Positions 1-64,000 of a stretch of 64,000 nucleotides of DNA are shown in pieces. Origin of the DNA: Candidatus Poribacteria bacterium. GTDB taxonomy: Bacteria > Poribacteria > WGA-4E > WGA-3G. The stretch spans positions 64,001 to 128,000 of the forward strand of contig CAXXUA010000002.1 in the NCBI GenBank assembly GCA_963663765.2. The letters are read 5' to 3'. Made by a program: the position numbers and the translations under genes. A model generated the notes under the pieces. That model made no database searches, was not told the origin of the DNA, and saw nothing but the letters and a program-made list of their open reading frames with translations. Each line of letters begins with the position of its first letter. The first letter of the stretch is position 1.

Positions 1-2
1 AC

Positions 3-572
3 TACGGTGCTACCGGTGACAATCCAGCGGATCTAAATGGCGATGGAGAAGTGAATCTATTGGATCTATTCTTGATTGCTAATGTATTAGATAACATAGA
101 TTCAGCACCAGCAAAGCATACGGTTACAAGTGAAGAACTGACTGCAGCTCAAGTGCAAACGTGGTTGAAACTTGCCAAACAAGATTCGCTACAAACACTG
201 AATGTATCTAAAACTGACGTACTTACTTATCAACGCGGGATTCAAGTGCTGGAACAGATTTTAGTTACGTTAGTACCAAAAGAAACATCGCTTCTTGCTA
301 ACTACCCAAATCCATTCAACCCGGAGACATGGATACCATATCAGTTGGCAGTACCTGCCGATGTCAGCATCTCAATCCATGCTGCAGATGGTAAATTGGT
401 CAGAAAGTTGTCGTTAGGAAACCTTCCTGCAGGCACTTATCAAGATCGTTCCCGTGCTGCGTATTGGGATGGCAAAAACGAGTTTGGCGAGAAGGTTGCA
501 AGTGGTGTGTATTTCTATACACTTACTGCAGGCGATTTTACCGCTACGCGCAAAATGTTGATACTAAAATAG
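3..572 (+). CDS. 3' part of a secreted protein: dockerin-like motif plus FlgD-Ig/T9SS-type-A-like C-terminal domain (5' end outside window)
   Basis: Frame open from the window edge (YGATGDNPADLNGDGEVNLLDL); ends LLANYPNPFNPETWIPYQL...TATRKMLILK. Confidence 0.85.
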   Translation, partial: YGATGDNPADLNGDGEVNLLDLFLIANVLDNIDSAPAKHTVTSEELTAAQVQTWLKLAKQDSLQTLNVSKTDVLTYQRGIQVLEQILVTLVPKETSLLANYPNPFNPETWIPYQLAVPADVSISIHAADGKLVRKLSLGNLPAGTYQDRSRAAYWDGKNEFGEKVASGVYFYTLTAGDFTATRKMLILK

Positions 573-703
573 TATCAAATGACCATAGGATAGCTGGAAT
601 GCTGATGTTTATTAGCTTCGCAACCATCGTTGATGAGTGGGTTAAGTTGGAATCGCTATCATTCTCTTTGAGTAATGATGCGATTAACGGTAAACATTCT
701 TAG

Positions 704-732
704 AGTATAGCAAAACAAGTAGCAGTTGTCAA
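704..732 (-). promoter_or_regulatory. Near-consensus sigma70 promoter pointing out of the DUF1670 unit
   Basis: Minus strand TTGACA (732-727), 17-bp spacer, TATACT (709-704). Confidence 0.6.
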
Positions 733-801
733 TCCTATTTTCAAGGAAACTGCCTCGGTTTTGCTGAATAATGTTCGTCTGGTGGAACAGGAGGTTTAGT
801 A

Positions 802-1686
802 TCATTGTTCTTCTCCTTGGCGTGTTTTTGCATCGTTTGCAGATGAATTGGCAAGGTTTGCATCCATAGCTTGAAGTTGGTGCTGTGGAATAAGGTCAAG
901 ATATTGAGTGATAACGCGTTTAGAAAGTCGTGTAATCTGTGAGATTGTATCAATATCTGCAGTTGCGTTGCGAACGACTTTTATGCTCTCATAGTCGCGA
1001 ATGTATCGGTCAACTGCCTCTTTAGAGTGTTTGGTCTTTGCGGCAATTCTGGGGGTGAGATGTCCTTGAAGATAGAGGGTGATGATCTCTTTCTTGTGGG
1101 TAATAGCACCTGATAAATCATGGATGTTGCCGCGAGTGGGCAAGATGTCGCCAGTGGTTTTTTGCCATTCATTGACATAATCACAGACAACAGCATCGCA
1201 GACGTTCAGCAAGACAGCTAAATCGAGTTGTGTCAATAAGGCACCTTGGTCATAAGCTTGATGACACCAGCGGACTAAGCGATTGATTCGCAGTTGTCGG
1301 GAGGTAAATCCGTTTCGAAAAGATTCAATATCCTCGGTAGCGAGATAGGTCAAGATGATGGGTTTCATCCGAGTTTTGACGATGGACTTCCCTCTTTCTG
1401 GATGTTCATCAATAGGGACGGCCATCCAAACGAGTTGTCCATAACTCAGGAAACGCTCATCTGTGAGTTGATCGCCGGTGGCGAGTTTCTCCAAGGGGAG
1501 GGTAATTACGAAATAGTCCTCAACGGTCTTGAGAATATCATCAACAATGGCAGTGGCAGTGACTTCGCCTTTGTCATACCCGTAGTCATTGAGAAAGCGA
1601 TGGATAAGCAACTGTCGTAGGGACTTATCGTTGATGCGTCTGAATTTTTTTTCGTTGATTTGCGTGCGGGTTAGAGGTTTGCTCAT
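802..1686 (-). CDS. DUF1670-like HTH-containing protein (second of pair)
   Basis: Motif LLTQLDLAVLL...LPTRGNIHDLSGAITHKKEIITLYLQG...TKHSKEAVDRYIRD; ATGA overlap with upstream paralog. Confidence 0.8.
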   Translation of the reverse strand: MSKPLTRTQINEKKFRRINDKSLRQLLIHRFLNDYGYDKGEVTATAIVDDILKTVEDYFVITLPLEKLATGDQLTDERFLSYGQLVWMAVPIDEHPERGKSIVKTRMKPIILTYLATEDIESFRNGFTSRQLRINRLVRWCHQAYDQGALLTQLDLAVLLNVCDAVVCDYVNEWQKTTGDILPTRGNIHDLSGAITHKKEIITLYLQGHLTPRIAAKTKHSKEAVDRYIRDYESIKVVRNATADIDTISQITRLSKRVITQYLDLIPQHQLQAMDANLANSSANDAKTRQGEEQ

Positions 1687-2483
1687 GAGAGGTCCCCCTT
1701 TTTTGTGTCCTCTGGTTCAGGGTGAAGGAGTTGGGTCATGCGATCGGTGTGTTGATATTCCTTGAACAGCGAGAGATACTCGCGTATCAACCGGTCAGAG
1801 AGATGAGAAATCAGGCGTATCTGTGCATTAGGGAAGCCTTGATGATGGAGCGTGGCAACTTGTGTGAAATCTCTCAAGTAGCGGTAGACAGCCCGTTCGC
1901 TGTGGTTTGTTTTTTGCTCGATTTCGGTGAAGGTATAGGCTTTGAAATATAACTCCAAGATCTGTGTCTTATGAGAAGTGCCGGGACCCATGTCGTGTTT
2001 CGTCCCGCGCGTCATAACGAAATATCCTTCCTGCTTCAACTGGCGAATGTCGCGTTTGACTGTAGCAGGACTGGTGGTCAATAGGACCGCTAAATCCTCA
2101 TAGCTCAGTAAGGAATCTTGGTCATAAGCTTCTTTGGTCAATCGGAGGACCCGATGTCGTCTGAGTCCTGCGAGCCCATAAGTTGCTAAGACCTCAAGAT
2201 CAGCGTTTGTGTCATTGAGGGTGAGCCGACAGGAGATTTTTTTCGCTAAAGCGATGTGTTTCCCTGCGGGTTCCTCAGCGGCGACAGCCTCGTAGCAGAT
2301 TTGTCCTGATGTCAGTTTCACATCGGTATGTTGTTCAAAGTAAGTAGAAATCTGTTTATAGTAGGCTTCAGCAACAATAGGCATTAGATTAAAGTCTGCT
2401 GAAATCTTCTGAATAATAGCGGCTCTGGCATTCTTGGATTCGAGCCGGGTAATACCGTAGGCGGTATCCTTTTTGCGGTTCAT
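1683..2483 (-). CDS. DUF1670-like HTH-containing protein (first of pair)
   Basis: Motif LLSYEDLAVLLTTSPATVKRDI...TRGTKHDMGPGTSHKTQILELY...TNHSERAVYRYLRDF; GGAGG RBS before ATG at 2483 (ORF track starts at 2522). Confidence 0.8.
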   Translation of the reverse strand: MNRKKDTAYGITRLESKNARAAIIQKISADFNLMPIVAEAYYKQISTYFEQHTDVKLTSGQICYEAVAAEEPAGKHIALAKKISCRLTLNDTNADLEVLATYGLAGLRRHRVLRLTKEAYDQDSLLSYEDLAVLLTTSPATVKRDIRQLKQEGYFVMTRGTKHDMGPGTSHKTQILELYFKAYTFTEIEQKTNHSERAVYRYLRDFTQVATLHHQGFPNAQIRLISHLSDRLIREYLSLFKEYQHTDRMTQLLHPEPEDTKKGDLS

Positions 2484-2549
2484 GTTGACCTCCATGAATA
2501 GATTAACGGTATCCGAATACATCTACTCGTTAGTATAACTCATACTAAA

Positions 2550-2578
2550 AGTATAACTCATGGGGTCATTTGATACAA
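2550..2578 (-). promoter_or_regulatory. Putative promoter of the DUF1670 pair, overlapping the right inverted repeat
   Basis: Minus strand TTGTAT (2578-2573), 17 bp, TATACT (2555-2550); AGTATAACTCAT directly repeated at 2532 and 2550. Confidence 0.45.
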
Positions 2579-2616
2579 ACTATAAATAGTAAAACCCGAT
2601 GCGCTATTAGGTTGTC

Positions 2617-3159
2617 GTGGTAACGTATCATGTATGCGTTACCACTCATATTGTATATACACAATTGAGAGGAAGAACAATAAATATTGAACTTGAACAA
2701 ATTTCAATTGATGAAAAACCTGTTCTCCGTAATCTGATGCAGTTGTGTTTTCACGATTACAGTGAGTTTAATAACGAGGATGTTGGACCTTATGGACTGT
2801 TCAACTATAAATATCTCGACTACTATTGGACAGAACCTGATCGTTTTGCTTACTTCGTAAAAGTTGAAGGAAAATTGGCAGGTTTTGCTCTCGGCATGCA
2901 TAACCGTTTAGTGGATGGAGAGAACGTAAATATTCTCTCCGAGTTCTTCATTCTCAGAAAATACAGACGAAAGGGGATAGGAATAAAGACTGCCCATAGT
3001 TTATTCAGAAAATATTCCGGTAAATGGTCAATTGTACAAGAAAAATATAATTATCCTGCCCAAACTTTTTGGAGAAAAGTTATTAACGAATATACAAAAG
3101 GCAACTTCACGGAAAGGCAACAAGAGAAAGGACCAATCCAAGAGTTTGAGACACCATAA
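2617..3159 (+). CDS. GNAT family N-acetyltransferase
   Basis: EFFILRKYRRKGIG acetyl-CoA motif, AQTFWRKVI; best RBS precedes an ATA at 2680. Confidence 0.8.
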   Translation: MVTYHVCVTTHIVYTQLRGRTINIELEQISIDEKPVLRNLMQLCFHDYSEFNNEDVGPYGLFNYKYLDYYWTEPDRFAYFVKVEGKLAGFALGMHNRLVDGENVNILSEFFILRKYRRKGIGIKTAHSLFRKYSGKWSIVQEKYNYPAQTFWRKVINEYTKGNFTERQQEKGPIQEFETP

Positions 3160-3285
3160 CAATATCCCTATGCATGCATACTGAATACCGAAACATGGAA
3201 CTTGTAGAAGTAAATTCCATCAATTAACTTGTTCTATGGAGGATAACTGTTGAAACGATTTTTTAGTTAAAATCCGAAATATATT

Positions 3286-4162
3286 TACAGCGTATCTCAT
3301 AAATACTTTATTAGTAGTTGAATACAAGCGAGATGAACAAATCCTAAATAGTTCATAACTTTATGTTCCCACCTCACTACCAACCTCCGAAAATCCTCAA
3401 GCCAACTGAAAAAACGCTCCACTTTGTAGCGACGCTTATACCGGCGTAATCGACGACCATCCTGTGTCACAGCGGACTTACGATTCTTTTTATGCGGGGC
3501 TACCATTTCAATGCCACGACACCTGAGTGTTTTATCTAATGGATCCGAATCATATGCTTTGTCGCCTATCAATACTGCTGGCATTGCCGATACAAAACTC
3601 ACATCTAATATCGGTTCAACCAGACGCACCTCATGCCGTGATGCGCTGGCAACCAAAACACTCACAGGTCTCCCACACTTTTCTGTAATCGCCATCAGTT
3701 TCGTCCCTTTACCACACTTCGTTTTACCGACACACTCTCCCCCTTTTTCGCAGGAACGAACTTGGCATCAATACAACATTCACTCAGATGCAGTTTACGC
3801 TGTTTGTCGAGTCTAACTGCTATCATTTCAAACACACTTTTTAGCGTCCCATCAATACACCATTGCTGGAAACGACGATGACACGTTTGATACGATGGAT
3901 ACTTCTTCGGTAAATCACGCCAAGGTGCTCCCGTCCGCAACATCCAAAGTATCCCGTCTAATACTTCTCTATTATCACGCCAAGGTCTCCCGCGCTTACC
4001 TGAAGGAAGTTCGAGGCAACAAAGGTTCAATGATTTCCCATTCTTTATCACTCAGTTCCATACAAACCATCTCCTAACTCTTACATTTTCTCAAAAGTCT
4101 AACAGAGATGATTACTTATTAAAAGTTTTTTTATAAGTTGACTATTTATGAGATACGCTCTA
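3286..4162 (-). mobile_element. IS5-family (IS427-like, two-ORF) insertion sequence, probably inactive
   Basis: Inverted repeats AGCGTATCTCATAAAT with terminal TA; orfA (GRPWRDNREVLDGILWMLRTGAPWRDLP), orfB (GDKAYDS, YKRRYKVERFFSWL); A5G5 slippery site; extra frameshift after MELSDKEWEIIEPLLP (ATG at 4061). Confidence 0.9.
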
Positions 4163-4470
4163 ATATTAATTCAATTTACTCGGCATTAAAATACAAAATC
4201 AAGCTATCATAGGTTTCGTAGATGTAAGATGTGTCGAAAAAACATTTGACAAACGTGGTTTTGTGTATTAACATTAGGTCAACGTGTCGACGGATGACAC
4301 ATGCGTGTGGTGCCCGTCTGTATATTACATAAATTGTTAACCATGTCAATATCTATAAGGGTTTATCGTGTATGAGAACATTCAAAGTTCTCACACCTAT
4401 GTTTTTGTATCTTGTATTTGTAAGTGCGCATTACAATACCCTTCCCATTACAATATCACTTCAAAATGGT

Positions 4471-4502
4471 GCGGTGGCACTCTCAAGCGAGAGTGCCACC
4501 GC
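4471..4502. terminator. Perfect 14-bp-stem hairpin downstream of the cohesin/dockerin gene
   Basis: GCGGTGGCACTCTC-AAGC-GAGAGTGCCACCGC. Confidence 0.5.
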
Positions 4503-4666
4503 TGTAATGCGGAGTAGATGATACCACTGATACACGAAAAAGTCGAATTTTTTGATCGACAAACATATTAACGGTGTCTACATCCCAAAACTAAAGCAGT
4601 GGGTTTTGACACCGAACGTTTGATAATAATACTTTTTCGTGCAAATTATACATTTTCATTGATTTT

Positions 4667-6124
4667 CTACTCATCAATCTGTGCTGTTGTTGCCTTACCG
4701 AAATCGTGTGCAACCTGCACTAAGTCTAAGATGTTTATCTCACCATCACCATTGACATCGGTCGCTGCATTTTCGTCTGATACAGGTTCTCCGAAGTAGG
4801 AAGCGACGCGAACCAAATCCAAGATATTGACGACACCATCACCATTGACATCGGTCGGTAGGTTTTCATCGATGAGTGGCATCAAGTCGGTTATTACCAT
4901 CTCTTGGATCGTGGCAGGTAGCGGTGTATCAAAGGCATCTGAGAGCATCAGCTCCGGTAAAGCGATGATGGCAGGTGTATCCGGGTCGATAACTTCAAAA
5001 GTAAGTGTCACAAGTGTACCATTACCATCTTTTGCAACTGGTAGGTGCGTGTCCGAACCGATCGCAGCAGAACTAAGTATTGAGATACCCCAATATTCTG
5101 CATTCGGACGTGCTAATTCGGGTGGGACTTCAGGAATTTGAAAAAAGAAATCCGATACTGAAAGTTTTTGTTCGCCGAAAGTTACTGTGGTGCCAGTCTG
5201 TGTCGCATCACCGACATCAAGCGAGAGTATATAAGTATCATCTTCATCAAGTATCGGACGGATGAAAATACCACCACTGTGCAGGTAATTCCCTTGTGTT
5301 GCCGAGATATATTTCAACACCTTTGCGTCGAAGGCAACCAAGCCACCATATCCTGCGACATCTTTACCACCATTCAATTGAATACCTATTTTTATATATT
5401 GTGCGTCTTTGGTGGGTTTCTGTTCAATAGAAACCACCATCAAAGGGGTTTCCGTTATCGGTTCTACTAAGTTGTAGCTCTGTAATTCGAACAGAATATC
5501 TTGAGCACTAATAAATTTGACAGGTCCCACGTCAGGTGCTAACCATTGGTATGAAGTCTTGCGTAGGACTGTGGATGCTGTGGCATCCTTTTGGTTTATC
5601 TCCAACTTGACACAGTCCTCAAATACACCCGCTGGGGTTTGTATGTCTTCAATTGCGACAACTTTTATCGTGCTCGTGGTGGTCACTGCACCCACCAGAT
5701 CGAGTTCTGTTTCTGTGAGTATCTGCCAAGTGTGTCCGAGTGGTAAATCGGCTGGAAAGAAAGTGACCGGTGGTACGTAAGTCGCTTCTGCAATGCCGAA
5801 AGGACCTTGATCTGTTGTGCTCTGATGTAATAAAAGACTGCCATCATTTTCAACGGTGATACTGTATATGTCCGTGCTGGTTGTTATACCTGTTCCGATC
5901 CCCTCATTCGTTACCTTTAGCACGATAAGCCCTTCAACATCCGTATCCTCTGACGCTTGAAGTGTATAGGTGAGTTGTTGACCACCGTCGTCACTCACAA
6001 ACACCCACGTATTACCGATTTCAGATGGATAATAGTTTGTAGCGGTCGCTGTGACTGTAAAACAGAAAATCAGGCATAATACTAAAAGTGCCTTCTGACA
6101 AGACACAATACTGGTAAACTTCAT
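4667..6124 (-). CDS. Secreted protein: N-terminal beta domain, cohesin-like domain, C-terminal dockerin
   Basis: Signal peptide; YYPSEIGNTW...TPAGVFEDCVK; DVAGY..VAFDAKVLKY...GNGTLVTLTFEV; two DVNGDG.(V/I)NILDLV repeats. Confidence 0.75.
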   Translation of the reverse strand: MKFTSIVSCQKALLVLCLIFCFTVTATATNYYPSEIGNTWVFVSDDGGQQLTYTLQASEDTDVEGLIVLKVTNEGIGTGITTSTDIYSITVENDGSLLLHQSTTDQGPFGIAEATYVPPVTFFPADLPLGHTWQILTETELDLVGAVTTTSTIKVVAIEDIQTPAGVFEDCVKLEINQKDATASTVLRKTSYQWLAPDVGPVKFISAQDILFELQSYNLVEPITETPLMVVSIEQKPTKDAQYIKIGIQLNGGKDVAGYGGLVAFDAKVLKYISATQGNYLHSGGIFIRPILDEDDTYILSLDVGDATQTGTTVTFGEQKLSVSDFFFQIPEVPPELARPNAEYWGISILSSAAIGSDTHLPVAKDGNGTLVTLTFEVIDPDTPAIIALPELMLSDAFDTPLPATIQEMVITDLMPLIDENLPTDVNGDGVVNILDLVRVASYFGEPVSDENAATDVNGDGEINILDLVQVAHDFGKATTAQIDE

Positions 6125-6167
6125 ATTCTAAGTCTCCTTTGTCCTATTGAAATAGCCGTATTGGCAG

Positions 6168-7781
6168 TTATTCTTCGGTCATCTCCGCTTCCGTTGAAAG
6201 ATAATAATACCCGACGATTATGCACATCTCGTCTTCAGATGTAAATCCGAACTCAATCGGCACCTCGCGATCGTAGTTGTTATGGGTGCACTGAAAACTT
6301 AGTCCATCGGTCGCATCAAGCATCAGCGGTGGGTTATAGTACGTGATCGGTGCGCTATCATAAACGATACTCCTATGAAGCAATTCATTTGTTGACATCC
6401 GCGTAATTTCAAACAACTCACCATGTCTATGCATGTGAGATGACAGTGTAATTATATTCATGACGGCATCGGAAGGGGCACCGCGTAGGTGAAGTTCATC
6501 TTCAACATACCAGTCCAGTTTCGCTACACGGGTGAGACCCGGTGGAATGTTAAGATCCGTATTGGATACGAAAATCTCTATCGCCTCATGCTTGACTTCT
6601 TCAGGCGGAAGCGTGTAAATATTAATATAAACTTCACCGACGAGTGTTTCTGTGCCTAATAAGTTGATGTAGTGAGAGTTCATGTCGAACAACGTGTCGC
6701 CAGGGAGACGCATCGCAACACCTTCAGGGAATTCAAAGGAGAAGTCCCTATTTTGTGTCCCGCCAACAAATAACCGGTGAATCCCTATATTTCCAAATGC
6801 TTGCGGATTGGCTGGATCAAGTTCACGAAAAACGTGGTTCGGGTCAACGCCTATTCCCGGTGTGACACCCGCTTGCAGAATGTCTTCTTCTATTGCTGCA
6901 TCGGTGAGTCTGTATAAGATAAAGTGATGACTGCCTGTCGGGTAGAATATCTCGTATCCTTTGATGAATATATCGCCTTCTATCAGATCACCATTTTCAT
7001 CCCGGATCTGTGTTGCGTAAAAGACCTCGCGTTCGGTACCCGGTTCGATCATGTAAGGCGGTAAATGCAACTGATACCCCTGCCCCGGTAGCGGTGCTGC
7101 CGGTGGCACAAATCTTTCTTCGGGATCTCGTAGCAAACCAAGATCACCAACCCCTTCTATTTTACCTGTCTGTGGCGCACCGGCAGCGATCCATTTCCGA
7201 ATAGCATCTATTTTGCCGTCGTGAAGCACACCACTACCAAGGGGCATCCTTTGCCCATGTTCCTGTGATATAGGGGTAATCAGCTTCGTCAACAGGAAAC
7301 TATTTTCAGGATTGCCCGGATCAACAAGTTTCATACCCGATGCCGACGGGTTCTCCGGGGCTTGTCCAATTAGTTCCTCATAAGAAGACCTATAGCTGAG
7401 GTCCAAACCAGCAACATTTGTCGGTGCCGCATGGCACGCACTATTCACACAGCTTTTATCAAAAATATACTCTTGAATAGCGTGATAAGTTGAATGCTCA
7501 TCCGGTAATGTTTCCCCAAAACGATTGCTGACACGAACAAGATCAAGGATATTGATAATACCATCGCGATTGACATCAGGGTCATGTAAAGCCGTGCGAT
7601 CTCGCGGCTGTCCAAAAGCAGCTGCGACAAGCACTAAATCTTGAATATTTACCACCCCGTCTTTGTTCACATCCTCTAACAAAGTCGGGGAATCGCTGTG
7701 TCCAAACACAGTTGAAGATACTATCACCATAGACACAAGAAACAGAGACAAATAAACTATTTTTTTCAACATCAAGAACAT
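6168..7781 (-). CDS. Secreted dockerin + cytochrome-c-like + copper type II (PHM/DBH-like) monooxygenase protein
   Basis: DVNKDGVVNIQDLV and a second repeat; CVNSACH...RMPL...IRKWIAAGA; HHF, HYIN, SHMH, EDEMC copper-ligand motifs. Confidence 0.75.
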   Translation of the reverse strand: MFLMLKKIVYLSLFLVSMVIVSSTVFGHSDSPTLLEDVNKDGVVNIQDLVLVAAAFGQPRDRTALHDPDVNRDGIINILDLVRVSNRFGETLPDEHSTYHAIQEYIFDKSCVNSACHAAPTNVAGLDLSYRSSYEELIGQAPENPSASGMKLVDPGNPENSFLLTKLITPISQEHGQRMPLGSGVLHDGKIDAIRKWIAAGAPQTGKIEGVGDLGLLRDPEERFVPPAAPLPGQGYQLHLPPYMIEPGTEREVFYATQIRDENGDLIEGDIFIKGYEIFYPTGSHHFILYRLTDAAIEEDILQAGVTPGIGVDPNHVFRELDPANPQAFGNIGIHRLFVGGTQNRDFSFEFPEGVAMRLPGDTLFDMNSHYINLLGTETLVGEVYINIYTLPPEEVKHEAIEIFVSNTDLNIPPGLTRVAKLDWYVEDELHLRGAPSDAVMNIITLSSHMHRHGELFEITRMSTNELLHRSIVYDSAPITYYNPPLMLDATDGLSFQCTHNNYDREVPIEFGFTSEDEMCIIVGYYYLSTEAEMTEE

Positions 7782-7944
7782 CCTAATTTAACGTGAGTTT
7801 AATATTTAATAATTAAAAATTGGTAAATAGAGAACTTCTTTATTATTATCAAGTATACCAAATACTTACAAGGAGTTCTCTGACAGATATTATAACTCTT
7901 TTTTCTGAAATTGGCGACTTTTTTTCGCATTTGAAGGGAATTAA

Positions 7945-8326
7945 CTGGCAATCCCAAGCATTTATGCTTAGGTCAAAAAACGCTTGATATTGCGATAAAA
8001 TGTGGTATTATATATTCAGCATCATAGGACAGGGTTTCTACCTCAATACTTCCCAGTATTGAGTCCTGTCCCCAATCGTAGAAAATTGGTGATGCTGGTG
8101 CGAAATAACATAAAACATTAGAATGTAGCAGATTATTTATATTGTAGACGACCTCTACATCCCTGCTACATTCACTAATAAACTACCTTAGGATATACTG
8201 AAAGTCACGCCTTGTGGAGTCCGAATAAGACCACATTTTGTGGCACGAGAGACGGAAGCAGGAATCACATAGACTAAAGTTATGTGATTCAAAGAAGCAC
8301 ACGACTTTAGTCGTCGTGAGTATCAC
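7945..8326 (+). mobile_element. Non-autonomous IS200/IS605-type remnant retaining the tnpB 3' end/omegaRNA-like region
   Basis: Left hairpin CCCAAGCATTTATGCTTAGG; right part ACGCCTTGTGGAG...TAAGACC...GAAGCAGGAA...GAAGCACACGACTTTAGTCGTCGTGAGTATCAC; no long ORF; left boundary approximate. Confidence 0.65.
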
Positions 8327-8547
8327 AAATATCTTATACCAAACTTATCCCCAAATTTATTGAACCGACGCGCGACCAACTGAATCGTAGAGGCGGCGTT
8401 ACATGGGCACATCTGGCGTTTGCTTACAAACACGTCTTCACACGAAATGACAACGAACTCGTCTGTGCAAGCTTAGAAAAGAAATAAAATCTGGTAAATG
8501 CCACATTGTGAGAGGTGTAATGTATTGTGCATTTACGAACCTTGACG

Positions 8548-8730
8548 GGGTGTGTAAAGTTTTTGTAGAAACCCAGATTTTAAAAGAAGTCCGTCCAGTT
8601 TCTATTAAAGCTTACTTGACGTTACGGAACTGTGGACATCGTAGGGGCGAGGTTTCCTCGCCCGCGTAAAACTTCTGTTCGGGCGGGGAGACCCCGTCCC
8701 TACGCACAGTAACCAAAACTTTACACACCC
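8548..8730. mobile_element. MITE with GGGTGTGTAAAGTTTT terminal repeats enclosing a REP-like doublet
   Basis: Perfect 16-bp TIR; GTAGGGGCGAGG...CCCGTCCCTAC at 8641-8703. Confidence 0.8.
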
Positions 8731-8929
8731 ACTTGAAACCCGCATTTTTTCCTGCTTGAGTAGCTGTCAGTGTTTTGTCATCAAGCATACTAACAATCCG
8801 TTTCGCACGCTGCACCGTCCGAAACGGATGCATGCGTGAACTCGCAAGTCTCCTCAATTCAGCGTTTTCTTCCTCATTGACCTCACGAATGTGATGTATT
8901 CGTTTTCCCATCTCAATTCTCCTCTCCAT
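8731..8929 (-). pseudogene. IS630-family transposase N-terminal fragment, cut by the MITE
   Basis: EEENAELRRLASSR..P..TVQRAKRI; frame runs into the MITE TIR at 8730. Confidence 0.6.
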
Positions 8930-8969
8930 TTTTTGAATTCAATAGATAGAAGAATTATACCACAATATC

Positions 8970-9574
8970 TTGACGAGTCAACCACTAAGACGCGTGTTAT
9001 CTGTATTGATGAGATGGGACCGATAAGCGCTAAAACGTATCCTGGCGAAGTTTGGAAACGCGGTGTGGGTCGTGCGACCTTTTAACCGGACTATGGTCGT
9101 CGTGGTAAAGTGTGGGTTCATGGTGCGTTTGAACCTGCGACGGGTCAGGCGGAAATAGTGATTTCAGAGAGAAGGGATAGTGCAAGTCATATAGCATTGC
9201 TTGAGAAAATCATAGAGAAGTTTCCATCAGACAAGTGGCTTTTGATTGAAAACAATCTTTCTACTCACCATAGTCGTGATGTAAAAACCGCATTATTGGC
9301 GTGGCCGAATGTAGGTGTCCAGTTTATTCCGAAATATGCGTGTTGGTTAAACCTGATAGAACCTTGGTGGAAACAACTCAGATCACTGGCATTGAAAGGG
9401 AGAAAGTTTGAGACACAAGATGAACTCATCGAATCCATTGAGAGCGCGGTGTGTTGGTGGAATGCCCATAAACACCCTTACCATTGGAAGAAAGACCCAC
9501 AAGAGCAACCAAGATACAAGTTAGAACCCTATGGAACTTCAATTGAAGATATATCACAAATACTTAAAGAGTGA
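8970..9574 (+). pseudogene. IS630-family transposase C-terminal (DDE) fragment
   Basis: VICIDEMGP, in-frame TAA at 9083-9085, [21 protein letters not shown]. Confidence 0.85.
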
Positions 9575-9579
9575 ACCAC

Positions 9580-9673
9580 TTATACCAAATTAACGTAATT
9601 TATCTTTTCTCAACGGTAGGTGCGGTTTCCTAACCGCACACTTAGCAAGACGACTCACGTTAATTTGGTATAA
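9580..9673. mobile_element. MITE with TTATACCAAATTAACGT terminal repeats and a GTAG hairpin
   Basis: 17-bp perfect TIR; GTAGGTGCGGTTTCCTAACCGCAC inside. Confidence 0.7.
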
Positions 9674-9929
9674 GGCTACATTTCGTAGAGTGCGGGGTTT
9701 ATTTTTTAGTTGCATTACATGCTCTTCTAATGTATTATGTAAATCCATTCTTTTGCTTCCTTTTTTATAGGATATATAATAAAGAAAAGCATAAGGATGG
9801 ATTAAAGTAAAGAGAAATTTTCAAATCTTAATAAATTAAGTAAAATTGAATATTACACATATATAAGTAACTGGCACAAGTCGTTAAATTAAGTAAAATA
9901 TTACACAAATATAATTAACTAGCACAATT

Positions 9930-10509
9930 GGTATGGACTGCGAAAACTCGGTATCTCGCGTAAAAAAAGACACTCGGCTATAAGGAACGATGTGATCAAA
10001 AGCGAAAAACCTATCGTGAACAACTCGCAGCTGAAGAACAAAGCGGAAAATCATTAGTTTTTATTGATGAAAGCGGGTTCCGCTCAGAAAGTTTTAGGCG
10101 TTTCGGTTATGCGCCAAAAGGCGAACCGGTTTTTGACCTTATATCAAGCCAAAGAACTCGCACAACAACTGTATTAGCAGCCCGTATAGATAATGTGTTT
10201 ACAACACCGACTCTCTTTGAAGGGAGTTGTAATGCGGAGTGTTTCAATGCGTGGCTTGAATGTCAGTTATGTCCGCGTTTGGGAGAAAACCATCTCGTCA
10301 TATTGGATAATGCACGTATACATAGAACGCTACGCACGCAAGAATTCATAGAAGCAACGGGAGCATCCTTATTGTATTTACCACCTTATTCACCAGACTA
10401 TAATCCATTGAACACGACTTTGCAATCATAAAACGATTACAAGAATATAATAAAGATAAAACACTTGAAGAGAACATAAATATGTATAATTAATCAAAAC
10501 TCTACTATA
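9930..10509 (+). pseudogene. Second IS630-family transposase remnant (5' truncated, frameshifted)
   Basis: KKKTLGYKER, FIDESGF, LDNARIH, YLPPYSPDYNP; ends in CTATA. Confidence 0.8.
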
Positions 10510-10817
10510 AATGACCATGGGGTTATTATCTTGTGTCTTTTTCACGAGTAAAGAGTAGATGTGCACTAAAGTCTATCCGGTACAACAGCAAGAAGTCATT
10601 TCGCATTGAAATTGAATTATTGTATGTTGACAAATTTCTATTCATAAAAGAAGAATGAATCGTATGAAAAAGATGGCATTTTTTCTGTTAACCTTACTTG
10701 ATCTTTTAATTATCAGCTTACAAACAGCGTATTGTGCTTACGAAGATCGCTTAGGGTTGTATGCATAATTATCACAGACGATTGCACTTTGTAATCAAAC
10801 AAAAAAAGGAGTATATT

Positions 10818-13800
10818 ATGGATTTGTTAAGAAAAAAACCAAATACAATCGTGTCAATGCTTTTTGTCATCTTTTTGATTTTTTGCGGACAAAGTAACAG
10901 TTTCAGTCAGGACCAAAATAATGTACCTGAGATTACCCCAGTTTGTGATAGAACCTCACAGGTACGGGATGCAATTGTTGCTATAGTACCGGGGATAGAT
11001 GAATGTAAGGATATTACATCTACGCATTTGTCTGTGATTTCCAGCCTCAATCTGAGTAACTTGACAATTACGGCTCTCAAGGAAGGTGATTTTGATGGTC
11101 TATCCGCGTTAACATCGCTTTCTATAGGGAATAACCAGTTAACCAGCTTACCAACGACAATCTTTTCAGGTTTATCTTCATTGACAAGGCTTGACTTAGG
11201 TAGTAACAAGTTAAGCAGTCTACATGAGGATATCTTTTCCGGACTGACTTTGCTGAATAGAGTCTATTTATCGTATAACAACTTGAGTAGTCTACCAGAT
11301 GATATTTTTTCTGGACTGTCTTCATTGCAATCGCTTGCGTTAAGTAACAATAATCTCAGTAGTCTACCTGCGGGTCTATTTTCTGGGCTGTCTTCCTTGG
11401 ATTGGTTATCACTAGCTTCCAACAGTTTAAGTGAGTTACCCGATGGTATTTTTTCGGGGTTGTCTTCCCTACGTTCTCTCTCTTTGACTGAAAACTCAGT
11501 TAATTTATCTATTACTGTTTCATTGAAAAAAGTTGGTGATAGTCAATTTAAGGCAATTGCCCCCATCGGAGCACCCTTCAATATCGTTTTGCCGTTGACT
11601 CTTTTGAATGGGAGCATTGGCGACGATACAACTACTGTTACGATTCCCACTGGTAGTGTTGAAAGTGGTTTATTCAATGTTACTCGCACACCCAGCACTA
11701 TAGATCCTATCACTATAGAAATTGGAACTTTGCCGACCTTACCCTCAGGTCATTTCGGTTATCGCCTCGTCGAACCGACATCTACGGAAGAAAACAGTAA
11801 TATACTTAGTTTTGTTGTTACTATTCCCAACGATTACGAATCTACTGATAACAATCCTCCTGTTTTCACCGAGGGTGAAAGGACCACACGCAATATAGCC
11901 GAAAACACACCCACAGGTAAAAACATTGGAGATCCAGTCTTAGCAACAGATGTGGATTCCTATCTGTTGACTTACATTCTCGGTGGTACAGATGCAGCAT
12001 CATTTAGTATTGAGAGTGGTACGGGTCAGTTGAAGACGCGTTCAGCCCTCGACTATGAAACGAAGAATACTTATGCTGTTTCGGTCACAGTTTCAGATGG
12101 AAACCTCACAGATATCATCAGTGTTACCATCAAGGTCACAGATGTGTTTGAAAACAGTGCGCCTGTTTTCGCTGAGGGTGCAACTACCGAACGTTCAATA
12201 GCCGAAAACACACCCGCTGGCAGAAACATCGGAGGTCCTGTGGTTGCAACTGACCCGGATGAAGAGGACACCTTGACTTACATTCTCGGTGGCACAGACG
12301 CAGCAGCATTTAGTATTGAGAGTGGTACGGGTCAGTTGAAGACGCGTTCAGCCCTCGACTATGAAACGAAGAATACTTATGCTGTTTCGGTCACAGTTTC
12401 AGATGGAAACCTCACAGATATCATCAGTGTTACCATCAAGGTCACAGATGTGTTTGAAAACAGTGCGCCTGTTTTCGCTGAGGGTGAAACTACCGAACGT
12501 TCAATAGCCGAAAACACACCCGCTGGCAGAAACATCGGAGGTCCTGTGGTTGCAACTGACCCGGATGAAGAGGACACCTTGACTTACAGTCTTGGTGGCA
12601 CAGACGCAGCAGCATTTAGTATTGAGAGTGGTACGGGTCAGTTGAAGACGCGTTCAGCCCTCGACTTTGAAACGAAGAATACTTATGCTGTTTCGGTCAC
12701 AGTTTCAGATGGAAACCTCACAGATATCATCAGCGTTGCCATCAAGGTCACAGATGTGTTTGAAAACAGTGCGCCTGTTTTCGCTGAGGGTGCAACTACC
12801 GAACGTTCAATAGCCGAAAACACACCCGCTGGCAGAAACATCGGAGGTCCTGTGGTTGCGACTGACCCGGATGAAGAGGACACCTTGACTTACATTCTCG
12901 GTGGCACAGACGCAGCAGCATTTAGTATTGAGAGTGGTACGGGTCAGTTGAAGACGCGTTCAGCCCTCGACTTTGAAACGAAGAATACTTATGCTGTTTC
13001 GGTCACAGTTTCAGATGGAAACCTCACAGATATCATCAGCGTTGCCATCAAGGTCACAGATGTGTTTGAAAACAGTGCGCCTGTTTTCGCTGAGGGTGCA
13101 ACTACCGAACGTTCAATAGCCGAAAACACACCCGCTGGTAGAAACATCGGAGGTCCTGTGGTTGCGACTGACCCGGATGAAGAGGACACCTTGACTTACA
13201 TTCTCGGTGGCACAGATGCAGCAACATTTAGTATTGAGAGTGCTACGGGTCAGTTGAAGACGCGTTCAGCCCTTGACTACGAGACAAAGAATACTTATGC
13301 TGTGTCTGTCTCAGTCTCAGACGGTAATGGTGGATTTGACATCATCAGTGTTGCCATCAAAGTCACAGATGTGTTTGAAAATAACGCACCTGTTTTCGTT
13401 GAGGGTGAAACTACCGAACGTTCAATAGCCGAAAACACACCCGCTGGTAGAAACATCGGAGGTCCTGTGGTTGCGACTGACCCGGATGAAGAGGACACCT
13501 TGACTTACATTCTCGGTGGCACAGATGCAGCAACATTTAGTATTGAGAGTGCTACGGGTCAGTTGAAGACGCGTTCAGCCCTTGACTACGAGACAAAGAA
13601 TACTTATGCTGTGTCTGTCTCAGTCTCAGACGGTAATGGTGGATTTGACATCATCAGTGTTGCCATCAAGGTCACAGATGTGTTTGAAAATAACGCACCT
13701 ATTTTCGTTGAGGGTGCAACTACCGAACGTTCAATAGCCGAAAACACACCCGCTGGTAGAAACATCGGAGGTCCTGTGGTTGCGACTGACCCTGATGAAG

Positions 13801-16800
13801 AGGACACCTTGACTTACATTCTCGGTGGCACAGATGCAGCAACATTTAGTATTGAGAGTGCTACGGGTCAGTTGAAGACGCGTTCAGCCCTTGACTACGA
13901 GACAAAGAATACTTATGCTGTGTCTGTCTCAGTCTCAGACGGTAATGGTGGATTTGACATCATCAGTGTTGCCATCAAGGTCACAGATGTGTTTGAAAAT
14001 AACGCACCTGTTTTCGTTGAGGGTGAAACTACCGAACGTTCAATAGCCGAAAACACACCCGCTGGTAGAAACATCGGAGGTCCTGTGGTTGCGACTGACC
14101 CGGATGAAGAGGACACCTTGACTTACATTCTCGGTGGCACAGATGCAGCAACATTTAGTATTGAGAGTGCTACGGGTCAGTTGAAGACGCGTTCAGCCCT
14201 TGACTACGAGACAAAGAATACTTATGCTGTGTCTGTCTCAGTCTCAGACGGTAATGGTGGAATTGACATCATCAGTGTTGCCATCAAGGTCACAGATGTG
14301 TTTGAGAATAACGCGCCTGTTTTCGTTGAGGGTGAAACTACCGAACGTTCAATAGCCGAAAACACACCCGCTGGCAGAAACATTGGAAGTCCTGTGGTAG
14401 CGACTGACCCGGATGAAGAGGATACCTTGACCTATACACTTGGTGGAGTAGATGCGGTCTCCTTCAGCATTGAGAGTGCTACGGGTCAGTTGAAGACGCG
14501 TGCATTCCTTGACTTTGAAGCAAAGAATACACATTTGGTAGCGGTTACCGTCTCCGATGGTAATGGTGGTACAGACATCATCAGTGTTGTCATCAATGTC
14601 AAGGATTTAGATGAAACACCAACGCTTCACCCACCGGTTTTCGTTGAAGGTGATAGTACCGAACGTTCAATAGCCGAAAACACACCTGCCGGCAGAAACA
14701 TTGGAAGTCCTGTGGTTGCGACTGACCCGGATGAAGAGGACACTTTGACTTACAGTCTCGGTGGCACAGATGCAGCAACATTTAGTATTGAGAGTGCTAC
14801 GGGTCAGCTGAAGACGCGTTCAGCCCTCGACTATGAAACGAAGAATGCTTATGCTGTGTCGGTCACAGTTTCAGATGGAAACCTCACAGATATCATCAGC
14901 GTTGCCATCAAGGTTATAGATGTGTTTGAAAATAACCCGCCCGTTTTCGTTGAAGGTGATAGTACCGAACGTTCAATAGCTGAAAACACACCTGCAGGCA
15001 GAAACATCGGAAGTCCTGTGGTAGCGACTGACCCTGATGAAGAGGACACCTTGACTTACAGTCTCGGTGGCACTGATGCAGCAACATTTAGTATTGAGAG
15101 TGCTACGGGTCAGCTGAAGACGCGTTCAGCCCTCGACTTTGAAACGAAGAATGCTTATGTTGTGTTTGTCTCTGTCTCAGACGGAAATGGTGGAATTGAC
15201 ATCATCAGTGTTGCCATCAAGGTCACAGATGTATTTGAAAATAACCCGCCCGTTTTCGTTGAAGGTGATAGTACCGAACGTTCAATAGCTGAAAACACAC
15301 CTGCAGGCAGAAACATCGGAAGTCCTGTGGTTGCGACTGACCCTGATGAAGAGGACACCTTGACTTACAGTCTCGGTGGCACTGATGCAGCAACATTTAG
15401 TATTAAGAGTGGTACGGGTCAGCTGAAGACGCGTTCAGCCCTCGACTATGAAACGAAGAATGCTTATGTTGTGTTTGTCTCTGTCTCAGACGGTAATGGT
15501 GGATTTGACATCATCAGTGTTGCCATCAAAGTCACAGATGTGTTTGAAAATAACGCACCTGTTTTCGTTGAAGGTGATAGTACCGAACGTTCAATAGCTG
15601 AAAACACACCTGCAGGCAGAAACATCGGAAGTCCTGTGGTTGCGACTGACCCTGATGAAGAGGACACCTTGACTTACAGTCTCGGTGGCACAGATGCAGC
15701 AACATTTAGTATTGAGAGTGCTACGGGTCAGTTGAAGACGCGTTCAACACTTGATTATGAAACGAAGAATGCTTATGTTGTGTTTGTCTCTGTCTCAGAC
15801 GGTAATGGTGGAATTGACATCATCAGTATTGCCATCAAGGTCACAGATGTATTTGAAAATAACCCGCCTGTATTCGTTGAAGGTGATAGTACCGAACGTT
15901 CAATAGTTGAAAACACACCTGCCGGCAGAAACATCGGAGGTCCTGTGGTAGCGACTGACCCTGATGAAGAGGACACCTTGACTTACAGTCTCGGTGGCAC
16001 AGATGCAGCAACATTTAGTATTGAGAGTGCTACGGGTCAGTTAAAAACGCGTTCACTACTTGATTATGAAACGAAGAATGCTTATGTTGTGTTTGTCTCT
16101 GTCTCAGACGGTAATGGTGGAATTGACATCATCAGTGTTGCCATCAAGGTCACAGATGTATTTGAAAATAACCCGCCCGTTTTCGTTGAAGGTGAAACCG
16201 CTACACGAGAAATAGCTGAAAACACACCTGCAGGCAGAAACATCGGAGGTCCTGTGGTTGCGACTGACCCTGATGAAGAGGACACCTTGACTTACAGTCT
16301 CGGTGGTACAGACGCAGCAACATTTAGTATTGAGAGTGCTACGGGTCAGTTGAAGACGCGTTCAATCCTCGACTTTGAAACGAAGAATGCTTATGCGGTG
16401 TCTGTCTCTGTCTCAGACGGTAATGGTGGGATTGACATCATCAGTGTTGCCATCAAGGTCACAGATGTATTTGAAAATAGTCCGCCCGTTTTCGTTGAAG
16501 GTGAAACCGCTACACGAGAAATAGCTGAAAACACACCTGCAGGCAGAAACATCGGAGGTCCTGTGGTTGCGACTGACCCGGATGAAGAGGACACCTTGAC
16601 TTACATTCTCGGTGGCACAGATGCAGCAACATTTAGTATTGAGAGTGGTACGGGTCAGTTGAAGACGCGTTCAGCCCTCGACTTTGAGACGAAGAATGCT
16701 TATGCAGTGTCTGTCTCTGTCTCAGACGGTAATGGTGGGATTGACATCATCAGTGTTGCCATCAAGGTCACAGATGTATTTGAAAATAGTCCGCCCGTTT

Positions 16801-18983
16801 TCGTTGAAGGTGAAACCGCTACACGAGAAATAGCTGAAAACACACCTGCAGGCAGAAACATCGGAGGTCCTGTGGTTGCGACTGACCCGGATGAAGAGGA
16901 CACCTTGACTTACATTCTCAGTGGCACAGATGCAGCAACATTTAGTATTGAGGGTGGTACGGGTCAGTTGAAGACGCGTTCAGCCCTCGACTTTGAGACG
17001 AAGAATGCTTATGTTGTGTCTGTCTCTGTCTCAGACGGTAATGGTGGAATTGACATCATCAGTGTTGCCATCAAGGTCACAGATGTATTTGAAAATAACC
17101 CGCCAGTTTTCGCTGCGGGTGAAACCACGACACGTTCTATACTTGAAAACACACCTATAGGCAGAAACATAGGAGATCCTGTAACTGCGACTGACCCTGA
17201 TGAAGAGGACACTTTGATTTACAGTCTCGGTGGCACAGATGCGATCTCCTTTAGCATTGAGAATGCGACCGGTCAGTTGAAAACACATGCAGTGCTTGAT
17301 TATGAAACAAAGAATTCATATACAGTAACAGTAAATGTCTCTGATGGCAGCCAAACTGTTTCTATCGTTGTCATCATCATTGTTATTGACGTAGACGAGG
17401 GTAATGCACCTGTTTTTGCTGGTAATCGCACGACGCGTTCAGTGCAGGAAAACACACCATCTGGTGTAAACGTCGGGAGTCCAGTGGCTGCTACGGATGC
17501 TGATAGCGACACCTTGATTTACAGTCTGGACGGCACAGATGCATCCTCGTTCAGCATTGTCAGCACCTCCGGTCAGTTGAAGACGCTCGCACCATTGGAT
17601 TTTGAAACAAAAAATTCATATACAGTAACTGTAACTGTATCAGATGGTAGTCGTACTGCTGCCATTACCGTAGATATCACTATCATTGACGTAGACGAAT
17701 CTCCACCTGAATTGGTAAAGAGTAGGGTCAGTATTAGTGAAATCATGTATGGATCGGAAAGACACTTTACTCCAACCCAATGGATAGAATTAAATAATGC
17801 TGGTCCGGACATCATCAATCTGGCAGGATGGAAACTGACATTTCAGAATGTCGACTCACAAGACTTGACCGGACCGGTAAATGGAACAATCACCTTCAAG
17901 GATGACTTCTGGGGTGATGCGCCGAGAATTTGGCCAAATGAAGTTCTTATGGTAGTAGGAACAGGGAATACAAACTCAGGTAACCTTCTTGATGATCAGA
18001 TTTACGACCTTGTCTGGAGAACATCGTTATCTCTCGGTTTTTGGACTACATGGTTAAGTGCAGAAGGCTTCCGCATAAGACTGTATGATGATGATGGGAA
18101 CCTGGTGGACGAGGCTGGAAACCTTGATGGAAGCATTCTACGATGGGACTTACCTTATGGTCAAAACAGGGGCAAAATCAGAGCGGGGAATCGGACCTCG
18201 TTGATCCGTCGCTATGCCAATAGTATGCCGCTTGATGGAACCCAAGCAAATGGCTGGATCTCAGCTGTGGACGCGAATTTATCAGCGGATCAAATAACCT
18301 ATTATGGGCCTTCGGATGATATCAGCACACCTGGAACCGGGATCGTCATTAACGACATCTCCCCACAGTACATAGTGTATGATATTAACCAGGACGGCGT
18401 GGTAGATATCGTAGATTTAGTAATTGTTGCAGGACGTATCGGACAATCCGGTCCCAACGCTGCAGATGTTAACGGTGATGGCGTTGTTAACATACAAGAC
18501 CTGATACTTGTGGCGAGTGCACTCGGTCAAACACCCGCAGCACCGTCATTTCAACCCGCGTCATTCGCAATGCTCACAGCAGCCGATATTCAAGGGTGGC
18601 TGACTGCAGCACAAGGTTTAAACCTAACGGATACGAAGGTACAAAGCGGTATCCGTTTTTTAGAGCAACTGCTTGTAGTGTTGACTCCGAAAAAGACCGA
18701 ACTGCTCTCTAATTTCCCTAATCCGTTTAACCCTGAAACGTGGATACCATATCGATTGGCAGAAGATGCTTTTGTCAAACTCACCATCTACGACCAGCGC
18801 GGGGTTGTCATCCGCAAAATCAATGTTGGACACAAAACCGCCGCAGTCTACGAAAGAAAGTCAAATGCTATCTATTGGGATGGCAGAAATGAGGTTGGCG
18901 ACAGGGTTGCGAGTGGAATTTTCTTCTACACCCTAACTGCAGGCAATTATACTGCAACACGAAAAATGCTTATTCTCAAGTAA
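10818..18983 (+). CDS. Giant secreted adhesin-like protein: LRRs, 19 cadherin repeats, lamin-tail-like domain, dockerin, FlgD-Ig/T9SS-like CTD
   Basis: AGGAG RBS before ATG 10818; LxxLxLxxNxLxxLP repeats; PVF..ENTP..ATDPD..LDYE repeats; VSISEIMY..QWIEL; DVNGDGVVNIQDL; FPNPFNPETWIPY. Confidence 0.9.
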   Translation: MDLLRKKPNTIVSMLFVIFLIFCGQSNSFSQDQNNVPEITPVCDRTSQVRDAIVAIVPGIDECKDITSTHLSVISSLNLSNLTITALKEGDFDGLSALTSLSIGNNQLTSLPTTIFSGLSSLTRLDLGSNKLSSLHEDIFSGLTLLNRVYLSYNNLSSLPDDIFSGLSSLQSLALSNNNLSSLPAGLFSGLSSLDWLSLASNSLSELPDGIFSGLSSLRSLSLTENSVNLSITVSLKKVGDSQFKAIAPIGAPFNIVLPLTLLNGSIGDDTTTVTIPTGSVESGLFNVTRTPSTIDPITIEIGTLPTLPSGHFGYRLVEPTSTEENSNILSFVVTIPNDYESTDNNPPVFTEGERTTRNIAENTPTGKNIGDPVLATDVDSYLLTYILGGTDAASFSIESGTGQLKTRSALDYETKNTYAVSVTVSDGNLTDIISVTIKVTDVFENSAPVFAEGATTERSIAENTPAGRNIGGPVVATDPDEEDTLTYILGGTDAAAFSIESGTGQLKTRSALDYETKNTYAVSVTVSDGNLTDIISVTIKVTDVFENSAPVFAEGETTERSIAENTPAGRNIGGPVVATDPDEEDTLTYSLGGTDAAAFSIESGTGQLKTRSALDFETKNTYAVSVTVSDGNLTDIISVAIKVTDVFENSAPVFAEGATTERSIAENTPAGRNIGGPVVATDPDEEDTLTYILGGTDAAAFSIESGTGQLKTRSALDFETKNTYAVSVTVSDGNLTDIISVAIKVTDVFENSAPVFAEGATTERSIAENTPAGRNIGGPVVATDPDEEDTLTYILGGTDAATFSIESATGQLKTRSALDYETKNTYAVSVSVSDGNGGFDIISVAIKVTDVFENNAPVFVEGETTERSIAENTPAGRNIGGPVVATDPDEEDTLTYILGGTDAATFSIESATGQLKTRSALDYETKNTYAVSVSVSDGNGGFDIISVAIKVTDVFENNAPIFVEGATTERSIAENTPAGRNIGGPVVATDPDEEDTLTYILGGTDAATFSIESATGQLKTRSALDYETKNTYAVSVSVSDGNGGFDIISVAIKVTDVFENNAPVFVEGETTERSIAENTPAGRNIGGPVVATDPDEEDTLTYILGGTDAATFSIESATGQLKTRSALDYETKNTYAVSVSVSDGNGGIDIISVAIKVTDVFENNAPVFVEGETTERSIAENTPAGRNIGSPVVATDPDEEDTLTYTLGGVDAVSFSIESATGQLKTRAFLDFEAKNTHLVAVTVSDGNGGTDIISVVINVKDLDETPTLHPPVFVEGDSTERSIAENTPAGRNIGSPVVATDPDEEDTLTYSLGGTDAATFSIESATGQLKTRSALDYETKNAYAVSVTVSDGNLTDIISVAIKVIDVFENNPPVFVEGDSTERSIAENTPAGRNIGSPVVATDPDEEDTLTYSLGGTDAATFSIESATGQLKTRSALDFETKNAYVVFVSVSDGNGGIDIISVAIKVTDVFENNPPVFVEGDSTERSIAENTPAGRNIGSPVVATDPDEEDTLTYSLGGTDAATFSIKSGTGQLKTRSALDYETKNAYVVFVSVSDGNGGFDIISVAIKVTDVFENNAPVFVEGDSTERSIAENTPAGRNIGSPVVATDPDEEDTLTYSLGGTDAATFSIESATGQLKTRSTLDYETKNAYVVFVSVSDGNGGIDIISIAIKVTDVFENNPPVFVEGDSTERSIVENTPAGRNIGGPVVATDPDEEDTLTYSLGGTDAATFSIESATGQLKTRSLLDYETKNAYVVFVSVSDGNGGIDIISVAIKVTDVFENNPPVFVEGETATREIAENTPAGRNIGGPVVATDPDEEDTLTYSLGGTDAATFSIESATGQLKTRSILDFETKNAYAVSVSVSDGNGGIDIISVAIKVTDVFENSPPVFVEGETATREIAENTPAGRNIGGPVVATDPDEEDTLTYILGGTDAATFSIESGTGQLKTRSALDFETKNAYAVSVSVSDGNGGIDIISVAIKVTDVFENSPPVFVEGETATREIAENTPAGRNIGGPVVATDPDEEDTLTYILSGTDAATFSIEGGTGQLKTRSALDFETKNAYVVSVSVSDGNGGIDIISVAIKVTDVFENNPPVFAAGETTTRSILENTPIGRNIGDPVTATDPDEEDTLIYSLGGTDAISFSIENATGQLKTHAVLDYETKNSYTVTVNVSDGSQTVSIVVIIIVIDVDEGNAPVFAGNRTTRSVQENTPSGVNVGSPVAATDADSDTLIYSLDGTDASSFSIVSTSGQLKTLAPLDFETKNSYTVTVTVSDGSRTAAITVDITIIDVDESPPELVKSRVSISEIMYGSERHFTPTQWIELNNAGPDIINLAGWKLTFQNVDSQDLTGPVNGTITFKDDFWGDAPRIWPNEVLMVVGTGNTNSGNLLDDQIYDLVWRTSLSLGFWTTWLSAEGFRIRLYDDDGNLVDEAGNLDGSILRWDLPYGQNRGKIRAGNRTSLIRRYANSMPLDGTQANGWISAVDANLSADQITYYGPSDDISTPGTGIVINDISPQYIVYDINQDGVVDIVDLVIVAGRIGQSGPNAADVNGDGVVNIQDLILVASALGQTPAAPSFQPASFAMLTAADIQGWLTAAQGLNLTDTKVQSGIRFLEQLLVVLTPKKTELLSNFPNPFNPETWIPYRLAEDAFVKLTIYDQRGVVIRKINVGHKTAAVYERKSNAIYWDGRNEVGDRVASGIFFYTLTAGNYTATRKMLILK
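11850..17700 (+). repeat. Tandem array of mostly 306-309 bp near-identical cadherin-coding units
   Basis: Periodic antisense ORFs at 306/309-bp spacing; near-identical DNA between neighbouring units. Confidence 0.95.
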
Positions 18984-19032
18984 CACAAACAGGGAGACAA
19001 GTTTTCTTGAAAAACTCGGTTTCTCTATAATT

Positions 19033-19372
19033 ACTATAGTTTGGACAATTTTCGTGTTTTCGTTTGCAAATGTATTTTACACCCGTCGCACCGATAGTGC
19101 TTGGTTACTGGGGGTATTTACGTTTCTATACACATTCCGCCCCGCTGGTGCTGCCAATATGGACAATAGAATTCTTTTTCTGTGAGTTCATAAAGTGTTG
19201 TAACTCAACGAAAATATATCAGACATCAAAGTCGCAGTCCCAGAGGGATGGAATATGTATAGATCATTATCTGTCTCACTCCAAGCCCCAGAGGGGCGAA
19301 ATGTGTTTTAGCACGAGATTCAGAAATGAAAATGAAAAGCATCACGACTCAAAAAACTGTCCAAACTATAGT
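19033..19372. mobile_element. MITE with ACTATAGTTTGGACA terminal repeats
   Basis: 15-bp perfect TIR; ATAATT on both flanks (19027-19032, 19373-19378). Confidence 0.75.
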
Positions 19373-19514
19373 ATAATTATAATGGAATTTAGAATTGCAT
19401 TGACACATTTTTGCTGTAGGAGGGAACACCGCTTTCCGACACGTTGTCTCGATTCGGAGATCTCTCCTACAGAAAATGTGATAAGTTATGCTACAACTCA
19501 TTTATAAGGTTGCT

Positions 19515-22500
19515 ATGAATTTTCTAAGAAAATTATTTTCAATCACACTTATAGCATGCAGTCTTCTCGGAATGACATCCCATGCAATGTGTTTGGATAA
19601 GAAAATAGAACAGTTGTCTGGTCCTTCCAATGCTCAGACAACAATGCTAACCCCGGTGAGTCAAGATGATACGGAACATCTTACTATTTTATATGGTACC
19701 CAGGAAAACATGAATACAAGTGTTCCACCACCACAAATTCTGAGACGATATAACAGCGAAAACAATCTTAATACGGAACAATCACAATTTATCGTAACCT
19801 ACATTGGTTTCACAGACGAAGCGCAAGAGGCATTTCAATATGCAGTTGATATTTGGGATTCCTTAATCCGAACACAAGTACCCATTAGGATTAACGCCTC
19901 TTTTATAGACTTTGGTGGTTTTGAGAATAATAATATTATTTTGGGGGGCGCACGTCCAGCAGATTGGAAATCACCAGGATCATTAAATCTATGGTTCGTT
20001 GATGCACTCTCTGATATGCAAGCAGGTAAAGACCTTTCTGATGGTGCACCAGATATTATTACGAAATTCAACAGCAACCAAGAGGTTAATTGGTATTTTG
20101 GTATAGATGGTAATACGCCTTCAGGGAAGATGGATTTCGTGAGTACCGTGATTCATGAGATTGCGCATGGTCTCGGTTTTAGTAGTTTTGCAAGGATAGA
20201 AAATAGTTCAAATGACATATTCTCTTTGTCTGTTGCGCAAGGTACATTGAGAGGTAAGAGTCCCAAATTTCCTCAAATTTACGATTTCTTCGTTGAGAAT
20301 GGGTCAGGGACAGCTCTAATATCATTTTTTGATCCATCTTCTGGTCTTGTTGAGCAATTCACCAGTAACAACATCTATTGGAATGGAAAGATAGGGGTAA
20401 AAGCAAACGGAGGAATCCTTCCCCATCTTTACGCCCCCAGTATCTGGGAGCAAGGGTCAAGTTACACTCATTTAGATGAGGATTCATTTCCAGCAGGCGA
20501 TGAAAATTCTTTAATGACACCGTATTTCGGTAGACAAGAGGCAATTCACAATCCTGGTTCCATTACACTCGGCATGTTAGAAGATATGGGATGGTCAATC
20601 AACAAGGCACCAGTGTTTGTTGACGGTACTAATACCACGCGCACCTTGGTAGAAAATGCAGGGTCAGACGTAAATATCGGTAGGCCTATCTTCGCTATGG
20701 ATGATAACAACGATAATCTAACCTATCAGTTGAGTGGTACTGATGCTGCACTGTTTGTCATTGATAGCACTACAGGACAGGTAAAAACAAATATAGGACA
20801 AGAATATAACAGAACATCTTATACGGTTACTGTCATTGTGTCGGATGGTCGACTCATTACTGAAATCATTGTTATCATTCAGGTGAGTACGACAACAGTT
20901 GTAACACCTAATAACAACCCACCGATTTTCACAGATGGCTCCCATACAACACGGACTGTCGTTGAAAACACTACATCAGGCGTAGATATCGGCGATCCGA
21001 TAACCGCTACAGATGCGGACAACCACTATCTAACTTATACGTTAAGCGGGGTTGACGCAGCATTGTTTGAAATTAATGACGCAACTGGACAACTGAAAAC
21101 AAAGGTCGCCCTCGACTACGAAACGAATCGCACTTATACCGTAACCCTCACCGTATCTGATGGGAGTCTTACCGACACAATCACTGTGACTATTAATGTT
21201 ACCGACAAGGACGTTGAAACTACACCTACCCTAACATTAATTTCACATCCCCTAATGGAAACAACCTTGAATGGGAGTCTGGTAACACTAAAATTAAACC
21301 ATAGCGTCTACGAAAATTGGCTCATAAATCCCGTGACAGTATCTGGTATACCTGGGGTAACCGTGAAAACATCTAATGTTGTGCGGGCAGCAGATACCGA
21401 GTTAAGATTACAACTGACTTTCGATGGGACAGACTTCGACACCAACGCAACCCTCACTTTCACAGTAAAAACAGATGCCATTGAAAACTACAGCGACTCC
21501 CCACTCAAAGCAACCATTCTGGTCACCGCCGCACAGGAATCTGTAAATGCGTCAACAATAACACCGCCAACAGAAACAACATTGAACGGAACCGTTGTTA
21601 CGCTAACATTAAGCGGTGCTGTCTACGAATCCAAGTACACTGTTGGAAATAACGTGTCCGTATCGGGTATTACCGGTGTAAGTGTTAACAGGTTAAATGT
21701 CGTACGCATCAGCGGGACGCAGGTTAACGTCGCCCTGAAATTCGATGGAACGGATTTTGACTCCAATGCCATGCTCACTATCACAGTAGGGGCGGATGCT
21801 ATAGCAAGCTACAACGGTACAGAACTCGTCGCGCAATTACCCGTCATTGCTGTTGTGGAGGAAAATCCGTCAATAATTGCCTTTGTATCGGAATCCCTTA
21901 CAGAAACTACACTCAATGAGAGCTTAGTCACACTTACACTCTCATCTGATGTATACATGCAATCCAGTTCTGTTATCAACCGCTCAATTCAAGTATCTGG
22001 TATTGCCGGTGTTACGGTTCGTCAATCCGATGTTGCGCGCGTTAGTGACACGAAGGTAACTGTTAAAATTACTTATGATGGGACTAATTTTGATACTGAT
22101 TCCAAACTTATTTTCACGGTTACCGCAGACGCTATCGAAAATTATACCGGACCCGCACTCATAAGCGTGATACCTGTTACTGCTGTGATCGAAAGCAAAC
22201 CAACAGTAACTGTGGTAACTTCACAACCCTTGACTGAGGCGAACCTTAATGAAAACGTAATCCTATTGACACTCAACAATGGCACTTACGTACAATCTCT
22301 ATTTGACATTGAAGATTCACTGACAGTATCAGGGATATCCGGCGTAACGCTTAATAGATATGGAGTGAGACGTGTTAGTGACACAGATATTTCAGTTGAA
22401 CTTGAATTCGACGGTAACTTTGATTCCAATGCTATTCTGACCTTTTCTGTCGGTGCTGATGCCATAGTTGGATATGAGGGTGCTGACCTGATCATACAAC

Positions 22501-25394
22501 TCCCTGTTGCTGGTGGACAGGAAACGCTAATCGCATCAACAGCAGCACCACTGACTGAGGTAACACTGAATGGGAGTGTCGTCACACTCACAATAAACGG
22601 TGCAATCTTCAAACGATCCAGAATTGACATCGGTAATGCTATAACGGTTTCTGGAGTAAATGGTGTCACTTTCCACTGGTTTGATATAGACCGAGTCAGC
22701 GATACTAATTTGACAGTTGAACTCTCATTTAATGGCAACATTGATGAAGATGCCACGTTGACCTTTACTGTTGGTGCGGATGCTATAGCTGGATATGATG
22801 GTGATGCCCTCATCACACAACTACCGGTTACCGCGCTGCAGGAATCAGTCTCTGCTACAACTGAGTCGTCCTTGGCAGAGGCAACATTGGATGGAAGCAT
22901 CGTCACACTCACGCTCAGCGGATGTACTTTTGAACGATCACTCTTCAACATCAGAAATGGGGTGACAGTTTCTGGTGTTGATGGAGTTAAGATCTATAGT
23001 TTTGGGATTGACCGTGTCAGCGATACGCAGATAAATGTTGAGCTTGAATTCAACGGAGATTTTGATACAGATGCTACATTAACATTTACCGTAGGTGTGA
23101 ATGCGATTTTACGGTATAACGGTGATCCCTTGACTGCACAACTCACTGTAACTGGGGGGCAGGAAACGGTAATCGCATCAACAGCAGCACCACTGACTGA
23201 GGTAACACTGAATGGGAGTGTCGTCACACTCACGCTCAGTGGTGCTAAATACACCCGCAATACCTTTGATCTTAGAGACGGTGTCTCCGTTTCTGGTATT
23301 GAGGGTGTAATAATTCCGTGGCACGACCCAAGGAAAAAAAGTGATACTGAAATTACAATTGAATTGGAATTTGATGGGACAGACTTTGATACAACTTCCA
23401 CGCTGACTTTTACTGTTGAATCAGATGCCTTTGCAGGTTACAACGGTCCTGCTCTCACGACACAGATATCTGTTTCCGAAGTGGTAGAATCATTGCTTGC
23501 CTCAAGCGCATCACCGTTGACAGAAGCGACATTAGATGAAAGTGTCGTTACCCTGACCCTCATCGGCAGGAATTATACCCGGACTATTTATGACATTAGA
23601 GATGCTGTGTCAGTCTCAGGTATTTCTGGTGTAACATTCCCGTGGAATGAACCGGTTAAAAAGAGTGATACTGAAATCACGATGAAACTGGAGTTTGATG
23701 GGGATATGACAAGTGATGGCACACTGACCTTTACTGTTGGATCGGATGCTATCGCTGGTTATAATGGTTCGGTACTGACTGCACAAGTGTCTGTCTCTGC
23801 CACAAGTACAACAACACCATCAAACCGTGCGCCAGTATTTACTGAAGGTAGCAGCACCACGCGCTCAGTAGCAGAGAACACGGCGTCGGGTGTAAATATC
23901 GGCAGTGTGGTTGCTGCCACAGATGCGGATACCGGTGATACGCTCACGTATAGTCTGGGTGGCACAAATGCATCAGCGTTCAGCATTGTCAGCAATTCGG
24001 GGCAGCTGCAAACTAAAGCTGCACTTGACTACGAAACGATGACATCCTACTCTGTCATCATCTCTGTTACGGATGGTCGTGGCGGGAGTGATAGCATCAC
24101 CGTGGCAATCAACATCACTGATGTAAACGAAGCTATTCCAAACCGTGCGCCAATATTTACCGAAGGTAGCAGCACCACGCGCTCAGTAGCAGAGAACACC
24201 GCATCGGGTGTAAATATCGGCAGTGCGGTTGCTGCCACAGATGCGGATAGGAATACGCTTACGTATAGTCTGGGTGGCACAAATGCATCAGCGTTCAGCA
24301 TTGTCAGCAATTCGGGGCAGCTGCAAACTAAAGCTGCACTTGACTACGAAACGATGACATCCTACTCCGTCATCGTCTCTGTTACGGATGGAAATGGCGG
24401 GAGTGATAGCATTATAGTCACAATTAATATCACTGATGTGTCTGAGACACCTACAAATGGCAGACCATCCATCAGTGTTTCTGCGGATACGACATTAACA
24501 GAGGCAACACTTGATGGTACAGTGGTTACCCTCACGCTAACAAGTGGCACTTATGAAAGCGCATTCTGGAATTATCAAAAGGTATCTGTCTCTGGGATCA
24601 CAGGTGTGACTTTTAATGACTTTTTTGATGTTGAGCGCGCGAGTAGCACAGAACTCACCGTCGAACTGACATTTGATGGGAACATGACCACTGATGGCAC
24701 GCTGACCTTTACCGTTGAATCGGATGCGATTGTGGATTTTGATGATTCGGCACTGACTGCGCAAATATCAGTCTCCGCCGTCAGTGAGTCTGTCACTGCT
24801 TCGCCCGCTACATTGACCGAGGCGTCCCTTGATGGTGCAAAGGTTACCCTCACGCTCAGCGGACAGATATTTGAGCGATCTATTCATTACATTAGAGATG
24901 CTGTGTCAGTCTCAGGTATATCCGGTGTAACATTCCCTTGGCATGACCCGGATAAAAAGAGTGATACCGAAATCACGATGGAACTGGAGTTTGATGGGGA
25001 TATGACAAGTGATGGCACACTGACCTTTATGGTTGGAGCGGATGCTATCGCGGGCTATAATGGTTCGGCACTGACTGCACAAGTGTCTGTCACAGCAAGC
25101 CAAGAGAACGCTCTCGGGGCAAACTTCCCAAACCCATTCAATCCAGAAACGTGGATACCGTATCAGTTATCCAAAGCATCTAATGTTAGCTTGACGATCT
25201 ACAATATGCGTGGGGTTGTCGTTCGGGAATCGAAGTTAGGGCAGAAAGCAGCGGGTGTGTATCAAAGCCGTAGTCGTGCTATCCATTGGGATGGTAGAAA
25301 CGAAATCGGTGAGAAGGTCGCGAGCGGCTTGTATTTCTACACACTTACAGCGGGTGATTTTACCGCAACGCGCAAGATGTTGATAAGGAAATAG
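19515..25394 (+). CDS. Large secreted protein: zincin metallopeptidase domain, 4 cadherin repeats, 10 copies of a ~105-aa beta-rich repeat, FlgD-Ig/T9SS-like CTD
   Basis: Signal peptide from ATG 19515; HEIAHGLGF, SHLDE-like THLDE, LMTP; LTEATLDGSVVTLTL repeats; FPNPFNPETWIPY...TRKMLIRK. Confidence 0.85.
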   Translation: MNFLRKLFSITLIACSLLGMTSHAMCLDKKIEQLSGPSNAQTTMLTPVSQDDTEHLTILYGTQENMNTSVPPPQILRRYNSENNLNTEQSQFIVTYIGFTDEAQEAFQYAVDIWDSLIRTQVPIRINASFIDFGGFENNNIILGGARPADWKSPGSLNLWFVDALSDMQAGKDLSDGAPDIITKFNSNQEVNWYFGIDGNTPSGKMDFVSTVIHEIAHGLGFSSFARIENSSNDIFSLSVAQGTLRGKSPKFPQIYDFFVENGSGTALISFFDPSSGLVEQFTSNNIYWNGKIGVKANGGILPHLYAPSIWEQGSSYTHLDEDSFPAGDENSLMTPYFGRQEAIHNPGSITLGMLEDMGWSINKAPVFVDGTNTTRTLVENAGSDVNIGRPIFAMDDNNDNLTYQLSGTDAALFVIDSTTGQVKTNIGQEYNRTSYTVTVIVSDGRLITEIIVIIQVSTTTVVTPNNNPPIFTDGSHTTRTVVENTTSGVDIGDPITATDADNHYLTYTLSGVDAALFEINDATGQLKTKVALDYETNRTYTVTLTVSDGSLTDTITVTINVTDKDVETTPTLTLISHPLMETTLNGSLVTLKLNHSVYENWLINPVTVSGIPGVTVKTSNVVRAADTELRLQLTFDGTDFDTNATLTFTVKTDAIENYSDSPLKATILVTAAQESVNASTITPPTETTLNGTVVTLTLSGAVYESKYTVGNNVSVSGITGVSVNRLNVVRISGTQVNVALKFDGTDFDSNAMLTITVGADAIASYNGTELVAQLPVIAVVEENPSIIAFVSESLTETTLNESLVTLTLSSDVYMQSSSVINRSIQVSGIAGVTVRQSDVARVSDTKVTVKITYDGTNFDTDSKLIFTVTADAIENYTGPALISVIPVTAVIESKPTVTVVTSQPLTEANLNENVILLTLNNGTYVQSLFDIEDSLTVSGISGVTLNRYGVRRVSDTDISVELEFDGNFDSNAILTFSVGADAIVGYEGADLIIQLPVAGGQETLIASTAAPLTEVTLNGSVVTLTINGAIFKRSRIDIGNAITVSGVNGVTFHWFDIDRVSDTNLTVELSFNGNIDEDATLTFTVGADAIAGYDGDALITQLPVTALQESVSATTESSLAEATLDGSIVTLTLSGCTFERSLFNIRNGVTVSGVDGVKIYSFGIDRVSDTQINVELEFNGDFDTDATLTFTVGVNAILRYNGDPLTAQLTVTGGQETVIASTAAPLTEVTLNGSVVTLTLSGAKYTRNTFDLRDGVSVSGIEGVIIPWHDPRKKSDTEITIELEFDGTDFDTTSTLTFTVESDAFAGYNGPALTTQISVSEVVESLLASSASPLTEATLDESVVTLTLIGRNYTRTIYDIRDAVSVSGISGVTFPWNEPVKKSDTEITMKLEFDGDMTSDGTLTFTVGSDAIAGYNGSVLTAQVSVSATSTTTPSNRAPVFTEGSSTTRSVAENTASGVNIGSVVAATDADTGDTLTYSLGGTNASAFSIVSNSGQLQTKAALDYETMTSYSVIISVTDGRGGSDSITVAINITDVNEAIPNRAPIFTEGSSTTRSVAENTASGVNIGSAVAATDADRNTLTYSLGGTNASAFSIVSNSGQLQTKAALDYETMTSYSVIVSVTDGNGGSDSIIVTINITDVSETPTNGRPSISVSADTTLTEATLDGTVVTLTLTSGTYESAFWNYQKVSVSGITGVTFNDFFDVERASSTELTVELTFDGNMTTDGTLTFTVESDAIVDFDDSALTAQISVSAVSESVTASPATLTEASLDGAKVTLTLSGQIFERSIHYIRDAVSVSGISGVTFPWHDPDKKSDTEITMELEFDGDMTSDGTLTFMVGADAIAGYNGSALTAQVSVTASQENALGANFPNPFNPETWIPYQLSKASNVSLTIYNMRGVVVRESKLGQKAAGVYQSRSRAIHWDGRNEIGEKVASGLYFYTLTAGDFTATRKMLIRK

Positions 25395-25680
25395 TATCAA
25401 ATGACCATAGTCTCATGTAAATTGAGAAGTGAAAAGTAGAAATCAACACATGGTTTTTGCTTTCCACAATATATACAATAACTCAATTTGCTACATACAG
25501 GATTTAAGTCATTCAAACACCGTTTTTAACAAAGTAAAAATACATTTTTCGCAAGATTTATGGTGAATTATGAAAATAATCATACAATGTTTTCAGTTAA
25601 CTGCTTGGTAGGAGAGCCATTGATTATCCCTCTTGTATTCGGTAGGAGCGACCTCCCGGTAGCGACCCGGGGAATGCCAA

Positions 25681-25836
25681 ATGAAGATTAATTTATTAAT
25701 TCGGTAATAAATATTGCTCCAACGGTAGGTGTGCTTTGTAAGCGCTCTGTCGGGACTTGATGTGCCAGCGCGCTTACAAAGCACGCCTACCAGTGTAGGT
25801 TAGATAAAATTACCTAATTTATTTATTAATCTTCAT
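25681..25836. mobile_element. MITE with ATGAAGATTAAT terminal repeats and REP doublet, inserted in the loop of the 36-bp hairpin element
   Basis: TIR ATGAAGATTAAT/ATTAATCTTCAT; flanks GGGAATGCCAA and AAGGCATTCATACCGTTGATTTGG; related copy near 46115-46270. Confidence 0.7.
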
Positions 25837-25933
25837 AAGGCATTCATACCGTTGATTTGGCGTATTCTGCCGAAAATAATGTCCAATTAATTCTAAAGTC
25901 TACTATACATTACTATAAAGGTTCAGTAATTTT

Positions 25934-28357
25934 ATGAAAACCTATCTTCTTCTAATTCTATTTTTGTTGACAGTCTCAACATTACCACTTTTTGCACAAA
26001 CAGGTACTATTGAAGGTACAGTCATCAATCAAAGCACAGGAAGACCTCTTTCGGGGGCAGAAGTCCATATACTTGAAATGGATGAAACCGAAAAAAGTGG
26101 AACAGATGGCAAAGTCTGGTTCACAGGTGTCTCACCCGGTACATATACCCTTACAATCACACACCCTTCATTTGTTACACCATCAAGAACAACCGTTCAA
26201 GTAACTGCGGGACACACTACACAAGCGAAAATGTCACTTGGTGAAGTATTTGAGTTAGAAACTGTGGTTGTTGAAGGTGAACGTTTTCCTCCCACGATAA
26301 GCCGTAAGGAGATACGCGGAAGTGAACTCTTACGTATTGCAGGCGTAGGAACTGATGCACTAAAAGGATTGACAACGCTTCCCAGTATCGGCATCCCAAA
26401 TGATTTCTTCGGTGTGCTGTATATCCGTGGGAGTGAACCCGGGTCGAACTTGTACTATCTTGACCGCACACCTCTCGGATACCCATTTCATTGGGGTGGA
26501 TTACTTTCAACTATCAGCTCAGAAACTATTGATACAATAGATATCTATGCGGGTGGATACGGTGCACAATTTGGATTAGATTCACAGTCAGTGCTTGACA
26601 TCCATGCACGCGACGAAATTGACACTTGGGTAAATGGAAAGTTTAATCTCAATATATGGTATTCTGAAGGGCTGCTTGAAGGTAAAATTGGTGAGAAAGG
26701 TTATATCTCTGCTTCTGGTCGAAGGAGTTACATAGATCTCATACTCGGACCAATTGCCGAAAGGCAGTCGGATACAGAACAGCAGTTTCCATATTTTTCT
26801 GATTACCAACTCAAATTGTATTACCCAATTACAGATAATCATCATTTAACTGTAAATGCGTTTGCAGCAACTGATCACTTTCATTTCCAGTCACAGGAAT
26901 CAACAGAAAGTAGAGATGTGACATTGGGTGAAAGGGACTCTAACGCTGTTACCTCAAGTATTTTTTTCAAGAACGGTTTCAATGGACAAGGTATCCACCT
27001 TCGCTCAATTTTCAATGAAAACCTACATTCCCACTTATCACTAACCCGATCCCTCAATTACCTTGATATTGAATTGGATGCCACAATCTCACAGACCAAC
27101 ATAGTAGATGGTGAAACCGTCTTTAATGTAACAGAATCCGCTGAGTACTTATTAAAGGTAGATGTTCCTGTCTACACTCTTCGCGAAGACCTATCGTATA
27201 GATTGACTCCGAAGATTCAACTGGAACCTGGAGTTCTCTTTGCATTTAGTCCTGCCAATAGTACAGAAGTTTCTAACTATCCATCTTATGAGTTGTTAGA
27301 AGATGAAAACAGAATACAAGAGTTACTTGAGAGCGATCCAGAGGATGTAGAATTTGACGAGGATAATGTTGCCTTTTTGCGTACAACTGAAACCAGAGAC
27401 TATGAATTTGGTCATGATTTGCAACGTATTGAAACTTATTTGCAAACAAGGTATGATCCATCCTCGATTGTATCTGTTGCCCTCGGTGTTAGACTTGATT
27501 ATCTCAATGTGATAGAGCAACTTTCTATACAACCGCGCGGAAGTGTAAGCATAAAACTGCCTATTGGTTCTAACCTAAGGTTTGCTTATGGACATTATGA
27601 ACAGAGTCCGCTACTATCCCAGTTGTTATCAGAGACTGGGAATGATACACTAAAATCCAGTCTGGCACAGCATTATATCATGGAAATTGAGCAGGAGGTC
27701 ACGCCCTTTACCGATTTTAAGTTCGCCACATATTACAAAAACATGCAAAATATAATCACTGAGGATGAAGTTTCCCATTTTCTTAATCAAGGTTCAGGAT
27801 ATGTTGGGGGTGTAGAGTTATTCCTTCGTCATCGTGTTCCTGACAAGTTCTTCGGATGGATTTCCTATGCGTACACCCACGCAGAACGGAAAGAAACACC
27901 TAACATAGATTATCAACCGTATCTATTTGATAACACCCATATCGTAAGCATTGTAGCACACTATTTTTTCAGTGATACCTTTGAGATTGGAGCTAAATGG
28001 CAGTATTTGAGCGGAACTTCTGAAGCACCGATTAGCACAATCATTTTGATTCAGGACCCTGTGACGCGCGGACTCAACCCACTTTTTGCCAGTTTTGACC
28101 GGGCATTGAGTGCTAAACTTACTCCTTATCACAAATTGGATCTCAGAATAAGCAAAAAATGGAACATAGGAGGCATGAAAATTGGAGGCTTTATTGAGAT
28201 ACTGAATGTCTACAACCGCAAAAACACCTTTGAATTTATCCTTGAAGAGGGGTCATTTGAGATACAAGGTGAAGAAGTACATATTGACGAACAGGAAATT
28301 GGTGAAGCGAGTCAATTACCTCGATTGCCTTATTTTGGTTTGACTGTAGAATTTTAG
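25934..28357 (+). CDS. TonB-dependent receptor with N-terminal carboxypeptidase-regulatory-like domain
   Basis: GTIEGTVIN..TGRPLSGA; plug LYIRGSEPGSNLYYLD; NVYNRKN; C-terminal Phe. Confidence 0.9.
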   Translation: MKTYLLLILFLLTVSTLPLFAQTGTIEGTVINQSTGRPLSGAEVHILEMDETEKSGTDGKVWFTGVSPGTYTLTITHPSFVTPSRTTVQVTAGHTTQAKMSLGEVFELETVVVEGERFPPTISRKEIRGSELLRIAGVGTDALKGLTTLPSIGIPNDFFGVLYIRGSEPGSNLYYLDRTPLGYPFHWGGLLSTISSETIDTIDIYAGGYGAQFGLDSQSVLDIHARDEIDTWVNGKFNLNIWYSEGLLEGKIGEKGYISASGRRSYIDLILGPIAERQSDTEQQFPYFSDYQLKLYYPITDNHHLTVNAFAATDHFHFQSQESTESRDVTLGERDSNAVTSSIFFKNGFNGQGIHLRSIFNENLHSHLSLTRSLNYLDIELDATISQTNIVDGETVFNVTESAEYLLKVDVPVYTLREDLSYRLTPKIQLEPGVLFAFSPANSTEVSNYPSYELLEDENRIQELLESDPEDVEFDEDNVAFLRTTETRDYEFGHDLQRIETYLQTRYDPSSIVSVALGVRLDYLNVIEQLSIQPRGSVSIKLPIGSNLRFAYGHYEQSPLLSQLLSETGNDTLKSSLAQHYIMEIEQEVTPFTDFKFATYYKNMQNIITEDEVSHFLNQGSGYVGGVELFLRHRVPDKFFGWISYAYTHAERKETPNIDYQPYLFDNTHIVSIVAHYFFSDTFEIGAKWQYLSGTSEAPISTIILIQDPVTRGLNPLFASFDRALSAKLTPYHKLDLRISKKWNIGGMKIGGFIEILNVYNRKNTFEFILEEGSFEIQGEEVHIDEQEIGEASQLPRLPYFGLTVEF

Positions 28358-28442
28358 TTGGGATAATTCTTATGTGTTGCAGATTTCAAGAAGTTAATTG
28401 ACATTAACTTCTTATTGTAAGTCAATACCTTCGCCAATAATA

Positions 28443-28801
28443 CAGGGTTATTTAGTTTTAAGAGTTTTCTGTTATTGAGATTTACTGAAAGTTAATACCC
28501 AGGTTCGGTTTCCTAACCGAACTTTCTGCATCAGTTTTAGATTATTGAAAAATGAACATCGCTCTTTAGTCCCGTAGGGACGATATGTTTATAGAAAACG
28601 AATACCATCCACAGTTCTTTAGTCCCGTAGGGACGATATGTTTATTCTTCTATGTCGTTCCTACGGAACTCAAGAGGGGTGGAAAACATTTTCTATAAAC
28701 ATATCGTCCCTACGGGACTAAAGAACTGGACAAGATGGTACCCCATAAAATTAACGACATAGCAAAATAATATCAAAAATATTGAAAACTAAAAAACCCT
28801 G
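28443..28801. mobile_element. MITE with CAGGGTT...AACCCTG ends and ~10-bp target duplication
   Basis: Flanks GCCAATAATA / GCCAATTATA; internal GTCCCGTAGGGACGATATGTTTAT repeats in direct and inverted orientation. Confidence 0.75.
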
Positions 28802-28812
28802 GCCAATTATAG

Positions 28813-28918
28813 ACATTCTGCCAGATTGTGTGGGTAACTTTAGCACATTCTGACAGATTGTGCGGGCAGTTTTAGCACATTCTGACAGATTGTGCATATA
28901 AATTATTCTGACAGATTG
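28813..28918. repeat. Four short palindromic units ATTCTG(A/C)CAGATTG, first three at 32-bp period
   Basis: Units start near 28813, 28845, 28877, 28905. Confidence 0.7.
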
Positions 28919-29299
28919 CTGATATAGTCATTTCTATTGTCAAATTAGACGCTATGATAAATAAAAATACTTCAACGAAAACCTGAAGTTATTTTTATTT
29001 ATGTAATCCTAACAATATCACAAAGCAATGGTAGATCAACACTATATACTCATTCAACTGAAACACTCAAAAATGGCGAAGGTATTGGTAAGTAGTTTAT
29101 TGTTTATTATACCATGTCTTGTATACGACTTGTCCCAGTTAACCTAATGTTTTGTTGGTTTTCACATTTACTTGCATAGATTCTATAATCTTATCTAATT
29201 TTCATAATTCACCATAAATAAGACAAGATTATACCAATTCAAATAAATCTTGTCTCATTAAGGAATTCTACTGTTTACTGGCAGGGGGTTACTCTCTTC

Positions 29300-29343
29300 G
29301 GTAGGAGCGACCTCCCGGTCGCGACCGGGAGGTCGCTCCTACC
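29300..29343. repeat. REP-like palindrome GGTAGGAGCGACCTCCCGGTCGCGACCGGGAGGTCGCTCCTACC
   Basis: Perfect inverted repeat; same family at 25641, ~45085 and in the 54183-54652 array. Confidence 0.85.
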
Positions 29344-29401
29344 AGATTTCCGCTGCTAATGAGACATTATCACATGAAAATGGTATTACTTAGAATTGGT
29401 A

Positions 29402-31063
29402 TTACTCTAATTCTCTAATTTCCAAAATTTGATTCGCAGGAATATCTTCCAGTTTCTGCTTTTTTCCGTTTTGCCATTGAACCTCAATACTTTCAATTTG
29501 CTGAGATTTACCTAACCCGAAGAGCAGTCGCATTTCACTTCCTGATGCATAACTGGAACCACTTTTTACTTCAGCTAATTGTGTGATACCGTTAGCATCT
29601 ATCTGCACTCTTGAACCGATTCCGTCGCGGTTGCTCTTTGTCCCGATGAGTTTAATCCCAATCCAGTTATAGTTATTCCCTCCGTCATTTCTGAGTAGTA
29701 CTGCCCGTTGATTAGAATTCATGATAACAATGTCAATATCCCCATCATTATCATAATCTGCGGACGCGGCTGCTCTACCTACAAGTTCCTCCGCGAAATA
29801 TGCGCCGGAAGTTTGCGTTACCTCTATATAAGTGCCATCCCCGTTGTTATGAAACAGTTGATCTCGTTGTGCATAAGTTTCGTAATCTAAGAGTTGTTCA
29901 ATGATCGCTTGTGGATGTCCATTTGCGCAGAAAATATCAAGGTATCCATCGTTATCATAGTCTATAAATAGGGGACTAAAACCGACAAAAGGCAAAGTCG
30001 GATGCTGTAGTTTACTCTCTGCGGTTGCTTCAGAAAAGATGTGATTACCGTCACCAAGATCCTGGTTTTTATAGAGTGTTGTTTTTTCCGAATTTGCGAC
30101 AATGAAGTCAAACCATCCATCTCGATTATAGTCACCAGCATCTACGCCCATTGAACCTTCTGCTGTGCCATTTTCATCATACCCTACTCCAAGGAACAGT
30201 GCTTCGTCAGTAAAAGTACCATCACCGTTGTTATGGTACAAGAAATTGCGGCATGTGTCGTTAGCAATGTAAATATCAGGATAGCGGTCATTGTCGTAAT
30301 CGCAGACAACAGCTGCCATACCTCTCCCCTCAGACGGATTTACCAATCCAGCAGTCTCAGCAACATTTGTAAAAGTACCGTCCCCATTGTTTCTATAAAG
30401 AACGTCTGGTGTTCCTGCATAACTTCTTGGATGTCCATATCCGATAATGCCTTTGTATTTCGTGATAGGCATGTTTGTGTCATAAACCAGATAGTTGACA
30501 ACAAAAATATCCAAATCCCCATCTATGTCATAGTCAAGATATACTGCTGCGATACTCCAATGTGTGTTGTCTATACCTGCTTTTTGAGTGATGTCTGTGA
30601 AAGTGCCGTCTCCATTATTTTGATAAAGTCGATCTTGTTTGTAGTTTGCGACATATAGGTCTGCATCACCATCATTATCAATATCCGCAGCGGAAGCAGC
30701 CATTCCGAATCCGACATCTCCAGTACCAGAACTATCAGTAACATCAGTAAATCGTCCGTTTCCATCGTTTCGGTAGAGTATGTTTTTTCCGGTCTTTTGA
30801 ATAGTGCTTTCAGACACTCCATCAACAGGGACTACGCCGCTGTTGACGAAATATAGGTCAGCGTCTCCGTCCACATCGTAATCAAAAAAGACAACGCCAG
30901 ATCCCATAGTTTCAATGATGTGTTTGTGTTCGGTTTTGCCGTTGTGATGTTTGAAGTCAATTCCAACTTCTTCGGTGACATCTACAAAGATTGGTTGTTG
31001 TGCAGCATAACTATTGATAACACATTGAAAAGATAATATTAGGAAAAATAGGTATTTAGGCAT
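29402..31063 (-). CDS. CRTAC1-family FG-GAP/VCBS repeat protein with ASPIC/UnbV C-terminal domain
   Basis: Repeated DYDNDG..D(I/L) and LY.NNGDGTFTD; SNRDGIGSRV, LLFGLG. Confidence 0.9.
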   Translation of the reverse strand: MPKYLFFLILSFQCVINSYAAQQPIFVDVTEEVGIDFKHHNGKTEHKHIIETMGSGVVFFDYDVDGDADLYFVNSGVVPVDGVSESTIQKTGKNILYRNDGNGRFTDVTDSSGTGDVGFGMAASAADIDNDGDADLYVANYKQDRLYQNNGDGTFTDITQKAGIDNTHWSIAAVYLDYDIDGDLDIFVVNYLVYDTNMPITKYKGIIGYGHPRSYAGTPDVLYRNNGDGTFTNVAETAGLVNPSEGRGMAAVVCDYDNDRYPDIYIANDTCRNFLYHNNGDGTFTDEALFLGVGYDENGTAEGSMGVDAGDYNRDGWFDFIVANSEKTTLYKNQDLGDGNHIFSEATAESKLQHPTLPFVGFSPLFIDYDNDGYLDIFCANGHPQAIIEQLLDYETYAQRDQLFHNNGDGTYIEVTQTSGAYFAEELVGRAAASADYDNDGDIDIVIMNSNQRAVLLRNDGGNNYNWIGIKLIGTKSNRDGIGSRVQIDANGITQLAEVKSGSSYASGSEMRLLFGLGKSQQIESIEVQWQNGKKQKLEDIPANQILEIRELE

Positions 31064-31087
31064 AAGGACTCCGCGGAGGGCTCATAT

Positions 31088-31921
<834 letters not shown>

Positions 31922-31946
31922 TACATTCTTCCTTAAATATGAGTAT

Positions 31947-33140
31947 CTATTGTTTTCTGCTCTGTTTAGATAACAAAGTTTCGTACAACTTTTGATGTTT
32001 TTGAGAGAGTTTGAGTTTTCCAATACTTTGATACAGTTTTGAAAGGTTTAGGTGGAAATAGGGTTGTTCTTGGTCTAATTCAACTGCTTGTTCAAACATT
32101 GTAATTGCATTATTTATATCACCAATCATTGCATAAGCACTTCCAAGCGTATTATAATACAGTGCAGTTTTTGGCATGAGTTTTGCTGCCTTAGTTACAG
32201 GTTCCAATGCCAATTTCGGATATCTCATGTTAATGAATGCTTGTCCCAGTGCGTGGTAAAATCCAGCAAGTGTTTGGGGTGATGCCTTTTGCTTTATGCT
32301 AAGTTGAATGCAAGTTTGTAAGGTGATGATTGCCCGGTTATACTTTTTTTGTCGCATTAGGACTTTTGCTAAACCAGACCAACCATCAAGGTTGTTTGGG
32401 TCTACGCGTGTCAGTCGCGTAAATCTTTCATAATCTACATTGTTTTTCTGTAGTCGTTGGTAAATTTGCATTTCTGCTTTGCTTTTCTCAGTTTCACCGA
32501 TACGCATGTACGCTGTGCCGAGTCCGAAATGAGGATCTGCAAAGTCAGGTGGACCAAACTTGACTGCTTTTGTGAAATGTTCTATTGCTTCGTCGTAGTG
32601 TTTTAGATTTAGGTAGGCAGTGCCAATTTCATTATAATTCTGTGTAGCATTTGGTCTAAGCATAATTGCTTCTTTTAGTACCTCTACCGCTTCTGAATAC
32701 TGACGAAGTTTGACGTATGTCTTACCGAGTAGTTCAAATCCGCGTGCATGTTTCGGTGATAATTCGGTGACCTTTTGCAATGGTTTGATTGCATCCTGCC
32801 ACTGATTTAGTTTGAAATGTACGACACTCAAGGAATATAGAACTTCAATATTATCAGGTTTTAAATCTAAGGAACGCTTAAAAACTTCAACTGCTTTATT
32901 CCATGATTCGTTTTCTGCATAAGACATACCCAAATAGTGTAGTATTTCAAAGTGATTAGGTTCTATGGATAGTGCTGCTTCAAAAGCAGAAATCGCATTG
33001 ACATTATCACCATTGAATAGGTAGATAAAACCTTTTTCAACGTTTTGCACGTAAGTACTATGGTTTGTGTTCTGTGCAAATAGTCCGTTCAATGGACAAC
33101 AGGTACAGAGAATGAGTAATATTTTCAACCAAATTCGCAT
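31947..33140 (-). CDS. Secreted tetratricopeptide repeat protein
   Basis: Repeated LG..Y......A...F..A..L.P motifs; signal peptide from ATG 33140. Confidence 0.85.
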   Translation of the reverse strand: MRIWLKILLILCTCCPLNGLFAQNTNHSTYVQNVEKGFIYLFNGDNVNAISAFEAALSIEPNHFEILHYLGMSYAENESWNKAVEVFKRSLDLKPDNIEVLYSLSVVHFKLNQWQDAIKPLQKVTELSPKHARGFELLGKTYVKLRQYSEAVEVLKEAIMLRPNATQNYNEIGTAYLNLKHYDEAIEHFTKAVKFGPPDFADPHFGLGTAYMRIGETEKSKAEMQIYQRLQKNNVDYERFTRLTRVDPNNLDGWSGLAKVLMRQKKYNRAIITLQTCIQLSIKQKASPQTLAGFYHALGQAFINMRYPKLALEPVTKAAKLMPKTALYYNTLGSAYAMIGDINNAITMFEQAVELDQEQPYFHLNLSKLYQSIGKLKLSQKHQKLYETLLSKQSRKQ

Positions 33141-33602
33141 CTTTTTAACCTGATTTTTTTTCAAACAATTCCTTTTCAAGAGATCTGACAATCTTGGATA
33201 AATACTGCAACATAATGGCTATTGATGAAATGATGGTTATATTATAGCAATAAATTTCTAAAATTACAAACAGATTGTGAAATTCGCAGGTTTATTTATT
33301 ATGTTATAGGTTTCCGTTGTATTCTTTATATTTTAGTTCTTCATGAATGGGTATTTATGATTTATCTGTGGAGTGGAACAATAGTTAAACAATAGATTTC
33401 ATGGTTTGGTTTTATTTTGAAAGCGAAGGAAAATGAATGCACACCCACACACTTAGAAATAGTGCTTTGAATAGTTTTTCGCTCAAAAAAACTTGCTTAA
33501 TAAAACATAATAAGGTATCCTTTTTAATACGGTTTAACATGTCGCATCTACTGAGAGATCTGAAGATAAATCAGGAGATAAGAAAGATTGGGAGGAATCT
33601 GG

Positions 33603-34301
33603 ATGGCAGAAAAACTATCCATTGTGATTCCGATATACAACGAGGCAGAACATTTAGAAGAGATTCTAAGACAAATTCAAGCTGTTGATATCGGCATGGA
33701 AAAAGAACTGATTCTGGTCGATGATTGTTCAACAGATGGCACTCGCGAAATACTTCAGAAACTGCAGAACGCTGCTGACAATACAGCAAAAGTCTTCTAC
33801 CACGAAATTAATCGGGGAAAAGGAGCAACTTTACGAACAGGTTTTGAACATATAACAGGCGAAATTACGTTGATTCAGGATGCGGATTTGGAATATGATC
33901 CAAATGATTACCCGAAATTGCTTGAACCCATTCTAACGAATCAAGCAAGTGTCGTGTATGGGTCTCGTTTCATGGAGGGACGTCAAGAAGGCTTGTTACG
34001 CAGTTATCTTGCTAACCGATTTCTCACAGGTCTTTCAAATTTAGTCAATGGTACAAAATTGACCGATATGGAAACCTGCTATAAGGTCATTAAAACCGAG
34101 ATTTTGAAGGGGATATCACTTCATTCTGATAGGTTCGGTTTTGAACCAGAAATTACTGCAAAACTTGCCAGGCGAAAATGCAAAATTGTTGATGTACCGA
34201 TAAGTTATCGTGGTAGGGATTACCATCAAGGCAAGACAGTCAGTTGGAAAGATGGTATTGCGGCGATTTTTCATATCATTCGGTTCCGTTTCTTTTCATA
34301 G
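33603..34301 (+). CDS. Glycosyltransferase family 2 (DPM1-like)
   Basis: LSIVIPIYNE, VDDCSTDGT, QDADLEYDP, FGFEPE; GGAGG RBS. Confidence 0.92.
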   Translation: MAEKLSIVIPIYNEAEHLEEILRQIQAVDIGMEKELILVDDCSTDGTREILQKLQNAADNTAKVFYHEINRGKGATLRTGFEHITGEITLIQDADLEYDPNDYPKLLEPILTNQASVVYGSRFMEGRQEGLLRSYLANRFLTGLSNLVNGTKLTDMETCYKVIKTEILKGISLHSDRFGFEPEITAKLARRKCKIVDVPISYRGRDYHQGKTVSWKDGIAAIFHIIRFRFFS

Positions 34302-34319
34302 ATTTTCTTCATTATTTTT

Positions 34320-36101
34320 ATGCAAAAAAGATATCTAAAGGATTTACTAAAAGAGGTGGATGGTATCCTTAATTCATCTCAAGAGTCCGATCCACAACCT
34401 GACCTTGAACAGCTTGAAGACCAAGATGATGAACTACTAAATGCATTAAGTCAACACTTTGAACATGTTGCTTTCAAAAAAGGACAACGTGAAATAATTG
34501 AAGCCATATTAGATGGCGAAAATGTATTTGCAATTTTTCCAACAGGACACGGAAAATCTTTATGTTACCAATTGCCTGCCTTAATGTTACAAGGAACAAC
34601 GGTTGTCGTCTCACCCTTGATTTCTTTGATGAAGGATCAGGTAGACGCTTTAAAGGCACGTGGTGTTAAATCGGTATCATTGATTAACAGCACGTTATCC
34701 TGGGAAGATTATCTGTATGAGATCAATCGGTTAAAGCAGGGAAAAACAAAATTACTATATATCTCTCCTGAACGTCTCCGTAGTAGAAGGTTCTTAGATT
34801 TACTCAATTCTATTCTCATTTCTCTATTTGTTATTGATGAGGCACACTGTATATCCCAATGGGGACGTGATTTTCGTCCTGCCTACCTTTCGCTCTGTGA
34901 TGCCTTAAGTACACTCTACCCAAGAGCAATAGCACTTTTTACAGCGACTGCTCCCCCCGATATTCGTAAGGATATTCTTAACATCCTTGATATTCCGAAT
35001 CCACGTGTACTTATTCAAGGAATGGCAAGACCCAATTTAAAGTTGTCTGTTCTTGAAAGCAAAGATAAAGAACACAAGTATACTTTACTTGACGAAAGTA
35101 TGCAATCACTTAAAGGCAATGGAATTATCTATGCGGGTAGACGCAGCGAAACTGAGGAGATTGCTAATTATCTCAAGGAACAGGGATATAAAGCGGATTA
35201 TTACCATGCAGGACGTGAATTGTTTAATCGGAAACAGATACAAGAAGCATTTTTTGATGATAGCGGCGATGGATTAGACATCGTAGTTGCGACAAATGCT
35301 TTTGGTATGGGGATTGATAAGCCGAACATAAGATTTATTATACATTGGACGATGACGGGTACGCTTGAGGAATATTGTCAAGAAATTGGTCGTGCAGGTA
35401 GAGATGAATTAGACTCACAATGTATTTTAATATATTACCATGATGACCGTGGTTTACATGAATACTTTATCAAAGAGAGTGCTCCAGATAAACCATCACT
35501 TCTAAAGCTTCTGCAAGAAATTGAAAATCTAAAGGGGGCGGGACAATTTCGAATGGTAGCATTAGAAGAATTAATACTGAAAAGCGGATTTAATGAAGCA
35601 AAACTGCAGGTTGCATTTACATATTTAGAGAAACTTGGTTTTATAAAAAGATGGCATAATGTCCCGGCTCGTATTTCGGTGAGTTTGCGTTCATCTACTC
35701 ACGTAACGTCAGCAACACATTCTGAATTGCTAAAGCAGCTGGGACGAAGAAAAGTTACGGACATTATTACTTTTTGCCAAGAGTTTGACCTGAGTCCGCG
35801 TATCGTTATGGAGCAACTGGCAGAACTTCAGAACGACGGTTGTCTTCAATACTGGGGTAAGGATGACCTTATGCTGATAGAATTGTTGCAGGATAGTGAG
35901 TTCTTTGATTCTCTCTCCGAAGACCAGATGGGTTTCTCTGATTATGTCAAATACAAGCAGAGCAGAATTGATAAAATGGTGCGGTATGCAGGTTCTGAGG
36001 AATGCAGAATTAGAGTTATACGTCGTTATTTTGGTGAGGAAGTCGCAGATGATTACCGATGTGGTACGTGTGATAGGTGCAGTCAAAATTGTATAAAATG
36101 A
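34320..36101 (+). CDS. recQ: RecQ-family ATP-dependent DNA helicase
   Basis: PTGHGKSLCYQLP, DEAHCISQWG, ATNAFGMGIDK, QEIGRAGRD, Zn-binding CGTCDRC. Confidence 0.88.
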   Translation: MQKRYLKDLLKEVDGILNSSQESDPQPDLEQLEDQDDELLNALSQHFEHVAFKKGQREIIEAILDGENVFAIFPTGHGKSLCYQLPALMLQGTTVVVSPLISLMKDQVDALKARGVKSVSLINSTLSWEDYLYEINRLKQGKTKLLYISPERLRSRRFLDLLNSILISLFVIDEAHCISQWGRDFRPAYLSLCDALSTLYPRAIALFTATAPPDIRKDILNILDIPNPRVLIQGMARPNLKLSVLESKDKEHKYTLLDESMQSLKGNGIIYAGRRSETEEIANYLKEQGYKADYYHAGRELFNRKQIQEAFFDDSGDGLDIVVATNAFGMGIDKPNIRFIIHWTMTGTLEEYCQEIGRAGRDELDSQCILIYYHDDRGLHEYFIKESAPDKPSLLKLLQEIENLKGAGQFRMVALEELILKSGFNEAKLQVAFTYLEKLGFIKRWHNVPARISVSLRSSTHVTSATHSELLKQLGRRKVTDIITFCQEFDLSPRIVMEQLAELQNDGCLQYWGKDDLMLIELLQDSEFFDSLSEDQMGFSDYVKYKQSRIDKMVRYAGSEECRIRVIRRYFGEEVADDYRCGTCDRCSQNCIK

Positions 36102-36107
36102 TATACG

Positions 36108-37325
36108 TTATATCTTTTTTAGTACTTCTTGATATACGGTTTGGAGTGGGATGTTATTATTTTCTGCGATTGACTTGCAGTCTTCATATTCAGGAGTTGA
36201 CTTGATGAGAACCTCATTTAAGTAACCCCGTTTGACACGGACATTACCCCATTGTGTTACCACATCTGTAAAATCTCGATTGAGAATTACACGGTTTGCG
36301 GGATAATAACGAACTCCGAAAGTTGTTGTTTCTGTAAGAAGTACTTTGATCAACTTGTCTCTATTGACAGAAGGACAGAGGACGTTTATCTGAGTACCGG
36401 GTCTACCTTTCTTCATCAGTGTTGAAACAAATAGCACATCTAATGCTCCGATTTCAAAAAGTTTCTCCATGACATAACCAGAGATTTCAGGGGTCATGTC
36501 GTCTACGTTTGTTTCTATAATTTCTATCTGTTCCCTCATGCCGAAACTGGCATCAAACATCCCAGATTCAGTGTCTTCATTGCTTTTTTCTCCAATGCAT
36601 ATACGCAGAAGATTCGGTTGTTGTTCCAAATCTCTAGTACCAGCACCGTAACCGATTTTGTCAACTGTCATATCTTTCATAACACCAAAGTCTTTAGCGA
36701 GTGTTGTGATGATTGCAGCACCTGTTGGTGTAACTAATTCATGGGGTATATCAGTTTGACGAATTGGAACACCGTTTAGGAGTTCCATTGTGCCAGGGAC
36801 AGGAACTGGCATCTTGCCGTGTGCACAACGAACAAAGCCTCTACCAAGGGAAAGGGGAGAAGCATAAATCTCTTCAATACCAAGTTCCTTCAAACCGATG
36901 ACAGAACCGATTATGTCCACGATTGAATCTATCCCGCTTACTTCGTGCAGGTGTACCTTGTGTTTGTCAGTGGCGTGAACTGTTGCTTCAGCTGATGCAA
37001 GTCTGTCAAAAATCTGTTTCGCAGTTTCACGAATTTCTGTATCAAGTTGACTATTATCCAATAGTGAAAAAATATCAGAAAGGTGTCTACTGGGACCGTG
37101 GGTATGCTTGTGGATTTCTGGTTCAAGTGCGGTTTCAACTTTTGCATGCGTTCCACTGATATTATGTTTTGATGTTTTTTGGATATGGATACTGAATTCA
37201 TCATCAAGGTTTAGCTTCTGTAATTCAGTTGTAAGTATATCTGTATCAACCCCTGCATCAACAATGGCGCCGAGTATCATGTCACCACTAATACCAGAGA
37301 AACAATCAAAATATGCGATTTTCAA
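36108..37325 (-). CDS. larC: Nickel pincer cofactor biosynthesis protein LarC
   Basis: KIAYFDCFSGISGDMILGA, VHLHEV, ELVTPTGAA, MKKGRPG, PEYEDC; probable TTG start at 37325. Confidence 0.9.
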   Translation of the reverse strand: MKIAYFDCFSGISGDMILGAIVDAGVDTDILTTELQKLNLDDEFSIHIQKTSKHNISGTHAKVETALEPEIHKHTHGPSRHLSDIFSLLDNSQLDTEIRETAKQIFDRLASAEATVHATDKHKVHLHEVSGIDSIVDIIGSVIGLKELGIEEIYASPLSLGRGFVRCAHGKMPVPVPGTMELLNGVPIRQTDIPHELVTPTGAAIITTLAKDFGVMKDMTVDKIGYGAGTRDLEQQPNLLRICIGEKSNEDTESGMFDASFGMREQIEIIETNVDDMTPEISGYVMEKLFEIGALDVLFVSTLMKKGRPGTQINVLCPSVNRDKLIKVLLTETTTFGVRYYPANRVILNRDFTDVVTQWGNVRVKRGYLNEVLIKSTPEYEDCKSIAENNNIPLQTVYQEVLKKI

Positions 37326-37465
37326 ATGGGTATGTCCTTTGATTGGATAGTAGGAAGTGAAATTAGAAAACTGCAGAACGTTGCATAATTTTCTTTCTTG
37401 GCAAGTATTGCAAATAACAAACTTATGAAGGTGTATAGACACCTTCATAAGATGGGGATATGTTA

Positions 37466-39133
37466 TTATTTTTGAAAAAGTTCCATCAATAACTCTTTCG
37501 GTTCATTTCTTCGGAGTTTATTGAGAGCTTCAACTTCAATTTGTCTGACTCGTTCACGGCTGATTTCAAGTTTTGTACCGATGTCAGCGAGTGTGTATTC
37601 AGTGCCATCTATCAACCCGTAACGTAGCACAATGACATGCGTTTCACGTGGATTAAGTGTCCTGTTGAGCACCTCTTCCAAGACTTCAATTTTGGAATAA
37701 TTGACTAACTCAGTTTCCGGAGTGATTTGTGAATTGTCAGGAATCATATCTCGGATAGGCACTTCTGGTGCTGCTTCATTTATCGGTGCGTCCAATGAAA
37801 TTGGGTCTTTTGTTGCTTGTAAGATTTCATCAACCTTTTTCTCGGTAAGTTTGACTTCATGTGCGATTTCTTTTATAGTCGGTTCACGTCCGAGTTTTAT
37901 AGTCAGATTAGATTGAACTTGTTTGATCAATCGTCGTGTTTCACCGATATAGCATGGAACACGGATAATCTGTCCTTGTTGGTCGATTGCGCGTTTAATG
38001 GATTGCATCACCCACCAAGTTGCATAGGTGCTGAATCTATATCTGAGCGTGTGGTCAAACTTCTCAACAGCCTTCATTAGTCCGATGCTGCCTTCTTGCA
38101 TGAGATCAAGAAAGGTCAAAGCCGTTTTGTTGAAATGGTGTTGTTTTGCGATGCTTGCTACTAATCGCAAGTTGGCTTCAACGATTTTCATTTTTGTACC
38201 GTGTGCAAGTTTATCCGCATCATTGAGTTTTGTCAGAAGGTTTTGTATATAATCCAATTCAGCTTGAAGTGTTTCTAACAGAGGATCTATCGTGCTTGTA
38301 GTCCACTGAACATCAGGTGTCGTACCCATATTTGAGTATACTGTTTCTTCCAAAAGTTCAGAGGGGATTTTATTCATTAGTTGTACAAATTCATACTGTG
38401 TGTAGGAAAATGTATCAAGCAATAGTGTTACCTCCGCTTCCTCAAGCGGGTCTGCTTTGTTGATGGAGTCTCGTTCTAAACTTTGTGAAAACTGTTTCTG
38501 TTCCTGTTCGGACAGTATTGCTGTGTTTCGCACTTGTGATTTTCTTGCCGCATTGATGTTTTCACGTATAGTTTTTCTTGCATGAGATTTGAACTTCTTC
38601 CCATTTTCTGGTATCCAAGATTCTATAGCATTTAACAGACTGAGATAACCTACTTGCATTAATTCATGTGACATATCAGAATCTGAGTCGTTTGCATATT
38701 TTTTCAATAGATATAGGTTTCCTAATAGAATCTTAGTCTTTAACCGAACTAATTTATCTCGTTTATTTTCTAATCTATTAAATAAGTCATAAATAGACTG
38801 TATTTGAACTGTAATCTGATTTACAATCTGTCCATGTTCCTTCTGTGAGGGTAATACTTTTTCTCCTGCGTTGCGTTGGTTCTTAGTTGGGTATTCTAAT
38901 GAGGTGTATACCCATTTCGGAAGTAATTCAAAACTTGATGTGAATGCCTGAATCCCCTTTTGGTATTCCACAAAAAGTGCTTTTTCCTGTTGGGGTTCCA
39001 ACAACGGTGTTTTAGCAATAGTCTGAAGATAAGCGAAGGTTTCGTCCTTTACAGGCGCGTTGTTCTCCGCTTTTTTCTCCTCTGCTGGAAACATGTCCAA
39101 TTCTACTAAATCAGAGGGGTAAATGTTATTCAT
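37466..39133 (-). CDS. RpoD/SigA-like sigma70 factor with an extra degenerate region 2
   Basis: YLQTIAKTPLL, EANLRLVASIAK, DLMQEGSIGLMKAVEKFD, FSTYATWW, ISRERVRQIE. Confidence 0.88.
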   Translation of the reverse strand: MNNIYPSDLVELDMFPAEEKKAENNAPVKDETFAYLQTIAKTPLLEPQQEKALFVEYQKGIQAFTSSFELLPKWVYTSLEYPTKNQRNAGEKVLPSQKEHGQIVNQITVQIQSIYDLFNRLENKRDKLVRLKTKILLGNLYLLKKYANDSDSDMSHELMQVGYLSLLNAIESWIPENGKKFKSHARKTIRENINAARKSQVRNTAILSEQEQKQFSQSLERDSINKADPLEEAEVTLLLDTFSYTQYEFVQLMNKIPSELLEETVYSNMGTTPDVQWTTSTIDPLLETLQAELDYIQNLLTKLNDADKLAHGTKMKIVEANLRLVASIAKQHHFNKTALTFLDLMQEGSIGLMKAVEKFDHTLRYRFSTYATWWVMQSIKRAIDQQGQIIRVPCYIGETRRLIKQVQSNLTIKLGREPTIKEIAHEVKLTEKKVDEILQATKDPISLDAPINEAAPEVPIRDMIPDNSQITPETELVNYSKIEVLEEVLNRTLNPRETHVIVLRYGLIDGTEYTLADIGTKLEISRERVRQIEVEALNKLRRNEPKELLMELFQK

Positions 39134-39374
39134 TTTTTGTTCCTCATGTCAACGCAAATTTCTTTGCTTCATAGAACCGATTATATAGTTGTCTTCAAGT
39201 GATCTTAATGCTATAAAAGGAAAAGTTTACTTTTTCTTACATCACTATTAAAAAAAGAATTCTTGAATTAGTGCTAAAAATGTGCTACATTACCGTTTCA
39301 AAATGTGTACATTGAACTTTATCAATTACTTTATGAGTTTTGGACTAAATAAACATCAATAGTGGAGGTATTTT

Positions 39375-39950
39375 ATGCAAGAAAAAAGTCAAAGTAATGT
39401 TGTAGAACGTATATCCGCTGGTGAATCTTTTGCGAATGAAAACTTAGAAAATATAAATTTGGCGAACCAATCTCTTGTCGGTGCAGATTTTTCTGCAGCA
39501 AATTTAAGTGGTGCGAATTTGAAAAATGCAGATTTAACTGATGCAAACCTAAACGATGCAAATCTTGAAGGTGCTGATCTTTCTGAAGCAGTATTGTTAC
39601 GCTCTTACCTTGTAGGTGCTAATCTTAAGGAGGCGACTCTTGAGAATGCTAATCTATTTGGTGCATTTCTGAGTGGGAGTCTTCTCTCTGGTACAAACTT
39701 TCGTGGTGCAGATTTACGTCGCGCAACTCTTGGTTGTCCAAAATGCGTACCAACCGAACAGTTTGGTAGTCTGACAACCTTTGAAAATGCAAACTTAGAA
39801 GAAGCAATCTTTGGTGAAATCAAATTAGATGGAATCGTATTATTGGGTGCAAATTTCAAAGGCGCATACCTCTACGAGGTTGATTTATCTGAAGCAATAT
39901 ACCGTGAAAGCGACCTTGAAGGTGCAATTACTAAACAGGGACGAAACTAA
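39375..39950 (+). CDS. Pentapeptide repeat protein
   Basis: A(D/N)Lxx repeats; GGAGG RBS. Confidence 0.9.
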   Translation: MQEKSQSNVVERISAGESFANENLENINLANQSLVGADFSAANLSGANLKNADLTDANLNDANLEGADLSEAVLLRSYLVGANLKEATLENANLFGAFLSGSLLSGTNFRGADLRRATLGCPKCVPTEQFGSLTTFENANLEEAIFGEIKLDGIVLLGANFKGAYLYEVDLSEAIYRESDLEGAITKQGRN

Positions 39951-39993
39951 CTATATGATTATTTGCCAAAATTTCTAATCAGAAACTTTCTGT

Positions 39994-40031
39994 CACAACC
40001 CTGACCATCATCGGTTCGGGGTTGTGTTTTT
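39994..40031 (+). terminator. Intrinsic terminator
   Basis: CACAACCCTGACC...GGTTCGGGGTTGTG followed by TTTTT. Confidence 0.6.
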
Positions 40032-40536
40032 AATGGGCAAACTTACCATAGAAGAATCTTTGCTTGCTAAAAAAGAGTTATGTTTGAAGAAATGCTAGTC
40101 GGTTTGCATTGTATTATGACGTTTTAAACACCAAATAGTTTACAAATATGCATTTTTCTTAAAAAACGTGAACTCGTTAAAAGTCTTTGTAGAGCATACT
40201 GTTAGTTTGCGTTCCACAGATGCACAAAATAACAGTTTGTGCTATAGTAGATTTCTCTATTTGTAAGGTTTTAGATTGCATAATAGGAAAAACACCTACC
40301 TATCTATACCCAAAATTCAAGTGGTTTTCGGACGCCCAGTTTACAATACTTTATTTCAGATCTCACGAAAAATCTATTATGTCCTTTAACGTGTGTTTTC
40401 TATCAGTTATTTCAAGAATAGATGTAGTTAGAAAAATACACACCAAACTATGTAAATATAATTATAACACAAGTAAACGAGTTTGTCAAATATATTTGTG
40501 TGGAAGTCAAAGTTCCATAAGGTTTATCCCATAATC

Positions 40537-42396
40537 TTAACCGAGTAGCTGCTGCTTACACATTTTTCGGTAGAGTCCTCCTTTTTCTAATAATGTCTTA
40601 TGGTTTCCCCTTTCCACGATTTCTCCATTACTAATAACTAATATGGTATCTACCTGCTGCACTGTTGAGAGACGGTGTGCGATAATAAAACTTGTCCTAC
40701 CTTTCATCAAGTTTTTTAGAGATTCTTGAATGATTGCTTCGGATTGCGTATCAAGTGCGGAAGTAGCCTCATCCAGCACGAGAATTGGTGCATCTTTTAG
40801 AATCGCACGAGCGATTGAGATGCGTTGTTTCTCCCCGCCTGATAGGTTGCCACCCGATTCCCCGATGGGTGTGTCGTAATCATTTGGCATTTTCTTGATA
40901 AAGTCATGTGCGTTTGCTTTTTTTGCTGCGTCAACGATCTGATGCCTGTTTGATTCTGGTGAACCGTATCCAATATTATCAAGAATAGTACCATCAAATA
41001 GAAAAGTATCTTGAGGTACAAGTGCAATGTTTCGTCTTAATGAGTTCAAAGTGACAGCATCTATTGACACATTATCTATTAGTATTGCTCCGGAATCAAC
41101 TGCATAGAAACGTTGAAGCAGATTGAGAAGTGTTGTTTTTCCACTACCACTCGGTCCAACGAGTGCGATAATCTGTCCAGCTTCTGCGATAAAACTGACA
41201 TTATTTATTACAGGATGTTTGTCATAAGCAAATATTACATTCTTGAATTCAACTCTACCTTGTAATTCTTTTAGTATAGTTTTTCCTTCAGACAGGTCAG
41301 TCTGTTCGTCTTTCATATCCAGAATGACAAAAATGCGTTCTGCGGAAGCAAGGCTTTGTTGTAAGACATTATTTAGAGTCCCAATGGTCTTAATAGGTTT
41401 GTACAAAAGTGCGACCATGACTACATAACTTGTGAACCAACCAATAGACAACTTTCCTTCTATCACCTGCCAACATCCGAGTCCAATGACAATCGCACTT
41501 CCAATTGCCGCCATCCAGTCAATAACGGGTGGGAGAAGTGCAGCATAGCGCGCACGCCGAATTGCTGATTTGTATTGACTGGATGTGACTGATTGAAACC
41601 TATCCATTTCAGTCTTTTCTGTTGTGAAACTCTTGATGATGCTGATACCGGTCAAGGTTTCTTTGAGTTGTGAGAAGATATCCGAGCTGCGTTGTTGGAT
41701 TTCTGTGCTTGCTTTGCGAACACGTGTCCCTATTCGAGAGATTATATATGCTATCAAAGGTAAAACAAGTAGGGAGTAAATTGTCATTTCAATATTCTTG
41801 TATAGCATGAATGCTATAAAGACGATGACTTGGATAACTGCACGCATGATAGATGCGGTTGCAGCGACTGCTTGTTGCCAAATTCGGACATCATCGGTGA
41901 CGCGTGACATTACGTCACCACTTCGGCTTTCTGATAACACACCAAGTGGAGCTGAAACTATTTTTGCATATAAATCATTTCTTAAACCTAAACTGAGTTT
42001 GTTGCCAACACGTTCCATCAAAAAGTCAGTTCCAAAGAAAAACAATCCCATAACAAACACCAGACCGAGGACTCCGAATAAGAGCCAGATAAAGAAACCT
42101 ATAGCGTCTCCAGTACTTGTCAGTGTAACTTCAAAACCTTCAAATATGTTGTCTATGACAAAAAAACGGATGGATGTTGCTTGCGTGGATTGGTTGAAGT
42201 TTTCTAATGATTTTAGCGAATCAAGTGTATCAGCTAAAATCTGCAGGCGTCCAAGGTCGCATATAGAAACAACCAGTGCGAAACTCATTGCTAAGAGAAT
42301 AGATGCCGTGAATGGTGTAAGATAGCGGAGAAAACGTTTAAAGATGCTTTTTTGTTGCAAGTAATCATCGCCTTGATTATATGAATTGCGTTTCAA
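40537..42396 (-). CDS. MsbA-like ABC exporter (fused permease/ATPase)
   Basis: N-terminal TM domain; GPSGSGKT, LSGGEKQR, LDEATSALD. Confidence 0.92.
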   Translation of the reverse strand: MKRNSYNQGDDYLQQKSIFKRFLRYLTPFTASILLAMSFALVVSICDLGRLQILADTLDSLKSLENFNQSTQATSIRFFVIDNIFEGFEVTLTSTGDAIGFFIWLLFGVLGLVFVMGLFFFGTDFLMERVGNKLSLGLRNDLYAKIVSAPLGVLSESRSGDVMSRVTDDVRIWQQAVAATASIMRAVIQVIVFIAFMLYKNIEMTIYSLLVLPLIAYIISRIGTRVRKASTEIQQRSSDIFSQLKETLTGISIIKSFTTEKTEMDRFQSVTSSQYKSAIRRARYAALLPPVIDWMAAIGSAIVIGLGCWQVIEGKLSIGWFTSYVVMVALLYKPIKTIGTLNNVLQQSLASAERIFVILDMKDEQTDLSEGKTILKELQGRVEFKNVIFAYDKHPVINNVSFIAEAGQIIALVGPSGSGKTTLLNLLQRFYAVDSGAILIDNVSIDAVTLNSLRRNIALVPQDTFLFDGTILDNIGYGSPESNRHQIVDAAKKANAHDFIKKMPNDYDTPIGESGGNLSGGEKQRISIARAILKDAPILVLDEATSALDTQSEAIIQESLKNLMKGRTSFIIAHRLSTVQQVDTILVISNGEIVERGNHKTLLEKGGLYRKMCKQQLLG

Positions 42397-42436
42397 AGTC
42401 TATTTGTTGCTTTGGAAAAGAAACATGGATACCAAA

Positions 42437-43582
42437 TTACTTTTTATCTGTGAATTGATAATCACCAAATTGCAGTACTTTTGTTTTTACGGCAATTTCC
42501 GATTTACAGCGGATATGAAATTCCTTCTTGTCAAAATCAGTATTTTCAATTATTCCGATTGTTATTGTATTTCCAGTTTCGTCAAGCATGCCTACAAGTC
42601 GTTGTTCAAAGTATGTTGGTCGCTCATAAGAAACAGTGGATAAACTTAGATAGTTTTTTAGGTGATTAGATGTAGCATGAGGTATTTTTCTTCGCGCAAT
42701 TAGGCATAAAGAACGGTGTCCCCATTCAGCGTATAGGATTTCGGTTTCAGTCAGTCCAGCAAGTATCTCTAATTCCTTTAGATTTGCTATTCTTCCATTA
42801 AAGAAAGGCGTTCGAGCCCCTCGAATTTGTTCAAAAGGTATTGTCTGACGTGTACTGTGTGAAAAGTATTGCTCAAACAGGTTTTTTCTATTTCGCTTTC
42901 GTAAAGGACTACTTTTTGCTCGGGTCGATCTATGTGGTAAAAGATAGTGTATTGTTGTCCAATTGAAATTCCTGTAGCTGCCGACGATTTGCTCAAATTC
43001 ATTGGACCGGCCGATACAAACGATATAGTGTGGTTGAATAAGGTCGATTTTGCTTTGCTTTAGGTAAATAGCAGCACGTTCATGTATGTAACCAGTTGTA
43101 TCTATGATAACCACATCAGTACTTTCTTCAAGTGCAGCATCTACCATGAGGCGAGTGCCAGATAAAACCGTCAGAAGATTACGGATGGGTGATAATGCTC
43201 CAATAAAGTATAGTCTGTCAGCATTTTGTGTTAATTCTGCATGGGATGTTAGGTGAGCATCATATTCCTTTCTGTCATCCGGATCAAGATTTTGTTGTAT
43301 AGAGTGAAAACCACCAAAAGGTAATTGCAACGAATTACCTACTTGCGTAGATTGAAACAGTTTCATACCTATTGTGGTGGGAGGTCCGATTTGAGATTGT
43401 CCGATATCTGCATCAACAAGTGCGACTTTTAACGTTGCAGCACAAGCGTAATCAACAAGGAATTTACAGAAAGATGTTTTTCCTGCATCCGATGCACCGA
43501 GAACAAGGATTCGTTTTTTAGGTGATACAATTTGACTTGCAAGTTTTTTCCAATCTGAGTTAATGTGGTATTTGCGATACAT
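42437..43582 (-). CDS. Clp1/Grc3-like polynucleotide 5'-OH kinase family protein
   Basis: GASDAGKTS, DADIGQSQIGPPTTI, IDTTGY, RKRNR lid. Confidence 0.8.
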   Translation of the reverse strand: MYRKYHINSDWKKLASQIVSPKKRILVLGASDAGKTSFCKFLVDYACAATLKVALVDADIGQSQIGPPTTIGMKLFQSTQVGNSLQLPFGGFHSIQQNLDPDDRKEYDAHLTSHAELTQNADRLYFIGALSPIRNLLTVLSGTRLMVDAALEESTDVVIIDTTGYIHERAAIYLKQSKIDLIQPHYIVCIGRSNEFEQIVGSYRNFNWTTIHYLLPHRSTRAKSSPLRKRNRKNLFEQYFSHSTRQTIPFEQIRGARTPFFNGRIANLKELEILAGLTETEILYAEWGHRSLCLIARRKIPHATSNHLKNYLSLSTVSYERPTYFEQRLVGMLDETGNTITIGIIENTDFDKKEFHIRCKSEIAVKTKVLQFGDYQFTDKK

Positions 43583-43594
43583 GGAGGTTAACCG

Positions 43595-44461
43595 CTAATT
43601 TCCAAGACTGAGTTCATATCTGAATGTAACACCAGGAAAGCTGACGAAGTCGTCTAATTTGGGACTTTGTTCAATTCCGAGAAAGTATTCAAGAAGCGAC
43701 TTTTTTCTCTGAGATCGGAGGACTTTGGGAGTTCCATCAATGTTTCCAAGTTTTCCAGCGATTTTTATTGCGTCCTGTAAGTTTCCTAATTGGTCAACCA
43801 ATTTATGCGACTGTGCTTGTTTTCCAGAATAGATTCTACCGTCAGCAAGTTTGAGGATTTCGTCTCGCGTGAGATGTTCCGCACGAGATTGTGATATTGC
43901 ATCAACAAACTGATTGTAGACATCATCAACGGTTTCTTGAAGAGCAGCTTTTTCCTCAGCAGTTAGGTCGCGGAATGCAGAACCAGCATCTTTGAATTCT
44001 CCGCTTTTGATAATCTGTTGCTCTAAACCCACTTTTTCAAAGAGACCTTTCATTTTCGTAAACTGCATAATTACACCGATGCTACCCGTTAGCGTTCCAG
44101 GATTTGCGACTATAGTGTCTGCAGCACAAGCAATATAATAACCGCCTGATGCTGCTGTTCCACCCATTGATGTGACAATAGGCTTATCCAACTTGTTTAA
44201 TTCAGCAAAAATCTCCTGAACTGGTGCGACACTTCCTCCTGGTGTGTTGATTCGGAGGACAATTGCTTTTACATTTGGGTCATCCCGAAAAACATGGATG
44301 AGTTGAATGGTCGCATCTGATTTTGTGATGATTCCTGATATATCAAGGACAGCAACCTTTGGACCAAAGGAGATACCCCCAAAGATTAAAGGAATGATGA
44401 TAAATAGAAACACAAATCCTAATATAACAGATGTGATTATGACAAATATTTTCTTTTTCAT
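43595..44461 (-). CDS. sppA: Signal peptide peptidase SppA (36K type)
   Basis: LRINTPGG, AASGGYYIA, TGSIGV, KSGEFKD. Confidence 0.93.
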   Translation of the reverse strand: MKKKIFVIITSVILGFVFLFIIIPLIFGGISFGPKVAVLDISGIITKSDATIQLIHVFRDDPNVKAIVLRINTPGGSVAPVQEIFAELNKLDKPIVTSMGGTAASGGYYIACAADTIVANPGTLTGSIGVIMQFTKMKGLFEKVGLEQQIIKSGEFKDAGSAFRDLTAEEKAALQETVDDVYNQFVDAISQSRAEHLTRDEILKLADGRIYSGKQAQSHKLVDQLGNLQDAIKIAGKLGNIDGTPKVLRSQRKKSLLEYFLGIEQSPKLDDFVSFPGVTFRYELSLGN

Positions 44462-44542
44462 TTGATTTTAAGTGTACTATTGTTTGGCGGTTGTTGAGTC
44501 TATATGTTATCAGATTTTGCTTCTCTAATCAAGTAATAATAT

Positions 44543-45158
44543 CAGGGTGGGTGTGTAAAGTTTTTGCACAAACTGCTCACTCTCCATTGTAGGGCGGGGT
44601 CTCTGTGCCCCACCGCAACTGAATAAATAAGAGATTGCGGGAACAGGACACATAGGTGTTGTCAACATAAGGAAATATTGTTAATATCAACCATACTCTT
44701 CAGTCCCGACAAATGCCATACGGGGAATGCCTAAATGGCATTCATACCGTTGATTTGGCGCATTTGGCGTTGATTTGGTAGGGACGATATGTTTATAGAA
44801 AACGAGTTCCCACGCCTTTTCAGTCCCGACAAATGCCATACGGGGAATGCCTAAATGGCATTCATACCGTTGATTTGGCGCATTTGGCGTTGATTTGGTA
44901 GGGACGATATGTTTATTCTTCTATGTCGTTCCTATGGAACTCAAGAGAGGGTTATTACGTCTTTCTATAGACATATCGTCCCTACGGGACAAAAGAGAAC
45001 AAAAGTGTGTACCTCTGTGCAAAAACTTTACACACCCTATCAGGGTATTTCAGTTTTTGGCATTTTAGCTGTTTCCTGAGAAAATCGCGACCGGGAGGTC
45101 GCTCCTACCGCGGGGTTTCTTTTTCAAAAATCCAAAAATTAGGAAAACTGAATAACCC
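44543..45158. mobile_element. Nested MITE complex: CAGGGT-ended element containing a GGGTGTGTAAAG-ended element (44549-45037)
   Basis: Outer duplication GTAATAATAT (44533-44542, 45159-45168); inner duplication TATCAGGGT (44540-44548, 45038-45046); inner TIR 22 bp. Confidence 0.8.
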
Positions 45159-45349
45159 GTAATAATATAAAGTTCACAGAGGTATCCATTTGTTATATGG
45201 CATCTTTGTAGGAGGGATTTGTAACTCCGATTTTCATGTAGGTCTGTTGAAATCGGGGTTGAAAACCCCTCCCACAGGAGGTTAATATCCTTAAATTGAC
45301 GCTTAATTGATTGGGAAACCGCACATACCGAAAGTCAGTTCTTGTCGAT

Positions 45350-46039
45350 TTATTGTTGCAAATCATCATTCTTGAAATTCATGCTACTTTCTTTTTTTGG
45401 AAAAAAGATGACCCAAAGGGTTTTGAGCAACCACATAATATCAGTAAAGAAGCACTGTGTGGCAACATATTGAAGGTCAAGTGCTAACTTTCGTGGCATT
45501 AATTCAGTGATATAATATTGCTCTGGGTCTTTCTGTGCTTGTAGTTTTTTCTCTTCATTCCGGTTGGCTATCTGGGATGGACCTGAAATACCGGGTTTTA
45601 CTTGAAGCACTTGCTTTTGTGCATCATTGTAGTATTTGACGTAATTCGGTGCTTCTGGACGCGGACCAATTAGACTCATATCCCCTATGATGACATTGAT
45701 AAGGTTTGGCAGTTCATCCAACTTTGTAATCCTTAGCAGTTTTCCTATAGAAGTTACTCGTGGATCTTTATGGATTGTGAGACCTATTCCGAGTTGGTCT
45801 GCGTTGATAACCATTGTTCTGAATTTATACATTTCAAAAACTTTTCCATCCATTCCGACGCGTTTTGCTCGGTAGAACACTGGTCCTTTGGATTGAATTT
45901 TTGCAAGTAAACAAGCGAGGATGAAAAGAGGTGATACGATTAGGAAGGCAGTCGTTGAGAAAAGCAGGTCAAAGGAGCGTTTTGCCCAATTTGAACGATG
46001 ACGCACCCTAACTTCCAATGAAGCGGATTGGTTTTCCAT
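45350..46039 (-). CDS. Bacterial sugar transferase (phosphoglycosyl transferase)
   Basis: KRSFDL, KFRTM, KLDELP, DMSLIGPRPE, VKPGISG. Confidence 0.93.
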   Translation of the reverse strand: MENQSASLEVRVRHRSNWAKRSFDLLFSTTAFLIVSPLFILACLLAKIQSKGPVFYRAKRVGMDGKVFEMYKFRTMVINADQLGIGLTIHKDPRVTSIGKLLRITKLDELPNLINVIIGDMSLIGPRPEAPNYVKYYNDAQKQVLQVKPGISGPSQIANRNEEKKLQAQKDPEQYYITELMPRKLALDLQYVATQCFFTDIMWLLKTLWVIFFPKKESSMNFKNDDLQQ

Positions 46040-46306
46040 TTCTCATACCAAACTGATTAGTACCTTTGGGGATGATATGTTTAAATAGTCATTATATTTT
46101 ACAAATCGTTCCTAATGAAGATGTGTTTATTAATTCGGTAACAAAATATTTCTCCAATGGTAGACGCGCTCGCTGTTGGGACTTGATTTGCCAGCGCCAA
46201 ATCAAGAAATCAACGGTATGAATGCCTTTTGGCATTCACCGCTTACAAAGCGCGCCTACCATTGTGTACGTAAATCGTGTGTGTTTTTAACCGAAATGAC
46301 AACACA

Positions 46307-48283
46307 CTATATTGCAGTATCTGTTGCTTCAGATTCCTCGTTTTCCATCTCGTTGGTAGAACTGATGAGATGTCTTCTGATATCAGCGTGTCTGTCTTCA
46401 CCAGTATCCGAGACGAATGTACGATTGGGTTCGTAAGCTGGAACTATTTCTTGGAACTTCTTAACTATTCCTTCAGTATCAAGTGCGTCTGCCAATTCAG
46501 AAAGGACACTGATTTGTGAGAGTAGCTGCTCCTCCTCAATATTTTCCATTTGTGCGACAAAGATACGTTGGTGTTTGGTCGCCGTCACACCTTCCTGTGG
46601 GGTAAGAAGTTCTTCATATAGTTTTTCACCCGGTTCCAAACCAGTGAAATCAATCTTTATATCCCTGTCAAGTTCTAAGCCGGAAAGTCTAATTAGGTCG
46701 CGTGCAAGGTCAAGTATTTTTATGGGTTCTCCCATATCCAGCATCAGTATTTCTCCGCCATTTCCCATGGCACCAGCTTGAATGAGCAGTTGCACTGCTT
46801 CCGGTATTGTCATAAAGTATCGTGTTGCTTCGCGGTGTGTGACAGTCACTGGACCACCCTTAGCAATCTGTCTTTTGAAATTCGGTAAGACGCTCGCGCG
46901 ACTCCCGATGACATTACCGAACCGAACAGCGATGAATTTTGTTCCATTGCGATTCGCTTTACACTGAATTAGTTTTTCGGTGACACGTTTTGATGCTCCA
47001 TACACACTCGTAGGATTAACAGATTTATCTGATGATACAAGTATAAATGCTTCAACATGATGCTTTATTGCCGCATCTATAAGGTTTTTGGTGCCGATTA
47101 TGTTATTCTTCACTGCCTCATCGGGGTGATTTTCCATGAATTTGACATGTTTGTGTGCAGCGGCATGGAAGATGATATGTGGACGGTACTTTTCAATAAT
47201 TTGATAGACTTTTGAGTTATCCCGTATATCACCGATAATCAATTCACGGTTGAGTTGTGGGTCAGATTCACGCAATTCCAAGTCAATGTGATATATACTG
47301 TTTTCCCCACGTCCAAACAGGATTAGTAGTTCAGGATCAAGTTTTGCTACTTGTCGGCATAATTCAGAGCCTATTGAACCCCCTGCACCGGTCACCATCA
47401 CCCTTTTACCAGAGAGATATTTTGAAATCTCGGCTAAATCTATTGGGGAAGTGGATCGGTTGAGTAGGTCTTCTAATTTGACTTCCCGAATATGACTGAT
47501 GCTGACGCGCCCATCAAGTATAGCGTGTATATTTGGAACGATTTTGAATTGACAACGTCTGTATTCACACTGTCGGATAATATCTCGTATTTTTCCACCG
47601 GGTGCTGAAGGCATTGCGATGATTACTTCTTCAATCTCACGTTTCCTTGCGATATAGGTAAGGTCTCTGGTAGTTCCCAGGACTTCAAGTCCTGCTATTG
47701 TTTTACCAACTTTTTGTGTATTATCGTCAATAAAACCTATGGGGAGGTATCCCTTTTCGGGATGGCTTCGCAATTCTTTTAACACACCTATTCCAGCAGT
47801 TCCTGCTCCGACAATTAGTATTTTTGTGCGTGGCGGTGCCACCTCTTTGAGTCTGCCTTCACGAAATATGCTATAGGAGAACTTAACAATACCAATAAAA
47901 ATCGCGCAGTATATACCGTCAACTAAAAAGAAACTCCACGTATCAAATCGCTTCAGAAAAGCTGTGATACAAATAATAGCAAAAGTTGATACGCATATTG
48001 CTGTAGTAAATGTGCGAAATTCCTTCACTCCAGCATATCGCCATATCGGTTTATATATCTTAAAGTAAAAGAAGGTAGTGATACGTGCTAATGTTACTAC
48101 AAAACCTATACAAACTAAGAGCTGCGTAGTTGACAACTCTGATAGCATTGTGATTTCTTGAAATTGTGCTATTAAATCAAAGTTTAGTTGTTTACATGTA
48201 AGATAAGTTAATATGAATGCAAGATTAACGAGAAAAACGTCAATTACAAGTGAGGAACTCCATTTTTTCTTGGTTTTTTCCAT
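46307..48283 (-). CDS. Polysaccharide biosynthesis protein, CapD/PglF-like NDP-sugar dehydratase
   Basis: N-terminal TMs; VTGAGGSIGSEL, HAAAHKHV, YGASK, RFGNVIGS, GEKLYEEL. Confidence 0.93.
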   Translation of the reverse strand: MEKTKKKWSSSLVIDVFLVNLAFILTYLTCKQLNFDLIAQFQEITMLSELSTTQLLVCIGFVVTLARITTFFYFKIYKPIWRYAGVKEFRTFTTAICVSTFAIICITAFLKRFDTWSFFLVDGIYCAIFIGIVKFSYSIFREGRLKEVAPPRTKILIVGAGTAGIGVLKELRSHPEKGYLPIGFIDDNTQKVGKTIAGLEVLGTTRDLTYIARKREIEEVIIAMPSAPGGKIRDIIRQCEYRRCQFKIVPNIHAILDGRVSISHIREVKLEDLLNRSTSPIDLAEISKYLSGKRVMVTGAGGSIGSELCRQVAKLDPELLILFGRGENSIYHIDLELRESDPQLNRELIIGDIRDNSKVYQIIEKYRPHIIFHAAAHKHVKFMENHPDEAVKNNIIGTKNLIDAAIKHHVEAFILVSSDKSVNPTSVYGASKRVTEKLIQCKANRNGTKFIAVRFGNVIGSRASVLPNFKRQIAKGGPVTVTHREATRYFMTIPEAVQLLIQAGAMGNGGEILMLDMGEPIKILDLARDLIRLSGLELDRDIKIDFTGLEPGEKLYEELLTPQEGVTATKHQRIFVAQMENIEEEQLLSQISVLSELADALDTEGIVKKFQEIVPAYEPNRTFVSDTGEDRHADIRRHLISSTNEMENEESEATDTAI

Positions 48284-48468
48284 ATTACCTCCTTTGTTTT
48301 TTCGTATTATGTATATGATATTGGAAAAGTATAAATAACATTTCCTATTTGGATCTATCGTTCTGTTACAACCTATCCTATAATGGTAAGAAGGTTTTCA
48401 AACCCCGATTTACCAGACACACGAACCTGTGAATTTGGACAAAATCGCATTTATGAGATGCGCTTTAG

Positions 48469-49704
48469 TTAAATCTGTGCGTAAACCTGTTCTAATTTTT
48501 CGCCAAGTACCTCCCAATCATAGCTCATTTCCACACGTTTTCTACCCGCACTAGCAAACTTTTCCCGAATGTCCGGATTTTCAATGAGGTGTATTACACG
48601 TTCAGCGAAAGTTTCAGGAGTATCAGCGACTTGCAATTCAGTGCCTGTCTCTGCCTTAATCCCCATTGCTCCGATTGTAGTTGTAACAACGGGAATTGTC
48701 ATAGCCATTGCTTCTAAGTTCTTTGTTTGAATTCCCGAACCTGCGCGTAAAGGTGCTACAAAAACGGATGCTTTCTCAAAATATGGACGAATATCGGGAA
48801 CATAACCAGTGACAACAACCCCTTTTTGTTCAGCAAGACGACGAACTTGTTCTGTTGGATGATTGCCCACAATATAAAATGTTGCATCGGGATGACGTTT
48901 ATGTATTAAAGGTAGAATAGTGTTACAGAAATAGATGACAGCATCAGAGTTGGGAAAATAGTTCATTGTACCCGTAAACAGCAAGTTTTTTGCTTTATCT
49001 TGTAATTGTTCATTTTTGGTTGTAGAAGTCTGATGATTCAATTCTGCATAACTTTCGCTGTTTTCGGACTGTGGATTGAAATACGTGAGGTCTACCCCCA
49101 TAGGTACGACAGATAAATTCAAACTGTCGTCTTGATTCATCAGGTAGTCACGATCAAATTGTGCGACGACAGTGCCACAGTCAAATTCTTTGACGATATC
49201 AACTTCATAACGTCTAACCCGTTTTTCTTCCAATTTTACCAAAAACCTTTTTGGTGTGCAATCTAATTCTGCACGGCGACTTAAATTTAGTGCCAACGAA
49301 TCACATAAATCCAAAACCTTAGTTATTCCCTTTGTTTTTGCAACATACTGACCCATCCTAAAAAGTTGTGCATGGATAAGTTGATAATCCGCCTCATCCA
49401 AAAGTTTGTAAATTGTTTTTTGCATTTGAGGAGAATACCAATAATGCACCTGCATAGGTGTGCGTGACAAACAGTGTATTGCTGTGTTTAATGTTGCATA
49501 ATTACGACTAAACCTTACCCACTCGATCCGCTTGCAGAAAGGTTCAAGGTGTTTGACAGACTCAATGTCCGACTCTGATTCAGCAAAAAAGACTAAAGTA
49601 ATTTCGTGTCGTTTAGATAGCTGCTTGATAAAATTGTATGAACGAATTCGATCTCCACGTTGTGGTGGATAGGGACACCTTAAACTCAAGAATAGAATAC
49701 GCAT
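48469..49704 (-). CDS. Glycosyltransferase family 4
   Basis: PYPPQRGDRIR, FTGTMNYFPN, GIQTKNLEAMA. Confidence 0.9.
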   Translation of the reverse strand: MRILFLSLRCPYPPQRGDRIRSYNFIKQLSKRHEITLVFFAESESDIESVKHLEPFCKRIEWVRFSRNYATLNTAIHCLSRTPMQVHYWYSPQMQKTIYKLLDEADYQLIHAQLFRMGQYVAKTKGITKVLDLCDSLALNLSRRAELDCTPKRFLVKLEEKRVRRYEVDIVKEFDCGTVVAQFDRDYLMNQDDSLNLSVVPMGVDLTYFNPQSENSESYAELNHQTSTTKNEQLQDKAKNLLFTGTMNYFPNSDAVIYFCNTILPLIHKRHPDATFYIVGNHPTEQVRRLAEQKGVVVTGYVPDIRPYFEKASVFVAPLRAGSGIQTKNLEAMAMTIPVVTTTIGAMGIKAETGTELQVADTPETFAERVIHLIENPDIREKFASAGRKRVEMSYDWEVLGEKLEQVYAQI

Positions 49705-49720
49705 TAGTTGTTAATACTTG

Positions 49721-49915
49721 TTATTTTGAAGGCAATTCTGCTTCATCAATCAACATGACAGGTATCCCATCACGAATTGGATAACGACGTTTACATTCAC
49801 CCCGACATACCAGTTTTTGTTCTTCTTCTATAAGTTCAATTTTGCCCTTACATGCAGGACATGCAAGAATATCAAGCAATGTTTGCGATAATGTGTAAGG
49901 CTTTTCAGATTTCAA
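49721..49915 (-). CDS. Trm112/YcaR family protein
   Basis: LLDILACPACKG...YPIRDGIPVMLIDEA. Confidence 0.88.
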   Translation of the reverse strand: MKSEKPYTLSQTLLDILACPACKGKIELIEEEQKLVCRGECKRRYPIRDGIPVMLIDEAELPSK

Positions 49916-49979
49916 GACATTACTCCATAGTTAAAAACGAAGGAAATATAAATTATCTTCAACAAATTTTATGCATTTA

Positions 49980-52670
49980 TTAGCGTCCGTGACATTTTTT
50001 GAATTTTTTACCACTACCACAAGGACAAGGTGCGTTTCTTCCCACTTTTGGCATGTTTCCCATTGCCTCTTGTGATGCGAATTCTGCTGCACTTCTACTA
50101 TCTTGAGGTCTGGTTCTTTGAGGAGGTGTGCGACGTGATCGCGCTGGCTGTCTGTTCGGCATGCGACGTGGTGCTTCTACATTAACACGCGATTTGAAGA
50201 TATACTCACTGACTTCTCTCTCAATGGTTTGATACATGGACTCAAAAATACCAAGTGCTTCACTCTTGAATACCACAATTGGATCTTTCCCGCCGTAGCC
50301 AGATAACCTAATCTCCTGTTCAATAAATTCAATGTTGTAAAGGTGATCTTTCCAATGATGATCAATTCTATCTAAGAGCAGTAACCTTTCAAGTAACCGC
50401 ATTTTCTCTGAACTCATTTCTGTTTCACGACTTTCATATAATACCTCGAGTTCTGACAAGATTTGCTCATGAAGATCTTCTGGTGCAATTTCATTTAGAG
50501 GTGTTCCATAAGATGGTGTGATAGAAAATGTAGTTGTCATCCATTTTGTAAATTGTTCTATTTCTTCTTCCGCTCTTGGTCCTTTCTCAGGTATAAATTC
50601 GCTAATCCTATCATAAACCACATTATCAATCATTTCCCATACAGTATCTTTTGGATTTTCTTCAGCAATAATTGAGTCTCTTAATGAATAGATCGTGCTA
50701 CGTTGTGCATCCATGACATCATCATATTTGAGAATATTCTTCCTAATATCAAAGTTCATCTGTTCCACGCGAGTTTGTGCTTTCTCAATTGATTTTGTAA
50801 TCCAAGGGTGTTCAATCGGAATGGTATCATCCTTTGCCACCCGTTCCATAAAACCGTGTAGTCTTTCTGAACCGAATTTTTTCATCAAGTCATCTTCAAG
50901 CGATAGGTAGAACCGTGATGAACCTGGATCACCTTGTCTTCCTGCACGACCCCGCAATTGATTGTCTATCCGTCGGGAATCATGACGTTCTGTTCCAACG
51001 ATGTGCAGTCCACCTGCTTTTAGTACTTTCTCTCGGTCTGCATTACAGATTGCTTCTGCTTCAGCCAATGCTGCTGCATACTCCTCAGACTCTGGTGTCA
51101 ACTCATTTATATCAATCTTTTTCTTACGAAGTGCGTCTTTTGCTAAACCTTCAGGATTACCTCCAAGTAAAATGTCAACACCTCTACCCGCCATGTTGGT
51201 AGCAATCGTAACTGACCCTGGTATTCCTGCTTGTGCAATGATATCTGCTTCACGTGCGTGTTCCTTTGCATTTAAGATTTGGTGCTTGATATTCTTGTGT
51301 CTTGATCTGAGAAGTTTACTTAATTTTTCTGAGTTTTCAATGGAAATTGTACCTACAAGCACAGGTCGTCCGTTTTCGGTCTGTTCAACGATATCATCCA
51401 AAACAGCCGTATATTTTGCTTCCTCAGACCTATAGATTTGGTCTGGGTGATCCATCCGTATCATCGGTTCATTTGTTGGAACCACGACGACATCTAACCT
51501 GTAGATGTGGGCAAATTCTTCTGCTTCTGTTGCAGCCGTACCCGTCATACCAGCAAGTTTGTCGTACATTCTGAAATAGTTTTGGTAAGTTATCTTCGCA
51601 AAAGTTTCATCCTCTTGTGCAATACTAACCCGTTCTTTCGCTTCAATGGCTTGATGCAGCCCTTCTGTTAGACGACGACCAACCAACTTTCTACCAGTAA
51701 ATTCATCTATGAGTAATACCTCACTGTTTTCAACAAGGTAGTCTATGTCGCGTTTGTAGAGATGATGTGAAACCAATGATTGCTGAATATGATGTACCAT
51801 CATGACATTATTGTGATCATATAAATTTTCTATACCGAGACGCTGCTGTACTTCTTCAATACCGTCATCTGTCAGATGCACAGTCCCACGAGATTTTCCC
51901 TTCTGGTCAATCTCATAATGTTCTTCGTTTTTGAGTTGTGTCACAACACTATTGATTCTGCGATAGAGTTCTGCGGGTTTATCGGAAGGGTCGGAAATAA
52001 TCAATGGTGTACGTGCTTCGTCAATAAGGATACTATCAACTTCGTCAAGAATCGCATAAGTGTGACCGCGTTGCAATTTTGTTTCCATTACATGTGCACG
52101 GTTATCGTTCAGATAATCAAATCCGAACTGACTATGAACTCCATATATGATATCCATTTTATATGACATTTTTTTCTGTTCGTGTGGCATGCGGTTCAAT
52201 GTCAAACCGACAGACATACCAAGAAAGTTATATATCTGTCCCATCCATTCTGCATCACGACGTGCCAGATAATCATTGACGGTTGCAAGGTGTACACCTT
52301 TACCTGTCAGCGCATTCAGATAAACTGCAAGAGTAGATGTTAGGGTCTTACCTTCCCCTGTTCTCATCTCAGCAATACATCCTTGATGGAGTGCGGCACC
52401 ACCTATAATTTGAACATCGTAATGCCTTTGACTTAATGTGCGTATTGCTGTTTCGCGCACTACAGCGAACGCTTCGGGTAAAAGTGCATCAAGAGGTTCA
52501 CCAGCGTCTAACCGTTGACGAAAGTAGGGAGTTTTTGCTTGCAACTGTGCATCAGAAAGTTTTTTTGTCTCCGCTTCACGTTGATTGACAGCTTCTACGA
52601 TATCCCGATAACGTTTGACATCGCGATCTTCCTTGCTACCAAAAACCTTTGTCATTACTTTTTCAAACAT
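49980..52670 (-). CDS. secA: Preprotein translocase subunit SecA
   Basis: [43 protein letters not shown] motif [13 protein letters not shown]. Confidence 0.97.
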
Positions 52671-52772
52671 TATATTATAAGAATATATCAAACAATGTTA
52701 ATGATTCATCTCATTTTACATTATTCATGTGTTAATTCTACACATTAACTACAATGATGCACCTGTTTAATA

Positions 52773-53936
52773 TCATTCATCTCCTGTATCTTGTGGTTGT
52801 GACTCTTCTAATGCTGTCGTTTCCGTTTTATCTAAGACATTGTCTCCTTCAACGTGATTCCGTACAATTGAATATATTATAGTTGTGCCAACTGATGCCA
52901 AAGAGAAAAGATAAGCCATAACACTACTAATTACACATATCAGTGTAATTGTAATAAATATTGCACTAATGGTTACTGGATAAGAGGTAATAGGAGGCAT
53001 GGCAATATCAGTACCAATGAAAGGAATACCATTTTCAAAGAAAATACTAACGATTTTTTCAACCGAACTACTTAACCATTTTAATGCGTTCCCTAACCAC
53101 TTGTTTGTTAGTCCTATAGAACCTTGAATTACTTCAGGATGTAGACCATGTATGGGTAATATTGCGATCAAAAAACCAGCAAAGCAAAACACTATCCAAA
53201 ACGGCAAGAGCATTAGTTTTAAGACAAACAAAAGAATACCATAACCTATCAGTCGCCAAGGCTGATTCCATAGAATTGCAAATATCTGATAGAGTGTTTC
53301 AAACGCATCAGCACCTGTGGTTGCAACAATTGCTGGAACAAAAAACAAGCTGCAGATACATGCAACTGCTAATAATGCAATAAGTAGTCCAAGTAAAAAA
53401 CCGAGAGGTGTAAAGAGGGAAGAAAAGACCAGAATCGGTTGACCGATCATCGGGATCTTTCCAAGCAATGCGATGGTAACTGGAATCAGCAATAGAAGGA
53501 GTATTAAGAAAGGTAATCCGATAAACACACCTAATACAGTTTTCCATTTCTCTTTGATGAAATGCAGTGAATTACCAACTGAAAAGAAAACATCACCACG
53601 TAATTGCTCAATGGTGATTTTAGATGTCATTGTACTTGTTAGGAAAAAGATTGCTGCGAGTGTTACAAAACCTAACCACATTGCGATTGACGTGATTAGT
53701 GTAACTTCCGAACTCAGAAATGGTGCAACAGGTAATAATCCATAGTCGTTCCAATATGTTTTTATTCCTGCGCCACCTGAAATCACGAGGCTTAAATATA
53801 CTAAAGATTCATAGATTAGGTAACCGAGTAATAGCCCTATTAAGTGAACGCTTATCTTACGTCCACTAAAACCTAAGCGGCTAATTTTGAAAATATCTCG
53901 GTAATTGAAGTGAAATTTATCCATGTTGTTCGCCAC
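52773..53936 (-). CDS. Multi-pass membrane protein of unknown function
   Basis: Long ORF with several hydrophobic segments. Confidence 0.75.
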   Translation of the reverse strand: MANNMDKFHFNYRDIFKISRLGFSGRKISVHLIGLLLGYLIYESLVYLSLVISGGAGIKTYWNDYGLLPVAPFLSSEVTLITSIAMWLGFVTLAAIFFLTSTMTSKITIEQLRGDVFFSVGNSLHFIKEKWKTVLGVFIGLPFLILLLLLIPVTIALLGKIPMIGQPILVFSSLFTPLGFLLGLLIALLAVACICSLFFVPAIVATTGADAFETLYQIFAILWNQPWRLIGYGILLFVLKLMLLPFWIVFCFAGFLIAILPIHGLHPEVIQGSIGLTNKWLGNALKWLSSSVEKIVSIFFENGIPFIGTDIAMPPITSYPVTISAIFITITLICVISSVMAYLFSLASVGTTIIYSIVRNHVEGDNVLDKTETTALEESQPQDTGDE

Positions 53937-54182
53937 ATTTCTTGATGATAATTCTTGAACTATTAATGCCCGTTCGTGAGTTGACTAGAACTATATTCAG
54001 GTGGAAAAGTCTTTCGTATATCTCACTTATAATACCATAATTAACCATTTTCTGTCAAATAATTTTGGAGAAGAAGTTTGTAAAGTTTTTTGCAGACAAA
54101 ATTGCAGATTACGTTGATAAGACAGGAACCTACCGTATTTTGTCTGAATCACAGAGGACACAAAAAACGCGGAATGTGTTTT

Positions 54183-54652
54183 TTATGCTTCATTTCCCCT
54201 CCTGGTAGGAGCGACATCCTGGTCGCGACTTATGCCTCATTTCCCCTCCTGGTAGGAGCGACCTCCTGGTCGCGACTTATACCTCATTTCCCCTCCTGGT
54301 AGGAGCGACATCCTGGTCGCGACTTATGCCTCATTTCCCCTCCTGGTAGGAGTGACCTCCTGGTCGCGACTTATGCCTCATTTCCCCTCCTGGTAGGAGC
54401 GACATCCTGGTCGCGACTTATGCCTCATTTCCCCTCCTGGTAGGAGCGACATCCTGGTCGCGACTTATGCCTCATTTCCCCTCCTGGTAGGAGCGACATC
54501 CTGGTCGCGACTTATGCCTCATTTCCCCTCCTGGTAGGAGCGACATCCTGGTCGCGACTTATGCCTCATTTCCCCTCCTGGTAGGAGCGACATCCTGGTC
54601 GCGACTTATGCCTCATTTCCCCTCCTGGTAGGAGCGACCTCCTGGTCGCGAC
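54183..54652. repeat. Tandem array of 10 x 47-bp REP-containing units within a degenerate GTAAAGTTTT-ended MITE (~54076-54797)
   Basis: Unit TTATGCCTCATTTCCCCTCCTGGTAGGAGCGAC(A/C)TCCTGGTCGCGAC; no unique spacers. Confidence 0.95.
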
Positions 54653-54865
54653 CGTATGGACACTATGAATCAAAACAGTCGTGAGTTGATTGTCATACCT
54701 ACCAACACGAGCAGAAACACCCGATAGGGTAATTTGGAGCACTTGATAATCCTGAAAATCCTGGTTCAGGCAAATACCAAAAAACTTTACACATCCTTTA
54801 TATTGTGAATCCATCCAAAATTATGGTATTCTTTTAAAACATTACTATATTAGGAGTTGGAATTA

Positions 54866-55612
54866 ATGAAACCTGTTATAGCAATTACGTGTAAATACCC
54901 TTCAGCGATGCATAACTATATTGATGCTGTCAACGAGTTTGGAGGAAATCCTTATGTCATCGGTTCTTTAGAAAGAACAGTACCCGAACATCTAATTGCA
55001 ATACCTGAGTATTTAAAAAATATAGATGGACTCCTATTACCAGGTGGCGGTGACATCAATCCATGTATTTACTTTCAAGAACGGGATAAATTCATGGATT
55101 GGAATGGGACAGAGATAGAAATGGAGGTTAACAATGAAGTTAGTAGATCACGTGATGCATTAGAATTAAGGCTATGTCAAGAGGCTTTGAAAACCGATAT
55201 ACCTGTTTTCGGTATATGTCGCGGAATACAAGTTATGAATGTTGCTATGGGAGGAAACCTATATCAACATACACCTTTACAAGTTCAAAATCCACTACCG
55301 CACAAAGACGTTGAGACAGGTGATGACACACAACATATAATTGAGATAGATTCTAATAGTAGACTTCGCGAAATCGTTGGGACAAATCATGATCTCGTCA
55401 ACTCATCACATCATCAATCAGTAGACCTAATTGCTAATGAATTTGTCATCACTGCAAGGTCGGAGGATGGTGTAATTGAGGCAATAGAAAATCCATCAAA
55501 AAGGTTTGTGATTGGTGTTCAATACCATCCGGAACGAATGAGAGAGAATGAGAAATTCCTTGAACACAGACGCAAACTCTTTGAAGCATTCATTAGGACA
55601 GCAAAAAGATAA
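54866..55612 (+). CDS. Peptidase C26 / gamma-glutamyl-gamma-aminobutyrate hydrolase family (class I glutamine amidotransferase)
   Basis: LLPGGGDI, GICRGIQ, VNSSHHQ, GVQYHPE. Confidence 0.9.
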   Translation: MKPVIAITCKYPSAMHNYIDAVNEFGGNPYVIGSLERTVPEHLIAIPEYLKNIDGLLLPGGGDINPCIYFQERDKFMDWNGTEIEMEVNNEVSRSRDALELRLCQEALKTDIPVFGICRGIQVMNVAMGGNLYQHTPLQVQNPLPHKDVETGDDTQHIIEIDSNSRLREIVGTNHDLVNSSHHQSVDLIANEFVITARSEDGVIEAIENPSKRFVIGVQYHPERMRENEKFLEHRRKLFEAFIRTAKR

Positions 55613-55632
55613 TCGCATAAACAGATATAATA

Positions 55633-55662
55633 AAGGTCTGGCAACCTACATGACCAGACCTT
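55633..55662. terminator. Hairpin between convergent genes
   Basis: AAGGTCTGG...CCAGACCTT. Confidence 0.45.
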
Positions 55663-55689
55663 CAAACCATAATGTAAGTACTGGCAAAA

Positions 55690-56631
55690 CTAAAAATTCG
55701 CAAGCAATGAGAAACGGTGGGTTACACCCAATTCACCGAAAGGCACTACAGCATAGTCAACTTGGAATCTTCGCAACGTCAACCCAAACCCCCCTCTGAG
55801 TCCTGAAGTTGCACCTAAATCGTTTCCACCAAATTTATAGATATATCCTGTCCGAAGTTGTAAGATGCTTGCGATAGAATATCCTGCACCGACAGCCATG
55901 GAATTGTCGTTGTCTGTAGGACGAATGAAATCCATCGTTAAAATTGCTGTATCTTTCAAAAGTCTATACGCAGTCCCGATTCTCAATGTAAAAGGTAGTT
56001 CAAACGCGTCCTCAACATACTGTACACGCGGTCCTATATGTTGCGCGTTGATACCGATAGAGAGTGGAAAATCTGAAAAATTATATAATCCACCAAGATC
56101 AAAAGCAATTCCGCTACCACTATCTTCAGCAATCTGTTCTCGCAATACTTTCGCGTTCACTCCTAATGCTAACGTCTCACCGATATTGCGTGCATACGAT
56201 ACAGCTACAGCAAGATCATAAGGACGGAAAATCGCTGTTTCATTCCCTTCTTGATCGCGTCCTTGTATCTCACCAAATGACAAGAAATTCGCACTGGCTC
56301 CGACTGTATTATTTCCTATTGGAAAAGCAATTCCAACAAACTCGTGATTTATTTCTGCAAACCATTCATTATGCATCAGCGCAAGTTGTGGCTTTTGTAG
56401 CGCACCTAAACCGGCAGGATTCCAGAATGATGCGTAAAGGTCGTTAGTTGCAGCCACCTGTGCTTCTCCCATACCCATGGCTTTTGCTCCAACACCTATT
56501 TTCAGAAAGGTCATGGCACGAGTACCTGCGTTCTCATGAATGTCTGAACTGTCTGCAGACACATGAGTGCAAATTAGGATAAGTACGACAATGAAAAAAG
56601 AATGTAATGTAAGGTTTGTATAGGGGTTCAT
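55690..56631 (-). CDS. PorV/PorQ-like (UPF0164) outer-membrane beta-barrel
   Basis: FLKIGVGAKAMGMGEA, FWNPAGL, DLGGLY, LGVTHRFSL..F. Confidence 0.8.
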   Translation of the reverse strand: MNPYTNLTLHSFFIVVLILICTHVSADSSDIHENAGTRAMTFLKIGVGAKAMGMGEAQVAATNDLYASFWNPAGLGALQKPQLALMHNEWFAEINHEFVGIAFPIGNNTVGASANFLSFGEIQGRDQEGNETAIFRPYDLAVAVSYARNIGETLALGVNAKVLREQIAEDSGSGIAFDLGGLYNFSDFPLSIGINAQHIGPRVQYVEDAFELPFTLRIGTAYRLLKDTAILTMDFIRPTDNDNSMAVGAGYSIASILQLRTGYIYKFGGNDLGATSGLRGGFGLTLRRFQVDYAVVPFGELGVTHRFSLLANF

Positions 56632-56878
56632 AAATGTTTCTTTTTCTGTTTATTTATCTATTTCTTTGGATAACAGATGTATTGATATAAAAACTATTTT
56701 TCTATTTGCGTTGAATATAGTATCATATCAGACTGCAAAATTCAAGGCGAATTAATATGTTACGTATGTACATATTCTCTTATGTTTTCACCTTGAAAAA
56801 TTAAGTTAATTATCCTATAATTCACCATAGGCTTGCATGTATCAATTATATGTTACAACCCTAATAGGAGAAACAATC

Positions 56879-58753
56879 GTGTGTTCTCAAGATGCGGTAG
56901 ATCAACAATTCTATGAAGCAGTCGATTCACTTGTTAATAGGATACAGGAAGATCCGAATATCATTGCTGCCATGGTTGCTGGTAGTTTCTCTTATGCACA
57001 GGTGTGGGAAAAGTCAGATTTAGATGTTGAAATTATAGGGAAAGACGGAATTCGTCCAACGAATTCATTCTTCTCACTTGTAGAAAATGGCGTGAATATT
57101 CATGCAAGTTTGACACCGCGTAGTTCATTTAAGCAGTCAATAGAACGTGCTCAACAGGGATCATTCATGCATTCCTATTTCTCACACAGCACACTCTTAT
57201 TTTCTAAGGATGATTCAATTGAGGAATGGTATGATAAGAACGCAAGTCGGGATAGCATCGGTGAACGTGATAAGCAGCTGCAAGTGTTAAACGTGATTGC
57301 TGAGACACTACCAACGCTTGTTTATGCAGAGAAACAGTTTTATATCAATAATGATATACAAATAGCATTCTTGGCTCTTCTGACTGTTGTGGAAGGATTA
57401 GCTCGAATAGAAGTACTACTAAACAACGAAATCCCTGCGCGTGAAGTCATCCAACCCGCACTCAAATACAATCCGAAATTCTTCAAACACGTTTATACCG
57501 ATCTCATCAACTGCGAGAAGACTGAAGTAGCGATACAAGATGCAATTGATGCTATCAATGATTACATAGATGAACGTCAGTATATTTTTCAACCGATACT
57601 GGATTACCTTACAGAACAGAAAGGGGCGCGGTCTAATTCAGAGATGAACGCATTTTTTCATTCAAAATTTCGGGATGCTTCGGTTGATACGATCTGTCAA
57701 TGGTTGGCTTGGAAAGGGATCATCCAACAGGTTTCTGCACCAATGAAACTGACTGTAAAGAGTCAAATTGCCATTGAAGAACCAGCTTATTTATATGATA
57801 AGTCTGAACCAGAAATACACACACCACGTTTAAAATCTGAAATTCACTCTGATATTGAAATTGCAGTAGAAAGTTTTACAGACACTATTGTGGGGGATCG
57901 TTATGTCGTTGCAGCAATTCTAACAAGCAATTTAGCAGAGGACAACGTGTGGGAAAAGACAAATGTATATATTACATTGATCATGAGAGATGGAACAAAG
58001 TTTCATCAAAGAGAATGTCAACTCATTGAAGAGGGTATACCTATTCGTGTACGACTATATACACGAAGTGATTATAAGAGTCTGTTGGAAAGAAATCTAC
58101 AGGGGAGTTTTTTCCACTATACACTCTCACAAGGTGAAATCCTATTTACAAAAGATCCAACGATTAAGGAACTTCATAAAGACCTTGATGTCATTGGTGA
58201 TCGTGATAGACAATCCCAATTGTTCAACGCTGCAAGCAGTGTAACAACGGTGCTTGCGAAAGCAGAAAAATGGTTCTATGTTAAGAAGGATTATGATTAT
58301 ACGTTTTACTATCTAATGTATGCAGTGAGAGAATTAGCGCGTATTGAAGCATTTAGACATGGTGAGGTCCCCAAACGAAACGCGATCTATCAAGCACTCA
58401 AGCACAATCCGAAGTTTTTTAATGCTATCTTTACAGATATTCTGAATATTCCCAAAGATGAGAAGGTACTTGGGGAAGTTTTAGACCAGATAGACACATA
58501 CTTAGAAGAAAATGTGACTACATTCTTTAAACCGTTACTTGATTTTTTGGAAGATTCTGGTGGGGAGTGTTCTCTATCGGATATATATGATCATTTTGGA
58601 CATCGTCAATTATGGATTGTAATGGCATGTGAATGGCTTGCTCAGAAGGAAATCCTTGAGCAATTTGCATCACCAATCAGCTTAACTAAGGACAGTAAAA
58701 TTTCTGTAGAGGAACCCTCATATTTCTATGATGTAGAGAATCCGTTTCTATAA
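56879..58753 (+). CDS. Internally duplicated nucleotidyltransferase-fold protein
   Basis: GSFSYAQVWEKSDLD in the first half; homologous second half; both end in EEP.Y.YD; AGGAG RBS before GTG 56879. Confidence 0.7.
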   Translation: MCSQDAVDQQFYEAVDSLVNRIQEDPNIIAAMVAGSFSYAQVWEKSDLDVEIIGKDGIRPTNSFFSLVENGVNIHASLTPRSSFKQSIERAQQGSFMHSYFSHSTLLFSKDDSIEEWYDKNASRDSIGERDKQLQVLNVIAETLPTLVYAEKQFYINNDIQIAFLALLTVVEGLARIEVLLNNEIPAREVIQPALKYNPKFFKHVYTDLINCEKTEVAIQDAIDAINDYIDERQYIFQPILDYLTEQKGARSNSEMNAFFHSKFRDASVDTICQWLAWKGIIQQVSAPMKLTVKSQIAIEEPAYLYDKSEPEIHTPRLKSEIHSDIEIAVESFTDTIVGDRYVVAAILTSNLAEDNVWEKTNVYITLIMRDGTKFHQRECQLIEEGIPIRVRLYTRSDYKSLLERNLQGSFFHYTLSQGEILFTKDPTIKELHKDLDVIGDRDRQSQLFNAASSVTTVLAKAEKWFYVKKDYDYTFYYLMYAVRELARIEAFRHGEVPKRNAIYQALKHNPKFFNAIFTDILNIPKDEKVLGEVLDQIDTYLEENVTTFFKPLLDFLEDSGGECSLSDIYDHFGHRQLWIVMACEWLAQKEILEQFASPISLTKDSKISVEEPSYFYDVENPFL

Positions 58754-58792
58754 GGAAAATAACTAAATCTGTGTAAAATCAAGGAGCATAAA

Positions 58793-59184
58793 ATGACTGA
58801 GATAGGCGTTAATGAAGCAAATACCCATTTATCAAACCTTCTGAAGCGGGTTGAAAATGGTGAGAGTTTCTCAATTAAAAATAAAGGAAAAGTGGAAGCA
58901 GTCATGGTGCCATCCTCTGATATTGCAAAAATAGATGCAGATGAAGCATACTCAAGATTAATTGAATTGATAACCGAACCTCCTGTTGGCTCGGTTCAAG
59001 AGGTAATGGTGAGAGTTTCTCAATTAAAAATAAAGGAAAAGTGGTAGCAGTCATGGTGCCATCCTCTGATATTGCAAAAATAGATGCAGATGAAGCATAC
59101 TCAAGATTAATTGAATTGATAACCGAACATCCTGTTGGCTCGGTTCAAGAGGTAATGGAATGGAAGAACGAAGGTCACAGATGA
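58793..59184 (+). pseudogene. Phd/YefM antitoxin with 149-bp tandem duplication (altered C-terminus, stop at 59047)
   Basis: IGVNEANTHLSNLLKRVENGE; repeat at 58856/59005 bounded by AATGG. Confidence 0.8.
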
Positions 59185-59608
59185 TAGTAGTTGATTGTTC
59201 AATTCTAATTTCTGGATTGTTACCGGATGAGACAGAAGTCGAAGGAAACTCCTTTTAGATTACCTTAGGGACGGTGTAACTAGAGCTGTTGTCCCTTCGT
59301 TATGTTATCAGGAAATAAGCAATGTGTTACTAATGGCAAATCGGCGCAACCGTATTAGTCGAGAAGCAATGCTGCAATATCTGAATGTTGTCACTATATT
59401 ACCCATTACAATTGATATTGAGGCGGCGACACAAGGCAACACAATGAAAATGGTTTGGGAATTGGCAGATAAGTACGGATTGACAACTTATGATGCAAGT
59501 TACCTTGAACTTGCTATAAGTAGAGATTTTCCTTTAGCAACCTTAGACGCAGATTTGCATAAAGTTGATGCTGAATTAGATATCGCTTATCAAATTCCAA
59601 TCAATTAG
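59181..59608 (+). pseudogene. VapC/PIN toxin, frameshifted
   Basis: MIVVDCS start overlapping the ancestral antitoxin stop; frameshift near 59250; LTTYDASYLELA, LATLD. Confidence 0.8.
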
Positions 59609-59673
59609 AACGTGTTCATGATATTCAGAGACGAATTTGTTTGTAAAAAATAAAGTTTTCAAGGAGGAAACAC

Positions 59674-62544
59674 ATGAGACAAACGGTCTCAGTTAAAGGA
59701 GCAAGAGAAAATAACCTACAAAATATAGAATTAGAAATTCCCCGCGATCAACTCGTCGTCGTTACAGGCATTAGTGGTTCAGGAAAATCCTCGTTAGCAT
59801 TTGACACCGTTTATGCTGAGGGACAACGTCGTTTCCTTGAATCCATGTCTACTTATGCAAAAAGGTTTATCACGCAGCTGAAAAAACCAGATGTAGATTT
59901 TATAGATGGGTTGTCACCAGTTGTATCAATAGAACAGAAAACGATTACAATGAACCCCCGCTCCACCGTTGGAACAATGACCGATTTACAAGACTACCTA
60001 CGCATGCTTTTCGCGACAATCGGTGTCTCTCATTGTCCCTATTGTGAGAAAGAAATCCCTATACGCACACACCATCATATATTAGAAAAACTCTTATCTC
60101 TGCCGGATAATTCAGAAGTAGAAATTCATGCACCTGTTTTCAAAATCTATGGTGAAGACTATGAATACCTTTTTGATGAAATTAGGACAAAAGGGTGTAG
60201 ACATGTTCGTATAGATGGAGTAGAACACGACATTAGTGAAGAAATAGAATTAGATCAGGACAAAGTTTATGACATACAGGTAATTGTTGATAAGTTTTTC
60301 ATCAAAAAAGATGTTGACAAGCAAGTTTTGGCTGCACTTGAACATGCGATGTTGGTTGGCGAAGGTTTCATGCGTTTTCATGTGGTACCACCAGATGACG
60401 AAGATGTTGATCTTGACGAGTTTCTCAAGGATTTTGGTTGTTCAGAACACGGTGTGTTGATGTGTCAATTGGGACCTCACCACTTTACCTTTAATGAACC
60501 GACTGGGGCATGTATAACTTGTTCGGGGTTGGGTACTTACCTGCAGGTACATCCGAATTTACTTGTGCCGGACAAAACGAGAAGTATTGCAGAAGGTGCG
60601 TTTGTCAAAGAAGCGTTTAACTACGACCCAGATAGGTGGGATGGGCGGATGATGTATAGTCTTGCTCAACATTATAAAATTGATCTGCATAAGCCTTTTG
60701 CTGATCTTTCTGACGAGATAGTGGATATTGTGTTTTATGGTACGCACGGAGATGAATTCCCACTGTGTCAGGCAGAAGATGCTAAACCGATGCAGAAAAG
60801 ACATATCGGCATGCCTGTTCGTTTTGATGGGATTATCACACGTATTGACAGACGTTATCGGCGATATAGAAAACAGGGAGAAGCTCATTCAGGTATGGAA
60901 GAATACCTGCGAAAAGTGATGGTGGAGCATACCTGTCCGGATTGCCATGGATACAAATTGAAACGGCAAAGGTTACTTGTGACTATAGAAGGAAAGACAA
61001 TCCACGATATCGGTGAATTACATTTTGAGCAGCTGCGTGACTTCCTATCCGGAATATCGCACTTTCCTGAAAAACATCGCGAGGCTGGTGAACGTGTTAT
61101 TAGAGAATTAGTTGAACGCATTGAATTACTGCTTGGAATCGGATTGGACTATCTAAATCTCAATCGTAGGTCTGCTACACTTTCAGGTGGAGAATCACAA
61201 CGGATACGACTATCCACACAGATCGGTTCTGGTTTGATGGGTATGCTTTATGTACTTGATGAACCGAGTATTGGCTTGCATCCCAAAGACAATGTAAAAA
61301 TGATTGAGACTTTGCGGAAACTACGAGACATTGGTAATACCGTGATTGTTGTTGAGCATGATGAAAGTACTATACGGGCTGCGGATCATATTATTGAGAT
61401 GGGACCAGGTCCTGGTGTTCATGGTGGACATGTTGTTATTCAAGGTCCGTTTGAAAAGATCATCAAGAGTAATGAATCGTTGACAGGTCTATTTATGAGT
61501 GGAAAACGTGAGATACCAATGCCATTAGAACGCCGCAAACTAAACGGAAAGTTCTTAAAGGTCACTGGTGCCAGAGAAAACAACCTGAAAAATGTCAATG
61601 TGAATATACCGCTGGGAGTATTTATCTGCATCACAGGTACATCTGGATCAGGAAAAAGCACGTTATTGAATGAAATTATATATAAAAAACTTTACTCTAT
61701 CTATCGCGACAGTCGCACACTTTTCGGGGAACACGATGAGCTTGAAGGACACGAAAACATCAGCGACGTAATTAACATTGACCAATCCCCGATAGGTCGT
61801 TCCCCCCGCTCAAATCCTGCGACGTATATCGGTTTCTACGACAATATCCGAAAACTATTTGCGAGTGCACCTGAAGCACAAGCCCGTGGTTATACTGCAT
61901 CCCGATTCAGCTTTAATGTCAAGGGGGGTAGATGTGATGAGTGTAGTGGAGAAGGAACGATTACAACACAACTTCACTTTATGCCTGATGTTGAAGTGAC
62001 ATGTCCGACTTGTAAAGGGGCACGTTACAATGAGGACACACTTGAGGTTACATACAACGGTAAAAATATATCAGATATTCTTGAGATGTCAATTGAAGAT
62101 GGTGTTGAATTCTTCGTTGACCAACGTCTAATTTGTCACAAGTTAGGTGTCATGAACGAACTTGGTCTCGGCTATCTCAAAATTGGACATCCTGCGCCAA
62201 TACTTTCTGGGGGAGAAGCACAACGGATCAAACTCGCAAATGAGCTAAGTAAGATCAAACGTGGCAAACATAAGCTTTACATACTTGATGAACCGACAAC
62301 GGGATTGCACCTTGCCGACATTCAAAAACTATTGGATAGTATTGGACGACTTGTGGATTCTGGACACACGGTGATAGTAATTGAACATCATTTAGATGTG
62401 ATTAAGACAGCAGATTATGTGATAGACTTGGGGCCCGAGGGTGGCCATAAGGGTGGACAGGTCTTAGCCCAAGGCACACCTGAGGAAATTGCAAAAGTCC
62501 GGAAGTCTTTTACTGGACGTTTTCTCAAAGAACATCTGACATAG
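59674..62544 (+). CDS. uvrA: Excinuclease ABC subunit A
   Basis: GARENNL x2, GSGKS x2, LSGGE x2, zinc fingers. Confidence 0.95.
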
Positions 62545-62605
62545 TATGGTATTCTGGATGTAACCTAACCATTACTAAACGCTTGATTTTGATGTCTTTT
62601 TCGTT

Positions 62606-62757
62606 TATAGTAAAATCCATAATTACTTATACACGACGGTAGGTTCGGTTTCCTAACCGAACCTGTATAAAACTGGCAGAATACGCGTATGGTATTCTGT
62701 ATTGGTTAGAAACCGAACCTACCAGGGAGTGTAGACATATTTTTGGATTTCACTATA
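62606..62757. mobile_element. MITE with TATAGT(A/G)AAATCCA ends and REP doublet
   Basis: TIR; GTAGGTTCGGTTTCCTAACC...GGTTAGAAACCGAACCTAC. Confidence 0.7.
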
Positions 62758-62775
62758 TAATTGGGGTTAACATAA

Positions 62776-63536
62776 CGAGTTGTGCTAAATGACTTTATGT
62801 AAACCATTGTTTCACATAAGCATAACGTTTTGCAGGTGTCCCTCATAGGTTGAAACGATCTTCAGTCCTGATAAAGTTTGACAATCAAAATCGGTAGTTG
62901 AATTCGTAGGGGTTGGGTTCCCCAACCCGTTTGGTTTTTGAGTTTGCGTAGATCATCTGTGGAAACCACGCCCCTACGAATACACAACTTGAACGTCAAA
63001 ACTCATTAGGGACGAAATGTTTATATATCATACCCAACATATATAAAATTACTATAAATATTTAGTTAACTGGCACAAATCAGAATATTGCTCAATTTAC
63101 TTTAACAGGACTTACGCACCCAACGGTAGGCGGGGAATGCCTAAATGGCATTCATACCGTTGATTTGGTGCTTTGTAAGCGCACCGGAAACCTAAAAAAT
63201 GCTGAATATTACATCGTTTTCGTCTTAATTCTTGATTGGATCATGAAAACTGCGTAAGTCCTATTTTAAGTTACTAATTGGTAAAATTGGTAACTTTATC
63301 TTCGGAAAAACCCTGTCATAGACAAGATTCGTGTACAGAAAAAATTACCAATTACCTGAAAGTAGCGACTTGTGCTAAATAACTATTTATTAAAAATTAC
63401 TTCACATAGACAAGAGGATTTAACCGTCCTTCTTTTGCTTTGGATGATCTTTAGTCCCGTAGGGACGAAATGTTTATATACCTACCCAATATATGTGAAT
63501 TTAGTATAAACATTTAGTTAACTTGCACAAGTCGTT
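62776..63536. mobile_element. Cluster of MITEs: two CGA(C/G)TTGTGC-ended copies (~62776-63078, ~63363-63536), a nested GTTTGAC-ended element (~62876-63002) and an AGGACTTACGCA-ended element (63107-63262)
   Basis: Matching inverted ends; shared AGGGACGAAATGTTTATATA payload; boundaries approximate. Confidence 0.65.
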
Positions 63537-63563
63537 AACATAATCCTTTTTTTGGGGTATCAG

Positions 63564-64000
63564 ATGAAAAAGTCTAAAGTATTCGTTGGACATCTAATGA
63601 ACGACCAATTACTCGTGAAATCAGTTGCCACTTCAAAAATCTTTTTTCTTGGATAAAATGGTTAGAGACAGAAGAACTTGTTGAGTTTTTGCAGCATTGC
63701 TCAAGATAACAACACAAATTTCTGAAGGTAAAATAGATGCTGAAGTACTTTCGTTATTTCCATGCGAATGGCGTGAAACAGCACTGATTAATTCAGAACC
63801 AGATGTATTAGCAGACATAGTTGAATCACAACAAGAATTAAACTGTGGAGGTGGGAAGGAGTGGGGAGAGATTAAAAAGTAAATTAGACTTTGAATTTTC
63901 AACCGTATACACTTGCACCTCTTCCAAGAAAGGTTGAAATTTTATCAGAAGGTTAGATAGGGATACACATTTACGTGTCAATAATGCTTTTGAGTATATC
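63564..64000 (+). pseudogene. Probable degraded antitoxin followed by RelE-like toxin start
   Basis: EWRETALINSEPDVLADIVESQQEL..GGGKEWGEIKK then FIRRLDRDTHLRVNNAFEYI; broken frames; truncated by window edge. Confidence 0.35.

Follow-up and report, generated by a model that had tools for sequence, protein, structure and literature searches.

A paired-DUF1670 element with insertion-sequence anatomy in the last codon of a poribacterial gene, and a possible new class of DNA transposase or site-specific recombinase

To our knowledge, the transposable elements known from prokaryotes use only a handful of enzyme chemistries. Tn7, which encodes five proteins including a DDE transposase, inserts downstream of glmS; through TnsD the conserved 3' coding end is recognised at attTn7, and insertion follows in one orientation without inactivating the gene. 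IS1397 and ISKpn1 are REP-targeting members of the IS3 family and carry a DDE transposase. IS110/IS1111 elements are reported to insert in repeats in a site- and orientation-specific manner and to have a long non-coding end with a promoter (bioRxiv 10.1101/2024.04.26.591405).

The locus described here was found in a window of 64,000 nucleotides from the genome of a Candidatus Poribacteria bacterium. An earlier note on this DNA had proposed that two DUF1670 genes form a transposase-less mobile element inserted into a hairpin. The boundaries were determined by comparing five copies from the same genome with more than 60 copies in other genomes, and the features of the locus are as follows.

Positions 3 to 572, plus strand: 3' part of the host target gene, with dockerin and FlgD_ig / Por_Secre_tail C-terminal sorting domain (Pfam), ending ...TATRKMLILK-stop.
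Positions 567 to 568, no strand: AA, the left-hand copy of the target duplication and the last two bases in 49 of 49 distinct left flanks.
Positions 569 to 2583, minus strand (that of the genes): whole element, 2015 bp, delimited by the homology limits that the copies share.
Positions 569 to 584, plus strand: left terminal inverted repeat, ATAGTATCAAATGACC, whose ATAG is the third Lys-codon base and the stop of the host gene.
Positions 569 to 698, minus strand: predicted transcript tail of ~130 nt, two hairpins and then the single-stranded left repeat (MFE -28.9 kcal/mol, z -3.1).
Positions 704 to 732, minus strand: predicted sigma-70-type promoter (TTGACA-17 nt-TATACT, the -10 preceded by TG) that lies downstream of gene B and faces outward across the left end.
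Positions 802 to 1686, minus strand: gene B, a DUF1670 paralogue of 294 aa (Pfam PF07900, E 1.9e-61).
Positions 1683 to 2483, minus strand: gene A, a DUF1670 protein of 266 aa (Pfam PF07900, E 4.5e-61, and HTH_11; AlphaFold2 pLDDT 90.7).
Positions 2532 to 2561, plus strand: direct repeats of 12 nt, AGTATAACTCAT, in two copies 18 nt apart that lie upstream of gene A, just short of the right terminal repeat (repeat family D18).
Positions 2564 to 2583, plus strand: right terminal inverted repeat, GGTCATTTGATACAAACTAT, the inverted left repeat with 4 additional nt (TTTG/CAAA).
Positions 2584 to 2585, no strand: right copy of the duplicated dinucleotide AA (A at the first position in 54 of 55 right flanks and at the second in 52 of 55).

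Homology begins and ends exactly at 569 and 2583 in the five own-genome copies and in 11 copies from seven relatives, and the flanks of the five own copies diverge immediately beyond ATAG...CTAT. AA lies beside each end, and all 11 copies from the relatives are flanked in this way (11/11). Elements in other genomes measure 1895–2028 bp. The terminal inverted repeats are imperfect, 16 nt long on the left and 20 nt on the right, and own copies and those from other genomes alike carry the sequence ATAG[TTTG]TATCAAATGACC at either end, as is characteristic of an insertion sequence. Within these repeats lie the 13-nt arms reported in the earlier note, GTATCAAATGACC at 572–584 and its exact reverse complement at 2564–2576, 100% complementary with 1979 nt between them. 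The chance of finding one perfect 13-mer inverted repeat in ~2.6 kb was estimated by us at ~0.05, which is mildly unlikely; chance can be discounted since all copies examined, whether from this genome or from others, have the arms at their ends. Homology of the copies passes through the 13-mers, which bears out the second suggestion of the note, that they are the element's own terminal repeats. The exact 13-mer occurs 15 times in the genome, 14 of them at element ends or end remnants, and is confined to the DUF1670 element family and one lone site.

The mobile nature of the unit, also proposed in the note, is upheld by its multiple copies, patchy presence, shared ends and 2-bp duplication. Of 41 related genomes 11 have PF07900, the number of pairs per genome ranging from 0 to 4, and the copies stand in different contexts, a further mark of an insertion sequence. 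A search seeded with a single DUF1670 protein gave 58 loci, which are spread over Poribacteria, Calditrichota and other MAGs and reach ~10 in a genome; the aligned boundaries of other pair loci have shared ends and AA flanks. One relative, genome G035, contains four identical copies of 1999 bp with differing flanks. The own-genome copies, several of them broken, share 88–97% identity with the window copy and do not point to recent activity in this genome. An internal-deletion derivative is located at C4:1054083-1054452, and such derivatives also occur in metagenomes. Many DUF1670 homologues lie on contigs of ~2.0 kb, and in four metagenome runs the contigs break at the element ends, with a summed depth inside the element far above that of the flanks. 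The 15 joints listed of 22 in these contigs, which could miss rare forms of the element, included neither the joint 568>2584 of an empty site nor a circle's back-joint. A search of a plasmid collection gave no match. A 265-bp inverted repeat at C15:18060-18324 resembles coding sequence and was set aside.

From these comparisons of sequence, the segment from 569 to 2583 very probably has the anatomy of an insertion sequence. Among described elements it resembles the IS630/Tc1-mariner group in its small size, short terminal inverted repeats, fixed 2-bp duplicated dinucleotide and multi-HTH modules. It differs from that group in duplicating AA rather than TA, in carrying two paralogous genes, in that neither Pfam nor the fold shows a DDE/RNase-H-like domain, and in using a long specific target in a fixed orientation.

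The insertion point is inside the final Lys codon of genes for type-IX-secretion C-terminal-domain proteins, always in a single orientation. About 50 paralogous 3' ends of this type are present in the genome, and the target-type gene end carries ...CGNAARATGNTNATNNNNAARTAR.... Approximately 44 of 49 distinct left flanks code for the ...TRKMLILK-stop end. Because the element begins with ATAG, Lys codon and stop are re-formed at the junction and the host gene is undamaged; its original Lys-stop, AAATAG at 2584–2589, is displaced past the right end. Distinct right flanks begin with such a displaced hexamer, AA[AG]T[AG][AG], in 48 of 55 cases (AAGTAA 18, AAATAG 11, AAGTAG 9, AAATAA 7, AAGTGA 3). 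The G of the left AAATAG is element-borne, because the left side is constant even with AAGTAA or AAATAA on the right. At an own-genome fragment (C3:614941) the right flank AATAGcagtcaacataagg... matches five uninterrupted paralogous gene ends, ...aaaTAGcagtcaacataagg. This use of a conserved 3' coding end in one orientation with the host gene spared is similar to that of Tn7. Unlike Tn7, the element enters the last codon and itself rebuilds codon and stop, encodes two HTH proteins, and has multi-copy paralogous targets.

In a sister lineage (relative genomes G035 and G026) the same element is found in the loop of a REP-like hairpin, AACCGAGTTTT-GAAGAAAAAA-CTCGGTT, of which there are 70 empty copies in G035 and 35 in G026, most of them with 6 A. 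Filled sites read GAAGAA-element-AAAAAACTCGG and contain two additional A relative to the empty copies, which gives a target-site duplication measured against empty sites that are paralogous, not orthologous. A model with duplication of TA is contradicted by these REP sites, the duplicated dinucleotide being AA, and a model with a 6-bp overlap is ruled out by them and by the left junction, which is of element type in 49 of 49 flanks. Entry into the loop of a REP-like palindrome is shared with IS1397 and ISKpn1; the DDE transposase of the IS3 family is not shared. For the window copy, no orthologous empty site was found in nine loci from genomes of the genus. The GNAT gene of the right flank has orthologues of 80–82% identity at these loci, and their left neighbours are unrelated, so that they allowed no empty-site comparison.

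The two genes are translationally linked, the ATG of gene B overlapping the stop of gene A by 4 nt (ATGA), and no other open reading frame of comparable size lies between the 13-mer arms, in agreement with the earlier reading of the pair from its open reading frames and now by Pfam. The reading frame of gene A is open from 2522 (1683–2522, 279 aa), and homologues begin at M14 and have 264–270 aa. Both proteins score far above the curated PF07900 cut-off of 25 bits (207.7 and 206.5 bits) and share 34% identity with each other across 200 residues (E 1e-26). The order A then B is kept at 47 of 54 loci. In the AlphaFold2 model (pLDDT 90.7) three helices are followed by a beta hairpin, then by one long helix and finally by three (winged) HTH modules; the multi-HTH modules have weak Pfam matches to HTH_23/28/29. 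Complex prediction of A with B gave a score of 0.21 and a mark of 0.32.

The absence of a known transposase domain, as first noted, was seen alike by Pfam, in fused forms and by fold search. Pfam identified only DUF1670 and HTH families in A and B and no catalytic domain, with no DDE family at E <= 0.01 and no match to DEDD_Tnp, Resolvase, Phage_integrase-type, Y1_Tnp or Rep families. Fused proteins have two or three DUF1670 domains without any other domain. Foldseek gave 0 matches at E <= 0.001 against the PDB and a single match against BFVD (TM-score ~0.15-0.16); the PDB sequence search returned HTH regulators or nothing, the best score in the ESM Atlas was 0.80, to HTH_23 clusters, and searches of NCBIfam and PHROGs with DUF1670 proteins gave nothing useful. 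No conserved Ser nucleophile motif was identified. In an alignment of 74 sequences R159 is invariant, and G160, H171, H194 and Y202 are conserved in at least 90%. The two motifs put forward earlier as catalytic candidates do contain the most conserved columns of the family, but one of them, HS..AV.RY..D, sits in a predicted HTH recognition helix and on this model looks DNA-binding rather than catalytic.

Comparison with the recombinases gives a similar picture. A shared 2-bp core would fit the 2-nt staggered crossover of serine recombinases (IS607, serine integrases), and a long helix precedes the DNA-binding modules as in those enzymes; in contrast, DUF1670 has no resolvase-type domain by Pfam, its N-terminal part consisting of three helices and a beta hairpin. 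Tyrosine recombinases are expected to use a 6–8-bp overlap, whereas the left junction here is always of element type with no mixed overlaps (49/49), and there is no Pfam match to the family. The element differs from HUH systems (IS200/IS605, IS91) in having inverted repeats and a duplication and in the lack of a Y1_Tnp or Rep match.

The reading that we favour, somewhat more probable than not, is that the segment from 569 to 2583 is an intact, autonomous, site- and orientation-specific insertion sequence, and the chance that DUF1670 is itself the catalyst is about even. A and B may act jointly as the recombination machinery, recognising the element ends and a degenerate target of ~25 bp and cutting the two strands at AA with a 2-bp stagger. 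The invariant TRG...D...SHK loop, together with the conserved His and Tyr, supplies candidates for active-site or metal-binding residues. We suggest tentatively that such pairs are DNA transposases or site-specific recombinases of a new class, with HTH arrays and the invariant loop in place of a DDE, HUH, serine or tyrosine fold, which recognise a site of ~25 bp and insert base-exactly inside a codon close to the stop, possibly aided by an RNA that the element transcribes across its left end.

It is rather unlikely that the element is non-autonomous, with A and B merely binding DNA for recognition of the ends, choice of target and autoregulation, and with cutting and joining left to an enzyme encoded elsewhere, either a recombinase of the host or a transposase from a different insertion sequence. 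The all-HTH fold without nuclease or recombinase fold fits this explanation, as does the persistence, at high summed depth in metagenomes, of derivatives without intact genes, from which it was argued that the ends suffice in trans. Against it, nothing but the pair is conserved across elements from taxa as distant as Poribacteria, Calditrichota and a Gemmatimonadota record, with Methanosarcina as the control, the 13-mer ends in this genome are restricted as described above, and the AA duplication and ATAG...CTAT ends are unlike the conventions of IS3 and IS5 as we know them. The adjacent IS5 is also unlinked: 69 other loci were compared and all 69 lack it, on which ground a connection with the element was rejected.

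The left end carries a further set of signals. The predicted outward promoter matches the consensus at 11 of 12 positions and is the best site between 400 and 2800; in 25 aligned poribacterial copies six of the 12 hexamer positions are invariant, four more are conserved in at least 90%, and two vary. The tail transcript predicted from it would continue antisense into the host gene. At the other end, each of the 12-nt direct repeats contains TATACT on the gene strand, and they may represent an operator or a -10 element. For an autonomous element, the left-end promoter could read over the joined ends into A and B after excision or end-joining, by which expression would be raised in the transposition intermediate only. 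The circle junction is predicted to read CTAT-AA-ATAG, because homology runs past the 13-mers and real empty sites lack the 13-mer; the junction AACT-CAT-AGGATAGC given in the earlier note does not agree with these boundaries. Joined or tandem ends would read ...CAAACTAT-AA-ATAGTATC....

The element shares with IS110/IS1111 a site- and orientation-specific insertion in repeated sequences and a long non-coding end with a predicted promoter, and it is conceivable, if improbable, that the outward transcript, comprising left repeat and flank, helps to pair ends and target in a manner loosely like their bridge or seeker RNAs. The conserved promoter and the high specificity of insertion accord with this, as do the two predicted tail hairpins (z -3.1), whose helices, named by hand, are paired in 79% of cells compared with 35–50% in slid controls. 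However, the promoter motif was not seen by eye in tails of 62%-identity elements, covariation in the tail is weak (four pairs), and no guide-like match between tail and target flank exceeds words of 8–10 nt, the level of chance, on which ground a guide RNA was rejected for now. The variable tail segment does not follow flank sequence between copies, as judged by eye, and a single element sequence stands beside varied codon choices. RNAalifold found no structure in the raw 218-column tail alignment, and Rfam gave 0 matches at E <= 1 across 300–2900. Unlike IS110/IS1111, the element has no DEDD transposase or guide complementarity, and has a 2-bp duplication and terminal repeats.

There is very little probability that the pair is an immobile regulator operon of secreted-protein genes, duplicated along with them. 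The kind and orientation of the neighbouring gene are always the same, as this would require, but host gene ends are 65–85% identical compared with 88–97% for the elements, only ~10 of the ~50 paralogous gene ends have an element or remnant, the same element with its 2-bp duplication is found in the REP loops of another lineage, and the identical copies in G035 lie in unrelated flanks.

Least credible of all is the splitting of a host hairpin, GTATCAAATGACC-ATGG-GGTCATTTGATAC, at a CAT junction as first envisaged: despite the perfect complementarity of the 13-mers and a partial look-alike at 10509, homology runs through the 13-mers and ends 3 nt beyond the left one and 7 nt beyond the other, the 6.35-Mb genome has no intact copy of the hairpin, and the true empty sites, paralogous Lys-stop ends and REP loops, have no 13-mer. 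Removal of the insert with one CAT does yield a palindrome, but in every copy the bases immediately internal to the 13-mers are part of the element, so that this arithmetic is without support from the biology. The look-alike (AAATGACCATGGGGTTATT) exists as reported, but it is single, is not beside a target-type gene end, and is unique in the genome at <=3 mismatches save three weak matches; it may be a chance occurrence or a decayed end-to-end remnant.

DUF1670 cluster representatives number 1222 at E <= 0.001, in both bacteria and archaea, and no paper with 'DUF1670' or 'PF07900' was found in the literature searched. The family combines textbook insertion-sequence anatomy, across hundreds to thousands of sequence clusters, with no recognisable enzyme of the known classes. 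Either a new catalytic solution is contained inside an HTH scaffold or there is a general way of borrowing one, and the field would gain something new in both cases. Unusual, too, is the targeting, which is base-exact and orientation-fixed at the final codon of genes in a multi-copy family, with the codon base and stop supplied by the element in what amounts to a safe-haven strategy. If A and B are sufficient, they would form a compact site-specific DNA insertion system. In genome annotation such units currently appear merely as 'DUF1670 domain-containing protein', and they should be recorded as mobile elements.

The two DUF1670 genes belong to a genuine insertion sequence, which is carried at the 3′ end of a secreted-protein gene with a C-terminal sorting domain (the host gene). 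As described in the earlier note, a 13-bp inverted repeat encloses two overlapping DUF1670 ORFs, with GTATCAAATGACC at 572–584 the exact complement of 2564–2576. The window's own genome (6.35 Mb, 15 contigs) was searched and the exact 13-mer was found 15 times, 14 of these at ends or end-remnants of the DUF1670 element family. When the junctions of the own-genome copies were lined up, similarity continued beyond the 13-mers by 3 nt on the left (ATAG/TATC...) and by 7 nt on the right (...GATACAAACTAT), which places the element at 569–2583, a length of 2015 bp.

Features of the element and its neighbours
3–572: host gene, left neighbour, ending in a dockerin and a FlgD_ig / Por_Secre_tail sorting domain
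Element left end: imperfect terminal repeat ATAGTATCAAATGACC
732–704, gene strand, downstream of B: near-consensus predicted promoter TTGACA-17-TATACT with upstream TG
802–1686, minus strand: gene B, DUF1670, overlapping gene A in ATGA
1683–2522, minus strand: gene A, DUF1670
2532–2561: two 12-nt direct repeats upstream of A and B, holding -10-like TATACT boxes
Element right end, read inverted: imperfect terminal repeat ATAG-TTTG-TATCAAATGACC
2617–3159: right neighbour, GNAT acetyltransferase
3297–4051, minus strand: IS4/IS5-type transposase split into two ORFs, DUF4096 then DDE_Tnp_1

Identical ends were found in 11 copies from seven related genomes, including one lineage with just 76% DNA identity, and in copies among 58 loci of public Candidatus Poribacteria MAGs; Calditrichota and other MAGs contained close variants. 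The earlier note had preferred insertion into a host hairpin, a reading that fails since homology among copies passes through the 13-mers. Its fallback, that the 13-mers are the element's own terminal repeats, is correct, as the ends are common to copies across genomes, and the alignment of other DUF1670-pair boundaries that it proposed revealed recurring ATAG...CTAT-type ends. A sequence at 10509–10527 (AAATGACCATGGGGTTATT), single in the genome, resembles the inner halves of both terminal repeats joined. It is intergenic, upstream of a 2740-aa ORF (10761–18983), and arose either by chance or from the decay of two joined ends resembling a 586>2563 joint of sequencing run X8.

The target was examined using the flanks of the aligned copies. 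In all 49 distinct left flanks the last two bases are AA, and approximately 44 of these flanks encode the last strand of the sorting domain (...TRKMLILK). The 55 distinct right flanks have A at position 1 in 54 cases and at position 2 in 52, and 48 open with the displaced Lys-stop hexamer (AAGTAA 18, AAATAG 11, AAGTAG 9, AAATAA 7, AAGTGA 3). In the own-genome copies, taking out the element and one AA brings back a gene end that reads ...AAR TAR in frame; the exception is C13:129749, the most diverged, whose right flank is AT. The left junction is AA/ATAG throughout, including copies with AAGTAA or AAATAA in the right flank, so that the element contributes the Lys codon's third base as well as the TAG stop; in the window the host-gene stop at 570–572 belongs to the element, with the original AAATAG at 2584–2589. 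The left end adjoins the host gene in all copies, and genes A and B therefore converge on it. The right flank of the fragment at C3:614941 runs on as ...AATAGcagtcaacataaggag..., the same string that follows five uninterrupted paralogous gene ends in the own genome.

In a sister lineage (related genomes G035, with four identical 1999-bp copies, and G026) the target is the loop of a REP-like palindrome, which is present uninterrupted in 70 and 35 copies respectively, mostly as GTTTTGAAG-AAAAAA-CTCGG. Filled sites read GAAGAA-element-AAAAAACTCGG, two A more than the paralogous empty sites, which confirms a 2-bp target duplication. The same comparison ruled out models with no duplication or with duplication of TA. 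This palindrome family (GAAACCGAGTTTT-loop-AAAACTCGGTTTC; for example loci L044–L049 of G035 and G026) often forms tandem arrays with spacings of ~160–350 bp. A similar sequence lies near window position 18990, and a related hairpin comes after the gene end at C2:82960.

Host-type genes form a large paralogous family of dockerin proteins with FlgD_ig / Por_Secre_tail C-termini ending ...RKMLILK*, at ~50 loci genome-wide, with members in the window at 1–572, 4667–6124 and ~25100–25393. The 3′ ends of the family share 65–85% DNA identity.

Own-genome copies were found by BLAST of window positions 1–3300.

Element copies elsewhere in the own genome (contig:position)
C13:125645: near-full, 94% identity
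C13:129749: near-full, 88% identity
C3:608696: near-full, 94% identity
C3:571655–573179: truncated
C3:614941–615309: right-end fragment
C4:1123228: left-end fragment
C4:1054083–1054452: internal-deletion derivative of ~370 bp

Left-end stubs of 13–168 nt were found on several host-type gene ends (window 25391–25410, C6:448429, C13:591423, C3:402292 and C4:1123228). The window stub consists of 20 nt (ATAGTATCAAATGACCATAG); it immediately follows a further sorting-domain gene and gives way to unrelated sequence. The deletions seem to spare the bases now serving as the host gene's stop. Recent movement in this genome is unsupported because its copies differ from one another and some are broken; the window copy is intact. 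No orthologous empty site was found for it, the orthologues of the right-flank gene having other neighbours. PF07900 gave 11 matches at five loci in the own genome. Of 41 related genomes 11 have the family, and pair counts per genome range from 0 to 4; within the genus it occurs in six of 24 genomes, excluding the window's own. Element copy number reaches 5 to 10 or more in some MAGs, and database searches with A and B gave many homologues on ~2.0 kb contigs, like collapsed repeats. In the contigs of four sponge-associated runs, contigs end at the element ends, summed depth is many-fold higher within the element than in the flanks, and loose ends at 2585–2589 continue into other AAGTAA or AAATAA sites. 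Deletion derivatives (596>2511, 586>2563 and 782>2243) were also present; the joints listed for these contigs included no circle junction or empty-site joint. Gene order was A then B in 47 of 54 loci, with exceptions that include contig ends and, likely, an interrupted copy. At L077 gene B does not directly follow gene A; this locus and L081 (OZ244587.1) have 4000 and 3138 bp between the element ends, and both copies are probably interrupted by another insertion.

The predicted promoter at 732–704 was the best-scoring site within 400–2800, with 10 of 12 hexamer positions invariant or at least 90% conserved among 25 aligned poribacterial copies. A predicted transcript from ~698 would form two hairpins (z -3.1), 79% paired across the alignment compared to 35–50% for slid controls, with double changes in just four pairs. 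Such a transcript would finish in the single-stranded left repeat, running antisense into the host gene. The left-end region gave no Rfam match, and no guide-like complementarity of its tail to targets was seen. Upstream of A and B there are only the -10-like boxes of the direct repeats. If the ends were joined, in a circle or tandem, the outward promoter would read over CTAT-AA-ATAG into A and B, similar to the junction promoters of copy-out/paste-in insertion sequences. In six metatranscriptome runs (X15–X20), 7–10% of the sampled words of window 1–3300 were present.

A and B are paralogues with 34% identity, both matching Pfam DUF1670 (E about 1e-61) with weak additional HTH matches. The family comprises 1222 cluster representatives at E ≤ 0.001 (601 at ≤ 1e-10), and among control genomes Methanosarcina acetivorans gave a match; longer relatives consist of two or three fused units, with other domains absent. 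In a 74-sequence alignment R159 is invariant and 17 columns are conserved at ≥ 90%, among them G60, G74, D95, R114, Q122, D130, T141, G160, G166, H171, H194, Y202, F206 and Y236, so the two motifs singled out in the earlier note as candidate catalytic residues are the family signature. The AlphaFold2 model of A was confident (pLDDT 90.7), showing three helices, a beta hairpin, a 30-residue helix, a winged HTH, a conserved loop of lower confidence (~160–170, TRG...SHK) and two more HTH units. No PDB neighbours were obtained at E ≤ 0.001, and the best PDB and BFVD rows were HTH regulators or HTH arrays with TM-scores < 0.2.

The observation that the pair lacks a transposase motif holds for DDE, DEDD, HUH, resolvase and integrase families at E ≤ 0.01, and a literature search found no papers naming DUF1670 or PF07900. 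The main rival explanation, that the cutting and joining enzyme is borrowed, is less likely than catalysis by the DUF1670 proteins themselves. The IS4/IS5-type element at 3297–4051 has ~8 related copies in the own genome; it is missing at 69 of 69 other DUF1670 loci and so is not linked to them. The DUF1670 proteins themselves are candidate catalysts of insertion, a role to which we give an even chance. In the most likely mechanism the two proteins would bind the element ends together with a long degenerate target, and would catalyse insertion at AA with a 2-bp stagger.
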